The notes under the pieces are model-generated. The model saw only the letters and a list, made by a program, of their open reading frames with translations. It did no database searches and was not told where the DNA came from. From IMG/VR virus record IMGVR_UViG_3300037147_000155, positions 1 through 56,836 of that record: a stretch of 56,836 bases of DNA. One strand, written 5' to 3'. The DNA comes from a virus (lineage: Duplodnaviria; Caudoviricetes). Below, piece by piece: positions 1 through 56,836 of this stretch. Position 1 is the first letter of the stretch, and each line of letters begins with the position of its first letter. A program made the translations under genes and the position numbers.

Positions 1-7
1 CTGCCGT

Positions 8-133
8 ATGGCGCCACAATCACGATATCGCTATCGCAACTGTTCGCTATCGTCATCTCTCCCATACTCCTTTTTGATGTGCTCAATCCATCGCTGCTCA
101 GCCACCCTCTGATCCCTGACCACCCGCACAATC
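8..133. repeat. Terminal direct repeat, left copy (126 bp; probably circular assembly overlap)
   Basis: atggcgccac...cgcacaatc is identical to 56711-56836. Confidence 0.95.
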
Positions 134-243
134 TCATACCCGATCCATGCCACCGCAGCCATCAGCATCCCCAGCAGAACCTCTCCCACACTGACATAGC
201 TATCATCGAGTTTGATAGTCACTGTGTCCCCCATAGAGCACAA
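31..243 (-). CDS. Small membrane protein (one TM helix)
   Basis: VLLGMLMAAVAWIGYEIV hydrophobic stretch; co-oriented with neighbouring early genes; start uncertain. Confidence 0.55.
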   Translation of the reverse strand: MCSMGDTVTIKLDDSYVSVGEVLLGMLMAAVAWIGYEIVRVVRDQRVAEQRWIEHIKKEYGRDDDSEQLR

Positions 244-334
244 ATACGTACTCAGTATGCTCTAACCGCCCCACAGGGACAGAATGTGTCCCTACTGTAC
301 CTCAATGAGGCGGTTGCAGCACACTAGCTTCCCT

Positions 335-484
335 CTAGGACCATTCAGTGTCGATGTGCTCCACAAACCACATATCCCCTTCGATGGACGCTACTCTGTC
401 CGCCTCCGCAAGAATAGCCTCAAACGCCAACAGGTCGTAGTCCACTGGCCCTGATTGCTCCATATCCCTAACTTTGCGATCCAT
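335..484 (-). CDS. Small acidic hypothetical protein (49 aa, MDRKVRDMEQ...), not in ORF track
   Basis: Hand-translated; strong RBS AAAGGGAGGACACA before ATG. Confidence 0.6.
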   Translation of the reverse strand: MDRKVRDMEQSGPVDYDLLAFEAILAEADRVASIEGDMWFVEHIDTEWS

Positions 485-602
485 TGTGTCCTCCCTTTGG
501 AATCTCTTTCACGTTACTACTCCCGCATAGCCCACATCTGCGATACTCTCTATAGCCATACTCTGGAGCATAGAACTTCCAGCTACACTCCAGACAGAGC
601 AT
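468..602 (-). CDS. Small Zn-ribbon protein (44 aa, MLCLECSWKF...RCGLCGSSNV)
   Basis: Hand-translated; CxxC...CxxCGS pattern. Confidence 0.55.
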   Translation of the reverse strand: MLCLECSWKFYAPEYGYREYRRCGLCGSSNVKEIPKGGHNGSQS

Positions 603-636
603 CCTAACGGTGTACTGCCAGTTACAGCTCACAGCC

Positions 637-792
637 TTAAATCATCCCAAGCTCTAACAGCCAGCTTGGGCATCCATGCGGACATGTCCCATCAGGCTCT
701 ACCCTACAGCCATCGGTCGCCTTACATACCCCTTCAGACTCCCACTTCTCCAGAGTCTTCAGAGACGGTTCCTTCGTGCGCTTCCTGTCCAT
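637..792 (-). CDS. Small Cys/His metal-binding phage protein (51 aa, ...CKATDGCRVEPDGTCPHGCPSWLLELGMI)
   Basis: Hand-translated; RBS GGGAGGACAGCG-ATG; EPDGxCPHG..SWL pattern that I recall from small phage proteins. Confidence 0.65.
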   Translation of the reverse strand: MDRKRTKEPSLKTLEKWESEGVCKATDGCRVEPDGTCPHGCPSWLLELGMI

Positions 793-863
793 CGCTGTCC
801 TCCCAGGTCAAGTTAACTTCACTGGAGGCCCCATCGCTGAGGCCTCCTAGCAGCTAACTCGCG

Positions 864-1136
864 CTAGGCCTTGACCGCAGGGACGAATGGCACTCCCTTC
901 TTGGCCAGCTTTGACTCATTGGCGGCAATGAACGCCAATATCTTCGGAGCCATCTCGATAATGCTAATCCAGGTGTCGGCATAGTACGCAGCACCATACT
1001 TGCTCGCCACTCCCCTCAACACCACTGTCCCCTTGGGCCCGATACTCAGGCTCATATTCACCTTGCTGGCTTCCTTCGCCGCAGCGAGGTCAGACTCCAT
1101 CTTGGCCACAAGCGCCTTCAGTTGCTCATTGCTCAT
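864..1136 (-). CDS. Hypothetical phage early protein (coiled coil plus small beta domain)
   Basis: Start MSNEQL at 1136 preferred; protein-like composition. Confidence 0.6.
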   Translation of the reverse strand: MSNEQLKALVAKMESDLAAAKEASKVNMSLSIGPKGTVVLRGVASKYGAAYYADTWISIIEMAPKILAFIAANESKLAKKGVPFVPAVKA

Positions 1137-2175
1137 CCCCTGCGCATTGGTGTGACCTTGGCCACACTGGACACGGCTCAATGGGGGTTGCCATGGCGGG
1201 GCGATGCCGCAGATGATACTCATCGCGCTGGCTGTGACTCTATGAGCCGTCTACACTGTAGACAAGATCGTATTGGACTGCTAATTTTCGCGTGGCAACC
1301 GTGCCGCTAGTGCGTCCGGCGCTCGCAGTCGCTCACTCGTAAAGTCTGTTAGTGCTGTGACTTCCAGCGTTCGCAGAGCTGAGGTCGACTGCGCAGTCGT
1401 GGTTCAAATTGCCATCGCGTTCGATAAGGCTGGGTTATCACTCCGCCGTCCTCGATCGGCTTTCGTTATCGCTCGGAGTCGGTCTTCGCCATCGCCAACA
1501 GCGGGCATCCGGCGTCCGTTTCCGCCTTGCGATCACGCTAGCGCGGTTGCATACTGCAATCGGAGCGCCAAAAGCACGGTTTGCGTATGTTGTGGCAAAC
1601 GCAGGCACTTGTGCGAGTGCCGTTTTGCTCGCCATGCAAACTATTGCACACAAATGGCATTTATGTGCCCGTTTGTCGCGCATTTTGGTCCAATGTGACA
1701 CTTTTTGTCACTGCGGCAAAACGCGCCGACAAGGCGAACAGCAAGCGAACAAACGACGAACGTAGTAGGCCGTCGTGTGGCACGTTAGACACAGGGTATT
1801 CCCTGTATGCGTGGTACGTTAGACTCAGGTGAACACTGTAGACGCGGCTGCCGCTATTACCGCTTTGGCCAACATCGTGGCCATTGCGGAACAAGCAGTC
1901 ATCATCGTCTCCCCATGCCCCTGTCCAGGGACCCCTCACCTATCTCTCGACCACTCCCTCTCCAGGCAGGCTTCGGCGACTGCTGAGTCGCATGGATTAC
2001 GCAAAATAAATTGGTGGAATTCCTTCTAACCGTGGTTACTGAGGGCGATAATGTCCACGTGGCCGTGGAGCGCTGCGGCAGAATTTCGTGTGCCTCTTAG
2101 CGAATGACCAGTTGGCAAATGTGGCATCGCACCATGGACATCGAGGGCGGTCGGTGAGTTTGGGTGGGGCAGGGA

Positions 2176-2433
2176 TCACTTGACTCCTAGCAGTGGATAG
2201 TGGGACCCATCTGTAGTCCAGAACCTGCAGCGGGCCAGTGGGGGGATGTTGGAATCGTCCTCTAACCTCAACACTTCGCATACGTTAGTCATTCGGGTGG
2301 GGTTAGTAAAGAAGTGAATACATGAGCAGCAGACCTCAGGCGACTCGGATTCCTCCATGTAGCCGACCTCATCCGGGCCGAACTTGTCCGGGCGGTCCTC
2401 CAGCAAGGCCTCATACTCAGCTCGGCTGATCAC
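2176..2433 (-). CDS. HiPIP-like four-Cys iron-sulfur protein
   Basis: VGY...CCSCIHF...C.V...IPP.ARCRFW follows HiPIP Cys/aromatic spacing; no export signal. Confidence 0.5.
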   Translation of the reverse strand: MISRAEYEALLEDRPDKFGPDEVGYMEESESPEVCCSCIHFFTNPTRMTNVCEVLRLEDDSNIPPLARCRFWTTDGSHYPLLGVK

Positions 2434-2729
2434 CGGACCCCCTTGAACCGTGCAGTAAAGTCTCGGCCGCTGCGATACCCGACTGGCTCCATAATTCCCA
2501 GCTCACAGCATTTTTCCATCAGGCAGGCGTGGGCGGTGATCCAGCCGCTGAAGTAGTCGCCATTTGCCTCCTGCTGCACGTCCTGCTCGACCAGCATCGC
2601 AAGGAGGGCAACTATTTCGATATCCTCGGTTGGGACATAGCGGACAGTGTCCTGCGCTGGCGGAGGATTGTCTATTTCACACCCTCGATCTGCTGCGTTG
2701 ATCCCTGGGTCATCAGGCTGGCGGCTCAC
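2430..2729 (-). CDS. Hypothetical protein
   Basis: 4-bp overlaps with both neighbouring minus-strand ORFs. Confidence 0.55.
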   Translation of the reverse strand: MSRQPDDPGINAADRGCEIDNPPPAQDTVRYVPTEDIEIVALLAMLVEQDVQQEANGDYFSGWITAHACLMEKCCELGIMEPVGYRSGRDFTARFKGVR

Positions 2730-2893
2730 TTGACGATCCCTTGCCGCCGCAGCCGCTTGGCCTCGACGGCCTTCTTTTGGTTGGCCCTGACAGCAGCCCG
2801 CTTGGCGTCGGACCTCGATTGGCCCCCACGTTTGCCAATGTTCGCTAGGTGAGCGCGCAGGGCGGGGTCATTCCAATCAACATGTTCTGCCAT
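2726..2893 (-). CDS. Small basic protein with GKRGG (KGG-like) motif
   Basis: RBS GGAGG before MAEHVDW; GKRGGQSRSDAKRAA. Confidence 0.6.
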   Translation of the reverse strand: MAEHVDWNDPALRAHLANIGKRGGQSRSDAKRAAVRANQKKAVEAKRLRRQGIVK

Positions 2894-2995
2894 TATCGCT
2901 TGACCTCCAGGATTAATATCATCGCTAACAATGCCGCTATCGCTACAACCACTATATCTCCTATCGCATGCGCGGGCTCCCACATTGGACTCCCC

Positions 2996-3024
2996 TTGAC
3001 ACCGGGCTGAGTGTGGCCTACCCT
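2996..3024 (+). promoter_or_regulatory. Sigma70-like promoter
   Basis: TTGACA-N17-TACCCT upstream of AGGAGG RBS and ATG at 3076. Confidence 0.55.
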
Positions 3025-3075
3025 AACCACGCTTGTCAAGCGGCGAAAGGATGCCGCCAAAGGAGGACTCCATCG

Positions 3076-3507
3076 ATGGCTGACTCCCCAAAGTGGCGCA
3101 TCAAGCTCGCGGCAGCCCGCGAGGCCAAACGCATCGCCTGGGAGACTCGCCCCCGGCGCGTCCAGCACGAATGGCACCCTACGGCGAAAAGACGCCGCCA
3201 CTCCAAGAAGACCATGGCCGCGGTCGTAGTCGAGTATGAGCGCCTGATGAATCGCTACCGTGCGCGCAACGGTGGCGCGGAGCCGATCCCCTCTAAGCAA
3301 AAGTCGCTGTGGGCCAACGCTGTGGCCATCGTCACCTGGATCCGCACTCCAGCCTTCCAGAGCCTCCACCAGCGCAAGCGCTCTTACATCAACCACGCCC
3401 GCATACGCGAACGGGCGCGGGTAGCCAAGGAGTTAGCCACCGCCACCGCGGCAGCAGCGCCCCCCAAGCCAGTCGCCCGCAGCCGCTGGAGCCTGCCAGG
3501 CGTGTGA
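3076..3507 (+). CDS. Basic hypothetical protein
   Basis: AGGAGG RBS; Arg/Lys-rich. Confidence 0.6.
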   Translation: MADSPKWRIKLAAAREAKRIAWETRPRRVQHEWHPTAKRRRHSKKTMAAVVVEYERLMNRYRARNGGAEPIPSKQKSLWANAVAIVTWIRTPAFQSLHQRKRSYINHARIRERARVAKELATATAAAAPPKPVARSRWSLPGV

Positions 3508-3560
3508 GTGGGACGGCGATTCCCCTTGACCCTGTGTGATCTCTGTGAGACGTTGCGGAC

Positions 3561-3809
3561 ATGACACTGCCGCAATGTCCAAACTTCCTCAAGAAGGGTA
3601 CTTGTCCTAAGAGCGACCCAATCCTGCTAGGTGAAACTGATGGTGGTGGCCGTTATTACTCATTTGGCTGCCGCACTTGTCGCTGTACTTGGGCGTTGTC
3701 GAAGGAGTGGGGGACACAAGAAACCCGTTATCAAGCTGCCATTCAACATGCCCGCGAACAGGGCGAGCTGGAACGCCGTAAGCGCCTAGACCGTAAGTGG
3801 TTCATCTGA
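3561..3809 (+). CDS. Zn-finger hypothetical protein
   Basis: CPN...CP...CRTC cysteines. Confidence 0.6.
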   Translation: MTLPQCPNFLKKGTCPKSDPILLGETDGGGRYYSFGCRTCRCTWALSKEWGTQETRYQAAIQHAREQGELERRKRLDRKWFI

Positions 3810-3817
3810 GGATCCCT

Positions 3818-4351
3818 ATGCCCCGCCCCCCATTGACTGATGCTCAAAAGGATGTCCTGCGAGCCCGGCTGGCCAACGCCAGGGCCGCCAAAGCCCTCTT
3901 GCCACCGAAGCCCAAGGGGCCAAGGGTGCCACGTTCGAAGGCCACCCCCGCTACTACACCAGTAGTGGCAGCAGTCGCGCCACCCTACGCCGTGTGGACC
4001 GAATCCCAGTGGCTAACCTCCCACGTCGACCTCTGCAAACAGCGCCTGGCGCTGCTGAAATCTGATTTCGAGACTGGGGCCAAAATTGTCGGCCAGCGTG
4101 GGGACTCAAACGACCCTAGGTCATATAGCTGCTTCGTCTGTGCGAATCCGGTGGCTGAGGTCAATCCCTCTGGCAGGGGACCTGGCTGGGTCTGGAAGCA
4201 CGATTACCTCAACACCCGCACTGGCTTATACGAGTCCGTAGTGATCTGCAACCAGCACTGCCACACTGTCTACGTCAATGATACTCGCCTGCAGCTCAAG
4301 CTGAAGGACCTCATCAGGGGTGAGGTATCCGCTCCCGAGGCGGCCGCGTGA
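3818..4351 (+). CDS. Hypothetical protein upstream of TerL (possible TerS or DNA-binding Zn-finger)
   Basis: GTGA overlap with TerL; CFVC...CNQHC; function inferred only from position. Confidence 0.55.
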   Translation: MPRPPLTDAQKDVLRARLANARAAKALLPPKPKGPRVPRSKATPATTPVVAAVAPPYAVWTESQWLTSHVDLCKQRLALLKSDFETGAKIVGQRGDSNDPRSYSCFVCANPVAEVNPSGRGPGWVWKHDYLNTRTGLYESVVICNQHCHTVYVNDTRLQLKLKDLIRGEVSAPEAAA

Positions 4352-6072
4352 ACCTCGAACGCGCCATCCAACTCCTCGACAAGCTGCCAATCAAGAATCG
4401 CGAAAACGGCACCATCCACAACTTCACTCTATTCCCCAACCAGCGAGTGTTTTGCGACAAAATCGGCAAACAAATTAGCGACATTGGTATGGTCCGCGCC
4501 ATCGTCCTCAAGGCCCGCCGCGTGGGCATCAGCTCGGTAACAGATGGACTGTTTGTACCTCATTGTCTCAGCCGTCCGCAGGCCCACGCCAAGATAGTCG
4601 CCCACCGCGCCGACACGGCTGAGGGACTTTTCAGAGTCCCCCGTGACCTTGCCAAGGCCATGCCCTTCTCAGTCGGCGAAATCATGACTCGCAAGATCGT
4701 CTTTCACCACCCCGCGGGCAACAGCCTCCTTGACATCGCCACAGCGGGCTCGGTCAGCGGCGGACGAGGGCTGACTCTATCCGCGCTACACCTCTCTGAG
4801 GCCGCTCAGTTTCCCGGCGATGACTCCTTCCTCTCGCTGCTGCCCGCCGTCCAGAACGGCCCTAACTCTGTCGTCGTCATCGAGTCCACCGCCAATGGCC
4901 GTGTAGGCCTAGGCAAGCCATTTTATGAATTCTGGAACAGCTCTGTAGAAGGCAAAACTGGTTACATTCCTATATTCTGTTCTTGGCTCGACGACCCTGG
5001 CTGCGTGCGCTCCCCTGAGGAGGCCCGAGACGCCCCCAAGACCGACATCGAACGATCTCTGATGGCCAAGCCCTTCTACGCCAACAAGGCTCAAATCGCC
5101 TGGTTCCGCCACACCCTCGAATCCCAATGTCAAGGATTCGTACCTAAATTCTTCCAAGAATATCCGCACACCCCTGAGGTCGCGTTCACCTCCTCAGGCG
5201 ACCCAGCGTTCACCGAAGACGAGATCGCCTACGTGAGGGAGACCGCCTGCGAGCCCCTGATCCTTGGCCACCTCGAACTCAAGGACGGCAAGCCGACTGT
5301 GGTCCACTCCCGCCGCGGAGCCCTGCTCGTGTGGGAACTCCCGGTCAACAATCACAAATATTACATCGGTGCCGACGCCGCCAGCGGAGTAGAAGATGGC
5401 GACTTCGCCGCTTACGCGGTCCTGGATGGCACGACAGGCCACATGGTGGCTCGCTTCGCAGAGCGCGTCCACCCGGAGGCCCTCGCCCGCGAACTCTGGA
5501 TGGCTGGCATCCTCTTCAACAAGGCCCTGATCAACGTAGAGTTGACCGGCGGCCTCGGCAGAGTCATCCAGCGCATCCTCCGGGACGACTACCATTACCC
5601 AGAACTCTACGGCTGGAAAGGTAAGGACGATCGGCCAGCAGGGACCCCCCGCACCCATGCCCCCCGCGGCTGGGAGACCTCCAGCTACAGCCGCCGGATC
5701 CTAATCGACAACTTCAGGCTCTCACTGCGGGCTGGCATCAAAGACGATCTAGGAGGAGTCGAGGTCTATGATAGGTCCCTCATTGACCAGATGGATCGCT
5801 GCACTATGGCTGAAGGCATGAATTGGGAAGTTGAGAAGGGGCACGACGATATTTTATTTGCGTGTATGCTCGCCGTCACCACTTGCATCCAATACCCGCC
5901 TCCCCACGTAGGCGTCCGCAGCCGCCGCCCTGACACCGAAGCGGACGATCCGAAATCCCGAATGCCCATCATCGTCAAGAACGAGCTGCCCATCTCACTC
6001 GGCGACCACCTACGACAGCTGGAGCGCACCATGAAGCGCGCTGGCCGACCCGAGAGTTTAGAAGGTATCTAG
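4348..6072 (+). CDS. terL: Terminase large subunit
   Basis: LKARRVGIS Walker A, LHLSEAA Walker B, IESTANG coupling motif, YYIGADAASG and HDD RNase H-like nuclease motifs. Confidence 0.95.
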   Translation: MNLERAIQLLDKLPIKNRENGTIHNFTLFPNQRVFCDKIGKQISDIGMVRAIVLKARRVGISSVTDGLFVPHCLSRPQAHAKIVAHRADTAEGLFRVPRDLAKAMPFSVGEIMTRKIVFHHPAGNSLLDIATAGSVSGGRGLTLSALHLSEAAQFPGDDSFLSLLPAVQNGPNSVVVIESTANGRVGLGKPFYEFWNSSVEGKTGYIPIFCSWLDDPGCVRSPEEARDAPKTDIERSLMAKPFYANKAQIAWFRHTLESQCQGFVPKFFQEYPHTPEVAFTSSGDPAFTEDEIAYVRETACEPLILGHLELKDGKPTVVHSRRGALLVWELPVNNHKYYIGADAASGVEDGDFAAYAVLDGTTGHMVARFAERVHPEALARELWMAGILFNKALINVELTGGLGRVIQRILRDDYHYPELYGWKGKDDRPAGTPRTHAPRGWETSSYSRRILIDNFRLSLRAGIKDDLGGVEVYDRSLIDQMDRCTMAEGMNWEVEKGHDDILFACMLAVTTCIQYPPPHVGVRSRRPDTEADDPKSRMPIIVKNELPISLGDHLRQLERTMKRAGRPESLEGI

Positions 6073-6080
6073 GAGACTCT

Positions 6081-6332
6081 ATGTATCCAGTCAGCCCAGT
6101 GATCGAAGGTTTCGAGCAACACGAAGTTGTCTTCGCTAAAGACCAGCCGCAATACAAGCCTCTACCTTCTTTGCCAATAGACGACGGAGAGTGCATCGTT
6201 ACCCGTTGGCAACTCTCCTGGAAGGAGGTCCTGCGATTGCTGCTAACCCGCAGTGTCTACCTTAAAGTGAAAACTTTTGGTCACCCACTTCAGCCAGTGA
6301 TGTTGAGCATAAATCCGCCAGAGGTAATCTGA
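6081..6332 (+). CDS. Conserved-looking phage hypothetical protein (AKDQPQY.PLP)
   Basis: GGAG RBS; coupled to next gene. Confidence 0.7.
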   Translation: MYPVSPVIEGFEQHEVVFAKDQPQYKPLPSLPIDDGECIVTRWQLSWKEVLRLLLTRSVYLKVKTFGHPLQPVMLSINPPEVI

Positions 6333-6712
6333 TGCCCATCGAACGCGACCCCAACGAGCCCCTGGATGCGTTCCTATGTCGCATCCTCCTGGCTCTCGCC
6401 AAACAATGCGGTGGCGAGCTGCGCATCAAGGAAGAGACGATTGAGATTGACACCCGCGCCCTCCTTCTGCAAGACTTCGACCCGAAGACCAATGAGATCG
6501 TGTTTAGAGTTGCGTCCCGATATGCCCAGCCAATCTGGATCCAACCAAGGCAATCCGCGTGGACCATCCCCTTCGAAGACCGCGCCCGCCAACTGGGTCT
6601 CGACCAGGCCAGCCGCCACCACGTCCCAACCGATGACGAACTCGCAGCCAAGGAGTCAAGCCAACGCCTGAGGAAACAATCCCGGCCACAGGGTCCGCTG
6701 TCGAGCGCATAG
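6332..6712 (+). CDS. Hypothetical protein
   Basis: TGATG coupling with upstream gene. Confidence 0.65.
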   Translation: MPIERDPNEPLDAFLCRILLALAKQCGGELRIKEETIEIDTRALLLQDFDPKTNEIVFRVASRYAQPIWIQPRQSAWTIPFEDRARQLGLDQASRHHVPTDDELAAKESSQRLRKQSRPQGPLSSA

Positions 6713-6786
6713 GGGCAGACAACGCCCCTAGAGGCAGACGGCCTCCCGACGCCCGCGCTGTCCTGCGCCAAATCGGCGAACAGTTC

Positions 6787-7044
6787 GTGCGGCTGCGCAA
6801 GGAATCCCGCGCAGGTGCGTGGGCCGATCTCCAGGAGCGCCTGATGACCAACATGGCAGCCCTGGTGCCCGACATCACCTCCCTCAAGGACATGCTAGGC
6901 CTATCAGTCTCGATCGAAGAGTTCATGAAGACCGAGGTAGGCAGCCAATCGCTCGACCCCTCTGAGGCCCTGCAGCGATTCCTCAATGCCCCCTCTCCAC
7001 GACCAGCCGCCGCCCACGACCGTGACGAAGGTCCAGTGCAATAA
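6787..7044 (+). CDS. Hypothetical protein (frame is open from 6637; true start may be ACG at 6664)
   Basis: TAATG coupling to portal. Confidence 0.6.
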   Translation: MRLRKESRAGAWADLQERLMTNMAALVPDITSLKDMLGLSVSIEEFMKTEVGSQSLDPSEALQRFLNAPSPRPAAAHDRDEGPVQ

Positions 7045-8753
7045 TGGCCCGCCGAATCCGCTATGCTGCCGCCCGAGAGATCTCAAAACAAGACCCAGAC
7101 TTGACCATCGTGGCGCAGCTCGATAGCCTCCAAGATGCCGCCGACGCCGAACGCGATCGCCGCCTAGGCCAGGGATGGTTTGAGGAGGTGAGGACCTTCT
7201 TCAACATCGACCCGGCAACGTATAGCGCGCCGACCTTTAGGCCACGAATAGTCATCCCAGAGTTGCAGGTCCTGATGCTCAACGAAGCGACCGACCTCAG
7301 CGATGCGCTCCCGCGAATCTACATCACCCATAAGGAGGAGAGGGATAAGCTCCGTGAGAAGGCCTACCAGGAGAACTGGCGTCAGTCGTTCTACAACAAT
7401 AGGTTACTCGAAGCAGAAATATGGTCCCTCTTCTCGGGGACCGGCTTCGTGCAGGTAGGCTTCGATCCGCACGCCCGCCAGGGCAAAGGGGAAGTCTTCA
7501 TCGAGAGCAGGGATCCCGATACTGTCCACCCCGACCCCGGCACCAAGGACTGGAAGCGCTGGAGCTACGTCCAATTCGATGATCGCATGTACATCGACGA
7601 GGTGCGGTCGCGGTGGCCCGACTCTGGCTATCGAGTGATCCCCCGACGAGGCCCCGCGCCGGGCGTCCTGGCCAACTCTGGAACCATGGGCACCGGCATC
7701 AACATGCCCCCCGGCCCAATGTCGGCCGGGCCAGGAATGACGCAGCGCCTCATCAGCAGCGACAGCGTGGTCACCGTCCGCCACACCTTCATCCGCGACT
7801 ACACCGAGGTCGACATCACCAAGGACGAACGGGATCGCATGGCCCAGACCCTCGACAGCCTGTTGGCCATCCCCAAACGGAGGAGGATGTATCCAAATGG
7901 AAGGTGGATCGTCGACTGCGAGGGCATCATCCTCGCGGACGGCCCCAACCCATTCCCTCTCGGCCTATTCCCAATCATCCCCTACCGCGCCATGCCATCC
8001 CTTGGCTGGTTCTGGGGAGTGCCCCCCATCCGCTACACGCGCTCCATCCAACAAATCGCCGAGCGCATGATGACCCAGACCTTTGAGTCCGCGGTGCGCC
8101 TCAACAACGGCATGATCTTCATCGACGAGGCGACAGGGTTGGACGCTGACTCCTATAGTGGCTTGCCGGGGGAAATCGTAGTCATCAACGCCAACTCCAA
8201 GCCGCCCACCATCCAGTGGCCCACTCCCATGCCAGCCCACATGACTCAGCTGCCCAATATGTTGCTGGACCTGCAGAAGCGCCTGCAGGGATTCAGCCCT
8301 GCGCGGTCAGGCCAGACAAGTCCAGGCAATCAGTCCGCTGATCTCTATGACTCGACTATCTATCAGGCGCAGTCAATGACCAGGCTGCGAAGTCGCCTGA
8401 TGGCGGAGCCGATTCAAGCGACTGCTGAGATGGTCTTCTACACCATGTGCCGCTTTTATAAGGATGGAGCAGCATTCGCAGGCATCGACGGCAAGGACGT
8501 CAAGTGGACCAAGTGGACCGCCATGGGCGACGAATCGATGGAGGACTACGGCATCGTCCTCGACCCTGGATCACTCAAGCCAGTCTCCACGGCAGCCCTG
8601 CGCACCATCATCACCGACCTCCTGAAGGCTGGCCAGATTCCCCTCAAGTACGCCCTCGAAGTAATGGAGGTCCCCAACGGTGACGAAATCGCCGAGGCTC
8701 AGCAGCAGGCCCAAGAACTAGCGGCTTTGAGTAAGACTCGCAGGCCTCGATGA
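7044..8753 (+). CDS. Portal protein (P22/podovirus-like)
   Basis: 569 aa after TerL; GTGFVQVGFD, PDPG, FPIIPY...FWG patterns typical of portals. Confidence 0.85.
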   Translation: MARRIRYAAAREISKQDPDLTIVAQLDSLQDAADAERDRRLGQGWFEEVRTFFNIDPATYSAPTFRPRIVIPELQVLMLNEATDLSDALPRIYITHKEERDKLREKAYQENWRQSFYNNRLLEAEIWSLFSGTGFVQVGFDPHARQGKGEVFIESRDPDTVHPDPGTKDWKRWSYVQFDDRMYIDEVRSRWPDSGYRVIPRRGPAPGVLANSGTMGTGINMPPGPMSAGPGMTQRLISSDSVVTVRHTFIRDYTEVDITKDERDRMAQTLDSLLAIPKRRRMYPNGRWIVDCEGIILADGPNPFPLGLFPIIPYRAMPSLGWFWGVPPIRYTRSIQQIAERMMTQTFESAVRLNNGMIFIDEATGLDADSYSGLPGEIVVINANSKPPTIQWPTPMPAHMTQLPNMLLDLQKRLQGFSPARSGQTSPGNQSADLYDSTIYQAQSMTRLRSRLMAEPIQATAEMVFYTMCRFYKDGAAFAGIDGKDVKWTKWTAMGDESMEDYGIVLDPGSLKPVSTAALRTIITDLLKAGQIPLKYALEVMEVPNGDEIAEAQQQAQELAALSKTRRPR

Positions 8754-8986
8754 CCTTCCTCCCTCCCTTCCACACCGACCGCTCCCTCAGCTGGATCAGC
8801 GTGGACCGCGTTGCAGAAATCTGGCACCGCTCCCCTCGCCTCATCCGCCGCTGGTGCATGGATGGCACCCTCGTCGAGATGGGTGCTCGTGTCTATCGCG
8901 ACAAAGGTCGCTGGTGGATTGGCGTGGCACATTCGGAACTCCCGGAATACAAGTTGGAAAACTCCTTGCAACCGCTCCCCTTCTGA
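8750..8986 (+). CDS. Helix-turn-helix DNA-binding protein (excisionase/MerR-like)
   Basis: SVDRVAEIWHRSPRLIRRWCMDG...GRWWI. Confidence 0.6.
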   Translation: MTFLPPFHTDRSLSWISVDRVAEIWHRSPRLIRRWCMDGTLVEMGARVYRDKGRWWIGVAHSELPEYKLENSLQPLPF

Positions 8987-9001
8987 CATCATTGTGCCCC
9001 T

Positions 9002-9244
9002 GTGGCACAAAGATATGAACTCCTATCCCTGGAATCCCACGGCGAATGGTACATCTGCCAGTTTGCCATCAACGATCACCTGGTCGAGGCCTTCTGGGAA
9101 CACAAATCCATCCGCGATAGCTACCTTACCGAGGACTCCTTCATGTCCTACCTTCGCGGCCGCGCCGATTCCCTACTGACCGAATTCGGCGACATCCGCC
9201 TGCGCGGACCAATCGAGGAGCAACATTATGGCCAAGCGGCGTAA
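9002..9244 (+). CDS. Hypothetical protein
   Basis: ORF within the + strand gene run. Confidence 0.55.
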   Translation: MAQRYELLSLESHGEWYICQFAINDHLVEAFWEHKSIRDSYLTEDSFMSYLRGRADSLLTEFGDIRLRGPIEEQHYGQAA

Positions 9245-9365
9245 GGACGACATGGACGACACCTCCGGCTCCGAGATGCCCTTCGGCGGCAAAGGTAAGA
9301 TGGGTGGCGGTCGGGGCAAGCGCAAAAAGGGCCGCAAGGGCAAGCGCTCCAAGGGACGATATTAG
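9228..9365 (+). CDS. Small Gly/Lys/Arg-rich peptide (45 aa, MAKRRKDD...GRGKRKKGRKGKRSKGRY)
   Basis: Hand-translated; GAGGAG RBS. Confidence 0.65.
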   Translation: MAKRRKDDMDDTSGSEMPFGGKGKMGGGRGKRKKGRKGKRSKGRY

Positions 9366-9399
9366 TTAGCCGACGAACTTCGGTGGGGGTCTCCCCTGG

Positions 9400-9416
9400 G
9401 TGGCAGAAAGCGCCAC
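9400..9416 (+). promoter_or_regulatory. Repeated hairpin GTGGCAGAAAGYGCCAC, copy 1
   Basis: Near-identical copy at 10443-10459; both lie before an RBS and ATG. Confidence 0.5.
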
Positions 9417-9450
9417 TGTAGGGTACCCACTGAGGAAAGGAGACCTCAAC

Positions 9451-9492
9451 ATGGCACGACGCAAAAAGGGCCGACACGGCAAACGCAAGTAA
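9451..9492 (+). CDS. 13-aa protamine-like peptide MARRKKGRHGKRK
   Basis: AAAGGAG RBS 8 nt before ATG; same composition as neighbouring basic peptides. Confidence 0.55.
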   Translation: MARRKKGRHGKRK

Positions 9493-9530
9493 GCGCGGCC
9501 CAACATAGCACTCGAATCGATGAGGAGGGA

Positions 9531-9791
9531 ATGGGGAGGGCAGGTAGGGCTGAGATAACCTCCCCCTTTCACTGGAGCCAGCAGATGCGCAACAGCAAAA
9601 ATGTCATCCACGAAGAGGGCATCCCATCGAACCGCATCGCCTCGCCCATCACCACCGGCTTCAGCCCGGCCCAAGGCGGCACCTTGGACGACTTTCGCAC
9701 CGACGTAGAAGACGGCCGCCCAGCCGACCCACTGAACCTAACGCCCAACGATCTCATAGGCAACGCTCGCAAGACGCGGACGCGCAGGTAG
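9531..9791 (+). CDS. Small protein with basic C-terminal tail
   Basis: GAGGAGG RBS before 9531; ends RKTRTRR. Confidence 0.6.
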   Translation: MGRAGRAEITSPFHWSQQMRNSKNVIHEEGIPSNRIASPITTGFSPAQGGTLDDFRTDVEDGRPADPLNLTPNDLIGNARKTRTRR

Positions 9792-9804
9792 CAAAGGAGC
9801 CCAT

Positions 9805-10011
9805 ATGGCAAAATCTCGAAAAGGTGGCTGGCCCGAGAAGAACCCCGAAACGAGTTCATTCCCCGCCCTCACCACCCCACTTTCCACGACAGCCGCCCCA
9901 GCCGAACCCGGTCCCGGCGTCTACGACATCGTCCCCGACAACGCGAGCCCCGGCAATCCAGTAGGCTACAGCGGCATGGAGGGTGGCAAGAAGAAGGGAC
10001 GCAAGGGATAA
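9805..10011 (+). CDS. Small Pro/Gly-rich protein with basic ends
   Basis: AAAGGAG RBS; MAKSRKGG...GGKKKGRKG. Confidence 0.7.
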   Translation: MAKSRKGGWPEKNPETSSFPALTTPLSTTAAPAEPGPGVYDIVPDNASPGNPVGYSGMEGGKKKGRKG

Positions 10012-10014
10012 CTC

Positions 10015-10443
10015 GTGGCAGCCGCTGCAAATCCGTTAGCTACGGCAGTCCAGAGCAAACTTGCTCAACTGCAGGGTGGCGCTGACCCATCTGCCCAGGG
10101 TGGCGGTGGCGCACCGGGCGGCGGAATGCCCCCGTCCAGCGACGACAGCGGTGTCGGTGACCAACTAGCCCAACAGTCAGCCGAACTCCATGGAGCTGAC
10201 CCAGGCCTGATCCTGCAGCAGCTGCAGAAGATCCGTGGAGCGCTGGGCGTCATGTTCATTCAAACTTTCCAGTCGGTGCCCAATGTCGCGGGCCACGTAT
10301 CGAAGACTCTCGGCACCCTCGACAAAGCAATCAAGGAAGCTCAGAACGCAGCCCAGACCGCTAGCGCGGTACGGCCGCCAGTAGGCTTCAGCCTAGCTCA
10401 ACAGGGACCCGGTGGACCCGCTGGTCCATCAGCAGGAATGTAG
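10015..10443 (+). CDS. Hypothetical head-region protein (Gly/Pro/Gln-rich)
   Basis: Lies between portal and scaffold. Confidence 0.65.
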   Translation: MAAAANPLATAVQSKLAQLQGGADPSAQGGGGAPGGGMPPSSDDSGVGDQLAQQSAELHGADPGLILQQLQKIRGALGVMFIQTFQSVPNVAGHVSKTLGTLDKAIKEAQNAAQTASAVRPPVGFSLAQQGPGGPAGPSAGM

Positions 10444-10459
10444 TGGCAGAAAGTGCCAC
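10443..10459 (+). promoter_or_regulatory. Repeated hairpin GTGGCAGAAAGTGCCAC, copy 2
   Basis: 6-bp stem, GAAAG loop; upstream of GGGGAG RBS and ATG at 10480. Confidence 0.5.
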
Positions 10460-10479
10460 ATAGAGAAGGGGAGATATCG

Positions 10480-10914
10480 ATGTCAACTCTCAAAGAACGC
10501 GCACCACAACTTTTCGAGACCTACGCTGTCGACTCCGGTGGCCGACCCGCCGACGATCCCAAGCGCCCAGGCCAATTGCTGTCCGCTGGCCCACGGGTGC
10601 CGAGCCCAGTCGAAGTGGTCTCCTTCGTCTTCTCCCAGCACCACATCACTCCCGACAACGGAGCCGCGATTGACATCGTGGCCTCCCTCGATGAGCTGAG
10701 CAAACTACCGAAGGCAGGCCCAGCACCGGGGCCGCAGCCCAACCCGCCGCAGCCAGCTAAGTATCTCGGCGCAGAACGTCGTGCGCGGGCTGGCACCTCG
10801 CCCACCGGCGCAGAACGGCGCGCCCTGTCGGCCAAGTACATCGGCCCTGAACGCCGCGTGAAGCTGCTGCCAATCACAATCCCTGACCGTCGCAAGCCAG
10901 CGCCCAAGGTATAG
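10480..10914 (+). CDS. Protein with tandem YxGx(E/D)RR repeats (candidate c-di-GMP binder)
   Basis: KYLGAERR, PTGAERR, KYIGPERR, IPDRR. Confidence 0.65.
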   Translation: MSTLKERAPQLFETYAVDSGGRPADDPKRPGQLLSAGPRVPSPVEVVSFVFSQHHITPDNGAAIDIVASLDELSKLPKAGPAPGPQPNPPQPAKYLGAERRARAGTSPTGAERRALSAKYIGPERRVKLLPITIPDRRKPAPKV

Positions 10915-10925
10915 GAGAGCCGCCG

Positions 10926-11705
10926 ATGCCCACACTCGAACAATTACTCGAAAACGCCCAGCTCACCGACGACATCAAGATCACCCTGCCCAACGTAGGC
11001 GAGGTGACGATCGGCGAACTGAGGCTATTCGCCTCAAATCAGAAGGCTGCCGTTGCTGACGCGCACAAGCGCAAAGCCGACGCCGAGGCAGAGATCGCCA
11101 AGGCCCAGCGCCTGGCGACTGACTCCCTCGCTCTCTGGGAAGAAGCGCAGAAACTGAAGAAGGCCCCGGCTGATCCCACCTCGTCCAACGCGGAGATCGA
11201 CTGGGACACCGACCCCGTCTACAAGCCAGTCGGCGCTCGATTCAAGGCGCAACAATCCGAACTCGCCGACGCCATCGAACAAGTGAAGCAACTCAAGTCA
11301 GCCTTCGGCGCTGGCTTCAAGTTCGTCACCGAGGACTACAACGAACGCCGTTGGAACGCGATCCCCGCGGCCCAACGTCCCAAGGACAAGTCCTGGCGCG
11401 ACTACATGTCCGACGCCGAGAAGGGCAACATCCGCGACAGCCATGGCCTCTTCGATCCCATCGAAACTTTCAACCGCGCCACGGCAGCCGACCGGCGGGC
11501 TGCAGAAATCGAAGACGCCCGCCAAAAGGGCATCAAAGAGGGCGAGAAGCGCGGGGCGCAGGCGAGTTTGCCCAGGCCCGGCGGCACACCACAGTCGATC
11601 AAGCGGCCCGCTGACGCCCCTCAGTACAAGGATCTCAGAGACGCATTCGCTCATGCAGCAAACGATCCAGAGATTCTGAGAATCGCGGCGGGGGATGAGA
11701 ATTAG
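10926..11705 (+). CDS. Capsid scaffolding protein
   Basis: AGGAG RBS; helical and charged; directly upstream of capsid module. Confidence 0.65.
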   Translation: MPTLEQLLENAQLTDDIKITLPNVGEVTIGELRLFASNQKAAVADAHKRKADAEAEIAKAQRLATDSLALWEEAQKLKKAPADPTSSNAEIDWDTDPVYKPVGARFKAQQSELADAIEQVKQLKSAFGAGFKFVTEDYNERRWNAIPAAQRPKDKSWRDYMSDAEKGNIRDSHGLFDPIETFNRATAADRRAAEIEDARQKGIKEGEKRGAQASLPRPGGTPQSIKRPADAPQYKDLRDAFAHAANDPEILRIAAGDEN

Positions 11706-11718
11706 TATATAGTGAACC

Positions 11719-12243
11719 ATGCCCTACTCACCTGAAACTCGAAAACAAAAGTCCCGTGAATACTACGAGCGCACTCGCGAGAAGGCGCTTGCTAGGCAGA
11801 AGGCCTACAGCGAGTCTCACAAAAAGGAACGCAAAGAGTACGTCGCTGCCAACCGCGAACTTGTTTATAAAGTAAACCGCGAGTGGCGTGAGCGTAACCG
11901 AGAACAGTGGCTTAAGATTTCTCGCAAAAAGAATCTCGCGTACCGGACTGGTTTGAAGGATGAGTTCATTGCGGCCTATGGCAGTCGTTGTGCGTGCTGT
12001 GGTGAGGACTATCGAGAGTTTCTAACTGTTGATCACATTGGTGGCGGTGGTGCTACCGAACGGCGCACACTGGGTTGGCGCGGGTTAGGTGCAGCTTTTT
12101 ATTTGCATCTCAAGAAGCTTGGATGGCCGAAGGATCGCTATCGGCTTCTGTGTATGAACTGCAATTTTGCGACGCGGAATGGTAAGCCATGTCCGCATAC
12201 GACAGAGTCCACGCTTCATGTTGTCGAAGGACTAGTCTGCTAA
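11719..12243 (+). mobile_element. Freestanding HNH homing endonuclease
   Basis: YGSRCACCGE...LTVDHIGGGG...LLCMNCN...CPH; basic N-terminus. Confidence 0.85.
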
Positions 12244-12253
12244 CGGAGGATTT

Positions 12254-13237
12254 ATGGCGTACGGTACCATAGGCACGGGTATTAGCCAGCCAAGTGCACA
12301 GTTAGTAGCTACCTTGAATGCTATTACTCAGAAGTATATTTTCCCGACAATTGGTGATCAAGTGTTCATCCCAAGTCCTTTGTTTTGGGGACTTACGAAA
12401 CGCGGCAAAGACATCCGCGAGGGCGCTGAGATTGTGTATCCGTTGGCGACCACCGAAGAAATGACCGGCGGCAGCTACTACGGCGACCAGTTGCTGAACA
12501 CAACCGTGGTCGATTCGATCCAGCCCGCAAACCAGGTATGGCGACCCTACTACCAATCCGTCGCCGTCCCTGTGACTGACATCATCCTGGGCCGCGGAGG
12601 TCCGATGGGACTGGACCTCGTCAGGTCAAAAATGGAGATCGGCGGGGCGTCGTTCCTGCAGAAGTTGTGCAGAGCCATGTGGCACACTTCGCCACAGAAC
12701 ACCTCGACCGACATCGACGACCTCGACTCGTGGGTGCGGCTGACCTCCAACACCATCGCTGGCATCAATCGCTCGACCTCAACCTTCTGGCAGCCCGCAG
12801 CGAATGGCGCTGGCGGGGCGGCCGCGTTGACGCCCACTGTCTTCGAGAACGCCTACCAATCGGTCACCTATGGCTACGACGAACCCGACCTCTGCGTCAT
12901 GGACAACACTCGCTTCGCCGCCTTCAAACTTAACTTCACCACTCTCGTGCGCTTCACCGAACTGGAGCAAGACGACACCGCCCTGCAGGCTGGCTTCCGC
13001 TACCACTTCGTCGTCAACAACGCGGTGATCATGGCCGACCGCTTTACACCAGCCCAGCGCGCATACATCCTGAACTCCAAATATATCTTCCCCATCTTCA
13101 ACGCGAACGACTATTTCAAGATCGATCCCTGGATGCAGCCAACGAACCAGCGAGTTGTGGTATCGAAAATATATCTCACATGGCAGCTTGCTAACATTTC
13201 CCCTCGCATGTGCGTTTGTATCACTAATTTGGCATAA
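12254..13237 (+). CDS. Major capsid protein (HK97 fold)
   Basis: 327 aa after scaffold; GGAGG RBS; IAGINRST..FWQ, PDLCVM, YILNSKY and PTNQ patterns of podovirus-type MCPs. Confidence 0.85.
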   Translation: MAYGTIGTGISQPSAQLVATLNAITQKYIFPTIGDQVFIPSPLFWGLTKRGKDIREGAEIVYPLATTEEMTGGSYYGDQLLNTTVVDSIQPANQVWRPYYQSVAVPVTDIILGRGGPMGLDLVRSKMEIGGASFLQKLCRAMWHTSPQNTSTDIDDLDSWVRLTSNTIAGINRSTSTFWQPAANGAGGAAALTPTVFENAYQSVTYGYDEPDLCVMDNTRFAAFKLNFTTLVRFTELEQDDTALQAGFRYHFVVNNAVIMADRFTPAQRAYILNSKYIFPIFNANDYFKIDPWMQPTNQRVVVSKIYLTWQLANISPRMCVCITNLA

Positions 13238-13268
13238 CTGCCGTAGAATGAGTTAGATAGGAGACAAT

Positions 13269-13664
13269 ATGGCAATCGTAAACAGCGTTGAACGAATCGG
13301 CGGCTACGGCATCGGCTCTAACTACACGACCGCCGCAGGAGTAGCCCTGGCAGCGGCCTCGACCACGACCACGGTCACCGTCGGCACCCAAGGCTATACA
13401 TCTGGCCTGATCCGCGTGAAGGTCTATAACGGTGGCAGCAGCACGACCGCCGCCGCAGTCACCGTGACAGTCACCGACGGCACCAACACTTACCTGGTTG
13501 GCTCGATCGCCGTCTACACCATCGCCAACGTAGCCAACGGCGGCCTCGATCATGTCTTCACTGTGCTGGTCGATATCCAGATCGCCACCGTGACCATCAT
13601 CACAGCGCTGACCGTGGGCACCGCGACCGCGACCCTCGACTACGAGGTCCTGCTCAACCCATAG
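13269..13664 (+). CDS. Putative capsid decoration/cement protein
   Basis: Thr/Val-rich beta protein right after MCP; GGAG RBS. Confidence 0.55.
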   Translation: MAIVNSVERIGGYGIGSNYTTAAGVALAAASTTTTVTVGTQGYTSGLIRVKVYNGGSSTTAAAVTVTVTDGTNTYLVGSIAVYTIANVANGGLDHVFTVLVDIQIATVTIITALTVGTATATLDYEVLLNP

Positions 13665-13723
13665 ATAGTAAAGGACTTATTGTGGATCACGGTTAAGTAT
13701 AGATGTTGTAAACAGGGGCGCTG

Positions 13724-13794
13724 TCAGCCCCTCTCCTGTGCGTCAGGTAGGCTGGGGGGCTGATCGATGGGCATCGATTGGCCCCATTTGTTTT
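13724..13794 (+). terminator. Stem-loop(s) with T-rich tail after capsid genes
   Basis: tcagcccc...ggggctga stem, then atttgtttt. Confidence 0.35.
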
Positions 13795-13808
13795 GAGGAG
13801 CATCGAGC

Positions 13809-15062
13809 GTGTCAACTTTGGTAGGGGACATTGTGCAGCAATTTAGGGACCTTGCTCAAGACCCCCCGCAGACCCTTGCGGCCCCCGGCATCACTGCGCT
13901 CACCGCCATCTCAACGGTGGGCGGTACCATTCCCCTCGGCACCTACTATCTAGTCTTGACCATCTACAACCAGTGGGGCGAGACAGTTGCATCGAACGAG
14001 CAGTCGGCCACCCTTAGCGGAATCCAAAATTCCATCCAGATCACCTGGACCTCTGCACCCCTTGGTTCCATCGCTGGAGGACTGCGAGCTTATATCGGCC
14101 TCGCAGCGGCAGCCGAGAACTCCTATATACCCTTCTCATTCCCGGCCAGCCAACCGCTACTGCTGACCTCCCCCGGTACGAATGCCGGTGCGCCCCCTGC
14201 GACCTCAACCGCCTACCTGCCCGACACCGATGGCAGCTATGTGAGGGCGAGCCCAGTTTTCAGGTGGCTCAACGATGCCCTGCGCCAGGGGAGTCGTCTA
14301 ATGAATGGCTTCACCGATTACTCAGGCTTCCCCTCGACGATCAACTTTGCGACCTACCTCATCACCGGCGAGTGGACCAAGATGACCCAGGCTTGGTATG
14401 ACGGCTACCCAGTCTCATTCGCGCCCACATCTGGCTTCTTCAAACGCAACACGGTGACCAGCTCAATCCTTGCAGGCTGGTCGATCTCGTTCTACAACAA
14501 CCAACTGGGCGTCGAGGTCTGGCCACAACCCGCTCGCACCGCCACAGTGACCTCACTCGCGCTACCGATGCTGCCCACCGACACCGTGGCCACCCTGACC
14601 TCCACTGGCGGCTTCCTGCTGCCTACCTACGGCATGGTCCAGTTCGGCACCGAAATCTGCGCCTACAACGGCATCAGCGGCAATCAGCTGATTGGCCTGC
14701 TGAGGGGCCTCGGTGGCACTGCGGCCTCTGCGTGGGCCGCATCCACGCCAGCCACCGAACTCAACGCGTTCTTCCAAGGCAAGCGAGTGTTCAACACTCA
14801 GTACACTCCAGGTCAGGCATCCCTCAACCTGCCGATCCCCGCTGGCATGGACGGCATCTTGATCAACTTTCTTATGAGCAAGTTCCTCGAAACTGAACGC
14901 GACTGGCAAGGCGCGAAGGCCAAAATGGACTCCTTCACTGCGCAAATTAAAGACTACATGCGCATGAACCGGCAGATCGCCGGACCCGTTCAGGCAGGGT
15001 CACGCGACTACCAATTTGTCGTTTTCGGGGGGACCCGGTTTGGTGGTACAATTCTGCCATGA
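13809..15062 (+). CDS. Head-tail adaptor (tail tubular A-like) with inserted FN3-like domain
   Basis: Position; FRWLNDALR and LINFLMSKF helices; GTYY...GET..SNE module shared with the nozzle. Confidence 0.6.
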   Translation: MSTLVGDIVQQFRDLAQDPPQTLAAPGITALTAISTVGGTIPLGTYYLVLTIYNQWGETVASNEQSATLSGIQNSIQITWTSAPLGSIAGGLRAYIGLAAAAENSYIPFSFPASQPLLLTSPGTNAGAPPATSTAYLPDTDGSYVRASPVFRWLNDALRQGSRLMNGFTDYSGFPSTINFATYLITGEWTKMTQAWYDGYPVSFAPTSGFFKRNTVTSSILAGWSISFYNNQLGVEVWPQPARTATVTSLALPMLPTDTVATLTSTGGFLLPTYGMVQFGTEICAYNGISGNQLIGLLRGLGGTAASAWAASTPATELNAFFQGKRVFNTQYTPGQASLNLPIPAGMDGILINFLMSKFLETERDWQGAKAKMDSFTAQIKDYMRMNRQIAGPVQAGSRDYQFVVFGGTRFGGTILP

Positions 15063-15787
15063 AACCTACAATCATTTACGCGCTTGTTGATCCACGAGAT
15101 CAATCTATTCGTTACGTTGGCAAGACAGTAAACAAACGCTGTCGTATGTCTGTGCATCGCTGGGCCGCAGGGAAGGGCTCTAAGCGAATGATGTGGCTCT
15201 TGGACCTCGTGAAGTTAGGGCTCCAGGCAGAGTTCAGGGTGCTAGAAACTGTTGAGGGGGATGCTTGGATCGAACGAGAGCGTTACTGGATCAAATATTA
15301 TCGAGACCTTGGTGCTCCACTCACAAACATTCGAGATGGTGGAGACACTAATCATCCCGACAACGAAGAACTCCGCAAGTGGCGGAGCAAATTCATGACC
15401 GGCCATACCCTCTCAGCAGAGTCACGTCACAAGATCAGTGTGGCTAACTCGGGCAGAGTTCGTTCGGCTGAATGGCGTGAGAAGCTCTCTGCTGGAATGC
15501 GTGGTCGTGTGATGCCGGAGGAACAACGCCAACGCATGATTGGCAGGAAGCAGTCTACTGAAACTGTAGCAAAGAGAGTGGCCCACTATAAGGATCGTGG
15601 ACTGTATAAATCTGAGGAAGCTCACCAACGCGTGATTGCTGGCTCCCGTAAACACTGGACTGGTAGGAAGCGCTCAGATGAGCAGAAGGCTAAGATTCGG
15701 GAGTCACTCAGGCAATATTGGGCTAATCTTACTCCCGAACGTAAAGCTGAGATCGAATCACAAACTCTTCGGAGGCGTTGGGCGTAA
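15059..15787 (+). mobile_element. GIY-YIG homing endonuclease with NUMOD3-like repeats
   Basis: IIYALVDPRD..IRYVGKT, ERYWI, LTN..DGG; repeated S.E.R.KIS motifs. Confidence 0.85.
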
Positions 15788-18354
15788 TGCCTCTACAGAA
15801 CATCAGCCAGAAAAGTTTTTTCAAAGGTGTGAACGCCAGTGCTGCCTACAACAGTCAGCCCAAGGGGACAGTGCCCAGGGTCAGCAACATGACCCTGACC
15901 ACCCGTGGCGCGCTGCGGTCGTGTGACCAAAACTTGGGCATCTGCACCCTTAACGGAACAGGACCTGCTGTGGCTGAGGGTCCGTTCACCTCGATCCAAT
16001 TCTTCCAACCGAATCCCTCGCTGCGAAAAGTTCTCGCCTTCCAGCGCGACACCGACACTCAGGTCCCCACTCCCGCTGGCCTCGCCGCAGCCAATGGCGG
16101 CCTGGGCGGAACCCTGCCCATCGGCACCTACTACTACGTCATCACCGCAACCGACGGCGCGGGCGGGGAGACTCCAAAGTCAAACGAGGTTACGATCACG
16201 ACCGCTGCAATCGACCTGGTCAATCTGAGCTGGACCGCCGAGCCCGCTGCCGCCGCCTACAACATCTATCGCGGCCCGACCTCAGGCTCTGAGACCCTGT
16301 TGGCCTCAGGCATCGTCGGCACTACCTACGTAGACAATGGCTCAGCGACCGTGGCTCCCTCCAGCTATACCCTCCTAGCCTCCCCCAACGGGGCCACAAT
16401 GGCCATCGCAGGCACCCGCGCCACCTACACCTTCACCACCACGGGGACCAACCGCGTCGCTCCAGGCGGGCTATTCTCGATCTCCGGGGCGTCGCCCGCG
16501 GGTTACAACAGCAGCTACGCTTGCCAATCCCGCAGCGGCAACTCGGTCATCGCGGTGAAGTTCAATCAGACTCTGCTGGCGGCAGGCGGCGGCGGCACCC
16601 TGCTCGCCTCCGCGTCTCCACCCACCGTTAACACGACCCAAACTCTATCACTCATCAACGCAAGCGGCCTCGTATTCACCAAGCCGGGCAGCATTATCTA
16701 CACTTTCCCCAGCGGCCAATATCCTCCCAACCCTCCATTCCCCGTGGGCGCGGTGGGCGGATCGTACTCTGGCATCAGCGGCGGCGGCACCTTAGTCAAC
16801 CCAGCCCCCGGCAATATCGTCGGCCAATCTGGCCCACTCCCCGACCAGATCCCCTTCGCTGGCCTGATGATGTTGATCCTGGGGAATGGCCTACCTCCCT
16901 GTCAAACCGATGGCTCAACGGGAGGCACCGAGGTCCTGGGCAATACCTTCACCGGCGCATTCCCCAGCTGGTTCGCCACAACCGCCTATGCGGTCGGCGA
17001 CATCGTCCAGCCGGTGACTCCAAATGGCTTTGTCTACACGGTCACCCAGGGGGGCATCAGCGGCGGCAGCGAGCCAACTTTCCCCGCTGGCCCCGGCCAA
17101 ACGGTCGGCGACAACAACATCATCTGGACTCAAACGGGCTCGAACGCTACCCCTGCTCCCCGTGGAGCTGCCCACGCGATCAGCCACGCGGGCTCCCTGT
17201 GGCTCTGGAACACCGCGCCCACCGACAGCTCGGACCTCCTTGACGGCCCATCGATCCTGAAGATGTCCGACGCCAATAATCCCAACAGTTGGAATCCAGT
17301 GAACGTGGCAGCGGTGGGCAAAAATGATGGCCAGCAGGGCATGGGCATGGCGGCGTTTACGATTGCCGAGTCAGGCATCCCACCAGAAGGCTCCCTCGTG
17401 CTGTTCAAGGAATACTCAACTTATCAGGTCATCGGCGTCTTCGGCGCGACCGACTTCACGATCCAGGAGGCCCAGACCGACCTCGGCTGCATCTCCCCGC
17501 GAACGATCAAATTTGTCCCCGGATTCGGCATCGTGAGGCTGACTCACCTCGGCTTCGCAGTCTTCGATGGCGTCCGCGACAGACTCATCAGCGAAGAAAT
17601 TCGCCCATACCTCTTTGGCGATCAGGCCGACATCTCCCAGATGGACTTCAGCTGGGCATACACCGCGAAGGCCGACATCACCGCGGTCCCGCCGATGTAC
17701 TGTGCTGCGATCCCGGTGCTAGGTCAAGGCAACGATGGCCGCCTGACTCGCCTCTGCTGCTACGACCTCGTCCTGAAGGCCTGGACCATCATCGACCTCC
17801 CCTTCGGCATCTCTGCGGTCGAGCAGCTGAAGATCCCCGGCAGTGAACCAATCACCGTCTTCGGCGGCTGGTCCGATGCCATGATCAGCCGCTGGCAGGT
17901 TGGCGATCAAACCGGCTGGCAATCGTGGCTCGATCCCTCGCTCGTCGTCCACACTGGAGTCCCCCTCGTGTGGAGCCTCCGTACCCCGGCGGCGGTTGGC
18001 CAATCGGCGAACGATCGGATCACCTTCCGTCGCGTCCTGGCCCATGCGAGCTGGCTTGGATCATCCACGATAGGCAGTGCCATGATGCCCAACTCCCTGA
18101 GCACCACAAGTTTCAGCGTCGCGATCACGGTAGACGGCTCCTCAATGCCCACCGCGCCAGTGCGACCCCTGCTGGCCCCCTCGGGCGCATCCACCGATTC
18201 CTCGGTGCAATTGGCGGCTGAGATCGGCCGCACCGGCCTCGATGCCTACGCTACCATCAGTGGAGTCCAGGCGATCAATGGCTCCCCGATCGTAATTGAC
18301 GAGGTCGACTGGGCTCTCATCCAGCGGCCCACCGGCTCACTGGTGCGCGTATGA
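15787..18354 (+). CDS. Tail nozzle (tail tubular B / P22 gp10-like) with inserted FN3 and CBM-like domains
   Basis: SLVLFKE, LGCISPRTI, FDG, ISEEIRP propeller patterns; WFATTAYAVGD CBM5/12-like insert. Confidence 0.7.
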   Translation: MPLQNISQKSFFKGVNASAAYNSQPKGTVPRVSNMTLTTRGALRSCDQNLGICTLNGTGPAVAEGPFTSIQFFQPNPSLRKVLAFQRDTDTQVPTPAGLAAANGGLGGTLPIGTYYYVITATDGAGGETPKSNEVTITTAAIDLVNLSWTAEPAAAAYNIYRGPTSGSETLLASGIVGTTYVDNGSATVAPSSYTLLASPNGATMAIAGTRATYTFTTTGTNRVAPGGLFSISGASPAGYNSSYACQSRSGNSVIAVKFNQTLLAAGGGGTLLASASPPTVNTTQTLSLINASGLVFTKPGSIIYTFPSGQYPPNPPFPVGAVGGSYSGISGGGTLVNPAPGNIVGQSGPLPDQIPFAGLMMLILGNGLPPCQTDGSTGGTEVLGNTFTGAFPSWFATTAYAVGDIVQPVTPNGFVYTVTQGGISGGSEPTFPAGPGQTVGDNNIIWTQTGSNATPAPRGAAHAISHAGSLWLWNTAPTDSSDLLDGPSILKMSDANNPNSWNPVNVAAVGKNDGQQGMGMAAFTIAESGIPPEGSLVLFKEYSTYQVIGVFGATDFTIQEAQTDLGCISPRTIKFVPGFGIVRLTHLGFAVFDGVRDRLISEEIRPYLFGDQADISQMDFSWAYTAKADITAVPPMYCAAIPVLGQGNDGRLTRLCCYDLVLKAWTIIDLPFGISAVEQLKIPGSEPITVFGGWSDAMISRWQVGDQTGWQSWLDPSLVVHTGVPLVWSLRTPAAVGQSANDRITFRRVLAHASWLGSSTIGSAMMPNSLSTTSFSVAITVDGSSMPTAPVRPLLAPSGASTDSSVQLAAEIGRTGLDAYATISGVQAINGSPIVIDEVDWALIQRPTGSLVRV

Positions 18355-18734
18355 ATATCCGACACTTACTGCCAAACGAAGACTGGCCAGCCAACGTGCC
18401 CATCGGCGTCCCTGCGGCCTCGCTCGACCATCGCTGGTGTTGGGTGGCAGAGGACTCGACTGGCCCTCAGGGCGGCCTCCTGGCCTGCCCCATGCACCAT
18501 GCGATATTCTTGCTGCGCGTGGTAGTCGCCGCCCGAGCGCCCAAGATTACCCTGCTGGCCCTCCTGCGCGGATCACTTCGGGAAGCCAAGGGGGCTGGCT
18601 ACAACGGCTTCATCACCATGATCGAACCCGGCAAACGCTGCGGCGAGCGGCTGGCAAAGTTGGCCACCCGCATCGGCGGCCTGCGTACGACCGACAATTT
18701 CAACCTCGTCTGCGGCTCCCTGGAGCGTCTCTGA
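18351..18734 (+). CDS. GNAT-fold-like virion-region protein
   Basis: MNIRHL...WCWVAED; position after nozzle as in P22/T7-like gene orders. Confidence 0.45.
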   Translation: MNIRHLLPNEDWPANVPIGVPAASLDHRWCWVAEDSTGPQGGLLACPMHHAIFLLRVVVAARAPKITLLALLRGSLREAKGAGYNGFITMIEPGKRCGERLAKLATRIGGLRTTDNFNLVCGSLERL

Positions 18735-19132
18735 TGCCCTTCCTTGCTGGCATCGCTGGCTTGATACCGGCCCTGATTGGCGCTGGCGTAACCGGCGTGA
18801 CCACCGGACTCGAAGCCTCAGGGGCCATCGGAGGCGGTGGGGGCAGCAGTACCGCCCCTCCCAACCCAGCCCAGCTGGCCAGCCAGGTCGCCCAGCAAAA
18901 GGCCCAACTCGCCTCGACGCTGAACCAAAATAAGGGTAACGTACAGGAGCAGACCGGCGGAGGCTTGGCCCCTGACGCGGTCGCCCAGCTAGTGGGTGGC
19001 GAGACCGGCAACCTGAACAACATCAACTCTCTGCAAGACCTCGTCAGCTCTCAGAGCGGCCAGGCCATCCAGCAGCCCTCCCAGCCCGGAGCAGGCGGCC
19101 TGGCTGACAGCGGCATCTATGGAGCCAGCTAA
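18734..19132 (+). CDS. Putative ejection (internal virion) protein
   Basis: Hydrophobic Gly/Ala N-terminus MPFLAGIAGLIPALIGAG; Gln-rich. Confidence 0.6.
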   Translation: MPFLAGIAGLIPALIGAGVTGVTTGLEASGAIGGGGGSSTAPPNPAQLASQVAQQKAQLASTLNQNKGNVQEQTGGGLAPDAVAQLVGGETGNLNNINSLQDLVSSQSGQAIQQPSQPGAGGLADSGIYGAS

Positions 19133-19776
19133 TGGATAGCATCGTCACCGCACTCCAAGGCGCATTCACCGGCCCAGGCGCGCTCGGCAACATCCTCAAG
19201 ACCGGCGTCACCGCCGCGGGCGGCATCGGCGACATCATCTCCCAGCAGAAGCAGAATTCTTCGCTCAATCAGGTGCTGCAGTACCAAAAGAATCCAGCCC
19301 TCGCAGCGCAGAAAATCGCCCAGATGACTCAACCCTTGAGCCAGGGCCTGACGCAGGACGTTGGCAACAATGTTCAAGGCTACCTCGGCGAACGCGGCCT
19401 GTCGGGCAGCCCTAACATTACCGCATCAGTGCTGGCTCAGGCCCTAGCTCCCTATCAGCAGCAGAATCAGCAACTAGCCACCAGCCAGTTCGGACAGTTG
19501 CTCAATCCAGCCGGTGCTGGCTTCGGCAAACCAATCGACTGGGGCAGCTTGATGAAGCTGTGGATGCCTGCGCCGAAGCTGAACCCCGCCGGAACAAATC
19601 CAGCCTCCACTGGACCATTCCCCAACATGAATACCGCCGGAACCAGCGGCACCTTGAACTCAACGCCGCCATTCTTCCCGACGACCGGCCCCAGCTTGAG
19701 TCAAGCAGCTCAACCACCCGACATGTCTGGCATGGACGACTTCAGCGGCCTCGATAGCTACCCAGGTGGTCAATGA
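19132..19776 (+). CDS. Putative ejection protein
   Basis: Gly/Gln-rich; RGLSGS motif. Confidence 0.6.
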   Translation: MDSIVTALQGAFTGPGALGNILKTGVTAAGGIGDIISQQKQNSSLNQVLQYQKNPALAAQKIAQMTQPLSQGLTQDVGNNVQGYLGERGLSGSPNITASVLAQALAPYQQQNQQLATSQFGQLLNPAGAGFGKPIDWGSLMKLWMPAPKLNPAGTNPASTGPFPNMNTAGTSGTLNSTPPFFPTTGPSLSQAAQPPDMSGMDDFSGLDSYPGGQ

Positions 19777-21050
19777 GCGCCCTCGCACAATCGATCGCAA
19801 CCTCCCTCGGCTCAGCCGGAGGCGGCTACGGCGCTGCCCGCGACGCGCAGACCGACGAGAAGAATCAGGTTACCCAGGCTACCTCAGCTGCCGACCAGGC
19901 CAACTTCGAACGCTCCATGCGGATTAAGCAATTCATCCTGGAGCAGCAGACTCAAAAGCGCCTGGCTGACTCAGCTGAACTCCAGAACCGCGTTCAGTCA
20001 GCTCTCATGGCTGGCTCATGGACTGACACTGGCGCTCCAGTCCGCATGAAAGGTGGCGGTCTGGGGATGATTCAGCACAATAGTAAGACCAACGAGACTC
20101 GTGTTGCTGCCCTTCCTGAGGGCACTGAGCCTCAGAACGATGACGAATCCAAGTGGGACCAATACCGTTCCGCCTACAAGCAAGCCTTCGGCAAGGAGCC
20201 CGACGACGACCTCCGCAAAACCTTCTTCAACAAGATGGCTGGAGCCCCCGCGCCCAAGGACCAAACTGAATTCGAAGCCTGGCGCGAGGCCTTCAAGGCC
20301 GCCCACGGCAAGGAACCAGGCGCTGCCGAGATCGCCGACTGGCACCGCGCACCCAAGGCTGAGAAGGGCGCAAAGGACGACGGCACGAGTGACCTTGGCT
20401 CCTTCGCTCAGCAGCTCGCAACCAAGAATCTCACCCTGGCCCAGGTGCCCAGTAAACTTCGCGGCCCTCTGCTCTCCTACATGCACGATCAAGGGATGAA
20501 GTTGCCAAATCAACTCAGTCCCGCGCTTGAAGACAAACTTATGCAGCGCTCTGACGCGCTCCAAAACACTGTCGACCTGATCGACCAGATTCGTCCCGAC
20601 CTCGACTTGATCAAGACTCTCCCATCGGCCTCCTTGGTCGAACTGGCTCAGTCCCCCGAATCAGTCAAAGCTGCCCTGACTCGCTACTTCACCTGGATGC
20701 AGAAGCCCCAGGACAGAATGCGAATCGAGCGCCTGGCAGGTAACCTGCGCTCCCTCCAGGAGGCGGTCAACGTAATCCGTGGCCCCCTGGGCGCAACCGG
20801 CTTCCGCGGCAAAGAGGGCTGGGATGCCCTGCAGAATCAAACCGTCCGCGCCCTGTCCGCGCCCGGCGTCAACGCTCAGGTACTCGACAACACCGAGAAG
20901 ATCGCGAAGTCACTGCTGAACTCAACGCATCAAGTTCTCGGCGACTCAGGCGAGGAGGCCACTCCATCAGCTGCCTCCGCCAAGCCGTCATCCAGCAGCG
21001 ATCTCCACTTCGACTCAAAGGGGAACATAATTGCCGCTCCCGCAAAATAG
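19773..21050 (+). CDS. Putative ejection protein
   Basis: Helical; internal repeat W..YR.AYK.A.GKEP / W.EAFKAAHGKEP. Confidence 0.55.
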   Translation: MSALAQSIATSLGSAGGGYGAARDAQTDEKNQVTQATSAADQANFERSMRIKQFILEQQTQKRLADSAELQNRVQSALMAGSWTDTGAPVRMKGGGLGMIQHNSKTNETRVAALPEGTEPQNDDESKWDQYRSAYKQAFGKEPDDDLRKTFFNKMAGAPAPKDQTEFEAWREAFKAAHGKEPGAAEIADWHRAPKAEKGAKDDGTSDLGSFAQQLATKNLTLAQVPSKLRGPLLSYMHDQGMKLPNQLSPALEDKLMQRSDALQNTVDLIDQIRPDLDLIKTLPSASLVELAQSPESVKAALTRYFTWMQKPQDRMRIERLAGNLRSLQEAVNVIRGPLGATGFRGKEGWDALQNQTVRALSAPGVNAQVLDNTEKIAKSLLNSTHQVLGDSGEEATPSAASAKPSSSSDLHFDSKGNIIAAPAK

Positions 21051-22455
21051 CCCCGAGCGCACCGCCCACCTGGCTGACGGCCGGACTCTCCATTTCCCTG
21101 CCGACACCCCTGACGCCGTCATCAGCGCTACGGTAAAGAAGATGCTAAACGCTGAACCATCTGCGCCCGCCGTCCCAGCTCAGGGAGCCCCCCTCGCCCA
21201 GCCCTCTGGCCCCACTTCCATGCGCGCCTACACCATGGGCGACCGCCTGAAGCAGGCCATCAACTCAGGCAAGGAAGGCCTACCAGCCATCGGTGCCGGC
21301 CTCGCAGCGGCAGCCGCCCCCACCTCAGGCGGCCTAAGCGAACTTATTGTCCCAGTCCTCGCTGCCCTGATGGGGGGCGCTGCTGGGACCTCCGCCAAAC
21401 AAGGAGTCTCAGCAGCCATCGGCAGTGGCGATCGCCCCAAGTCCACCACCGATGCCTTGACTGAGGTCGGCGTGGGCGGCATCCATCAAGCCGAATACGA
21501 AATGAGCGCAAAGCCTCTCGATGCCTTCCTTGGCCACGTCATCGGCACCACCGCCTCGAAGGCCAACCGCGCCCGAGTAGCCAACCTAACCGCCATGACC
21601 GGCAAGGGCGATCAGACTGGCGCAAATTTCGAAAAGATCCTCTCTGACATCGACGATACAGTGAAGGTCTCAGGTCGCCCTAAGTCCCCCTTGGGCGTGT
21701 TCAACGTCATCAAGCAGACCGGCAAGCGCCTCGATAGCGAATTCAACAACTCACTTGCCCTGGTGGGCAACCAGCGCGTGGTCCCCATGGACATTGCCAA
21801 TCGCATCCATAGCCTGATCACCCCCGACATGGCCTACACCGCCGAAGGCCGGGCTGCCCGCAAGGAGATCCTCGACGCCGAGGTCGAATATCAGAAGCCT
21901 TGGACTTACTACGCCCTCAACAGTAAGCGCATGACCAACAATAATCTCCTTGATCCTCTCTACAACAAGGGCTCTCAAGGTCAAGCCGCCGCCCTGTCAG
22001 ACGTGCAGAAGAAAATCGCCAAAGCCGTCCGCGATGAGTCGGCCAACATGGTCTACAGCGCCGTGGACAAGGTCAATCCTGCTATCGATGCTCAACTGCT
22101 GAAGCAAAGACAGGGAGCCCTCTGGTCGCTATCTGATCAACTCAGTGATCGCGTAAGCGAGATCCACGACGCCCAGCTGACCGAGGAAGGCAAAACTTTA
22201 CGCCAGAAGGTCAGCCCCAGCGCCGTCGTCACTCCAAAGTCCGCCCATGGCTACGTTCGCGGGGTGAGCAAACTAATCCCCGGCGGCGGACCCGAGCGTC
22301 AAGCAGCCATTCAAACTCGCCGAGCCTTCAAGGATTCCAGCTCAGCGATCGCCCGCCGTCGTGCAATCCTCGCAGCCCCAGTAGCCAACATCATGCGCGG
22401 CGTGGGCGCGGTTGGATCCGCAGCCACTTCAGAGGACGACAACGATGACCAATAA
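21031..22455 (+). CDS. Putative ejection protein
   Basis: DGRTLHFPADTP N-terminal motif; Gly/Ala hydrophobic segment. Confidence 0.55.
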   Translation: MPLPQNSPERTAHLADGRTLHFPADTPDAVISATVKKMLNAEPSAPAVPAQGAPLAQPSGPTSMRAYTMGDRLKQAINSGKEGLPAIGAGLAAAAAPTSGGLSELIVPVLAALMGGAAGTSAKQGVSAAIGSGDRPKSTTDALTEVGVGGIHQAEYEMSAKPLDAFLGHVIGTTASKANRARVANLTAMTGKGDQTGANFEKILSDIDDTVKVSGRPKSPLGVFNVIKQTGKRLDSEFNNSLALVGNQRVVPMDIANRIHSLITPDMAYTAEGRAARKEILDAEVEYQKPWTYYALNSKRMTNNNLLDPLYNKGSQGQAAALSDVQKKIAKAVRDESANMVYSAVDKVNPAIDAQLLKQRQGALWSLSDQLSDRVSEIHDAQLTEEGKTLRQKVSPSAVVTPKSAHGYVRGVSKLIPGGGPERQAAIQTRRAFKDSSSAIARRRAILAAPVANIMRGVGAVGSAATSEDDNDDQ

Positions 22456-22468
22456 AGGGAGCCAGCTC

Positions 22469-25400
22469 ATGAAGTGGACAATCAGCATCATCTTGACACT
22501 CATAGCGCTGCTGACCATGGCTCAGTCGGCCACGGCCCAGGCTGGCTACACGACCGTCACCGGCACCGTGGTCGATGCCAACTCAGTTCCCTACGTGGCT
22601 GGCAACTACAACGTGACCTTCGTCAACACGACCGGACAACAGGCGATGTTTCAGGGCAGCGTTCTCAACCAGACAACCTTCAGCGGCAAGTTGACCTCTA
22701 CCGCCACCTTCTCGATCGTGCTGCCAGCGAACTCCGGTGCGGGCGCTATTAGCCCGCTGGGCACGCAATGGAACTTCAGCTTTACCGCCAGCGACGGCGG
22801 CTCCCCCTTCAACATCAACGCGACCATCACTGGCTCCACTCAGTCGCTCAGCACTGCAATCGCCGCTGCCGCGCCCATTCTCACCTTCACTATCGGCGGA
22901 CCAAGCGGCGAGCCAATCCCCGTCGGCCCCTCCGCTGACTGCCCCGCATCGAATGGCACCTTGAGTTACTGGATTCCCTGTGCGGGTGGCGGTCCTCCAA
23001 CTGGGGCCGCCGGGGGCGTATTGGCTGGTACATATCCCAACCCCACCTGTTCAACATGCGCCATTACCGCGAATCCACTTTCCCAATTCGCACCCACAAC
23101 CTCAGCCCAGCTTCGAGGTGTACTCAGCGATGAGACCGGAACAGGCGCAGCCGTCTTCGGAACCTCGCCAACTCTAATCACTCCTGCTCTTGGCACTCCT
23201 ACTGCATTAGTTCTAACAAGCGCGACGGGATTGCCCCTGTCTACCGGAGTGGTCGGTCAATTGCCAATCGGCAGCGTAGGCAGCGCGGGTTTGAGTGGGA
23301 CATCTCCCATCGCGATTGCTTCTACCGGTGTGATTAGTTGCACCACTTGCGGAGTGATCACGGTACCGGTGGGAGCTGATCCTTCGGGCGCAACTGATTC
23401 TCGCGTTGCTTTACAGGCGGCACTGACCATAGGGGCAACCACACCTTATCCGGCAGTATTTATCCCGGCAGGAAGCTACATAGTCTCTTCGCCAGGCCTA
23501 AGCTGCCCGTCAAGTTCCTGCAAGATATTTGGCTCAGGCGGTAACACTACCTCAATCCAGGCCAGCGCCAGCGGCTACAACACACTGGTAATTGGAGGAC
23601 CATACGTCTCGCAAAACCCGTCAGGATGGACAAAGGACATCGCAGTTAGCGGCTCCGGAAGGCCAGGTTCGATAACTGGGGTTTCAGCACTCCAACTCAA
23701 TGATGTGCAGAACTACCGCATCGAAAATGTCAGCCTCTATAACGACGACATCGGGCTTGACCTCATAAATAATTGCTACGGGCTTCTTGCCGAGAATATT
23801 CGCGGAGGTGGTGGAAGTCTAAATGTCGGCATCAACCTCCGCACGGGATCACAATCGGGATCGGACCTTGTTTTTAACAGCGTATGGGTGGAAGGGATAT
23901 TCGCAGGTGTGTCTATATCCCCCGGTGGAGGAGGATATCACTTCTATGGTGGGCAGCTTGGCACAGATCTAAACTTCGGTTCCGCGAACGACCTTGCCGG
24001 GACCGTCGTCATGGGCAAGGACTACATCACAGGGTCTACGGCTGGCGGCGGGACAAGCGCCAATTTCGATGGAACGAGCTTTGAGGGCACCAACTACGCC
24101 TGGGTGTTCCGTGCGTACGGATCTGCTTATCTCTTTACCAATGAAATCGCCATGAACCCATCGAACGCCAGCTATCCCGCCATTGGCGTCTACAAGAACA
24201 CCACCTTCGGCACGGGCCAGCTTGAGATGCGCGGCAGCTCAATCAGTGGCGCATGGGCTAACACGAATACCGGCGGGGCCTTGATAGTCGTATCCGGAGT
24301 GACGCAAAGCCTCAATCCCTATCCAATCATCGAAGAGGGGACAATCGTAACTGGGAGCACGCCATATATAAATGGGGTTGCCACGAATATATCTTCGATC
24401 ACCGACCAATCGGGCGTGCAGCAATACGCTACTTCTCACAGTGGCCAAGGCATCGAACATAATGGCCTTCTTTTTAGGAATAACGGCGGGGTTCTACAGA
24501 CATCCTTGAACCAGGGAGGTACTTGGGGCAACGTTCCGCAGCTAACAACTATCGGTGACGTGGGCTACGGAGGCTCTTCGGGAACTCCCACACGCCTTCC
24601 AGGAAACACCACGAACACCGATCAAGTTCTAGTCTCACACGGCACGGGCGGCGCGGCAGCAGCACCTACCACGAAAACATGCGTCTCTGGAACAGGAGGA
24701 GCGGGAACTTCCACCACGTGCACCTGGAGTACTCCGCCACAAGCAGGAGAGTTCGTTGCCATCGCGGTCAACAACTTCACCTCGGCTACCTACACGGTGA
24801 CGGACTCCGCAGCCAACTCTTATAGCGCGTATGGCAGTGTTCACAGTTCAGCCTCAACCGGCTACACGCAAACATTTTACTTCGGCCCCCTCGCCGCGCC
24901 CATCACCACCACGACGGTGACGGCGACTGCGGGCAGCTATTTGAACATAGCTGGGCAGACAGCCGCAAACATTGCAACCTCTTCGCCGACAGATGGGCAA
25001 GGCACGATAGACGCGACTGGAACGGCGAATGTTCCCCCGAACGGTTATTCTCCGATCACACTGGGATCCCCGATCACGACCACTGTAAATGGCGACTATA
25101 TTTTCTGCCCCACCTATGGACAATATCTCAGCGCACTTTCTCCAGGAGTTGGTTTCACTCAAGGTTCGCAATTAGGGAATATGTACTATCCCCTAGAAAC
25201 TAATTCTTTATCGCAGTATCTAGTGCAAGCGACAGCAGGGGCTATCACTCCAAGCATGATAGGCACGCAGGGGCTCATATCCACAATGACTTGCAGCGCG
25301 TTCAAGTCTGCCGGGGGATCAGTGGGAGGGGGAACTGCGGCAGCTCCTTATCTAACGAGCACTCCAAGTTTCGCCAAGGTTCTTACTGCCTCAAATTGTT

Positions 25401-25696
25401 CTAACTCAGCTTCTCCAGCGGTATGTGGCTCGGCAGCATCGGGTAGCGTAGCTCTCCCGACAGGAACTAATCCGACTCTCGTTGTAAACTCGACTGCTGT
25501 CACAGCCAACAGCCAGATCATGCTCACTGTGGATGAGAGCCTAGGGACCAAGCTGAGCGTCACCTGCAATACAACGCTATCCACCTTGCTCAACCCAGTA
25601 GTCACAGCGCGCACGGCGGCTACTAGCTTCACTTTCACGATTGGCGCGATCATCGCCACCAACCCAGCATGTGTCAGCTACACGATCATAAACTGA
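22469..25696 (+). CDS. Signal-peptide-bearing tailspike/fibre-like protein with pectate-lyase-type beta-helix
   Basis: MKWTISIILTLIALLTMAQSATA-Q signal; GADPSGATDSRVALQAAL...VFIPAGSY beta-helix cap. Confidence 0.75.
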   Translation: MKWTISIILTLIALLTMAQSATAQAGYTTVTGTVVDANSVPYVAGNYNVTFVNTTGQQAMFQGSVLNQTTFSGKLTSTATFSIVLPANSGAGAISPLGTQWNFSFTASDGGSPFNINATITGSTQSLSTAIAAAAPILTFTIGGPSGEPIPVGPSADCPASNGTLSYWIPCAGGGPPTGAAGGVLAGTYPNPTCSTCAITANPLSQFAPTTSAQLRGVLSDETGTGAAVFGTSPTLITPALGTPTALVLTSATGLPLSTGVVGQLPIGSVGSAGLSGTSPIAIASTGVISCTTCGVITVPVGADPSGATDSRVALQAALTIGATTPYPAVFIPAGSYIVSSPGLSCPSSSCKIFGSGGNTTSIQASASGYNTLVIGGPYVSQNPSGWTKDIAVSGSGRPGSITGVSALQLNDVQNYRIENVSLYNDDIGLDLINNCYGLLAENIRGGGGSLNVGINLRTGSQSGSDLVFNSVWVEGIFAGVSISPGGGGYHFYGGQLGTDLNFGSANDLAGTVVMGKDYITGSTAGGGTSANFDGTSFEGTNYAWVFRAYGSAYLFTNEIAMNPSNASYPAIGVYKNTTFGTGQLEMRGSSISGAWANTNTGGALIVVSGVTQSLNPYPIIEEGTIVTGSTPYINGVATNISSITDQSGVQQYATSHSGQGIEHNGLLFRNNGGVLQTSLNQGGTWGNVPQLTTIGDVGYGGSSGTPTRLPGNTTNTDQVLVSHGTGGAAAAPTTKTCVSGTGGAGTSTTCTWSTPPQAGEFVAIAVNNFTSATYTVTDSAANSYSAYGSVHSSASTGYTQTFYFGPLAAPITTTTVTATAGSYLNIAGQTAANIATSSPTDGQGTIDATGTANVPPNGYSPITLGSPITTTVNGDYIFCPTYGQYLSALSPGVGFTQGSQLGNMYYPLETNSLSQYLVQATAGAITPSMIGTQGLISTMTCSAFKSAGGSVGGGTAAAPYLTSTPSFAKVLTASNCSNSASPAVCGSAASGSVALPTGTNPTLVVNSTAVTANSQIMLTVDESLGTKLSVTCNTTLSTLLNPVVTARTAATSFTFTIGAIIATNPACVSYTIIN

Positions 25697-25707
25697 TGAG
25701 GGTCAGG

Positions 25708-27777
25708 ATGATTAGACGATTACTATGGCTGATGTTGTTGGGGCTGCTGAGCAGCCTGCCCACGTTGGCCCAACAGGGATTCACTGTTGTCAGTGGCACG
25801 GTCGTGGACAGCAATGGATCAGTCTACTCCAACGCTACCTTCAATGTGGGATTCGTGAATCCAGGCACCCCAGCAGGTGTGCTGCCCCTGCTCAACGGCT
25901 CCACGTTTCAGCAACAATATGTGGGAGTAGTCACCGACTCCTTCGGGCGCTTCTCGCTGGCCATCCCCGACAACAATGTGATCGCCCTCTCGGGGGCGCT
26001 GAACACGCAATGGAACTTTAGTTTCTGCAGCGTGCTATACCCGGCACCCAACCAAAAATACTGCTTCAACACGAACTTGACGATCACCGGCCCGACGATG
26101 AATATCAGTACTCAATTGACTGCTGCAGCGGCGATCTTGCCCCCTATAGGAGGCGGTGCGACATTGGCCTTCTTATATACGCAGGCCACCCCTGCAACTA
26201 GCTGGGAAATCGTCCACAACTTGAATACGCCCTCGGTGACGTTTGATTGTTTCGATGCGAACCAGCAATACGTGGTACCAGACACGGTCACTAACACCAA
26301 TGTAAACACTTTGATGGTAACCTTCACTGTGGCGCAAGCAGGAACCTGCATAGTGTTAGGCGCTGGAGCCGCCAGCTCAACGAGTGGAGGAGGTGGCGCT
26401 ACCCTGACAGCCACGCAAAACGGTTTCGGTTCATCCGGGAACGCATTGACTGGCGACCCTACCTACACATTCAATTCCACCACAAAAAATGAACAAGTAC
26501 CTTCAATCAACCAAACTATCTACATCGACGGCGTGAAATATCCGCAATCCGACATTGGGGCCGGGATTAATGCTGCTTACGCTGCGCTCCCGGCGAATGG
26601 CGGAACAATCATCATTCCCGCAAGCGCTACCTGCTACCAAACATCGACGGCCATGAACTTTGCGACCGAAGGCAAGTTCCCCCTTATCGTTTCTTCCCCT
26701 GGCGGATCAGCCTGCATCCAGTGGACCTCGACAACTGGCACGGCGATAACTTTCAACTCAGGAGAAGGCGTTCTCGCTACTCACCCGCGAGCATTCGGAT
26801 TGCGCGATATTGAACTTGTAGGACCGAACGGAAGCACGGGACCCACGAACATTTGCACGTCCCTTTCAGGCGTGACAGCGACAGCACTTCTACTCGGTGG
26901 CACGAATGGAGCAGAAGGATTTGGCGCTTACGGAATCAACATCAATTGCTTTGGGACGGGCGTGACCTACGGGAACAATACCTGGGGCACACTGTTCAAA
27001 CACGGCACGATCCGCAACAACACAAAAGACCTGAACATTACGGGCTCCCTCTCGAACACAGGCGAGCAACTAGCCTTCGATGAAATCTCCTGGATTTACG
27101 ACCTGGCATCAGCCCCGGCCTGCGTAGTGAACATGAATCCTACCGGGATCACACTCGAAACCGAGTTCGTAAATAACTCGTTCGATGGCGCGGAATTCTG
27201 CCCTCTCGGCATCTCTCACCTGATCAATCCGCACTTTGAGAATCCAGGGAACAATATGACGTTCCCGTTCATCGTGAACTCGGCCAACCTGGAGATTTTA
27301 GGCGGAACATTCCTTGAGGACTACACTTCGACATTTGTACCCAACGAGTACATCGCCAACACGGGAAATAACGCCGTCCTGCTCCTGCATGGGTTCAACG
27401 CCTACGCTGGATCGGTGCTCAGCTACTTCGTGGGCGATGCCAATAACGCTGTAACCAATATCGATGGGCTGATGACCGGCACGTTTTCTTGGTCCGCGTG
27501 GATCAACCATACCGGAACGGGAACCTGTCTGATTGACGGTTACGGTACCGCATCTGGGGTCGGAGACTTCTACTCTTGCCAGCCGATAATCTTCCGAGGA
27601 GGCATCCAGCTCAATAATCCCGTGACTACTCTCCCATCAGCAAGTGCAGCTAATACAGGGCAGGTGATGACAGTTAGTAATTCAACCACCGTGGTAACTG
27701 AAGGACAGGTATGTGCGCTCAGCGGTTCTAGTTTTGCTATCGCTATATCTACTGGTTCCGTATGGAAATGCTTCTAA
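25708..27777 (+). CDS. Signal-peptide-bearing tailspike-like beta-helix protein
   Basis: MIRRLLWLMLLGLLSSLPTLA-Q signal; N-domain paralogous to 22469; DIGAGINAAYAALPANGGTIII cap; WEIVHNLN motif. Confidence 0.75.
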   Translation: MIRRLLWLMLLGLLSSLPTLAQQGFTVVSGTVVDSNGSVYSNATFNVGFVNPGTPAGVLPLLNGSTFQQQYVGVVTDSFGRFSLAIPDNNVIALSGALNTQWNFSFCSVLYPAPNQKYCFNTNLTITGPTMNISTQLTAAAAILPPIGGGATLAFLYTQATPATSWEIVHNLNTPSVTFDCFDANQQYVVPDTVTNTNVNTLMVTFTVAQAGTCIVLGAGAASSTSGGGGATLTATQNGFGSSGNALTGDPTYTFNSTTKNEQVPSINQTIYIDGVKYPQSDIGAGINAAYAALPANGGTIIIPASATCYQTSTAMNFATEGKFPLIVSSPGGSACIQWTSTTGTAITFNSGEGVLATHPRAFGLRDIELVGPNGSTGPTNICTSLSGVTATALLLGGTNGAEGFGAYGININCFGTGVTYGNNTWGTLFKHGTIRNNTKDLNITGSLSNTGEQLAFDEISWIYDLASAPACVVNMNPTGITLETEFVNNSFDGAEFCPLGISHLINPHFENPGNNMTFPFIVNSANLEILGGTFLEDYTSTFVPNEYIANTGNNAVLLLHGFNAYAGSVLSYFVGDANNAVTNIDGLMTGTFSWSAWINHTGTGTCLIDGYGTASGVGDFYSCQPIIFRGGIQLNNPVTTLPSASAANTGQVMTVSNSTTVVTEGQVCALSGSSFAIAISTGSVWKCF

Positions 27778-27801
27778 TTCCATACGTTGATTGAGGCGGC
27801 T

Positions 27802-28740
27802 ATGATTAAACGATCCTTGATACTGTTGACGCTAATCATTGGCCTGACTCTGACCGCTCAGGCGCAGACCGCTGGTACGCAAGTTGGCCGGGTGTCTTTA
27901 ACCCAAGGAGCGTCGGTAAGTCAGCAAGGATACATAGCTGGAGGCTCAATCATTCTTGGTCAGCTTGTCACCATCAATTCATCGGGGCAGGTAATCGCCG
28001 CGACGACTTCCACAACCGATGGGGTCATCGGCGTCGCCAAGAATAGTGGGACAACCTCACAGCCAGTAGATGTAGCCCTAATCGGGCAGGTAGCTGCCTT
28101 ATCAGATGGTACCTGCTCACAAGGTCAACTACTGCAAATTTCCATTATCTCTGCTGGGCGTGTTAACTGTACACCGTCTATCATCAATCAGCAAATCGGT
28201 ATAAGCGATTCCAGCGTAGCTGGACCGGGAAATATCACCGCGGTATTGACAGGTGGCGGGTCGTCTGGCAGCAGTGGTGGCGCGAACACGACGCTATCGA
28301 ACCTCGGCACGACGGCTCTTAACGCCGATCTGATGTGCGCCACCGCAGGGAGCTGCAACCTTGGATCCGCCGCGGATCCAGTCAACGGAGTCTACTTGAA
28401 ATTCTTCCAGCTGAATACTCCAGGGGCGCTGATACTCGGCTACCCTGGTCCCTGCGCTGCCCCCGGCCCCAGCCAAATCGGCTCATGTTTTGGCGACTCC
28501 AATGGGGCGATCGATGATTGGGATGGCTATTCGGCTACCTTTAGGCCTCACGCGCTGGCGCTCGTGCCGGGCACCTTCGCGGCCTTGAGCGCTGAGTATC
28601 CCTGTCCTGGCTCGGAAGGGCAAGGGGGTTCAGTAACCGACTCGACCACGAACACATGGGGGGCGACAGTAGTCGGCGGCGGGGCGGATCATGTTCTGGC
28701 GTACTGTGACGGCAGCGCTTGGACTGTCGCGGCTAAATAA
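27802..28740 (+). CDS. Signal-peptide-bearing protein with capsid-cement (DUF2190-like) domain and fibre-type C-terminus
   Basis: MIKRSLILLTLIIGLTLTAQA-Q signal; GQLVTI...VIGVA...VDVALIG; VTDST...GGG..VLAYCDGSAW. Confidence 0.65.
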   Translation: MIKRSLILLTLIIGLTLTAQAQTAGTQVGRVSLTQGASVSQQGYIAGGSIILGQLVTINSSGQVIAATTSTTDGVIGVAKNSGTTSQPVDVALIGQVAALSDGTCSQGQLLQISIISAGRVNCTPSIINQQIGISDSSVAGPGNITAVLTGGGSSGSSGGANTTLSNLGTTALNADLMCATAGSCNLGSAADPVNGVYLKFFQLNTPGALILGYPGPCAAPGPSQIGSCFGDSNGAIDDWDGYSATFRPHALALVPGTFAALSAEYPCPGSEGQGGSVTDSTTNTWGATVVGGGADHVLAYCDGSAWTVAAK

Positions 28741-29245
28741 TATGACGCCAACTAATACGAAGCCTGATCTGAGAAATACTTTGCTTGTTGACGCCAAATC
28801 GTTGCGCCAAAACTTTCCCTGGCTCAATACTCTGCCTTATTTCGCGTACGGCTTCTTCCGTGAGTCTAGAGTTTCCACAAGTTTCCCCCCGCGGCATCTT
28901 CCCATTGCGATAAGCGTGCATCCAGTTTTCACGGCTAGTCATGTACTCCAAGTTTGCAGGCCAGCGATTATCTGTCTTCTTGCCATTCTTGTGATTGGCA
29001 GTATGTCCATCTGGGCACACCCCTACGAAACTTCCCATCACAAGAGAGTGAACTTTACGGTACGCGGTTTTTCCAGCGGCACTCAGGTGAACTACTTTGT
29101 ACCCATAGAAATCAATAGTGGGATTCAGAATCTTCCCAACATGGGTATGCGGACCTGGTGCTATCCTTCGTACGCGGCCTCTGTCAGAAACTTGGTAGTA
29201 ATCATCAAAGCCAAAAACTGGAAGCCATTTTTCGGAGTTACCCAT
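28733..29245 (-). mobile_element. NUMOD4-HNH homing endonuclease inserted antisense
   Basis: EKWLPVFGFDDYYQVSDRGRVR (NUMOD4); NHKNGKKTDN..ANLEY; C-terminal HTH. Confidence 0.9.
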
Positions 29246-29286
29246 AAGGATCTATTGTATCACACAAAATGGACGGTGGCTGCGAA

Positions 29287-32200
29287 ATGATGAAGCGACT
29301 TTTGACATTGCTGACCTTACTGTTCGGCCTGACCTGGACGGCCAACGCTCAATTTACCTGTCCACCCTCGTGTGCCCGGCTGACCTCCAACGCGACCAAC
29401 AGCATCGTTCCGCAGGGTGGATTTGGGTCGGCGTTCCGCGCTTATGTGTACGGTAAGACCTTTCAGGCTCCCAATGCGGTCAATGCCGTCACCTGGAGCA
29501 TCTCAGTAGGCACCCTCCCTGCTGGCCTGACCCTGGGTGCGTCCACCAGCAATACGGCCACGATCGTAGGCACCCCAACCGGCACCGGATCGTCGGCATT
29601 CACCTTAAAGGGAGTCGATAGCATTGGGCAGATATTCCTGCTGCCCACCACGATTACTGTCTATGTGTCCACTGGAGTGTCGGTGACGCCAACGGGCCAG
29701 AGCATCAAGACCGGGGCGACCCTGCAACTTACCGCCCTCAGCCTAGAGTCAGACTCCATCACCACTCTCCAAATATCGTCGATCGCTACATGGGCATGTA
29801 GTGGGACCGGCTACTCATCGATCTCCATGAGCGGCCTGTTCACCGCCAGCGGCTCGACTGGTTCGCCATCCTGCACGGCGGCGTTCGATAGCCAGACCAG
29901 CGCGGGGGTCACCATCACCATTGGCTCATCTGTCCCGACGATCACCAACTCAGCCACATTGCCAGCGCCATGCGATATAAATTTTCCATGCCCAGGATTG
30001 CAGCTGAATGCCACGGGAGGCGTAACTCTTCCTTACGTGTGGACTATTACCAGCGGAGCACCTGCGGGATGCACAACCTCGGTATCTTCGACAGGCTTCT
30101 ATGCCTGCACGCCAACGACGGCGACGACATATTCTAGTTTCATCATTCAAGTTTGCGACAGCGCGGGCTCACCGAATTGCACCTCAAAGACTTTCACTCA
30201 GGTGGTCGGGTCGCTCTCTTCCATCGCGGTTACAGGGATGGCTTCCATCTCAGTTAATGGGAGCACTCAGCTAACCGCGACCGGGACATATAGCGGCGCT
30301 GGCACGCACGATATTACCATTGGCACTGGTGGTGGCACGGTCGCATGGACCTACATCCGAGGTAATAACGTCATTAATTCCTCGACGACCACCGCAGTCG
30401 TACCGCTCAACAATGTCGTCGCTGGTGACACGATTATTTGCGCCCCCATCTACGTTAACGGCGCGGGGTCCGGTCAAACGCTTACGAGCGTGAAGGACCA
30501 AGCAGCGGCAGCCTTCACTGCTACCACGCATTCGCCAACAACTTTTCTCGCAAGCGTTGGGCAAGCGTGGATGTACTACCAACTCAGCGCGGCAGGCGGC
30601 AACGAGACATTCACTGGAACGTGGTCAACTGTTGGAGCAGCCTTCGGAATGGGATGCGACGAATTTAGGGCCTCGGGAGGAACGCCAGCATATGACGTGG
30701 ACGCCGCGCAATCCTCCGGAGCGTCGGGTACCGCCAACACTGGCCTAACCATCACGCCAGCCGGAGCAGGCAAACTCATCTATGCCGTGGACGTGCCTGT
30801 GAACGCGATCACCGCTGCGGGCGCTCCGTTTACCCTTGGCTCAGGTGGATTCTTCGATGCGGCGGCAACAGAATACTTACTCAGTTCAGTAGCGGGCGCG
30901 AACTCGATCAACTTCGCACAGGCTCCAGCAGGGGCTTATGCGGCAATCGAAGCGGCATTCAGCGTCACGCCAACCAGCGGAGGAGTGGGCACCGTATGGA
31001 CGGCTACTACACTAACCGGCAATGCGCCGTGCTCAGTGAATGGGAGTGGGCTCGTACAAGGGCTAAGTGCTGGGACTTGCAGCGCGAAGGCCGCGGTGGG
31101 TGCGGTAAACGGCACGCTCACTGTCACCGTGACAGCGCCGACCGACACGACCATAACGGTCGCTCCACCCACAGGGTCTCAACTAATTGGAGGACAGTTT
31201 ACATTCTCTGCAACCGGCAATCCCAGCGGCACGATAGACACTGGCGCACCGACCGTCTGGTCATCGAGCAGTCCATCTACCCTATCGATGGTAGGTAATA
31301 TAGGAACGTGTAAGGCTGCTGGGTCGGCAGTGATTACTGCTACCGTGAACTCCAACCTAAGCGGCTCTACCAATGCTCTTACAAATAACCCCATCATTTG
31401 CGTCACGGCGGTCGCGGGGGGCGGGAACCTTTCCAACTGTGTCGTTACCGGCAGTACTCCCACCTCTACCGCGAGTGTGACGGGATGCGCTAATTCCTGG
31501 CCTCCTGCTGGATGGACTCTGGTTATTGCAGATGGAGCGAATGGAGCGCAGCCATCAAATGTAGCCCTCGCGGGCATAACGAAAAAGCTTCCATTCGGTC
31601 ACTCTGGGGCTAATTCCTATGGACTTAATTTAACTGGTAACGGATCGGAAGCTGGCTGGTATGTCAGCGGATCATCCCTCACAACTTTCAGCCAGGTGGA
31701 TATTTCCTATTGGGAATATGACGACAGCAACGCGATGTATGCGAACTCGGATTACTACCTAGTTTCACTTCGCAGCAACTTGGCGTGCTCTGGGCAAGGC
31801 CAAGCTGTCGGCATAAACGCCCAACTCTACAATGTTCCCGTAAATACTGCTTCAGTTCTCAAGGGAGCGTTCTTCTCATCTCCCGTACTGGGAAACCCAG
31901 CCAACAATGCGTGTCAAGGGGCGATCTGGCAGCAGGGTTTCAATATGGGCATCAATGCGGGAGTGTGGCGACAGTACGAATTTCTGATTATCCCTAACAC
32001 GACCGAAACGGGAGGGCAAGTTTTCCCTCCGCCGAATTGCAACAACCTAAGTCCTTCGACCATCGGATGCGGAAATGGAACGATGACGGTGTGGGTAAAT
32101 GGCGTGCAGGTCGTCACTTACCTCAACGCTAATTTGCAAGGGACTCAGACTCTCGGGAGCAATTCTGATACGGCAGTGGAAGTTGGCGGCGTCATGTCAT

Positions 32201-32343
32201 CATTTTCCAACATGAATTTTACTACACCTTGCAACTCATGGAGCGCCACCGGAGGTGGTTCGTGTCCCGGAACTCAGCCAGGCACAGGCGCTCCGCAACC
32301 ATTCCATCGTTATCTTGCCGACATCGTGGTTATCAAGCAATGA
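29287..32343 (+). CDS. Exported Ig-repeat (He_PIG/Big-like) adhesin-like protein with lectin-like C-terminal domain
   Basis: MMKRLLTLLTLLFGLTWTANA-Q signal; TWSISVGTLPAGLTL, LQLTA, VWSSSSPS Ig repeats; many Cys pairs. Confidence 0.75.
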   Translation: MMKRLLTLLTLLFGLTWTANAQFTCPPSCARLTSNATNSIVPQGGFGSAFRAYVYGKTFQAPNAVNAVTWSISVGTLPAGLTLGASTSNTATIVGTPTGTGSSAFTLKGVDSIGQIFLLPTTITVYVSTGVSVTPTGQSIKTGATLQLTALSLESDSITTLQISSIATWACSGTGYSSISMSGLFTASGSTGSPSCTAAFDSQTSAGVTITIGSSVPTITNSATLPAPCDINFPCPGLQLNATGGVTLPYVWTITSGAPAGCTTSVSSTGFYACTPTTATTYSSFIIQVCDSAGSPNCTSKTFTQVVGSLSSIAVTGMASISVNGSTQLTATGTYSGAGTHDITIGTGGGTVAWTYIRGNNVINSSTTTAVVPLNNVVAGDTIICAPIYVNGAGSGQTLTSVKDQAAAAFTATTHSPTTFLASVGQAWMYYQLSAAGGNETFTGTWSTVGAAFGMGCDEFRASGGTPAYDVDAAQSSGASGTANTGLTITPAGAGKLIYAVDVPVNAITAAGAPFTLGSGGFFDAAATEYLLSSVAGANSINFAQAPAGAYAAIEAAFSVTPTSGGVGTVWTATTLTGNAPCSVNGSGLVQGLSAGTCSAKAAVGAVNGTLTVTVTAPTDTTITVAPPTGSQLIGGQFTFSATGNPSGTIDTGAPTVWSSSSPSTLSMVGNIGTCKAAGSAVITATVNSNLSGSTNALTNNPIICVTAVAGGGNLSNCVVTGSTPTSTASVTGCANSWPPAGWTLVIADGANGAQPSNVALAGITKKLPFGHSGANSYGLNLTGNGSEAGWYVSGSSLTTFSQVDISYWEYDDSNAMYANSDYYLVSLRSNLACSGQGQAVGINAQLYNVPVNTASVLKGAFFSSPVLGNPANNACQGAIWQQGFNMGINAGVWRQYEFLIIPNTTETGGQVFPPPNCNNLSPSTIGCGNGTMTVWVNGVQVVTYLNANLQGTQTLGSNSDTAVEVGGVMSSFSNMNFTTPCNSWSATGGGSCPGTQPGTGAPQPFHRYLADIVVIKQ

Positions 32344-33620
32344 GAACTCTACTCCTAATCCTTCTCTGCGTCGCTCCGTTGCGAGCGCAGACTGGCACCC
32401 CGGCAAGTTTCTTCTCAATGACCATGAACACTCAGGGGCACGAAACGATACTCCCTATCGGTGGCCTGCGTCTTTGGGATACGTCCGCTACGTGGCCCTC
32501 GATAGAAACGGCTAACGGGACTTACAGTTACACCACGCTCGATGCGTGGTTGGCCGAGGCGCAGATGCTGAACGCGGATGTTACGTTCACTGTGGGCGGT
32601 CAAACGCCACCTTGGGCCATAACTGGTAGCTGCACGGGGACATACTCAGGCTCCTCTCCCAAAGGCTGCGCTCAAGTACCGTCCGATATCGGTTCAGGTG
32701 ACAACATCTGGAAAGCGTTCATTACTGCGTTGGTAAAACATTCTCTCGCATCCTCGACAGCGCACATCAAGTTTTATGAATGTTGGAACGAACCGGACCT
32801 GACAGGGACTTTCGCTGGCACCGTCCCGCAGCTCGTTACTCTCTGCCACGACCTCTACACGACCGTCCATGCACTCGACCCTAACGCCTTGGTGATTGGT
32901 CCGTCTCCATCCACCGGATGTACGAACAACTGCGGCATTCACACTCTGCCTACATACTATGCCTACGGTGGTGCTCCCTACGAAGACATCGTGGGAATGC
33001 ACGCATACATGTACCAATTCCAGACCACGCCAGAGCCAATTTCCAACATCGTCACTCAGCTCCAGACGCTGATGACCGCCAATGGCATTGGCGCGTTACC
33101 GATATTTTTCACCGAGGGCAACGAAGGCAACTCGACCCAAGCTCCGATCAGCACTATGACCGATGCTCAGAAGGTCGCCTATCTGATGCGCGAATACTTA
33201 TTGATGTGGATGGTCCCGCAAGTTCAGCGGTACTACTGGTACGCTTGGGACAACGCGAACTACGGGACTTTGTACAGCAATGGCGCACTGACGCAAGCGG
33301 GCATTGCCTACAAAACGCTGCAAAGCTGGCTGGTCGGCTCGACGCATCCCGCGAACCAGTGTAGCAAGGATAGCAATGGGACATGGTCCTGCACGCTGAT
33401 CTACCAGGGCAATCCAGCGCTGATCCTGTGGAACCAGACGACCACGCCAAGCACGCCAGTCCCAGAGACGTTCGCTCATGTGCTCTCGTATACCGGTACT
33501 AGGAGTGCCATCGTCGCGAACGCGGTCACTGCTGGCCCGATTCCGCAGATGGCTGTCCCTGATAGCTGGATATGGAATTGCACCGGTGCCCAAACTTTTA
33601 TTTGCACGGGTAAGACATGA
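32340..33620 (+). CDS. Exported clan GH-A glycoside hydrolase (GH39/GH5-like)
   Basis: MRTLLLILLCVAPLRA-Q signal; LRLWD, YECWNEPD acid/base, IFFTEG nucleophile, RYYWYAWD. Confidence 0.8.
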   Translation: MRTLLLILLCVAPLRAQTGTPASFFSMTMNTQGHETILPIGGLRLWDTSATWPSIETANGTYSYTTLDAWLAEAQMLNADVTFTVGGQTPPWAITGSCTGTYSGSSPKGCAQVPSDIGSGDNIWKAFITALVKHSLASSTAHIKFYECWNEPDLTGTFAGTVPQLVTLCHDLYTTVHALDPNALVIGPSPSTGCTNNCGIHTLPTYYAYGGAPYEDIVGMHAYMYQFQTTPEPISNIVTQLQTLMTANGIGALPIFFTEGNEGNSTQAPISTMTDAQKVAYLMREYLLMWMVPQVQRYYWYAWDNANYGTLYSNGALTQAGIAYKTLQSWLVGSTHPANQCSKDSNGTWSCTLIYQGNPALILWNQTTTPSTPVPETFAHVLSYTGTRSAIVANAVTAGPIPQMAVPDSWIWNCTGAQTFICTGKT

Positions 33621-35284
33621 TGAGATTATTGTCCCTACTTCTCCTGTTCGCGCTTCCCGCGAGCGCTGCGAATTCCGTCTACATCGCGCAGACCGCCGCT
33701 GGAGGCAACACGGGGGCAGATTGCCTGGACGCGAAGCCGGTCATCTACTTCAACACTTCGGGAAACTGGAGCGCGACGCCTACAGGCATTCAGATCGGCC
33801 CTGGCACGGCTGTCCATCTCTGCGGCACGTTCACCGGGACCGCTGGCAGTACGATGCTGACCGTTCAAGGATCGGGAGCGAGCAATAATCCGGTTACGAT
33901 TATCTTCGAGGCGAACGCCCAGTTGAGCGCTCCCTACTGGGGCTCAAGTAATTTTACAGGCTCCGGCGCGGCAATTGTTTGCAGCAACTTCAATTACATC
34001 ACGGTAAACGGCGGGGTTAACGGCTTGATAGCCAACACGGCCAACGGCACTGTCTTAGCCAACCAGGCGGGCACTACGGCAGTAAACTTCTCCGGATGTA
34101 ACCACGTCACGATCACCCACCTCAACGTCTCGAATATGTACGTCAAAACATCAGCCAGCGATGAAGGTCAGAGTGGTGGTGGTGCGACCGGAATTGCTGT
34201 TGGCAGTGCGGACTTCCTGACGATCACGAACAACGTAGTCAAGCAGGTGCGCGACGGTATCGATGTGGGCTATATCACGCTAACGTCCGCCACGATCACA
34301 GGCAACACGGTCGATTATGGCTGCCATCTCGTAACGGTGGGCGACATTCTTGGGAACAGCACCGCTTCAGGAGTAGTCCTTAGCAACAACACGATTGGGC
34401 CGCATCAGTCGATCTGGGGCGACCCGTCGCAGAACTGCCACGGCGACGGGTTCATACTTTCAGCATTCAATTCTGGATCAGTATGGTCGAATTCTACAAT
34501 CTCCAATAACAACTTCTCGTCTGACATGTGTGCCCTTGGTGGGAATTGCACCGCACCGCTATTCCTCACGGGAGACTTCTCGAACATCGCGATATACAAC
34601 AACGTGCTCAGTTATGTGAACGCTGGAAGCGGTAACGGCGGCGGTGAATCGCTGATCCGCATGGGCGTGGGAAGCTACACGGGCGCGCAGATGACCAATA
34701 TGGGCATCTACAACAACACGTTCACTGGACTAGCCGCCCCTGGGATCAAGATAGACGCCGATCCAACTCCAGGATTCATCGTCAAGAACAATATTTTCGT
34801 TAACATGTCTCCCGCGTTGCTGGAAAATCCGACGAACAACCTAGACTGGGCGGCCAGCGATTATAACGATTTTTATAATTCGACCGTTGCCGCGAACGGC
34901 TCATTCTCGGGTATGGTGACGAACTACAATACGCTGGCAAGTTGGCAAGTTGCCACAATCTCCGCATCAGCACATCCCGATCCAGACAGCATTACCGGCA
35001 ATCCTCTGCTGAACTCAGCCTTCATCCCCCAGCCAGGGTCGGCGGCCATTGCGGCAGCCTTGAACTTGACCAGCTTATCGATCGCAGCACTCGACAGCGA
35101 CAAGAGCGGCCGCGCACGGCCAGCCAGCACAGCTTGGGACATCGGAGCATTCAGCACCACCGGCATCGTCACGCCTCCGCCTAACAATTGGGTCTGGAAG
35201 GGGACCATCGTCACGCCCATGACCATTAGCTGCGTTTGCAATGGAGTTATTCAGTTTTGCAATTGCGTGCTCGTGCAGCCATGA
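33617..35284 (+). CDS. Exported right-handed parallel beta-helix protein (lyase-like)
   Basis: MMRLLSLLLLFALPASA-A signal; ITNN/IYNN Asn ladders; C-terminal G.P...D..G..R....WDIGA motif. Confidence 0.8.
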   Translation: MMRLLSLLLLFALPASAANSVYIAQTAAGGNTGADCLDAKPVIYFNTSGNWSATPTGIQIGPGTAVHLCGTFTGTAGSTMLTVQGSGASNNPVTIIFEANAQLSAPYWGSSNFTGSGAAIVCSNFNYITVNGGVNGLIANTANGTVLANQAGTTAVNFSGCNHVTITHLNVSNMYVKTSASDEGQSGGGATGIAVGSADFLTITNNVVKQVRDGIDVGYITLTSATITGNTVDYGCHLVTVGDILGNSTASGVVLSNNTIGPHQSIWGDPSQNCHGDGFILSAFNSGSVWSNSTISNNNFSSDMCALGGNCTAPLFLTGDFSNIAIYNNVLSYVNAGSGNGGGESLIRMGVGSYTGAQMTNMGIYNNTFTGLAAPGIKIDADPTPGFIVKNNIFVNMSPALLENPTNNLDWAASDYNDFYNSTVAANGSFSGMVTNYNTLASWQVATISASAHPDPDSITGNPLLNSAFIPQPGSAAIAAALNLTSLSIAALDSDKSGRARPASTAWDIGAFSTTGIVTPPPNNWVWKGTIVTPMTISCVCNGVIQFCNCVLVQP

Positions 35285-35612
35285 TGGCAGAAAGCGCCAA
35301 GAGGCCCATGCTCAGCATTGCAAGCAAGGGGGGCTCGGGGGTAGAAATGGTCTCGGGAGCGGCGTATAGTGGCTGCGACGTTGAGGGAAGGGGCTGGAGT
35401 ACTATTGACGTAGTAGGCCCTGAGGGCTCTGATTCGAAGACGGCGCAGTCAGGGGGGCAGACATACAGGGAGCCCGGCCCGCCGCCAGTGCCTTCGAATG
35501 TCAGCGTATCCTGGCGCATATCGAGCCTGTGGTCGGGGGTGGGCGAAGTCGGTCCACTCGGATGAAATGTGGTCAGCAGGGCGAGTAGGGCAATTGTGGG
35601 TGTCATAAGCAC
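35247..35612 (-). CDS. PEP-CTERM sorting-domain protein
   Basis: Hydrophobic N-terminus; C-terminal TPEP-PLLAMLSMGLLALSAIMAA-RARNCK. Confidence 0.65.
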   Translation of the reverse strand: MLMTPTIALLALLTTFHPSGPTSPTPDHRLDMRQDTLTFEGTGGGPGSLYVCPPDCAVFESEPSGPTTSIVLQPLPSTSQPLYAAPETISTPEPPLLAMLSMGLLALSAIMAARARNCKTE

Positions 35613-35641
35613 CCTTATAACTCATCTGAGGAGAGAACGCA

Positions 35642-35980
35642 ATGGCACATTTCGTCGCTGCAGTCGAGCCTACGCTGGTAGCATTTCTGACCTTGGTGAT
35701 CCCAGCCCTTGGACTATGGATCGTTAATCAGCTGAACGCCAATCATGCGGCTACTGTCGCTGCAGCGAAGGAGTCAACCACAGCGGTTGCTGCGGTCAGC
35801 CAGAAGGTGGATAGCATCGATACCAAGGCGAGTAGCATCGTCCATGCGACCGATGGCATCAACACCGGCCTCAGGGAGACCATTGCAGCGCAGCAAACGA
35901 CCGCCGAGCACCTGGCTGTCGTCAATAACTATCGGGCTCAGATCGCAGAATTGACTAAGAAGGTCAACGGAGGGACATAA
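35642..35980 (+). CDS. Membrane-anchored coiled-coil protein (holin/spanin-like)
   Basis: GAGGAG RBS; one N-terminal TM then coiled coil; start of lysis region. Confidence 0.55.
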   Translation: MAHFVAAVEPTLVAFLTLVIPALGLWIVNQLNANHAATVAAAKESTTAVAAVSQKVDSIDTKASSIVHATDGINTGLRETIAAQQTTAEHLAVVNNYRAQIAELTKKVNGGT

Positions 35981-35981
35981 T

Positions 35982-36137
35982 ATGGGATCGATGATATTGC
36001 TGGTGGCGGCGTTTCTGTGCTGCCTCGGGGCCGCGTTTTGGTATCCGGCAGGGAATCCATCACCGTATCGGCCACATTTGGGCTGGCTCGGGATGGCAGC
36101 ATATTTTTTGAGCCTGCTGGTTGCGGGGCACCGATAG
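35982..36137 (+). CDS. Small two-TM protein, holin candidate (51 aa, MGSMILLVAAFLCC...LGWLGMAAYFLSLLVAGHR)
   Basis: Hand-translated; GGAGGG RBS; two hydrophobic segments. Confidence 0.55.
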   Translation: MGSMILLVAAFLCCLGAAFWYPAGNPSPYRPHLGWLGMAAYFLSLLVAGHR

Positions 36138-36208
36138 TACTTGGCTCCAGCCAGTCGGTGTGCTAAAGGTGGCAGCGTTGGCCACCTCAGGAGGGTAGGC
36201 TTCCCATT

Positions 36209-36718
36209 ATGTCTGCCGAAGTGGAGATCCTCAAGGAAATCAGGGACGCAATACGGTTCCTCAACGACACCTTCATCCAGGGATTTCAGGCCCTGTTGGC
36301 AATCCTGAAACCGCAGCCCCCGGTCGCAAGTGGGGTAATTATTTATCAAATCTCCTCAGGAGGAAATCGCATGAGTATCACAGGTACCAATGTAGGCGGG
36401 CAGAGCACATTCGAGGCTGATGCCCTTTTGGCGGGAGTGGCGGATCCGGCTGGATTTCCGGCTGGCTCGGTCGACACCTGGACCGTGGACGATGTAAACG
36501 TGACGCTGGGACCGGATAGCGGCCCCAATGGCAGCCAGGTGGTGGCATCAGTGTCACCGACCGACACCGCGACGAGCTACAACCTTACCGTGTCGGTGCA
36601 GATGCCTACGCCATCGAGTGGAGTCGCCCCGGCCCCGTTGACCGCAACCGTCAATGTGCCGATCATTGCTGCGCCACCGCCGACGCCTAACGGCGTAACG
36701 ATCACGCAAGTGGCCTGA
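36209..36718 (+). CDS. Hypothetical protein with Ig-like beta C-terminal domain
   Basis: AGGAGG RBS; possible internal start MSITG after AGGAGG. Confidence 0.6.
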   Translation: MSAEVEILKEIRDAIRFLNDTFIQGFQALLAILKPQPPVASGVIIYQISSGGNRMSITGTNVGGQSTFEADALLAGVADPAGFPAGSVDTWTVDDVNVTLGPDSGPNGSQVVASVSPTDTATSYNLTVSVQMPTPSSGVAPAPLTATVNVPIIAAPPPTPNGVTITQVA

Positions 36719-37068
36719 TGGCCGTAACGATCCAACAACTCGCTCAGGCAATCACCAAAGCAGAAAACTCTCCGCCTGAGTGGAATAATCCCGGCTCACT
36801 TACAGGGGCCGACAAGGGCAGCTTCCAGACGTGCGGTTTCGGCAATAAGGAGGGCGTCTGGAAGTTTGTCAACCGAGCGGATGGAGAGAAGGCGCTAGAG
36901 GTCAAGTGTGCGCGGATGCTGTTAGGGAAGTCGACAGTTTATCCGCCGCAGATGGACCTCATTGAGGTTGGGCTGAAGTATAGTGGCGGCAACCCCAACT
37001 GGTCCAAGAATGTCGCGGCCATCCTGGGCGTCCCCGAGACTACGACCATAGCAGAGCTAGGAGAATAA
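36718..37068 (+). CDS. Lysozyme-like (NNPG motif) endolysin candidate
   Basis: AITKAE...NNPGSL...F....G..AL...KYS...W..NVA..LGV. Confidence 0.6.
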   Translation: MAVTIQQLAQAITKAENSPPEWNNPGSLTGADKGSFQTCGFGNKEGVWKFVNRADGEKALEVKCARMLLGKSTVYPPQMDLIEVGLKYSGGNPNWSKNVAAILGVPETTTIAELGE

Positions 37069-37070
37069 TT

Positions 37071-37676
37071 ATGGCTATCACTCGCAGACAGTTCGCAGGG
37101 CATCTAGTCAGAGGGGGGATGGTCATCGCAGCCGGGGGCAGCCTGTTCATCATCGAGGGCTGCAATGCGGCCAGTGTGTTCGCATCCATCCAAGTCTGGA
37201 TCCCCGTAGGCGAGAAGGCGTTCGCTGGCATAGTCACCCTCGTAGGGCCATTTTTGCCGCCTGGCACGGCTGCCATTGTGACGCTGGTGAATGCGTCCCT
37301 GACTGCCCTCGGCGACGTGATCGCAGAGTACATGGCCGCCAGCGCTGCGGCGAAGTCGACCTTGCTAGGCAAGATCCAGACTGCCCTCACCGCGGTCAGC
37401 GATAATATCTCCAATTTCCTCGCCGCCCTGAACCTTAGCGGCAATCCTCTCATTGCGGTCATCAGCGGCCTGGCGCAGATCATTCTGTCCACCATTGCAG
37501 CATTCATGGCTGCCCTGCCCGCACCAGTAGCGGGTGCGATGACAATCAAGAAGTCATTTGTGCTCAGCGGGGTCACGTTCCCCATCGTGCCTAAGATGCG
37601 AACGGTGGCTCAATTCAAGGCGTCCTATAACGCCATCGCGGACGCGAATAATCATCCTGAGGTCGACCTCCAGTGA
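37071..37676 (+). CDS. Twin-arginine (Tat) lipoprotein
   Basis: ITRRQF twin-Arg motif, hydrophobic core, IEG-C lipobox-like site. Confidence 0.65.
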   Translation: MAITRRQFAGHLVRGGMVIAAGGSLFIIEGCNAASVFASIQVWIPVGEKAFAGIVTLVGPFLPPGTAAIVTLVNASLTALGDVIAEYMAASAAAKSTLLGKIQTALTAVSDNISNFLAALNLSGNPLIAVISGLAQIILSTIAAFMAALPAPVAGAMTIKKSFVLSGVTFPIVPKMRTVAQFKASYNAIADANNHPEVDLQ

Positions 37677-38434
37677 TCGATCGCAGGCTAGGCAAGCTAC
37701 CGCCGCGGTGGGATCGCAGGACGCTGAAGATGGCGCGTTTTCTCACTCCTGCGTTGACTCCACCTCCTCCAGCAGTCTATTGGTCAAAGGGATTCCCATC
37801 GTGGGGAATGTATCTCAACGACCAATTAGGTGACTGTACTATTGCAGCAATTGCCCACGCGATACAAACATGGAAGATCAATCTAGGCCACAATGTCAAT
37901 CTAGCTAAAGTAAGCCCCCTTAGTTCAGCAATTCTCTCGGCCTATGAGGACTGGTGCGGCTACGTTGACGGTGATCCTTCAACTGACAACGGCGGTGTGG
38001 AACTCGATGTGTTGAACAACTGGAGGAAACTTGGTCTCGGGGGCACTGATCGTATTCTAGCCTATGCTGACCCCGCTCCCGCGGATGTGCTGCACATTAA
38101 GCAGGCTGTCACACTGTTCGGCGGGGTTTATTTGGGCTTCAACGTGCCGCAATCCGCGATGGATCAAAATGCAGCTGGCCTACCATGGACTGTCGTTCCC
38201 GATGACGGAGGCATCGTTGGAGGTCATGCCATTTGGTGTCCTGATTACAACCCTACGTACCTCTATTGCATAACATGGGGACAACGTCAGGCGCTTTCGT
38301 GGGAATTTTTTCTCAAGTACACAGATGAAGCCCACGCTTTACTATCTCCAGACTGGATAAACTCTAGCAACTTCGCGCCGAATGGAGTGGATTTGGCCCA
38401 ACTGCAAGCTGACCTTCAAGGAGTGATCTCGTAG
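37673..38434 (+). CDS. Papain-like (C1-type) cysteine peptidase
   Basis: NDQLGDCTIAA catalytic Cys; GGHAI His; ITWG. Confidence 0.8.
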   Translation: MIDRRLGKLPPRWDRRTLKMARFLTPALTPPPPAVYWSKGFPSWGMYLNDQLGDCTIAAIAHAIQTWKINLGHNVNLAKVSPLSSAILSAYEDWCGYVDGDPSTDNGGVELDVLNNWRKLGLGGTDRILAYADPAPADVLHIKQAVTLFGGVYLGFNVPQSAMDQNAAGLPWTVVPDDGGIVGGHAIWCPDYNPTYLYCITWGQRQALSWEFFLKYTDEAHALLSPDWINSSNFAPNGVDLAQLQADLQGVIS

Positions 38435-38908
38435 ATGCCTCCTCTTAGAGACTTGAGTGGAATGAGATTCGGACTACTCCAACCCATGTGGCCCGCTGGG
38501 CATTTTAGCAAGTATCATAAGGTTATGTGGCTTTGCCAGTGCAGCGAAGGGAATCTCACCGTTGTATCCGCTGGAAACCTTTGTAACGGCCAAGTACTTT
38601 CCTGTGGATGTCTTCACGCGAACGCTGCCAAGAACCGTCATTTTATGGGAGGGATGAAACTCCCAGAACGCAGACTCTATTGGGCTGCCAAGGAGCGCTG
38701 CGGGAATCCACATAACAAGAGCTACAAGGATTATGGGGGCAGAGGTATCGAGTTTCGATTCAAGTCATTCGAGGAGTTTTACAAAGAACTCGGACCACGC
38801 CCCGCCCCACACCTGACTATTGACCGCATCGACAACGATGGTCATTACGAACCCGGCAACGTCCACTGGGCTACGCGCCTTGAGCAGCGGCATAACAGAA
38901 GGTCCTAG
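38435..38908 (+). mobile_element. HNH homing endonuclease
   Basis: WLCQCSEG, SCGC, YGGRGI, TIDRIDNDGHYEPGNVHWAT. Confidence 0.9.
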
Positions 38909-39147
38909 CTAACTGTCTGCACGATGGCATAGTCCCTTCCCTCCTCGACTCCGAACTCTACTGAGTATTCCACCCCTGCCTCATCGAGGGACTGCCTGAT
39001 CAGCGCTAGACGCCGCTGGTATGACTCAGGGCGCGGTTCGACTGCCAGCTCAGGAGCGTGTTCAGAGGTGGCCCACTCGGACAGTTCGGCGAACAGTTGA
39101 AGGCGTTCGGCTGAGGGTTCAAGCCAGATGCGATAGGTGGCCCTCAT
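38905..39147 (-). CDS. Hypothetical protein
   Basis: ATGA coupling with upstream gene. Confidence 0.55.
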   Translation of the reverse strand: MRATYRIWLEPSAERLQLFAELSEWATSEHAPELAVEPRPESYQRRLALIRQSLDEAGVEYSVEFGVEEGRDYAIVQTVS

Positions 39148-39332
39148 TGATTCTGCCCCTGCTGCCAGTTGGTGCCAGCCTCCAGCCTGTGGACCTTAGT
39201 CTGCAGATCGACCACCTGTTGCTGCAACACCTTGATGGCCTGATGCAGCAGCCCATCGCTGTGATTGAGCTGCTCGCAGACCTTGACGAGATCTCGTAGG
39301 GGCTCATTTACTGTTGCGTATCCTTCAGCCAT
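39144..39332 (-). CDS. Small coiled-coil protein
   Basis: Overlaps end of polymerase; heptad pattern. Confidence 0.5.
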   Translation of the reverse strand: MAEGYATVNEPLRDLVKVCEQLNHSDGLLHQAIKVLQQQVVDLQTKVHRLEAGTNWQQGQNQ

Positions 39333-40590
39333 TCCACACCTCCATTCCAGTTGGATTTGAATCAGACCTTGGAGCCCAGTTGCCCCCGACTGCGCTCATG
39401 GATATCTCCGCGCCCACGCTCAGGCCACCCAGCTCGGGGATGGGCATGGTGAATATGCGCTGCAGGGTCGCTGCGGCCGCTGCAGCCTCGCTCTGGGGGA
39501 CATAACTCAACAGGTCGTCATGGACCGGCAGAACGCACCAGGAGGCCAGCGGGGTCTGCCACAGAGCCTCGATGTAGACATCCTGGATCGCCGAGGCCGT
39601 GCTCTGAGGCAGGAACGCTATGGCCCTCTTGGCGTCGTCGCCATTGGGCTCCCACCCTTGAGTCCTGCGATTGTAGTTGAACACATGGAAGAATCTGTGC
39701 CGGAAGCCAAAGGGATTCAGCAGGGAGCGATTAGGCGGGCCAGCCATGGTCAGCACCTGCCTCCACCAGCGCACGATGTCTTGGCCGGGCTCGGACGCCA
39801 AGTACACGTTCTGCAGCCTCCGTGCGTGGGCCACCGACTCGAAATCATCGGGGTACTCCTCGAACATCCGCTCGGGGGTGCCGCGATAGTTACTAAGATG
39901 CACAACTCTTTTAGCTGTCTCGCGGCTGGGCTTGTCGTAACGATGCTTGGCTTCTTGGCAGGCTGTCCTCAATGCTGCATCATCGAGGTGAAGATCAATC
40001 GCCTCATTATGGACCACGCTATTAAACCAGTCGTGAACGCCAGCCTTGGCCAGCGCGATGTATCGAGGGGACTGAGCGAAGTAGCCTACTAGGACTGCCT
40101 CGATCGCTGAGCTGTCACAAGCCATGATGACGTGGCCGGGCGGGGCGATGACCATCCTACGAAACTCGTCTGCGAGAGCCGACCTCTTAGGAATATTTTG
40201 GGCGTTTATGTTCCGGCAGGATTTCCTCCACGTACTCGGATGGTGCCCGATCGTGTAGTGGATGCGATTGTTTGCATCCAACTTCCACTTATAGGTCGAG
40301 ATCATCTTCCAGCGTTCCTTGCACGCGAGTACTTTCGCGAAGACGGGATACTTGCGGGCCGCCTTGAGCAGGAACTTTTTTTCTGTTGAGAGCGCGTTCT
40401 CATCATCGCTGTCTTTACGATGAGGGAGTCGCACGTTGAAGTGAGCCGCCAACGATTGAACTTCTAAATAGCTATCGGGATTGAAGTCGCAGACCTTGAC
40501 ATATTTGTTGGGCAAGGGAGGACGTTTGGCGCGAGGCTTCTTCACTGGGGCGCTGTCCAGCTCAGTCAGCAGGGTATCGATGTCAGACAA
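39325..40590 (-). CDS. polA: Family A DNA polymerase, polymerase domain (split gene, TTG start)
   Basis: NAQNIPKR; motif A DSSAIE; motif B RETAKRVVHLSNY; FLPQST; motif C VHDD. Confidence 0.9.
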   Translation of the reverse strand: MSDIDTLLTELDSAPVKKPRAKRPPLPNKYVKVCDFNPDSYLEVQSLAAHFNVRLPHRKDSDDENALSTEKKFLLKAARKYPVFAKVLACKERWKMISTYKWKLDANNRIHYTIGHHPSTWRKSCRNINAQNIPKRSALADEFRRMVIAPPGHVIMACDSSAIEAVLVGYFAQSPRYIALAKAGVHDWFNSVVHNEAIDLHLDDAALRTACQEAKHRYDKPSRETAKRVVHLSNYRGTPERMFEEYPDDFESVAHARRLQNVYLASEPGQDIVRWWRQVLTMAGPPNRSLLNPFGFRHRFFHVFNYNRRTQGWEPNGDDAKRAIAFLPQSTASAIQDVYIEALWQTPLASWCVLPVHDDLLSYVPQSEAAAAAATLQRIFTMPIPELGGLSVGAEISMSAVGGNWAPRSDSNPTGMEVWNG

Positions 40591-41938
40591 TCTCAGTCAC
40601 CCCAGTGAGATCCTTAGGAGCGCGCTTCCAGTATTTGCGCTTCTTGATGCTGTCGGGGACTAGTTGTTGAAGGTCAGCGTTCGCAGCTTCCCACTCTTGG
40701 TCCAGGCGATCCATGAATGCAGCCTGATAGACTGGATCCACAAGGAGTCCTCGTTCGCCCATCACTCGCAGCGGTTCATCCATGCGGATGCAGTGGCGTT
40801 CGAAGGCGGCCCAGCGGGATTGGGCAATGAGGGTGTCGCGGGTGCCGCAGTAAACATCCATCGTCACCGCGTTGTCCATGGCGTTGTAGAAGGCGGGTCG
40901 GGCGGCTGACTGGGACTTCCAAGGAGGGCCTGCGTAATAGAAGGGGGCCACTGCGCCAAGGCCCTTGCGGAGGTCGCTCTCCAGGAAGTGCCATGCCCAC
41001 ATTGAGGACACGATGCGCGCAGGGAGGCGCAACCCAGCGTGACGCAAACGCCTACTATCGAAGTTATTATCGGCATGTTCTATCACCTCCTCACTGAGGT
41101 CGAGGGCCTCCTGCAGCAGGCCAATGTAGGGTGGCTGCCAGGGGAAGGTCACCGCGCTGCCCCGCCGCACGCTGAAGCCTGCCCTTACGATGGTCCACGA
41201 TGCCCCCTCCTGTTCGATCTCCTCCTCGTCCAGGCGATCAGACTCTGGAGTCTCAATGTCGACCACGAGAGTAGGGATACGGCCGCCATGTTCACCGTGA
41301 ATGCTTTGGCCGCTTCGTATGTAATCGCGGACGCGATCCGGTGGCGGATCAAGTAAGAGATCATATTTGCTCTCCTGATAAGTACCTTGAGCAATCGAGC
41401 GGGCCCTGTTCAGCGCAAACACCGCCGACGCGTTCAACTTTTGCTGCCCCCGTTGGATGAAGGCTGGATGAAAAGTTGGAACGGCAGGGATTCCGTACGG
41501 CGTTGCCATGACATAACCCGCGTGGGACTCGATGCCCGATACCCCACATATTCGTCGTAGCGCAACGTTGCCCATTGGCACGATGACCTTAGGCTGGGCT
41601 CGCTCGATGAGTCCATCAAGATTAGGCCTACAATGGGTGATCGCGGCTTCGGCATCTCTGAACCTCTCCGGGAAATCCATCCATTTGAGTCGCAGTGGCT
41701 TACACCAGATGGTGTTGGAGGTCATCACATTCGACCTCTCGATGCCAACCAGGCTCAGCATGCGGTTATAGGTGAAGCCAGCGGCCCCGGCGAAGTTGCG
41801 GCCTGCGGCCATTTCCTCCATCCATGGGGAGTCGCCGACCAGCAAAACTCCTGAGTCACCAGAGCCGTCAGGTTCGATAAACCTCTGACCAAGTTCTCTG
41901 TGAGGACACGTTCCACAATGAGGGCCACTTGGAATCAC
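40583..41938 (-). CDS. Family-4-like uracil-DNA glycosylase fused to 3'-5' exonuclease (N-terminal part of split polymerase)
   Basis: CxxC, LLVGDSPW..E...GRNFAGAAG, PKVIVPMGNVA, PTFHPA; exonuclease VDIET, NFD, YNAMD; GTG start coupled to HNH stop. Confidence 0.85.
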   Translation of the reverse strand: MIPSGPHCGTCPHRELGQRFIEPDGSGDSGVLLVGDSPWMEEMAAGRNFAGAAGFTYNRMLSLVGIERSNVMTSNTIWCKPLRLKWMDFPERFRDAEAAITHCRPNLDGLIERAQPKVIVPMGNVALRRICGVSGIESHAGYVMATPYGIPAVPTFHPAFIQRGQQKLNASAVFALNRARSIAQGTYQESKYDLLLDPPPDRVRDYIRSGQSIHGEHGGRIPTLVVDIETPESDRLDEEEIEQEGASWTIVRAGFSVRRGSAVTFPWQPPYIGLLQEALDLSEEVIEHADNNFDSRRLRHAGLRLPARIVSSMWAWHFLESDLRKGLGAVAPFYYAGPPWKSQSAARPAFYNAMDNAVTMDVYCGTRDTLIAQSRWAAFERHCIRMDEPLRVMGERGLLVDPVYQAAFMDRLDQEWEAANADLQQLVPDSIKKRKYWKRAPKDLTGVTEIV

Positions 41939-42384
41939 TTGAGGCCCCCATGAGGGCAGTACCCATAGAATCCCAGAGACATATTGCAGTTGTGGCACAA
42001 CACACGAAATCCTCCCCGCTTTTCACGAAGCAGCCGTCCAACATATCCAGCTCCACTAGCTACAGACTTTCTATGTTGCTTTCCCCCACCATTAACGTGA
42101 TCGATAGCCATGAACTCAAAAGTGGCCTCACCACAGCAGGCGCACTTGCCGCCATACATCTCGATCATCTTTTTTCGATTAGACTGCCGCAATTTAGACA
42201 GCTTGCTAAGGTGAGCAACGTACTTAATAGGGTCATTGCGGATAGATAGGTAATACTGGCTCTTTTTAGCCTTACCCGCAACGCTACGACTCCATTTTAG
42301 CTTGTGAGCGTTCAATCGGAAGTGATTCTCTCGATAGTACTTCTTCGACCATGCACGCCTCTTCTCTGGAGTGTTATGGGGCAT
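41935..42384 (-). mobile_element. HNH homing endonuclease (same type as 11719)
   Basis: YGGKCACCGE...AIDHVNGGG...VLCHNCN...CPH. Confidence 0.85.
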
Positions 42385-42441
42385 TAGAAGGGCATCTCCT
42401 CGCCAGGCTCATCCTCATCGCGCTCGGGGTTAGGTGCCTGC

Positions 42442-43521
42442 TCAACTGCTGGATTGCTGAACCCAGGTCTCCCTGACTATGATCGTGCCATCGGGGTTGG
42501 GGACTGGATCGATAGTTCGCTCGGGGAGGCCAGTCGTCCACAGGCTGCGACGGATATACTCGTCCCAGGTACGCTGTGGCGGCTCCACAACGTCCCTGAT
42601 CGTGCCGTCGAGAGGATTGAGTATTCGCAGGGGTGGGAGCTCCTGAAGTTGTGGGGCGTCTTCTGCCCCAGGCACTCCAATATTGGTCAGCCTGACCTGA
42701 TTGCGAGGATTGTCAGCCATCGCTGCCTCGTAGGCGGTCCAGTTGAGTGCGACAGTCTCCGGATTGACGTTGACGTATTGCAGGATTGGTTGGGCAGCCA
42801 ACTCGGCAGCGGTCCAACCACGCTCCGCGGGTGGCATGGGGGCCTGCCACACTTCCTGATTAGTCTCAATAGGGATAGGAGCGCCAACCATTCCCGCAGT
42901 CATTGCAGGACGGCCCCAAATGTCGCGCACGGCATAAGTCGCATTGGTGGCAGTTTGCTGTACATTGTCCCGCTGTCTGGCTGCGAGATACTCTCGCGTA
43001 GGAGTATCGTCCCATGGATAGGGTCCACCAAGCGTGGGCATGGGGACGAACCGTGCCCAGTCCACTTGATCCTGCTCACGGATCATCTCGTTCCGCACCA
43101 TGGTGATACACTCTGCGATACCCCAATCTAGATGCGCCCTCTGCATGCTGACGACACGATTACGGAAGCCCGCAGTGCGGTCAGGGTTGGGAAGCGGTCG
43201 CGTCGTCGGCGCTGTGGGGGGCCCTGCGGTTGCAGGGATTGAGGAGGCTTCCTGATCATCCATATCCTGCCTGATGCCCACCACTGCACCCCGGCCGAAT
43301 CGACCCTCAATGGCTGCATATAACCGATTACGCCAATTTAAGGCGACCTCTGCAGGATCAGCGGGGACAGGAGGGCGCTGGCCACCCTCCTCAGCAATCT
43401 CAGCCAACCGCTCCAGCGCGTCGGCAATGCGATTGGCCGCGGTCAGCAGGGGCTCTAGGTCGACCGACTCATCGACCTGTGCGTTCTGCCATATCTCGCT
43501 GACTGCCTTGGTGATGTTCAC
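42442..43521 (-). CDS. Hypothetical protein (possibly frameshifted near the 3' end)
   Basis: AGGAGG RBS; NRIADALERLA motif; acidic ...EEMPF tail lies in another frame. Confidence 0.6.
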   Translation of the reverse strand: MNITKAVSEIWQNAQVDESVDLEPLLTAANRIADALERLAEIAEEGGQRPPVPADPAEVALNWRNRLYAAIEGRFGRGAVVGIRQDMDDQEASSIPATAGPPTAPTTRPLPNPDRTAGFRNRVVSMQRAHLDWGIAECITMVRNEMIREQDQVDWARFVPMPTLGGPYPWDDTPTREYLAARQRDNVQQTATNATYAVRDIWGRPAMTAGMVGAPIPIETNQEVWQAPMPPAERGWTAAELAAQPILQYVNVNPETVALNWTAYEAAMADNPRNQVRLTNIGVPGAEDAPQLQELPPLRILNPLDGTIRDVVEPPQRTWDEYIRRSLWTTGLPERTIDPVPNPDGTIIVRETWVQQSSS

Positions 43522-43533
43522 GATCGTGGCCTC

Positions 43534-43770
43534 CTAGTTGAGTTCCGAACTTTGCGGTGGGGACTGTTCGTGAGGCGCTTTCTGCCTCCTGACATCCCCA
43601 TACATGGCCAAACTCCCTTCCTCCCCTGCATCCTCGGGCAGCATCCCATGGACAACCGCTCCGATCTCGGTGCCCATCCGCGTGGCCACCTGCTCCTTGG
43701 ACTCCCCCTCCACCGTGGCTGTGATCTCGACGTAGAGGTGAACGAGGAAGCGATGGAGGATAGCCGTCAC
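43534..43770 (-). CDS. Hypothetical protein
   Basis: GTGA coupling with upstream gene. Confidence 0.5.
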   Translation of the reverse strand: MTAILHRFLVHLYVEITATVEGESKEQVATRMGTEIGAVVHGMLPEDAGEEGSLAMYGDVRRQKAPHEQSPPQSSELN

Positions 43771-44252
43771 TTGGACTCCTCACTGGCGAAGCCAGTCCAG
43801 GTACGGTTCAGGCCAAAATTCAGCCAGTCGCGATATCCAAATCGCAGCGCCTCATCCATGGCGGCCTCCTTGGACCAGTCACAGCTGACCACGCGGTAGG
43901 CGGCTACCACGAGCCCTGTGCGATCCTGACCGTGCTGACAGTGGACCAGCGCTGGCTTGGGAGCCTGAGCGATCGTCTCCAGGATCACTTCGAGCGCGCC
44001 CTGGGTGATGCCGATGGCATAAATCTGCCATGCTGAGATCGGCCTGGAGATGACGCCGGTTGGCTCCAGCTCAACCGCCTCCCGCTCGTCCTCGGCGAGG
44101 CCCTCTAAGCTGATCACTGACCTAAATTGTGCTCGGATGGCCGCGAATGCTGCCTCACCGGCTGGCCTGGCGCTACGCCATAGGTCATCGGTTACGCGGG
44201 TGAATGGAGTCGGAGCTGCCAAAGGACCCTCCACCTGAGGGACTTGGACCAT
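43767..44252 (-). CDS. Cys-based tyrosine/dual-specificity phosphatase
   Basis: LWRSARP, VISL, VHCQHGQDRTG (CX5R), W....A..EA. Confidence 0.9.
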   Translation of the reverse strand: MVQVPQVEGPLAAPTPFTRVTDDLWRSARPAGEAAFAAIRAQFRSVISLEGLAEDEREAVELEPTGVISRPISAWQIYAIGITQGALEVILETIAQAPKPALVHCQHGQDRTGLVVAAYRVVSCDWSKEAAMDEALRFGYRDWLNFGLNRTWTGFASEESK

Positions 44253-44253
44253 T

Positions 44254-44622
44254 TTATGTCTCCTTGGGAGCCGCTCTCCATTTCCCCGGTTTCGCAGGTT
44301 CAATTCCTGATTTCAGGATGTAATGACAAGCGGCGCATGTAATCCAACCTTCGTCCTTCATCGACACTTCAAATGAGGTACCCTCGCCACATCGGGGACA
44401 GGGATATGAACAACTGTTAATGACCAAAAACTGACGGAACGTAAGCTGATTCGTAGGAGTGGGCGCTATGTTCCCGCCTGCCATCGCCCACCACTCCGCG
44501 AATTCAACAAACAGATGGATGTTGGAATAGGTTCGCCAATCCCTGCCAGTTTCCTCGCAAAACGACTGCCATTGTCCCTGCTCGCTTACGTCCTCTGGCT
44601 TGCTCGCTCGCTCATCGGTCAT
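44254..44622 (-). CDS. Zn-ribbon hypothetical protein
   Basis: CPRCG...CAAC; AAGGAG RBS. Confidence 0.5.
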   Translation of the reverse strand: MTDERASKPEDVSEQGQWQSFCEETGRDWRTYSNIHLFVEFAEWWAMAGGNIAPTPTNQLTFRQFLVINSCSYPCPRCGEGTSFEVSMKDEGWITCAACHYILKSGIEPAKPGKWRAAPKET

Positions 44623-45032
44623 CGAATGGCTCCTTGGCTGAGGGCGAGGCAATGAAATTTGCCATCAGCGGCTGGCAGCATAAAGTAGACTGATTTTGGC
44701 TCGGGGCACTCCATATGATGAACCTTCACTGGCCCCTTGGAATTGTCAGGACATCCGCCCTCTGGGTACATTTCGCACAATCCTCCCCTCATTATGGCCG
44801 GACAGCATGACATCACGGTCTCATCCCATTCCTTCGGAGCCATATCGAAGGGCGGCATGGACGCATGATCGAGCTGCACTCGATTCACGTGTCCTGTTAC
44901 GGGCTTGGGCAACTCTACGCATCCACTGTCAGTTAGCAGACAGGAATATGTGCCGCTGTCCTGCGCTTCCACCTTCGTCAAGTGGCCGCAGCCGCACAGC
45001 GTAAGCAAGAGAATGGTGGCTAGGGGCCTCAT
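44619..45032 (-). CDS. Cys-rich exported protein or lipoprotein
   Basis: GAGGTG RBS; MRPLATILLLTLCG-C lipobox-like; several Cys. Confidence 0.55.
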   Translation of the reverse strand: MRPLATILLLTLCGCGHLTKVEAQDSGTYSCLLTDSGCVELPKPVTGHVNRVQLDHASMPPFDMAPKEWDETVMSCCPAIMRGGLCEMYPEGGCPDNSKGPVKVHHMECPEPKSVYFMLPAADGKFHCLALSQGAIR

Positions 45033-45151
45033 GGTCACCTCAATTGTATATATCCTGCAATCGAACCTCGACGTGGATCTGACGCTGGACTTCCATTTAT
45101 TCCCCCTCTCGTTGGGGTAGGGCAAGGCTTCGGGCTAAGGCCCAAAGACTA

Positions 45152-45568
45152 CTATACCGCTGACTTCCTTGCTTGATAACGATCCCGGCTTTCTGTTAGA
45201 AGTCGCTCTCTATGACGCATGTACCATTTATGCTTCTTCTGTCTTAACAACTCAGTATGCCGAGACGGCTGGGCATTGCGGCAGGTAACACACTCTCTGG
45301 TACCGTTGGGTCGTTCGTATAGATTAGGCCCTTCTAGCTTGTGTCCCTTACCGCAATGATGTACGTCGATGATCCGCAACGCCGCATGAAGTGATTGATG
45401 CTCATGCTTCGTCAGCAGTTGAAGGTTCGATGGGTCGTTGTTGGTCGGGTCGCCGTCGACGTGATGCACTACTTCGTAGCGACTGTCCAACTTACGACCC
45501 ACCAATCGTCTAACAATACCGCGAGCCCGATGGCGACTTGCGGAATGCTTCTTACTGAACTCCCTCAT
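45152..45568 (-). mobile_element. HNH homing endonuclease
   Basis: VVHHVDGDPTNNDPSNLQLL...H; HCGKGH...RECVTC. Confidence 0.85.
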
Positions 45569-45570
45569 TT

Positions 45571-46182
45571 CTACACTCCATTACTGCTAGGCAATTTGAA
45601 GGAGATTATCCGCTCCTTTCCATAAGCTGAGTCTCCAGATTCAGGAAAGGTCACAGTTTGTGTGTAGCGGCCATCGGCTCCCTTTGGCCATGCGATATCC
45701 ACCTTGCCATTCTTGCGAGCCTTCTTTCGTGGATTGGTCGAGGCAGTTTCTCCGGTGTCTCGTGAAAAGGCCTCCCATCCGATCACCGCCTCCCCCCTGG
45801 CCCTGCCATCAGCGGCCTGCAGCGCTGCCACGATGGATCGATTGTTGGCTGCGTCCGCCTTGATGCCCAGGCAGCGAAGTAACTCTGCCCCGTCGCTGTT
45901 GGCCATCTTGGGGTGCTTATAGAAGGAGGCTCGCAGAAATTTCACCCTCACCCCCTCGGGCTTCTCTGCGGTGGCTATCTCGGCTTCGAAGGTGACGTTA
46001 AGGTATGGCCTCCCTTCGACCACCATCTTATCGAACGGCTCCGCTGCGAGGTGGAAGATGAATGGATGCCTGCCTGGATATACCTGCGGCGGAAAGCTCC
46101 CCGACTCTGGGGCGTCGTAATTTATCTCAACCTCGGGCTCCGCGTCCAGGGTGGACAACAATGTCTCTAGATCGTCAGCCAC
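45571..46182 (-). CDS. Putative single-stranded DNA-binding protein
   Basis: Downstream of Sak4-like ATPase and exonuclease; beta-rich PGRH.F...YLNVTFE pattern; mostly positional. Confidence 0.5.
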   Translation of the reverse strand: MADDLETLLSTLDAEPEVEINYDAPESGSFPPQVYPGRHPFIFHLAAEPFDKMVVEGRPYLNVTFEAEIATAEKPEGVRVKFLRASFYKHPKMANSDGAELLRCLGIKADAANNRSIVAALQAADGRARGEAVIGWEAFSRDTGETASTNPRKKARKNGKVDIAWPKGADGRYTQTVTFPESGDSAYGKERIISFKLPSSNGV

Positions 46183-46400
46183 TATTTCACCTCCTTCTGA
46201 AAGTATGGATTATTGGCCATGGCCTTCTTGGCGAAGAACGATGCCTCCTCCAGCTTGGTGCGGACCAGCGACATCTCCCTGCTGGGGCTGGGATTGATGG
46301 CTACGATCTCATCCAGCAAGGTACTGAAGACAGTCGCCAGCTGTTGAGCCTTCTTGATCCCCTCATCGTTGAGCAAATGGACCTGAAACTCTGCGTTCAT
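46182..46400 (-). CDS. Acb2/Tad1-like helical hairpin protein (candidate immune-signal sponge)
   Basis: SREMSLVRTKLEEASFFAKKAMA resembles the Tad1/Acb2-type SRE.....T..EEA..W helix. Confidence 0.65.
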   Translation of the reverse strand: MNAEFQVHLLNDEGIKKAQQLATVFSTLLDEIVAINPSPSREMSLVRTKLEEASFFAKKAMANNPYFQKEVK

Positions 46401-46615
46401 TATGCGACCTCCTGTGTCTGAGTCGCAGGCGTGAATGTAGATGCAGGCTTAGTGCTGCGCTGCGCTTTGACTCTCTTGGCAACGGACTTACTGGGGGTGT
46501 AGAACCGCTCCCTGACCACATCCTGCACCAGCTGATAGACTGCCTTCACCTCTCCTGAATCGCCTGACCTGAAGAACTCCAGTATCGCTCCAGCCCTACT
46601 TCGCCGTCGTGGCAC
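46400..46615 (-). CDS. Small basic hypothetical protein
   Basis: AAGGAGG RBS; TAATG coupling. Confidence 0.55.
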   Translation of the reverse strand: MPRRRSRAGAILEFFRSGDSGEVKAVYQLVQDVVRERFYTPSKSVAKRVKAQRSTKPASTFTPATQTQEVA

Positions 46616-47531
46616 TGATTGCCTCCTTTGGGGCCGCGGCCCCCTTCATTGATTCGAGTAAATCATACAGTTTTCCTAAGTCAGGTGGGTCCATATATGG
46701 CTGTCCACCCATGGCCTTGCTAAACTCCCCCGCCTTGTCGAATGGTACTCTGACCTTGGCTGGGAATGGAATCTTAGCGATGACATCCGCGTGTGGTTGA
46801 ATATACATCACCCTACGCTGGAGATGATTAATCTGCTTAGTAGCGGGGTCTGCTACCTCAGTCACCAACATTTCTAAGTGGATCATATTGCCGAACCACT
46901 GACCTGCCTTGCCGGTAGACTTCTTGCCTACGATCGATGGGCCATAGGTGGGCGATTTCGTCCCCTCCTCCTCGCCGCGGCCCTCCAGGGCGGTCCAGAT
47001 CACTCGCTCGACTGGCAGCATGGACGACTTCACAACGAAATCGTAGATGCGATTTTGGATCTCGCCATAGTAGCTCATGTTGGTGCCGGAGAATTCTGTC
47101 TTCCCGTCAACGTAGGTATATGCCGGATCCTGACTCAAGCGCTTCTTGGTGTGGCTTAGGTGCCGCATCATGATATCCCCGAACGAGGTTAGGCCCTCGA
47201 ACACATATAGGCCGATGTCTTGACCACCTGCGGACGGAGCGCCTGGCGACACCAAGAATCCCTTATCGTCGGGCCAATACCCCTGTGCTACCTTATCGAG
47301 TGTCTCAATGGGGTATGGGTCATTCGCCACCACGAACGGTATCACGATCCCCTCATCGACCAGGCTGCCCATGGTATCGAATCCACCGGTGTCGCCTGCC
47401 ACGAGGCGGGTCCGCTTGCCGAACTTGTCCCACATCCTTCGGGCCGCGATGGCGCATTGATGAGTTTTACCGCAACCCGTGTTTCCGTATAGGGCGTCGG
47501 CCACAAACCTTGCTCTGGGCTGAAGGGTCAT
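46596..47531 (-). CDS. Sak4-like AAA ATPase (single-strand annealing recombinase)
   Basis: LYGNTGCGKT Walker A; YVFEGLTS Walker B; GPSIVGK; GGGAGG RBS. Confidence 0.75.
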   Translation of the reverse strand: MTLQPRARFVADALYGNTGCGKTHQCAIAARRMWDKFGKRTRLVAGDTGGFDTMGSLVDEGIVIPFVVANDPYPIETLDKVAQGYWPDDKGFLVSPGAPSAGGQDIGLYVFEGLTSFGDIMMRHLSHTKKRLSQDPAYTYVDGKTEFSGTNMSYYGEIQNRIYDFVVKSSMLPVERVIWTALEGRGEEEGTKSPTYGPSIVGKKSTGKAGQWFGNMIHLEMLVTEVADPATKQINHLQRRVMYIQPHADVIAKIPFPAKVRVPFDKAGEFSKAMGGQPYMDPPDLGKLYDLLESMKGAAAPKEAISATTAK

Positions 47532-47571
47532 CGGCTGTCCTCCCTTGCTGACCGCTTTGTGGTCAGGGTCA

Positions 47572-48054
47572 TTAATCACGCTCCTTATCGGAGCCCAACA
47601 CTGCGCGGACATTCTTAGTGAACACATGCGTCTTCAGAGGCCTACCTGTGCCGCGATCCCTAACTCTGCCGCCTGGCCTGCCTGATGCGATCTTCTGACA
47701 CGCAGACGGATGCTTCAACGTATACCTGCCAGGCTCAAAAGTGGCCCCGCGATCGAACGACACCACTTCCCTGCTCAAGTGCTCGGGGACCATGAGCCTG
47801 GTGGCAACATTCCCCTTGATGAGGTATGCGGTCGAGGTGGCAATGATGACTCCATCGAGGTGCATGGCTCGTTTGCAGGCCACCGCCATGGCGCACCCCG
47901 CGTGCTTCTTGCGCTCGCTCGTGCTCACGTCCCTGCGAGTGACCTCAACCACCGCATCCTCGCTGGCATCCTCTACACTCTCCACGTTGGGAAAATACAT
48001 CCTCACGCGAGTCAATGCATTGGTGGTACCGACCTTCCTTGCTCTGCTGCTCAT
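47572..48054 (-). CDS. Hypothetical protein
   Basis: GAGGAGGG RBS; CAMAVAC and FD motifs. Confidence 0.6.
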   Translation of the reverse strand: MSSRARKVGTTNALTRVRMYFPNVESVEDASEDAVVEVTRRDVSTSERKKHAGCAMAVACKRAMHLDGVIIATSTAYLIKGNVATRLMVPEHLSREVVSFDRGATFEPGRYTLKHPSACQKIASGRPGGRVRDRGTGRPLKTHVFTKNVRAVLGSDKERD

Positions 48055-48203
48055 GCTACCCTCCTCAGGCGATCCTCAACACTTCGCACATCGACGATCC
48101 ACTGCCTGCCCTTCTTGCGTCCCTTGACCACTCCCTGCCGGAGTAGCCGATATAGATAGTTTAGATCGATACTTAGCCTATTTGCCGCTTCTACGGGAGT
48201 CAC
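48051..48203 (-). CDS. Excisionase-like HTH protein (50 aa, MTPVEAANRLSIDLNYLYRLLRQG..KG.K.GRQWIV), not in ORF track
   Basis: Hand-translated; AGGAG RBS; 4-bp overlaps at both ends. Confidence 0.7.
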   Translation of the reverse strand: MTPVEAANRLSIDLNYLYRLLRQGVVKGRKKGRQWIVDVRSVEDRLRRVA

Positions 48204-48451
48204 TGCCGCTCTCCTGGGTGGCCGACATCGCCGACCTCGCCACTCGATTCCAACTTAGCTAACCTTCGCCTGGCCTCTGCGCCGGTGATCATCTTGGGGA
48301 ACGCGGCCTCGGCGGCCACCTTCAGTTGCGCATAGATGTCGGGCTGATTGGCCCGCAGCCACTGGGCGCAGAGTTTGACTAAGTGAACATGGCGCTTGGT
48401 GTTGTTGTAGCCCTGGGCGGTCACTTGAGTCCCTTGATCATCTTTAGCCAC
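48200..48451 (-). CDS. Hypothetical protein (paralog of 48421-48615)
   Basis: WLRANQPDIYAQLK.AA...FP. Confidence 0.55.
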   Translation of the reverse strand: MAKDDQGTQVTAQGYNNTKRHVHLVKLCAQWLRANQPDIYAQLKVAAEAAFPKMITGAEARRRLAKLESSGEVGDVGHPGERQ

Positions 48452-48615
48452 TCCAGTCGATTCTTGCTCGCAACGACCTTACGTGGAGAGCTGGGATACT
48501 TTTTCAGGGCTATCTTACGGAACTTGGCCCACAGATCGGGGCGGTTCTGCGAAATCCAAATCACCGATAGGCTCCTAATCAAGTTCTGCCTATGATTCGC
48601 GTCACGTTGGCTCAT
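48421..48615 (-). CDS. Hypothetical protein (paralog of 48200-48451)
   Basis: WISQNRPDLWAKFR.IA...YP. Confidence 0.55.
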   Translation of the reverse strand: MSQRDANHRQNLIRSLSVIWISQNRPDLWAKFRKIALKKYPSSPRKVVASKNRLEWLKMIKGLK

Positions 48616-48720
48616 TTGTTCTCCGATGCTCCCTTTCCAGCTTGACCAGCCGCCTGATGATGATGCCGATGGTCATCGACATGACTATGCTTGCGGCCGT
48701 GTTTGCGACTAGGATTGTTC

Positions 48721-50013
48721 CTACCACTGCGATCTCAAGTGAGGTCGTTCGCTAAACTCCTGTGGATGGTTGGCCGACCTGGCCCGGAAGCCATTGCCAG
48801 CCAGGTCATCCCTGGCCACGCCATGGCAAATCTCGAACGCCATACACTTGGTGGGCCAGACACAGTTGCCCTCTGCCGTGCTCATGGGGAACCATTTGTC
48901 GAGGAGGTCCTCACGAGTGACAGTGTGAGTGTCGTCAGAGTCATCGACCTCGTTCAGCTCGTTGAGGAAATCGCGGTGTTCGCGTATGTCGACCTCGCGG
49001 GGCAGCGCCTGGCGCTTCCAGCGTTCGACTTCGTAGGGTGACCTGAGAATGGCTGGCAACTCCACAAATTGCTCCTCCAGCAGGGAACGGTCAGCCACAG
49101 CGAGATACGATATCCAGCCGCTGATGCCACCGAGGCGCTCGGTGACAGGTGCCTTCCTGACTCCGCTGAGCCTGTGGTTCGCGCCGCCAGCGCATCGCTT
49201 CCCCCTGCCCATCTCGTGGGGCGCTGTGCATTGCCACTCATACCTCGCATACCAGGCGTCGTCCATGCCCGGCCCCTCGGCTTCGCGCTTCCAGGCCCAC
49301 AGCAAGGGAGAGTTTGACCAGTGAAACTTTCCAGGGCCGACGTTTGGCCCTAGGTCGCGCTCATAGTCGCTGCGGCTCCCTTTCAGCAGGCCAGCGATGA
49401 TCGTGCCTGCCACTGGCTCGCCCAGCGTCGACTCCACTGCGGCGGCCTCGGAGAAAGTTTGCATGTCAAAACGCCACTTGGTGCGCCATTTGTCATCGAC
49501 CCGCGATGCTGTCTTAAGGTTGAGGATGAATAGGGAGCGATCGGCCTTCCTTCGTATCACGATGTCTGGGCGACTGAGTTGCCTGATCGTGCGGCCACCG
49601 ACGACCCAGTCCACGCTCATCTCGCGTTCGATAGCTATGACCTCGTTGGCGTCCAGCAGCGGGGCCAGCCTGACCGCTGCCCACCCACGCACCAGTGCCT
49701 CCATGAGGTCAGCCCCCTCAGCCACATCTAACTCGGGGTCGAGTGACTGCTTGTAGACCGAGATTGGCCCCTCGCGCCGAGCTGCCATGATGGTCTCCCT
49801 ACCGACCGCTACTGCCTCATTTATACTGCCAGGGGCCGTAAGGAGGTGCTCGATGGCATCATGCGTCGCGGTGCCAATGAGGGGATCCAGCCACTGGCCA
49901 GCCTGTTCGATGCCCACGCCGTCGTGTTCGTAGTGCCAATAGCGGTAGCGCATACACTTTTCGGCAGCGGTGACCCTCGATCGATCGATGGCTATGATGG
50001 GCAGGTCGCTCAT
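48721..50013 (-). CDS. PD-(D/E)XK (RecB/Cas4-like) exonuclease with Fe-S-type cysteines
   Basis: CMRYRYW, GTATHDAIE, IERE, RPDIVI...ILNLKT, C-terminal C....C....C. Confidence 0.8.
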   Translation of the reverse strand: MSDLPIIAIDRSRVTAAEKCMRYRYWHYEHDGVGIEQAGQWLDPLIGTATHDAIEHLLTAPGSINEAVAVGRETIMAARREGPISVYKQSLDPELDVAEGADLMEALVRGWAAVRLAPLLDANEVIAIEREMSVDWVVGGRTIRQLSRPDIVIRRKADRSLFILNLKTASRVDDKWRTKWRFDMQTFSEAAAVESTLGEPVAGTIIAGLLKGSRSDYERDLGPNVGPGKFHWSNSPLLWAWKREAEGPGMDDAWYARYEWQCTAPHEMGRGKRCAGGANHRLSGVRKAPVTERLGGISGWISYLAVADRSLLEEQFVELPAILRSPYEVERWKRQALPREVDIREHRDFLNELNEVDDSDDTHTVTREDLLDKWFPMSTAEGNCVWPTKCMAFEICHGVARDDLAGNGFRARSANHPQEFSERPHLRSQW

Positions 50014-50186
50014 GATTTCAGCCTCGATGAGTGCCTAGGTGAGTGCTTTCGTGCCATCTTGCGGTCCTTCAATAATTGTTTGAATTGTTGCGGGGTGAGT
50101 ATGGGACCGCGAATGTCGTCGGCGTCTTCGGTGTGGCGCTTTGTGCCACTGTGCTGCTTCTTCTGCTTACTGTCGATTGTTGTCAT
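50010..50186 (-). CDS. Small basic protein (58 aa, MTTIDSKQKK...)
   Basis: Hand-translated; ATGA coupling to nuclease; starts just after the -10 box. Confidence 0.45.
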   Translation of the reverse strand: MTTIDSKQKKQHSGTKRHTEDADDIRGPILTPQQFKQLLKDRKMARKHSPRHSSRLKS

Positions 50187-50197
50187 CGGGCTCCAGC

Positions 50198-50226
50198 AAC
50201 ATAGATCGTTGCAAAAAGGTTGTCAA
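50198..50226 (-). promoter_or_regulatory. Sigma70-like promoter for the leftward replication/recombination genes
   Basis: TTGACA-N17-TATGTT on minus strand. Confidence 0.7.
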
Positions 50227-50386
50227 GGGGATTCGTGCTGAAAATAACGCTGGACACGATTTTATTTTGGTGCGAGACTGCGAACGGTTAAGCGGATTGA
50301 GGTCGAATCACCGGGGGCGGGTGCCCTGAACGCTCGCCCCCAATCCTTTCAGGGAGGATTTAGATGATCTCCGCGGATTCGATCCA

Positions 50387-51556
50387 ATGACAGTTGTAGT
50401 AGAGTCGGCCACCGCCGCCTGGACCGCCCTCACTTCCCACCTCAATCAATGGTTTTATCAGCCCGACATCGAAGCCCTTGCGTGCGTCCTTGCGGCTGTC
50501 CGCGCCCACTACGGCGACGACGAGCCGGTGTGGCTATTCGTTATTGGTCCCAGCGGGAGCGGCAAGACAGCAATCGCGGCCAACTGCGCGGCTGGCTTCC
50601 CTCTGGCTCACTTGGAGGGCGACATCAACATGCGGGCCATGATGAACTGCCAACGGGGCGGTGAGAACCTAAGTGTCCTCGACGGCGAGAAGGGGTATGG
50701 TAAGTCGTTCATACTTGTCTTCAAGGACTTCACCTCGATCATCTCCAAGAAGGACGAGGATCAGAAAGAGTTGCTGGGACTGTTCAGGGAACTCTACGAC
50801 GGCGCATACGAACGCAAGACCGCTGGCCGGTGGGGATCTTGGAAAGGGAAGGCAACCATTCTAGCCTGTACTACTCCAGCCATCGAGCGCGCCTGGGCAG
50901 CCTACCGTGCCCTCGGTGAACGCTTCCTACAGGTCCGCTGGCCCAATAGCGATCCTATCCAGATCGCCCGCCGCGCCCGTGCCCAAAGGGGACTTGAGAA
51001 ATCCATCGCCCACGAGATGCGCGAACTGTCCCACGACTTGTTCAGGGCTACCTCTACTCATCCGGCCCCATCCCTAACCGAGGCGCAAGGATTCCAGATT
51101 GACTCCCTGGCCAGCATGATTGCCAAGCTACGCCAGCACGTCACCCGCGATAGCCATGGCGACCGATCAGTCATTGAGGTCAGCGCGGCCGAGGAGCCTA
51201 CACGGATAGCTAAATGTCTGGAGACCCTCGCCTGCCATCATGCCCTGCTATGGGGCCGAGACCACGTTGAGCAGGCCGACCTCAGAATAGCCGTCCGCGT
51301 GGGCTTCGACTCGATCCCCCACAATCGCTCAAAGATTATCCGTTCGATTCCATCTGACGCTCCCATGCCTGTAGTAGATATCCGCAAAATGACCTCCATG
51401 GTCCGCTCGACTATATTCTGGGTCGGCGACGAATTAGTGGCCATGAATATCCTCGAACAGATAGGCTCCATGGAAGACGAAATCAGCTATCGTTTTACCC
51501 CAGAATTTGCCGAAATGTGGCGTAACAGCAACCTACCCCCCTGCGTCGAGGTCTGA
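50387..51556 (+). CDS. AAA+ (MCM-like) replicative helicase with C-terminal winged helix
   Basis: IGPSGSGKT Walker A; LVFKDFTSI Walker B-like; ACTT sensor; GERF Arg finger; EEPTR. Confidence 0.7.
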   Translation: MTVVVESATAAWTALTSHLNQWFYQPDIEALACVLAAVRAHYGDDEPVWLFVIGPSGSGKTAIAANCAAGFPLAHLEGDINMRAMMNCQRGGENLSVLDGEKGYGKSFILVFKDFTSIISKKDEDQKELLGLFRELYDGAYERKTAGRWGSWKGKATILACTTPAIERAWAAYRALGERFLQVRWPNSDPIQIARRARAQRGLEKSIAHEMRELSHDLFRATSTHPAPSLTEAQGFQIDSLASMIAKLRQHVTRDSHGDRSVIEVSAAEEPTRIAKCLETLACHHALLWGRDHVEQADLRIAVRVGFDSIPHNRSKIIRSIPSDAPMPVVDIRKMTSMVRSTIFWVGDELVAMNILEQIGSMEDEISYRFTPEFAEMWRNSNLPPCVEV

Positions 51557-51637
51557 CTTCCCGCAGACCATTTTATTTCCCCTAACCCCTTTATAATACT
51601 ACTAAATACACCACACAGGGGGGGAGTTGCTGTTACG
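51521..51637. repeat. Inverted repeat around an AT-rich core (origin or terminator candidate)
   Basis: cgtaacagcaac+C-tract+tg (51521-51543) is complementary to 51616-51637. Confidence 0.7.
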
Positions 51638-51669
51638 GTTCAAGTAATACTTGAAGTATTGCGGCCAGC

Positions 51670-52002
51670 TCAAACTCTGCTCTCGCGCTCCCTCTCCCAC
51701 TCCGCACGGGCTCGCGCCAGCTCGGATTCGACAATAGGTATAATCTTGTCCGCATAATCAAAGCATGTACATTCATAGCCTTGAGCTATTACCCTCTCCC
51801 AATTTCCGTAATCGCTACCACATAATCCGCCTTGGTGCAATTCCTTCGCCAACAGCTCCCGCAGCCCGCTCCCCGCCTCTGAGGGCGCAGATTCGCGCCC
51901 TGGTTGACCAGCTACCTTCCCACAGCTGAGCCACTCCCCCTTCCCTTCAGTCTCTGGGATAGGGGAGTAGCAGGCCTTGGTGTGCTTATGCGTCTCAGAC
52001 AC
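51670..52002 (-). CDS. Hypothetical protein
   Basis: AAGGAGG RBS. Confidence 0.55.
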   Translation of the reverse strand: MSETHKHTKACYSPIPETEGKGEWLSCGKVAGQPGRESAPSEAGSGLRELLAKELHQGGLCGSDYGNWERVIAQGYECTCFDYADKIIPIVESELARARAEWERERESRV

Positions 52003-52282
52003 GATTGGCCTCCTTCGACCTGGCGAAAATCGCTGCCTTCTCCACGATCTCCTCCATGAGGAGCATGCAAATGGAGCACTCCATCGCGGATGGCTCAGCG
52101 TCGTGGCGGTTGCGGTGGAGGACGAGGTGGGCGCTTAGGTCATATTGTTTCGCTAGGCGATCGCGTAGGCGCTCGGCGTCGAAGCGGTCCAGGTTATGGC
52201 CCACACAGCACCATGCCGCTGGAGTGTTGGCTACCGGGTCCGCGGGCTCCCAGATAATCACTGCTGCGATTGGTTCGAGCAT
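51995..52282 (-). CDS. Hypothetical protein coupled to the JAB gene
   Basis: TGATG coupling; AAAGGAGG RBS. Confidence 0.55.
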   Translation of the reverse strand: MLEPIAAVIIWEPADPVANTPAAWCCVGHNLDRFDAERLRDRLAKQYDLSAHLVLHRNRHDAEPSAMECSICMLLMEEIVEKAAIFARSKEANRV

Positions 52283-53184
52283 CAGCTGCCTCCTTTACCG
52301 GTGTGATAGCCATTGTAGCTATCAAATGACATACTGTCATAGATGGCATCGACGGCCGCGGCGTGATCGCTGCCCGCTGCCTCGCCATAGCCTGCCAGGT
52401 TGGCCGCTGGCTTGATGGCCTCCTTGAGTTGGTCGCGATAGGTGTCGGCCGCCCTGATGCCCACTAGGATAACCTTGCCATCAGCCCGGCTGAATCGTCC
52501 ACACTCCAGCTTGATGCGCATGCGACACTTTGACTCTCCCTTCGCATTGATCACGATCTCAATGGGCCAGTTGGCATGGGCCTCGTCGGTCGCAGACCAA
52601 AACGCGCCCATCTGGACGTGACTGTGGATGGCGGCGATCGTGCCCGGCCTGACACGGAACTGGTCGTCTGGCATCTCTACGTGAGCGCCAGAGGCTGATT
52701 GAGGTGGAAAGTACATCTCGCGTATCGCCGCCCGGCCAGTGGACTGATTGAGGTCTCCGATGAGATATGCCATCCATTCGGTGTCAAACTCATCTGCGAG
52801 TTCAGTGCAGGCTCGGTACATATCAAGTGGCATCTCCACTTGTGGCTCGGCGGCGATGGGGCAGCCCTTGACGTCGGCCACCGGGCAGGTCCAGTCAGTG
52901 TCAGGCGGCCGCGTGGCTATGGGAACGATGACTGTAGTGGAATGGTCGCTTCCACTACGGCTGCCCATCCTGTCGCCGAACCTCTGCTGACCATTGCGCT
53001 GCCAGTCCCTGTGGGATGCGACTGACTGGCTGCCCTGGCTGCCCTCTGTGATATAGTTGGCGTTATGTGCAGCGACTGCATTAGATATGTCCTCGATCCC
53101 TGGCGCTGGCCTCTCGTCGACCAGGATCCAGTTATCGCCTGCCAGGATCTCCTTTATTTTGCGCTCACTACGTTTGCGTCCCAT
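52282..53184 (-). CDS. JAB/MPN+ metallopeptidase (deubiquitinase-like)
   Basis: TEWMAYLIG catalytic Glu; IHSHVQMGAFWSATD = HxH-x7-S-x2-D; GGGAGG RBS. Confidence 0.9.
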   Translation of the reverse strand: MGRKRSERKIKEILAGDNWILVDERPAPGIEDISNAVAAHNANYITEGSQGSQSVASHRDWQRNGQQRFGDRMGSRSGSDHSTTVIVPIATRPPDTDWTCPVADVKGCPIAAEPQVEMPLDMYRACTELADEFDTEWMAYLIGDLNQSTGRAAIREMYFPPQSASGAHVEMPDDQFRVRPGTIAAIHSHVQMGAFWSATDEAHANWPIEIVINAKGESKCRMRIKLECGRFSRADGKVILVGIRAADTYRDQLKEAIKPAANLAGYGEAAGSDHAAAVDAIYDSMSFDSYNGYHTGKGGS

Positions 53185-53233
53185 GGCTAAGTCCTCCCTT
53201 GGGGGCAAAGTACGCCCCCTGTTGCGATTGCTG

Positions 53234-53878
53234 CTAAACGGCCACATATTGATTCACTCGCAGACCAGAGTCAGACCAGTCGACGCGAAAGGTGTCTCGG
53301 ACTGGTAAGCCTAGTAGAATGTAGTAGATAGCAATGGATGCAGCCATTGTGCATGGCCCAACGTGGACCGGCACGCTCGCATACCCTGGCTCATTCTCGG
53401 CCTCGGTCGACCATTCGGCTGGACTGCCGGTGACGGTCAGACCGTGACCATCTGCGCCTAGCTCAACGTAGCGTCCATGATAGTGCCCTCCTGCCCTCCC
53501 TACGGCCTCGTAGACCATCCTACGGCTACGCAGCGAGTCAGTTGACACGATTACCCTATTGGCTGACCTGATGGCTTCAGAATGCCACTCAGGGTCAAAA
53601 TGGCCATGCGCGTTTATGGTGACATCGGGCCTGGCACGTCTGATCAACCCAGCCAGCGCGATTGACTTCGGCAGTCCGATGGCTGCTGAGTCAAAGGGTA
53701 GGCGATTCAGGTTATGCCCCTCGATCAGATCACCGTCAAAGAGTTCCAGCTGGCGGACACCGGCCAGGCCAAGGAAATATCCGCACCAACTTCCGATGCC
53801 GCCGCAGCCCACTACCAGCACGGTCTGGTCCTGGATAATGCCCAACGACTCTTGCCTGCTATACGTGTTGTCAGTCAT
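53234..53878 (-). CDS. E1/ThiF-family activating (adenylating) enzyme
   Basis: YSRQ, VLVVGCGGIGS, FDGDLIEGHNLNR, G.PK, STDS...R. Confidence 0.9.
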   Translation of the reverse strand: MTDNTYSRQESLGIIQDQTVLVVGCGGIGSWCGYFLGLAGVRQLELFDGDLIEGHNLNRLPFDSAAIGLPKSIALAGLIRRARPDVTINAHGHFDPEWHSEAIRSANRVIVSTDSLRSRRMVYEAVGRAGGHYHGRYVELGADGHGLTVTGSPAEWSTEAENEPGYASVPVHVGPCTMAASIAIYYILLGLPVRDTFRVDWSDSGLRVNQYVAV

Positions 53879-54123
53879 TTCGTCCTCCTGCGACCCTTAA
53901 CCCTCTTGGCCCGCTTGATTCGCTTATGGGTACCTGGCTTACTCAGCTTCTCCAAGGTGTTGGCTCTGCGCCGGCCCATCATCTCCAAGATATCCAGGAA
54001 TCTCTGCGCCAGCTCATATAGGTCCCTAGTCTGCTGCCTGTCAGCAGCATCTGCTGCCATGAGTATGTCAGGATCATCGATGTCATGCATACCCCACGTA
54101 TATCTATCCTCACTATCCATCAT
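53875..54123 (-). CDS. Small protein inside the Ubl operon (acidic N-terminus, basic C-terminus)
   Basis: GGGAGG RBS; ATGA coupling to E1. Confidence 0.6.
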   Translation of the reverse strand: MMDSEDRYTWGMHDIDDPDILMAADAADRQQTRDLYELAQRFLDILEMMGRRRANTLEKLSKPGTHKRIKRAKRVKGRRRTK

Positions 54124-54146
54124 AGTCCTCCCTTTGGGCAGCCTGA

Positions 54147-55388
54147 CTACCTGCCCCAGATAACGCCTGCGGCCTCCCTGGCCACCTCTCGTGCCCCAAA
54201 CTCGAATGCATTAGTGGCATCCATGCCCTCGTCCCGCCAATGGTCATACCAATCCCTTACTCCCTGTGGACAACTCACCTTGACCTCTGGCGACCAGTCG
54301 CTCATGGACACGAGTAGGCTACTCAGGTTGACCTCCTTGTAGGCGCGATTGATGCAGGCGACCACCCTGGTCAGGCTAGCCTGGTCAACAATCGCCGCAG
54401 GCAATCCCTGTGGCTGACAGCAGATCGATCCATGGTCCGCATGGGGCAACTTTGGACTCCATTCGGCTATCTTGGACTGATTGAGTTCAAACGCCCCCGT
54501 GGATGGCATAAACGTAATCCAGATCCAGGGATAGATTGGCTCAGCTTGCTCAGCGCTCCATTCGATCTCACAGACTCTATTGCGAACCATTTCGTCGTCA
54601 GGGGTAGGATCTTCAAAGCCATTAGCCCGCTCCCAAACCTCCCACCCAGGATAGCTGAATCGCGTCGGCTGATAGCTGAGGCGCTGCAGGACCTCAATGG
54701 CTCCATCGATTGACCTCGACTGCCTAATGGCGACTCCCTGTCCATTGAGCCACCCCGGCACAGCGAATACATTACGCGTGGCCAACCTGGCTGCCTCGGC
54801 TGCTATCTGCTGCTCCCTGCGGAACGCAGCCCGCTCAGCCTCCACTTGCTGCCTGACTATCCTCGCCTGCGTGGTCGCGGCCGCAATCATGGCATCTCTC
54901 TCCCTGCGTATGGCCTCGGCTGCCTTCCTGCGCAGATTGACCAGCAGCTTGCCACCCGTGGCGGAAGGCTCGCCACTGGACATCAGCCTGAACGTGCGGC
55001 CGCCAATGGTTAGATATCCTGGCTCGGCGGCAGTTAGCCGACTGATGACCTCCTCGTCTGACTCCAATGTGGCCACCGCGCCATTGTCATCCTGCCCTAC
55101 CAACTCCGCTGCTATCTCACTCACATAGCTACGGATAGCGTCAGCCAGGATAGCCGGCGACAGCGATGGCATACCAGCGTCATAGTTGGCCCCTAGATAA
55201 TTAGCCAGCGACCTCGCCCGCTGGCGATTGATGCTCATATACCCACGGTGCGGCCCAGGCAGATAGCCACGGAAGGCGACCATTTTGGTATTCCCTACCT
55301 GCTCAGTGACATCCCTATCGCCAATGGTTACATGGAGCTGTAGCGCCCGTGTGCCCTGCGGTGATAACTCTACCCTTATCTCGTCCAT
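54147..55388 (-). CDS. Coiled-coil protein with C-terminal E2/UBC-like domain
   Basis: KLPHADHGSICC resembles the E2 HPN/PH...G.IC active site; later VNLSS; flanked by Ubl, E1 and JAB genes. Confidence 0.6.
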   Translation of the reverse strand: MDEIRVELSPQGTRALQLHVTIGDRDVTEQVGNTKMVAFRGYLPGPHRGYMSINRQRARSLANYLGANYDAGMPSLSPAILADAIRSYVSEIAAELVGQDDNGAVATLESDEEVISRLTAAEPGYLTIGGRTFRLMSSGEPSATGGKLLVNLRRKAAEAIRRERDAMIAAATTQARIVRQQVEAERAAFRREQQIAAEAARLATRNVFAVPGWLNGQGVAIRQSRSIDGAIEVLQRLSYQPTRFSYPGWEVWERANGFEDPTPDDEMVRNRVCEIEWSAEQAEPIYPWIWITFMPSTGAFELNQSKIAEWSPKLPHADHGSICCQPQGLPAAIVDQASLTRVVACINRAYKEVNLSSLLVSMSDWSPEVKVSCPQGVRDWYDHWRDEGMDATNAFEFGAREVAREAAGVIWGR

Positions 55389-55470
55389 CGATGTCCTCCC
55401 TGGGATAGTGAGCATCCCACTGAGGGGACAATATAAAATTATCCCCTCTAGCGAAGCTCTCTAACCGTGC

Positions 55471-55725
55471 TTAGCCTCGCGCATCCTTGGCCACCAACTC
55501 AACCACTGTGGCCCTCAGAGCCGCCAGCGTCTGACTGCCTGCGCTGACCTCCGCCTTCGATCCATTGACCAGCACATTGAAGGTCCGTAGGCCATGATTG
55601 GCCGAATACTCCTTGGCCACGTCGGCCAGGGTGTCCTCGCCATCCGCCGACCCGACAGTTTCTCCATTAACTTTAATCGTTACTGATGGATAGCCGCCAT
55701 TCCCTGCTTCCCATACGTCTGTCAT
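55471..55725 (-). CDS. Ubiquitin-like (beta-grasp) protein ending in Gly
   Basis: 84 aa; VTIKVNG...TLADVA...FNVLVNG...VVELVAKDARG; GGGGAGG RBS. Confidence 0.75.
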   Translation of the reverse strand: MTDVWEAGNGGYPSVTIKVNGETVGSADGEDTLADVAKEYSANHGLRTFNVLVNGSKAEVSAGSQTLAALRATVVELVAKDARG

Positions 55726-56163
55726 AGCTAGTCCTCCCCTTCATGGATTGACTACATCCCCAGCAGGACGCTGGGAAACTTTGGTGGGAATCTTCGCAGG
55801 GCTCCCACCTGGCCCCGACCGTCCCGCATGGACAGCCATACATGTGCGAACTTTGGGGACTGAGGACGTTGTGGCACTTGGGAGGACCATTCTACCCTCA
55901 GCCCCCGGCGCTGCGGTGCGCCATCCCCTGATCTAGCCAGCAATGGCCTCAGGGGAACTCGATACTAAATAATCCCTATGCGTCATAGCCACAGTGTGCT
56001 ATCCTCCCCCTACGCACAGAGAGGGGAGGCCGGACGCTTAGACGCTCTGAGGCCTCCTCGCTGTCAGTGGCTGACCTCACTCCCCATAGGGCGCTTTTGG
56101 CCCTATCGCTCATAACACACATAGATCAGGAATGCCACCAGAGCGAACAGGATGACCACGCTG

Positions 56164-56376
56164 TCAGGCATTGCGGATACCCCCCGCAATAGAGCGGAAT
56201 AGCTCAGCCACCTGCGGTCGCTTAGCCTCAACGATGCCATGCCCTGTGACTGAGGCAGCCATGAACTGAGCCTCATTGGCTCCTTTGGCCAGCGCAGCCT
56301 CAATGATGGGAGTGATCCAGGATTGCCAATCGCTACGATCAGTCACGTTGACCTCCAGGTCCACACTCGCCTGCAA
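56164..56376 (-). CDS. Hypothetical early protein
   Basis: GGAGG RBS before likely start VTDRSDW (about 56346). Confidence 0.5.
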   Translation of the reverse strand: MQASVDLEVNVTDRSDWQSWITPIIEAALAKGANEAQFMAASVTGHGIVEAKRPQVAELFRSIAGGIRNA

Positions 56377-56539
56377 TATAGTCTAACCATCGCTGACGGT
56401 TGAAACGCAAGCTCTGTGACTCGCAGAAGTCTGCTAGGGTATTGAGGTAGATCTCAGTAAATCCATCCCCATACTGAGAATACAGTCGATTATGTTCCCT
56501 TATCGCATCCGCCAAAGCTATAAAGTGTTTCTTGGTCAT
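56339..56539 (-). CDS. Small early phage protein (MTKKHFIALADAI...F....RFN..RW)
   Basis: GGGAGG RBS; sequence pattern I recall from small phage proteins. Confidence 0.7.
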   Translation of the reverse strand: MTKKHFIALADAIREHNRLYSQYGDGFTEIYLNTLADFCESQSLRFNRQRWLDYIAGECGPGGQRD

Positions 56540-56710
56540 CTGCTCGACTACCTCCCTGCGGTCGACGAACCGCCACCCAAACTTTCAATCGAACGCTCGA
56601 CGTTGCCATTTGCCGCGACACCGACCGCCCGCCAAGCGACGCAAACGCAAACAAGCCACTTTGCCACGTTCGCCTGCCGTGCGTCGCCCTACTAGCCCCG
56701 CAACGCGAAA

Positions 56711-56836
56711 ATGGCGCCACAATCACGATATCGCTATCGCAACTGTTCGCTATCGTCATCTCTCCCATACTCCTTTTTGATGTGCTCAATCCATCGCTGC
56801 TCAGCCACCCTCTGATCCCTGACCACCCGCACAATC
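56711..56836. repeat. Terminal direct repeat, right copy
   Basis: Identical to 8-133. Confidence 0.95.

Follow-up and report, generated by a model that had tools for sequence, protein, structure and literature searches.

The window analysed here is the whole 56,836-nucleotide stretch, a soil phage genome of 56.8 kb. It carries a block of six consecutive plus-strand genes, A to F, at 22469-35284, which takes up 12.8 kb (22% of the genome), and all six ORFs were found where a first-pass annotation of the DNA had placed them. Gene A (22469-25696, 1075 aa) is preceded by the Shine-Dalgarno (SD) motif AAGGGAG. Gene B (25696-27777) encodes 693 aa, or 689 aa if translation begins at an alternative ATG at 25708, four codons later, which has GAGG before it and still lies upstream of the leader described below. 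Gene C (27802-28740, 312 aa) has the SD motif GAGG upstream, and genes D (29287-32343, 1018 aa), E (32340-33620, 426 aa) and F (33617-35284, 555 aa) complete the block. Stop and start codons overlap as TGATG at the A/B junction and as ATGA at the D/E and E/F junctions. An HNH/NUMOD4 homing endonuclease gene (28733-29245; PF07463 2.6e-11, PF13392 1e-8, phrog_59 2.8e-34) lies between C and D on the opposite, minus strand; it does not belong to the exported set and was not mentioned in the first-pass annotation.

The first-pass annotation had claimed a Sec signal on each of the six proteins, followed by Gln in five of them, and both statements were borne out. Leaders were called with our own heuristic, which looks for basic residues, a hydrophobic run and small residues at -3 and -1, and not with SignalP. 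By this heuristic, each of the six proteins has one to four basic residues (net charge +1 to +4) ahead of an uncharged hydrophobic run of 8-12 residues with a mean Kyte-Doolittle value of 2.24-2.88, and the -3/-1 rule, read by eye, gives small residues at both positions of every predicted cleavage site. The predicted sites are ATA/Q in A (leader residues 1-23), TLA/Q in B (1-25), AQA/Q in C (1-21), ANA/Q in D (1-21), LRA/Q in E (1-16) and ASA/A in F (1-17), so that Gln is at +1 in A to E and Ala in F. AlphaFold models place an N-terminal helix at residues 2-24 of A and 4-16 of B. The SD motifs and the gene overlaps support the starts as called. None of the downstream in-frame ATG, GTG or TTG codons within 70 codons of the leaders of the six genes has a clear SD motif; all that occurs is a weak GTGG or GGGA string ahead of three GTG codons, which lie in A and B. 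In-frame Met codons inside the leaders occur in A (codon 17) and B (codon 13), and C to F have none. Applied to all ORFs of at least 90 aa, the heuristic flagged these six and seven others. Six of the extra ORFs are internal starts of larger ORFs or overlap larger genes, and the seventh is a lipoprotein-like ORF at 44619-45125 on the minus strand; a Tat-type lipoprotein at 37071-37676 was missed. Given about eight exported proteins among about 62 genes (an approximate gene count), the chance of a run of six is about 3e-5. Leaders are also kept in homologues.

Protein A consists of the leader, a beta-sandwich at about residues 24-150 (AlphaFold pLDDT 89.7), a tail-fibre repeat at about 190-330, a further body and a Cys-bearing C-terminal domain. 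The repeat is matched by 1422 proteins at E <= 1e-3, the best of them with 46-85% identity over about 45-160 residues, and these proteins include carriers of Peptidase_S74, Mtd_N and Collar domains. A tblastn search also matched it to a product annotated 'tail fiber protein' in phage record MW202697.1. Among the matches listed, 88 of 120 are leaderless, many with classic fibre N-termini; A shares the repeat with these canonical tail fibres but has a leader and 1.6% Cys, against a median of 0.16%. The C-terminal 109 residues of A are 64% identical to the C-terminus of a leader-bearing 1519-aa protein of the sister phage L082.

Protein B, which is 24% identical to A over 748 columns, has the leader, an N-terminal domain of the same family as that of A, a small domain with PHROG matches at 158-222 and a right-handed beta-helix at 272-615 that was modelled mostly at pLDDT 70-96. 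Foldseek matched this core to 39 structures at E <= 1e-3, with many tailspikes among them, and the best PDB matches were podovirus tailspikes (Klebsiella phage K2-2 TSP, 8iq9, E 9e-7; Sf6, 4urr and 2vbk; CBA120 TSPs). Gene B also lies after internal-protein genes and before lysis genes, as podovirus tailspike genes do. These spikes are not known to carry a signal peptide, bind the particle through another type of N-terminal domain and fold in the cytoplasm, whereas B is made with a Sec leader, contains 14 Cys and has a transthyretin-like domain at its N-terminus.

An exhaustive HMMER search with the N-terminal domain of A and B, about 125 residues long, gave 234 matches at E <= 1e-3, and in almost all of these the domain begins about 20-30 residues into the protein. 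By our heuristic, 133 of the 149 other members listed are leader-bearing, and about ten leaderless members have their first residue exactly at the point where the mature form would begin. A and B are phage-type proteins that would serve as receptor-binding and depolymerase appendages, and we infer that this domain docks on the tail. However, its transthyretin-like fold is generic. The N-terminus of a cyanophage neck fibre is its closest match (Z 8.9), but unrelated domains of the carboxypeptidase-regulatory type are level with it (Z 8.4), so that its role as a tail anchor is putative. In the other ORFs of the genome that were scanned, neither Pfam nor PHROGs revealed a further fibre or spike candidate; this is weak negative evidence, but it agrees with the earlier statement that no signal-less fibre gene lies elsewhere.

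In protein C the leader is followed by a beta-rich part, a Gly/Ser linker and a C-terminal part that contains Cys, and C matched no Pfam (even at E <= 10), PHROG or NCBIfam family. The first-pass annotation had seen virion-type modules in some of the six proteins. The fibre repeat of A and the tailspike-like beta-helix of B confirm this, but the capsid-cement likeness of C comes down to a structural lead to Phage_cement_2 (DUF2190) clusters of the Atlas that falls under the Atlas threshold. Protein D is built of a leader, Ig-like repeats (Big_2 at 621-689, 4.5e-5) and a C-terminal part with sub-threshold Pfam matches only, such as a weak 3keto-disac_hyd match at 876-950 (E 0.16, below the cut-off). 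It is 58% identical over 1007 residues to a leader/anchor-bearing 1211-aa protein of the sister phage. C and D perhaps belong with A and B as phage-specific fibre or spike proteins.

Protein E is probably a clan GH-A-like glycoside hydrolase, as judged from Pfam matches below the gathering cut-offs (GH39, 9e-4, 18.6 bits against 26; GH5, 1.5e-3, 18.6 bits against 23.5). Homologues with up to 44% identity occur in 38 of 401 Terriglobia-class genomes. In the sister phage only short remnants of E are left, so E is dispensable there. In protein F, the leader is followed directly by the conserved family motif 'NSVYIAQ...'. The family comprises 286 homologues that cover 90-97% of the query, and 104 of the 120 listed are leader-bearing by our heuristic; the family alignment has 25 invariant columns and an N-terminal motif 'YIAQ...GxDC'. 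F itself matches no Pfam family at E <= 0.01, but the family is a parallel beta-helix, with PF13229/PF05048 on some homologues. As counted from record titles, about 63 of the 79 genome loci of F relatives are from Acidobacteriota. Two of these 79 loci, L007 and L023, were scanned with Pfam, and in both the F homologue lies inside an EPS cluster, after a polysaccharide deacetylase gene and amid priming transferase (Bac_transf), aminotransferase (DegT) and glycosyltransferase (GT2) genes. The cluster of L007 also has a UDP-Glc dehydrogenase gene, and that of L023 has a Wzx-type flippase gene directly next to the F homologue. Judged by ORF sizes, a single plus-strand operon is likely in eight of nine loci.

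PslG, which is a GH39 enzyme, and AlgL are exported glycanases encoded in EPS operons. The cellular relatives of F, as leader-bearing beta-helix proteins in EPS clusters, resemble such glycanases. WceF of Pantoea stewartii is described as a bacterial enzyme that modifies glycan biofilms and has a tailspike-like fold (PMC7949094). E, with its weak GH39 match, resembles PslG. All three of these enzymes are encoded by host genes and regulate the host's own polymer, whereas E and F are phage-borne and lie in a late operon. Neither E nor F has an anchor domain. By homology and gene context, both belong to cellular Acidobacteriota families, as host-derived enzymes of the EPS-cluster type. The phage probably infects Acidobacteria, probably a Terriglobia acidobacterium.

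The Cys richness noted in the first-pass annotation was confirmed. The six mature proteins have 85 Cys in 3947 residues (2.15%), against 131 in 11097 (1.18%) in 39 other ORFs (Fisher p 2e-5) and 18 in 4247 (0.42%) in the twelve virion-module ORFs from the portal to position 22455, the last figure being summed by hand from table rows. The mature proteins A to F have 17, 14, 8, 24, 10 and 12 Cys, an even number in all except A. Among the matches listed, leader-bearing members of the N-terminal domain family have an even mature Cys count in 111 of 128 non-zero cases (binomial p 4e-18). Fibre-repeat proteins, again among the matches listed, have even counts in 22 of 26 cases with a leader and in 30 of 59 cases without. 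Median Cys content is 1.76% with a leader and 0.38% without in the N-terminal domain family, and 1.0% and 0.16%, respectively, in the fibre-repeat family. Since even and high Cys counts track leaders in two families, real export and disulfide bonding are favoured. The six proteins are thus, on sequence evidence, very likely exported and disulfide-bonded outside the cytoplasm.

The leader-bearing fibre trait recurs in the sister phage, in two viral contigs (L001 and L002) and in the Terriglobia chromosomal loci L112 and L113, whose copies adjoin endolysin-like genes. In the sister phage, an alternative ATG of the first fibre gene would give a leaderless classic fibre N-terminus, and a conventional fibre may coexist there with the exported set. 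The cultured acidobacterial phage Tunturi_1 (PP887698), which infects Tunturiibacter, has leaders on gp12, 13, 14, 16 and 17. This run lies between a tail protein and an endolysin, its four large proteins contain 20, 10, 21 and 32 Cys, and one of its products is annotated 'tail spike protein' and another 'virion structural protein'. Tunturi_1 and the present phage are both podoviruses with a leader-bearing, Cys-rich run, but they show no sequence similarity beyond a weak terminase match; the main text of the Tunturi_1 paper has no occurrence of 'signal peptide' (PMC11924767). None of the tail proteins examined in Tunturi_3 (0 of 15), which shares its host strain with Tunturi_1, or in Tunturi_4 (0 of 12), which infects another Tunturiibacter species, has a leader, and all are Cys-poor. 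Because these two phages manage with leaderless tail proteins, the host does not impose export. The block adjoins lysis-type genes in this genome, in the sister phage, in L112 and L113 and in Tunturi_1.

We propose that the block is the module of the phage for recognition and cutting of glycans. Its products would be true Sec substrates that pass through the inner membrane, have their leaders removed and fold with disulfides in the periplasm, five of them with an N-terminal Gln. A, B and perhaps C and D would form one class, in which the leader and the transthyretin-like domain precede variable fibre, beta-helix and tip modules. These appendages would meet a fibre-less particle built in the cytoplasm only once the lysis proteins, whose genes follow directly, have opened the inner membrane. 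There is a parallel in phage P22, whose heads can be 'tailed' in vitro by adding purified tailspike. E and F would form the other class, captured, leader included, from the periplasmic EPS machinery of the host lineage; without an anchor, they would act as free enzymes that cut host EPS from within, both before and at lysis. The first-pass annotation had likewise proposed export and disulfide bonding, which the conserved leaders and the Cys statistics support well by computation, followed by one of two fates: addition to particles at or after lysis, or remodelling of the cell surface or EPS of the infected cell. Our data suggest a split between the two. The modular receptor-binding build of A and B fits addition to the particle at lysis, and the host-derived nature of E and F, together with their lack of an anchor, fits surface or EPS remodelling. 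Joining the particle at lysis is a possible fate of A and B; alternatively, all six proteins could work as enzymes, either free or bound to the surface. Taken as a whole, with export, late assembly of A and B, and E and F as free EPS enzymes, this explanation is the best we have, and we hold it tentatively, at somewhat less than an even chance.

It is also quite conceivable, if on balance improbable, that none of the six proteins is in the virion and that all are exported effectors acting on the envelope and matrix of the infected cell itself. Such effectors might work as depolymerases, free in the periplasm or released, or as fibres displayed on the cell surface through the N-terminal domain, and could strip or remodel EPS, capsule or O-antigen to free progeny, block re-adsorption or superinfection, or stick to neighbouring hosts. 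Receptor binding would then fall to a different tail protein; the FN3-bearing proteins of 417 aa and 858 aa are examples of what it might be. The host-type enzymes E and F, the position of the F family motif right after the leader with no anchor domain, the loss of E from the sister phage and the Ig-like repeats of D, which are typical of secreted bacterial proteins, all agree with such a role, but 22% of the genome is large for accessory enzymes. The adjacency to lysis genes fits a joint 'envelope demolition' role as well, although it would be unusual for a podovirus to have neither fibre nor spike, and the scan by Pfam and PHROGs found no leaderless fibre candidate among the ORFs covered. 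[quoted passage not shown] They are bacterial proteins of a predator, however, whereas A and B are encoded in a phage late operon, and the likeness, as far as the paper's description goes, is one of architecture. Moreover, A and B have the conserved N-terminus, variable C-terminus and fibre repeat of bona fide tail fibres, and the leaderless relatives of their N-terminal domain start at the mature end, as expected of interchangeable virion parts. In Porphyromonas gingivalis phages, five genes of unknown function have SPase I leaders exposing an N-terminal Gln; the authors inferred use of host secretion and took the proteins with such leaders, which obey the Q rule of Bacteroidetes, as modifiers of the host surface (PMC10367356). 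In the account given there, these genes are not said to be fibres, whereas here the whole fibre/spike slot is affected, in a phage of a different host phylum.

Assembly of a virion pool in the cytoplasm, with leaders that are weak, bypassed or retained as fast trimer folding beats Sec, a fraction of the proteins exported and Cys oxidised after release, is unlikely. It would agree with the textbook view that tailed phages assemble in the cytoplasm and with the general knowledge that Sec is poor at exporting large trimeric beta-helices post-translationally. But leaders track even and high Cys counts across hundreds of proteins and leaderless relatives are Cys-poor, which would be unexpected if export were incidental. 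The Met codons inside the leaders of A and B also speak for cytoplasmic assembly, but these internal codons have no SD motifs, C to F have no such codons, and leaders are kept in the sister phage, where that of F differs by one hydrophobic substitution. Formation of disulfides after release has been reported for the tail of phage Milano (PMC10811340). The leader calls are heuristic and flagged a few non-genes too, but an artefact of mis-called starts or chance hydrophobic N-termini is highly improbable: overlaps and SD motifs fix the starts, a run of six is hardly expected by chance and the leaders are conserved in homologues.

Sec-exported phage proteins include signal-peptide and SAR endolysins and spanins, which are lysis proteins, and inovirus coat proteins, which are parts of membrane-assembled filamentous phages. 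To our knowledge, none of these is an appendage of a tailed phage, and in the literature we found no description of a leader-bearing fibre set for tailed phages. It is possible, although we would still lean slightly against it, that there is a widespread class of tailed soil phages, here represented by a podovirus of Acidobacteria, in which the parts for host recognition are first exported and then assembled. Fibres and spikes would be secreted by Sec and oxidised in the periplasm, most of them would gain an N-terminal Gln, and docking on fibre-less particles would follow at lysis. If this is true, morphogenesis of tailed phages would not be purely cytoplasmic.

The six consecutive plus-strand fibre, spike and glycan-enzyme genes A (22469-25696, 1075 aa), B (25696-27777, 693 aa), C (27802-28740, 312 aa), D (29287-32343, 1018 aa), E (32340-33620, 426 aa) and F (33617-35284, 555 aa) were described in the first-pass annotation as a run of leader-bearing, Cys-rich ORFs, whose products were proposed to be exported and then added to particles at or after lysis, or used to remodel the cell surface or EPS. 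The run of six Sec leaders was borne out: by our own heuristic, which was used for all leader calls, a basic, hydrophobic, small-x-small N-terminus is present in 6/6 proteins, and Gln follows the predicted cleavage site in five of them. The starts are fixed by Shine-Dalgarno motifs (A and C) or by stop/start overlaps (TGATG for A/B, ATGA for D/E and E/F). True starts downstream of the leaders were rejected, since no later in-frame start has a clear ribosome-binding motif. Besides A-F, the heuristic flagged only one real-looking gene in the window, a lipoprotein-like ORF of 168 aa (44619-45125, minus strand) with the leader MRPLATILLLTLCGC and 11 Cys (6.5%), which has no PHROG or NCBIfam family.

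The virus record, 56,836 bp in its entirety, encodes a large terminase (4348-6072), a P22-type portal (7044-8753), a major head protein (12254-13237), two FN3-bearing virion proteins of 417 aa (13809-15062, plus strand) and 858 aa (15778-18354, plus strand), and four Cys-poor proteins with no assigned function up to 22455. Short lysis-type genes lie downstream of A-F, and replication genes are on the opposite strand. Among 50,697 phage records, the nearest relatives of the major capsid protein are distant (24-25% identity) and belong to Mx8, Mx9 and phages of Stenotrophomonas and Bradyrhizobium. No tRNA genes were found in the window, and a 474-aa protein upstream of the block had no relatives in a scan against viral contigs. 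Against PDB chains, an Fn3-like stretch of the 858-aa protein matched 3mpc (E 6e-5) and the 417-aa protein gave no match. These two proteins, a putative adaptor and nozzle with exposed domains, have a common N-terminal segment, GGT(I/L)P(L/I)GTYY, which the Fn3-like stretch adjoins in the 858-aa protein.

The six proteins are not all of one kind. Residues ~190-330 of A form a tail-fibre repeat common to many proteins at 46-85% identity, some of which carry Peptidase_S74, Mtd_N or Collar domains; of the 120 fibre-repeat proteins listed, 88 have no leader, and many of these 88 begin with a classic tail-fibre N-terminus. The core of B is a beta-helix, confident in the AlphaFold model, and its best PDB match is K2-2 TSP (E 9e-7), followed by the Sf6, CBA120 and Acinetobacter phage spikes; lower down among the structural matches, below the phage tailspikes, come bacterial AlgE4 and RbmB. 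Of the virion-type modules claimed earlier, the tailspike-like beta-helix stands in B, but the capsid-cement likeness of C, which has no family, is only a below-bar lead. By sequence, A and B had 0 matches to PDB chains, and whole A found no relatives when scanned against viral contigs.

A and B have in common a domain of ~125 residues just after the leader (N-domain). HMMER, run exhaustively against 1.84 billion representatives, detected it in 234 proteins at E<=1e-3. The domain begins at about residue 20-30 in nearly all members, which range from ~100 to ~1200 residues (one has 5653) and differ in their later parts. The leader is conserved in these homologues, as 133 of the 149 other N-domain proteins listed bear one by the heuristic; about ten are leaderless and begin exactly at the would-be mature end. 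AlphaFold on whole B gave low confidence for the N-terminal 270 and last 60 residues, and the N-domain was therefore folded separately, from A (pLDDT 89.7), yielding a transthyretin-like beta-sandwich. Its best structural match is the neck-fibre N-terminus of cyanophage A-1(L) (Z 8.9), but carboxypeptidase-regulatory-type domains score practically as well (Z 8.4), so the fold alone says little; Foldseek gave no match at E<=1e-3. Weak matches of the N-domain profile in five Acidobacteriota genomes, in frames of 282-1237 aa (5 of 9 exceeding 1100 aa), were discarded as an apparently unrelated combination of a leader and a carboxypeptidase-regulatory-type domain.

Pfam, PHROGs and NCBIfam assign no family name to A or C, nor to most of B and D; D has Ig-like repeats. 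E gave weak, sub-threshold matches to GH39 and GH5, and its homologues, with up to 44% identity, occur in 38 of 401 genomes of the class holding an Acidobacteriaceae genome (37 of 400 when one unpublished genome is left aside). The F family is large and comprises leader-bearing parallel beta-helix proteins of ~520 residues (286 matches), with a leader in 104 of the 120 listed by the heuristic; by sequence, F itself had only a spurious match among PDB chains (E 0.02). The mature N-terminus of F is the conserved family motif YIAQ itself, which leaves no space for an anchor domain. In a pattern scan for F with one genome per species, 95 of 101 matches were relatives, and by our own count ~63 of the 79 F-homologue loci kept carry Acidobacteriota names. 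Both cellular loci scanned with Pfam (2/2, L007 and L023) place the F homologue within a polysaccharide gene cluster, after a deacetylase and among priming transferase, aminotransferase and glycosyltransferase genes, and in L023 it is directly followed by a gene for a Wzx-type flippase. Judged by ORF sizes, 8/9 F-homologue loci resemble one plus-strand operon. E and F thus resemble enzymes that were acquired, together with their leaders, from the periplasmic EPS machinery of the host lineage itself. Judging from F, from E and from N-domain matches in 6/401 genomes of the class, the host probably belongs to Terriglobia.

Cys-richness, also claimed earlier, held: Cys makes up 2.15% of A-F vs 1.18% of the 39 other window ORFs (Fisher p 2e-5), and 0.42% of the twelve virion-module ORFs from the portal to 22455 (rows summed). 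The mature Cys count is even in 5/6 of A-F. Among leader-bearing N-domain proteins it is even in 111 of 128 non-zero cases (p 4e-18; median Cys content 1.76%), and this parity is stable after trimming of 20-30 residues; among leaderless members (n=10) it is even in 1/7 non-zero cases (median 0.38%). Likewise, leader-bearing fibre-repeat proteins have even counts in 22/26 non-zero cases (median 1.0%) and leaderless ones in 30/59 (median 0.16%). Leaders thus appear to travel with paired cysteines, as expected for folding in an oxidising compartment, and this comparison across families is the best evidence for real export. The small-x-small-Gln motif is found in 126 of 148 N-domain proteins vs 15 of 120 F-family proteins.

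The leader-bearing fibre block is not peculiar to the window phage. In a sister phage (L082), whose F is 97% and D partly 86% identical in DNA to those of the window, the same slot encodes leader-bearing 1519-aa, 1211-aa and F-like proteins; depending on the start chosen, its first fibre gene encodes either a leader-bearing protein or, from an ATG, a leaderless fibre of the classic type. Of E, L082 has kept only remnants equivalent to the first 42 and last 23 residues (L082 9831-9998 vs window 32304-33620), which makes E an insertion/deletion cassette lying between D and F. Two to three leader-bearing fibre-like genes follow one another in each of the viral contigs L001 and L002, and one of those in L001 carries the N-domain. 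In two Terriglobia chromosomal loci (L112, L113), two to three leader-bearing fibre-like genes adjoin endolysin-type genes, and L113 has a small terminase gene too. Siphovirus- or myovirus-like prophages in Terriglobia genomes G171 and G153 (L114, L115) encode a leader-bearing ~770-aa protein with a carboxypeptidase-regulatory-like start, placed by ORF order between head-completion genes and a possible tail-tube gene.

The cultured podovirus Tunturi_1 infects Tunturiibacter psychrotolerans X5P2, as does Tunturi_3 (PMC11924767). Tunturi_1 is unrelated in sequence to the window, and its gp12, 13, 14, 16 and 17 bear leaders, in a run between tail protein gp11 and endolysin gp21; the four large ones contain 20, 10, 21 and 32 Cys. 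In the first 50 kb of each genome, 0/15 tail-region proteins examined in Tunturi_3 and 0/12 in the siphovirus Tunturi_4 have a leader, and these proteins are Cys-poor. This speaks against generality of the trait, and a trait imposed by the host was rejected on the same leaderless proteins. The main text of the Tunturi phage paper does not mention signal peptides (PMC11924767).

We tentatively favour a reading in which the six proteins fall into two groups. All of A-F would be exported and disulfide-bonded; A and B, and perhaps C and D, would be receptor-binding and depolymerase appendages that meet cytoplasmic fibre-less particles once the adjacent lysis genes breach the inner membrane, and E and F would be free periplasmic EPS glycanases. 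Such late docking is physically plausible, because P22 heads reportedly accept purified tailspike in vitro. The main rival, which is somewhat doubtful but has to be taken seriously, holds that none of A-F is a virion part and that they form an exported module, linked to lysis, which would break down envelope and matrix or be displayed on the surface. The mosaic adhesive trimer (MAT) fibres of Bdellovibrio bacteriovorus are a precedent: like the leader-bearing fibres of the window they combine a leader, a ~130-aa beta-rich domain and a phage-like fibre, and they are described as displayed on the surface (PMC10769870). In a survey of P. gingivalis phages, leader-bearing phage proteins that follow the Q rule are interpreted by the authors as modifying the host surface (PMC10367356). 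A third reading, in which assembly stays cytoplasmic and export is partial, is unlikely. That the leaders are an artefact is highly improbable, and the probability of six leader genes in a row by chance is near 3e-5.

Several other genes of the window were recorded. Four homing-endonuclease-type genes are scattered among the structural genes: HNH/endonuclease VII (11719-12243, plus strand), GIY-YIG with NUMOD3 (15059-15787, plus strand), HNH/NUMOD4 (28733-29245, minus strand), which interrupts the A-F block, and HNH (38435-38908, plus strand). A 112-aa protein (35642-35980, plus strand), which shares 36% identity with its positional counterpart in L082, begins with a single membrane helix, continues as a long, polar, helix-prone tail and is more like an i-spanin than a holin. 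A 201-aa protein (37071-37676, plus strand), found by eye, has a twin-arginine start and a lipobox (MAITRRQF...IIEGC) besides more hydrophobic stretches, which makes it a probable Tat-exported lipoprotein; after it comes a 253-aa protein assigned to phrog_19005 (37673-38434, plus strand). This pair, which may be part of the lysis system, is kept in L082 (77% and 71% identity) and L002 (30% and 35%). On the minus strand, a family-A DNA polymerase is apparently split into adjoining ORFs (39325-41998), with the DNA_pol_A domain at 39325-40590 and a uracil-DNA-glycosylase-superfamily domain at 40583-41998, and a ThiF/E1-like gene (53234-53878) adjoins a JAB-domain gene (52282-53247), an apparent phage-borne pair for ubiquitin-like conjugation.

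In the literature outside subscription journals and supplements, no account turned up of tailed phages whose tail fibres or spikes carry Sec leaders. Closest in print are the MAT fibres (PMC10769870), the P. gingivalis phage survey (PMC10367356) and apparently WceF-type EPS enzymes. The window adds a proposed division into anchored fibres that are phage-specific and EPS-cluster enzymes that derive from the host, a family-wide Cys-parity test, and the natural control pair Tunturi_1/Tunturi_3. In textbooks, morphogenesis of tailed phages is cytoplasmic. If fibres and spikes are Sec substrates, virion assembly would extend to a further compartment, the periplasm, and would include lysis as a timing step; alternatively, there would be a large unrecognised class of phage-exported fibre-like effectors acting on the host matrix. 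Either reading matters for genome-based prediction of receptor-binding proteins, which now assumes that leader-bearing proteins are not virion parts, and under either, expression of such depolymerases may require oxidative folding. The link of F to host EPS clusters suggests how phages may obtain enzymes specific to the matrix, and both readings bear on phage ecology in EPS-rich soil bacteria.

What the first reader, a model, noticed from the sequence alone, without database searches (positions are those of the whole stretch)
52282..55725. Apparently complete phage-encoded ubiquitin-like conjugation operon (Ubl - E2 - small ORF - E1 - JAB)
Seen: five co-oriented genes with strong RBSs in the presumed early region. 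They encode an 84-aa beta-grasp-like protein ending ...KDARG, a coiled-coil protein with PHADHGSICC, an 82-aa ORF, a ThiF/E1 with intact GxGGxG and NLNR motifs, and a JAB peptidase with an intact Zn motif. Known: Ubl/E1/E2/JAB sets are bacterial protein-conjugation systems, some of them anti-phage (Bil; CBASS Cap2/Cap3). No thiamine, Moco or sulfur-relay genes are nearby. Inference: this phage carries its own writer and eraser to tag host or competing-phage proteins, or to jam or reverse host Ubl-based defence.
Basis: partly seen in the sequence, partly recalled or inferred. Interest (0 to 1): 0.93.

Follow-up and report, generated by a model that had tools for sequence, protein, structure and literature searches.

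The report
Phage-encoded ubiquitin-like protein conjugation cassette
An uncultured phage carries a compact gene set for a ubiquitin-like tag, its activating enzyme, a new kind of carrier enzyme and a trimming peptidase, so this phage, like many other uncultured ones, probably tags proteins itself, something so far described only as a bacterial defence.

Summary
On the minus strand of a complete 56.8-kb phage record lie tightly packed genes. They encode an 84-aa beta-grasp protein ending in an invariant Gly, and a 413/422-aa protein whose C-terminal domain models as a UBC/E2-like fold. There follow a non-conserved 82-aa ORF, a minimal 214-aa ThiF-type E1 and a JAB peptidase with an intact JAMM motif.

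The E2-like protein belongs to no Pfam family. It has 196 metagenomic relatives, and in the 150 examined a His-x6-Cys pair and a Ser never vary. The E1 has no invariant Cys; a crossover-loop Tyr is invariant, as in Bub E1s.

The order Ubl, E2-like, E1, JAB recurs in 24 of 64 viral contigs that carry a related E1. No match turned up in 50,697 deposited phage genomes, and no cassette in two pattern scans of bacterial genomes.

The parts
55471..55725 (-). Ubl: 84-aa single beta-grasp protein with a flexible tail ending K80-D-A-R83-G84 (Gly codon 55476-55474)
54147..55388 (-). E2-like carrier protein (413 aa from Met10; numbering below is that of the 422-aa ORF that starts at 55415). N-domain 13-107, disordered 111-131, conserved hairpin 134-143, long helix 154-213, C-domain 217-411 with invariant H325 (54443-54441), C332 (54422-54420) and S366 (54320-54318)
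53875..54123 (-). 82-aa ORF with an acidic N-half and a Lys/Arg-rich tail; accessory or lineage-specific
   Evidence: Strong SD site and a 4-nt overlap with the E1 start. A positional analogue of 72 aa with a basic tail occurs in L002. There is no detectable sequence homologue in any of the 64 viral loci, and E2-like abuts E1 directly in L003 and L007.
53234..53878 (-). Minimal E1: a single ThiF-type adenylation domain of 214 aa, with invariant Tyr166 (53383-53381) in the crossover loop
   Evidence: Pfam ThiF 8.4e-21. Profile hits in the PDB: PaaA 1e-13, ThiF 8e-13, UBA5 1e-11, Cap2 5e-10, BubCD 5e-6. Invariant in 54 of 54 homologues: G24, G26, G27, G29, D48, N56, R59, K71, D114, G165, Y166, P170, P175. 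C176 is present in only 48 of 54.
52282..53247 (-). JAB/JAMM metallopeptidase (321 aa; JAB core about 119-270 after a poorly conserved N-terminal region)
   Evidence: Pfam Prok-JAB 5.5e-5. E157, H208, H210, S218 and D221 are invariant in three phage orthologues. The best PDB sequence hits are Rpn11, but at E 0.8. It follows the E1 gene in 35 of 64 viral loci.
51995..52282 (-). 95-aa ORF that overlaps the JAB stop by 1 nt; possible accessory gene
   Evidence: Strong SD site. A homologue sits in the same position only in the closest relative, L002/L009, at 8e-22. No family match.

Best explanation
This is a phage-encoded ubiquitin-like conjugation module with four core parts. Inferred mechanism: the JAB peptidase exposes the Ubl's terminal Gly where a tail is present, and probably also removes the tag from targets. 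The minimal, presumably homodimeric, ThiF-type E1 adenylates Gly84 with ATP. The acyl group then passes to the invariant Cys332 of the E2-like protein as a thioester. It gets there either directly from the adenylate or through an oxyester on the invariant crossover-loop Tyr166 of the E1, as in Bub. The E2-like protein has a variable N-terminal region that is a candidate target-recognition part, and it transfers the Ubl to lysines of target proteins without a separate E3. Shown here: the folds (as models), the motifs, the invariant residues, the gene order and its recurrence in viral contigs. Inferred: every chemical step, the dimer, and the targets. The targets may be host proteins, the phage's own proteins, or those of rival phages.
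Confidence: 0.68

Rival explanations
1. It is a sulfur-carrier or small-molecule pathway of the ThiS/ThiF or MoaD/MoeB type. The E1 adenylates the beta-grasp protein, and its Gly becomes a thiocarboxylate that donates sulfur to a modified base, nucleotide or cofactor made during phage replication. The Cys of the 422-aa protein would carry persulfide rather than the Ubl, and JAB only trims the carrier, as in the CysO/Mec and QbsE/QbsD systems (named from recall).
Against: No rhodanese, cysteine desulfurase, ThiG/ThiH, MoaE or other sulfur acceptor was found among the neighbours scanned. All E1 hits fall far below those families' own cut-offs. The 422-aa protein aligns structurally only with E2/UEV chains and has an HPN-like His before its Cys. 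Sulfur-carrier operons are not known to include an E2-like partner (established knowledge; Introduction passages of PMC10557695 returned).
Confidence: 0.12
2. It is a Bil-like defence or superinfection-exclusion system that merely rides on a phage. The cassette would tag structural proteins of competing phages, as Bil tags the central tail fibre, and would protect the infected or lysogenised cell for the resident phage.
For: The parts list matches Bil: Ubl, E2, JAB and E1 (PMC11601596, section read). Known bacterial Ubl systems act against phages. E2-like proteins of the family differ widely in length (85-786 aa) and share mainly a core at about profile positions 110-380, as expected for changing targets.
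Against: No integrase or lysogeny module was looked for or seen. The cassette was not found in bacterial genomes by two pattern scans, whereas defence systems carried by temperate phages usually also show up in bacterial genomes as prophages. E1 and E2 fail Bil's defining features. PADLOC gave nothing beyond generic E1 hits.
Confidence: 0.12
3. It is an E1-like peptide-modifying system of the MccB or PaaA kind, in which the E1 modifies the C-terminus of the small protein to make a modified product rather than a protein tag. The 422-aa protein would then be an unrelated Cys/His enzyme, such as a protease or transferase.
For: PaaA is the top PDB profile hit for the E1 (1.1e-13) and MccB also scores (2.8e-11). 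The sequence-based E2 assignment is empty.
Against: The small protein is a folded beta-grasp of about 70 residues with a ubiquitin-type tail, not a short precursor peptide. The match to PaaA covers only the shared Rossmann core, positions 16-152. A JAB peptidase together with a beta-grasp protein ending in Gly is the classic Ubl pairing (PMC1779556, passages).
Confidence: 0.05

Closest known systems
Type I/II Bil (BilABCD) antiphage ubiquitination systems
   Same: Four separate genes for a Ubl, an E2, a JAB peptidase and an E1, with no E3. The Ubl ends in Gly and in some members needs trimming. The E2 carries a Cys nucleophile.
   Different: BilD is an IAD-AAD pseudo-dimer with a catalytic-Cys domain inserted in it; here the E1 is a single 214-aa adenylation domain without an invariant Cys. 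BilB has a CEHH motif with the His after the Cys; here an invariant His lies 7 residues before the Cys, and the protein also has an N-domain and a 60-residue helix. There is no Prok-E2_B match. The cassette is carried by phages, not by bacterial chromosomes.
Bub (6E/DUF6527) bacterial ubiquitination-like pathways
   Same: A homodimer-type minimal E1 with no crossover-loop Cys but an invariant crossover-loop Tyr (BubCD Y370; here Y166). A JAB peptidase and a single beta-grasp Ubl occur in many members.
   Different: The Bub E2 uses Ser/His and forms oxyesters; here a Cys is invariant. Bub has the DUF6527 serine protease BubE and fused genes (Ubl-E2 and JAB-E1, or E2-E1); here there is no PF20137 match and all genes are separate. 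The E1 matches BubCD only weakly (5e-6).
Type II CBASS Cap2/Cap3
   Same: An E1 adenylation domain of the same broad kind (PADLOC E1-E2 models 5e-15; PDB Cap2 5e-10), an E2 with a Cys, and a JAB peptidase that reverses the reaction.
   Different: Cap2 is an E2-E1 fusion and its substrate is the CD-NTase C-terminus, not a Ubl. Here there is a dedicated Ubl and the genes are separate.
ThiS-ThiF and MoaD-MoeB sulfur-carrier pairs
   Same: A minimal E1 without a catalytic-Cys domain, and a beta-grasp partner that ends in Gly.
   Different: Those pairs have no E2-like or JAB partner and lie among cofactor-biosynthesis genes. Here the cassette has both and lies in a phage replication block.
Lambda/T1 tail-assembly proteins TAPI (Ubl) and TAPK (JAB + NlpC/P60)
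   Same: The only phage-borne pairing of a Ubl with a JAB domain found in the literature read here (PMC1779556).
   Different: That pairing has no E1 and no E2, lies in the tail module, and its Ubl is a domain of a larger protein. Here there is a full activation and transfer set outside the structural module.
PRTRC cassettes of plasmids and ICEs (ThiF plus protein A)
   Same: A set carried on a mobile element that includes a ThiF-type E1 and a JAB-like protein.
   Different: Only faint hits were found (PRTRC_A at E 0.0039, 16.8 bits against a cut-off of 101.8; PRTRC_ThiF at E 0.0065, 15.8 bits against 144.75). No Prok-E2_D match.

Membership tests
Bil (BilABCD) | E1 with an inactive plus an active adenylation domain and an inserted catalytic-Cys domain | tested here: not met
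   The E1 is 214 aa with one ThiF domain. No Cys is invariant among 54 homologues; C176 is present in 48 of 54. Feature as given in PMC10557695 (passages).
Bil (BilABCD) | E2 (BilB, Prok-E2_B) with a CEHH motif, the His lying after the Cys | tested here: not met
   The invariant His325 lies 7 residues before the invariant Cys332. PF14461 gives no match in the genome.
Bil (BilABCD) | Ubl with a reactive C-terminal Gly, and a JAB peptidase | tested here: met
   Gly84 is invariant and 5 of 14 homologues carry extensions after it. The JAMM motif is intact.
Bub (6E/DUF6527) | E1 with no crossover-loop Cys and an invariant crossover-loop Tyr | tested here: met
   Y166 is present in 54 of 54 homologues and C176 in only 48 of 54. 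A regex found the Gly-Tyr motif in 21 of 25 cassette E1s; by eye L023 and L031 keep the Tyr without the Gly, while L016 and L036 were not read. Feature from PMC11601596, section 7.
Bub (6E/DUF6527) | E2 with a Ser/His nucleophile and no Cys | tested here: not met
   Cys332 is invariant in 150 of 150 rows with a residue there.
Bub (6E/DUF6527) | The DUF6527 (BubE) protease, and fused Ubl-E2, JAB-E1 or E2-E1 genes | tested here: not met
   PF20137 gives no match in the whole phage record. All genes are separate.
CBASS type II (Cap2/Cap3) | E2-E1 fusion protein acting on a CD-NTase | tested here: not met
   E2-like and E1 are separate genes. Only the E1 part matches the PADLOC E1-E2 models. A CD-NTase was not searched for specifically.
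UBC/E2 superfamily | UBC fold: helix, four-stranded meander, active-site loop, then helices | tested here: inconclusive
UBC/E2 superfamily | Catalytic Cys after an HPN-type His, between strand 4 and helix 2 | tested here: met
   The motif L-P-H325-x6-C332 lies between strand 297-302 and helix 345-358, and both residues are invariant. The structural equivalence of C332 to the E2 Cys was not checked at residue level.
UBC/E2 superfamily | Sequence match to UQ_con or a Prok-E2 family | tested here: not met
   No E2 family was hit by the protein or by its 60 relatives. PF00179, PF14460 and PF14461 give no match in the genome. A PDB profile search found no E2 chain.
ThiS/ThiF and MoaD/MoeB sulfur carriers | Partner synthase or sulfurtransferase genes (ThiG, MoaE, rhodanese, IscS) in the neighbourhood | tested here: not met
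   No such family was found among 7 + 23 + 16 window ORFs scanned.
JAB/JAMM metallopeptidases | E ... HxH-x7-S-xx-D zinc motif | tested here: met
   E157, H208, H210, S218 and D221 are invariant in three orthologues. Pfam Prok-JAB at 5.5e-5, 23.5 bits against a cut-off of 25.

The most novel reading that the evidence does not exclude
Many uncultured phages carry their own ubiquitination-like 'writer and eraser', built around a previously unrecognised E2 family. It would use mixed chemistry, a Tyr oxyester on a minimal E1 handed to a Cys thioester on the E2. Phages would use it offensively during infection to tag host proteins, for example defence or replication factors, through the variable N-terminal regions of the E2-like protein. 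That would be the viral mirror image of Bil.
Probability: 0.3. Interest if true: 0.92.

Novelty: new variant of a known kind. Interest (0 to 1): 0.8.

Why it matters
Bacterial ubiquitin-like conjugation (CBASS Cap2, Bil, Bub) has so far been described as a host weapon against phages. A complete, conserved Ubl, E2, E1 and JAB set that recurs in viral contigs would show that phages use the same chemistry themselves. No match to it was found in deposited phage genomes, and no cassette in the bacterial genomes scanned. It would open a search for the proteins phages tag. It would also add a new, Pfam-less E2 family with a canonical-looking His..Cys site. And it offers a natural test of whether a Tyr-bearing minimal E1 can feed a Cys-bearing E2, which bears on how E1-E2 cascades evolved from ThiF-like enzymes.

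Tried and rejected
- **Complex prediction.** Complex prediction for E1 + Ubl + E2-like(128-422) was not available.
- **Fold searches on the whole E2-like model.** pdb_via_wide returned only coiled-coil matches to helix 154-216, so it does not test the C-domain. BFVD gave nothing at E<=1e-3.
- **ESM Atlas on residues 215-422.** Only leads: unnamed viral clusters at 0.90, and a cluster with Prok-E2_D on 11% of its members at 0.86. The Atlas's own model is poor, pTM 0.27.
- **Locus searches.** The search for related loci with the 60-sequence alignment failed because it was too diverse. Single distant E2-like proteins found no viral loci. The metagenome scan gave only two short fragments.
- **Bacterial genome scans.** One found nothing. 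The other found two 22-23-residue look-alikes with no E1, E2-like or JAB beside them. Both scans are pattern-limited, so absence from bacteria is not proven.
- **Deposited phages.** BLAST of the operon DNA, the E2-like protein, the E1 and a distant-group E2-like protein against 50,697 phage records gave no match.
- **Chance ORFs.** Rejected on conservation and synteny.
- **The 82-aa ORF as a core part.** Rejected.
Full report
**What the window is.** The window is the whole of one IMG/VR virus record. It is 56,836 bp long, CheckV puts its completeness at 100%, and IMG/VR classes it as 'linear', meaning no end repeats were found. It is a tailed phage:
- large terminase, 4348-6072
- portal, 7044-8753
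- major head protein, 12254-13237
- family-A DNA polymerase in two ORFs, 39325-41998 on the minus strand, the first with a UDG-like domain.

The nearest deposited phage terminases are at most about 27% identical. No tRNA genes were found.

| Gene | Coordinates | Length |
|---|---|---|
| Ubl | 55471-55725 | 84 aa |
| E2-like | 54147-55415 (Met10 at 55388) | 422 aa (413 aa from Met10) |
| small ORF | 53875-54123 | 82 aa |
| E1 | 53234-53878 | 214 aa |
| JAB | 52282-53247 | 321 aa |
| extra ORF | 51995-52282 | 95 aa |

The gaps between genes are 82, 23, -4, -14 and -1 nt. GGAGGA-type Shine-Dalgarno sites precede every start except that of JAB, which overlaps the end of E1 by 14 nt. The simple promoter and terminator scan found no more sites than in shuffled sequence.

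**E1.** Pfam ThiF matches at 8.4e-21. A profile of three phage orthologues hits PaaA, ThiF, TcdA, UBA5, NAE1/UBA3, MccB, MoeB, Cap2 and, more weakly, BubCD in the PDB. All of these alignments stop before the crossover loop.
- The protein has 88 homologues at E<=1e-20. All come from metagenome or read assemblies and none carries an organism's name. Their contigs reach 45-71 kb.
- In an alignment of 54 of them, these residues never vary: G24, G26, G27, G29, D48, N56, R59, K71 and D114.
- From established knowledge of MoeB and ThiF (recalled), these are the nucleotide-binding and Mg-binding residues. R8, the trans Arg finger, is nearly invariant.
- In the crossover region, G165, Y166, P170 and P175 are invariant.
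- The one nearby Cys, C176, is present in 48 of 54 (Ser in 4, Val in 1, Ala in 1). In the more distant cassettes it is Ala in 12 of the 21 that the regex matched.
- So the E1 has no conserved catalytic Cys but does have an invariant loop Tyr. That is the situation reported for BubCD Y370, which forms a Ubl~Tyr oxyester (PMC11601596, sections 3, 7 and 9, read).

**Ubl.** Twelve homologues at 60-70% identity exist.
- In the 14-sequence alignment the tail A-K-(D/E)-(A/S)-R-G is nearly fixed, and R83 and G84 are invariant.
- Five of the 14 carry 2-7 further residues after the Gly. This is the pattern of Ubl precursors that a peptidase must trim.
- The AF2 model (pLDDT 84.7) is a beta-grasp with a low-confidence tail.
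- All 50 listed Foldseek PDB rows are ubiquitin, SUMO, ISG15 or similar ubiquitin-fold chains (prob 1.00, TM 0.52-0.62, E 2e-3 to 6e-3).
- The fold is therefore settled at model level. It cannot by itself separate a tag from a sulfur carrier.

**JAB.** Pfam Prok-JAB matches at 5.5e-5, just under the family cut-off. E157, H208-x-H210, S218 and D221 form the complete JAMM motif and are invariant in three orthologues.

**The E2-like protein: sequence.** No Pfam, PHROG, PADLOC or NCBIfam family matches it.
- Of 60 relatives scanned against Pfam, 3 hit DivIVA, 1 ATG11 and 1 ATP-synt_B, which I read as coiled-coil noise. None hit an E2 family.
- UQ_con, Prok-E2_B and Prok-E2_D find nothing in the genome.
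- A profile of the family finds no E2 chain in the PDB.
- Yet it is a real family. A profile search of 1.84 billion representatives gave 196 proteins at E<=1e-3, 118 at <=1e-10 and 15 at <=1e-30.
- I aligned the 150 listed representatives plus the window protein to the family profile. His325 and Cys332 are present in 150 of the 150 rows that have a residue there, and Ser366 in 151 of 151.
- G138 and L144, in a conserved hairpin, are nearly invariant in the 60-sequence alignment.

**The E2-like protein: structure.** The AF2 model (pLDDT 84.6) shows these parts:
- a small N-domain, 13-107
- a disordered linker
- a hairpin, 134-143
- a 60-residue helix, 154-213
- a C-domain with the order four or five strands, the loop L-P-H325-x6-C332, helix 345-358, and then further helices.

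That is the order of elements in a UBC fold. The spacing from Cys to helix 2, 13 residues, is close to that of canonical E2s (recalled).
- Foldseek found no PDB hit at E<=1e-3. About 22 of its 50 listed weak rows are E2 or UEV chains.
- I realigned Foldseek's top 972 chains with VIA-align. Of the 50 rows shown, 24 match only the long helix. The other 26 match residues 204-388, and by entry title all 26 are E2, UEV or Cap2 chains.
- I therefore rate the fold as probable, not shown. The invariant His..Cys pair in the right place, and the gene context, carry much of the weight.

**Conservation of the set.** Three further viral contigs found through the E2-like protein or the JAB peptidase (L002, L003, L007) have Ubl, E2-like, E1 and JAB in that order. 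A scan of IMG/VR with the E1 alignment then gave 64 loci.
- With profiles built from the close families, 9 of the 64 hold all four genes on one strand in the same order.
- Upstream of the E1 in many other loci sit two further ORFs. One is an 80-105-aa ORF that mostly ends in ...(D/E)(A/V/K)xG. The other is a 280-390-aa coiled-coil protein with the motifs ...H-Y-H-x4-6-D-C-W-G... and ...N-x-x-S....
- A profile made from nine of these larger proteins hits 16 loci, 9 of them by construction.
- hhalign against the window's family aligns 52 columns, placing the Cys on Cys332 and the N..S on V-N-L-S-S366. Support is weak: E 0.024, probability 2%.
- The distant Ubl profile recognises a close-group Ubl at 2e-5.
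- Counting both groups, 24 of 64 loci have all four parts. One more has E2-like, E1 and JAB at a contig end. Two have Ubl, E1 and JAB. Eight have E1 and JAB only. One has Ubl and E1. The remaining 28 have the E1 alone.
- The distant-group profiles were trained on members of this same set, so those counts are partly circular.
- The contigs range from 13 to 189 kb and differ in base composition (judged by eye from the sequences), so the cassette is not confined to one phage lineage.
- In the distant group the cassette lies next to what look by eye like clamp-loader and sliding-clamp genes; no family scan was run on them.
- The 82-aa ORF has no sequence homologue anywhere in the set. The 95-aa ORF occurs only in the closest relative. 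The core is therefore four genes.

**Where it is not found.**
- Operon DNA, the E2-like protein, the E1 and a distant-group E2-like protein gave no match in 50,697 deposited phage genomes.
- Two pattern-based scans of one genome per 185,579 prokaryotic species gave no cassette.
- Ten distant E2-like clusters are all metagenomic singletons or pairs without names, and some sit on 50-61-kb contigs.
- These searches have limited sensitivity, so 'phage-only' is a working statement and not a proof.

**Mechanism.** The best-supported reading is a Ubl conjugation cascade. JAB trims the Ubl and probably reverses the tagging. The E1 adenylates Gly84. The Ubl then moves to Cys332 of the E2-like protein, either directly or by way of Tyr166. 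Finally the E2-like protein passes it to target lysines without an E3, as has been proposed for Bil. E2-like proteins of the family vary widely in length (85-786 aa), with the shared core at about profile positions 110-380. That makes the N-terminal part a candidate for target choice. All chemical steps and all targets are inferred.

**Rivals.**
- A ThiS/MoaD-type sulfur carrier. In its favour are the ThiF-like E1 without a Cys, the weak ThiS hit and the DNA-metabolism neighbourhood. Against it are the absence of any sulfur-transfer partner and the E2-like protein.
- A Bil-like defence or exclusion system riding on the phage.
- An MccB/PaaA-like peptide modifier.

**Comparison with known systems.**
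- It works like Bil in its parts list, but it fails Bil's E1 architecture and its E2 motif.
- It shares with Bub the E1 that lacks a Cys and has an invariant Tyr. It fails on the Ser-type E2, on DUF6527 and on the gene fusions.
- It is not Cap2/Cap3, because there is no fusion and there is a dedicated Ubl.
- Hits to the PRTRC models are far below their cut-offs.
- The only phage-borne Ubl-with-JAB pairing in the papers I read is the lambda/T1 tail-assembly pair TAPI/TAPK, which has no E1 or E2 (PMC1779556, passages).
- An Asgard-virus preprint reports viral E1-like genes that are thought to exploit host ubiquitin systems, not a full set (10.1101/2021.07.29.454249, passages).
- Six full-text searches listed no paper that describes a phage-encoded Ubl, E2, E1 and JAB cassette. 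Subscription journals and supplements were not covered.

**Verdict.** The purpose is open. I file it as a new, phage-borne variant of prokaryotic Ubl conjugation, with a new E2-like family and an unusual pairing of a Tyr-type minimal E1 with a Cys-type E2.

Noticed in passing
L019 5661-8577; also L020, L022, L024, L025, L027, L028, L032, L042: A distant version of the cassette occurs in viral contigs that look AT-rich by eye, including ones of 161 and 189 kb. It has a Ubl ending ...YD(V/E)AG, a roughly 290-aa HYH..DCWG protein, an E1 and a JAB. It lies directly after genes that look by eye like a clamp loader and a sliding clamp.
   Followed up: partly
L017 4907-5149; L032 5767-6018; L016 5623-5901: A few Ubl homologues in cassette loci have no Gly at or near the end (...YEKAA, ...DTPASS, ...KDQRAVWLI). 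This is unexplained if a terminal Gly is essential.
   Followed up: no
window 54984-55004 (E2-like residues 138-144): A short hairpin (LTIGGRTFRL) before the long helix has G138 and L144 nearly invariant across 60 diverse family members. It may be a docking element for the E1 or the Ubl.
   Followed up: no
L007 6752-7768; L034 6992-8023: The JAB protein of L007 and the E1 of L034 carry long Cys-rich C-terminal extensions that look like zinc ribbons. The window's proteins lack them.
   Followed up: no
window 50387-51556 (+): A 389-aa P-loop NTPase (weak AAA_16 hit, 3e-6, below the cut-off) is transcribed in the opposite direction and lies close to the downstream end of the operon.
   Followed up: no
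window 43767-44303 (-): A 178-aa protein with tyrosine / dual-specificity phosphatase hits (Y_phosphatase2 at 1.5e-7) sits in the replication block. It is another protein-modification enzyme in this phage.
   Followed up: no
window 39325-41998 (-): The family-A DNA polymerase is split into two ORFs. The upstream one carries a UDG-superfamily domain (2.4e-17).
   Followed up: no
window 56339-56539 (-); L002 5100-5330; L003 7970-8212: A 66-aa gene upstream of the Ubl has a homologue in the same place in L002 (2e-16). By eye, a similar small protein lies downstream of JAB in L003.
   Followed up: partly
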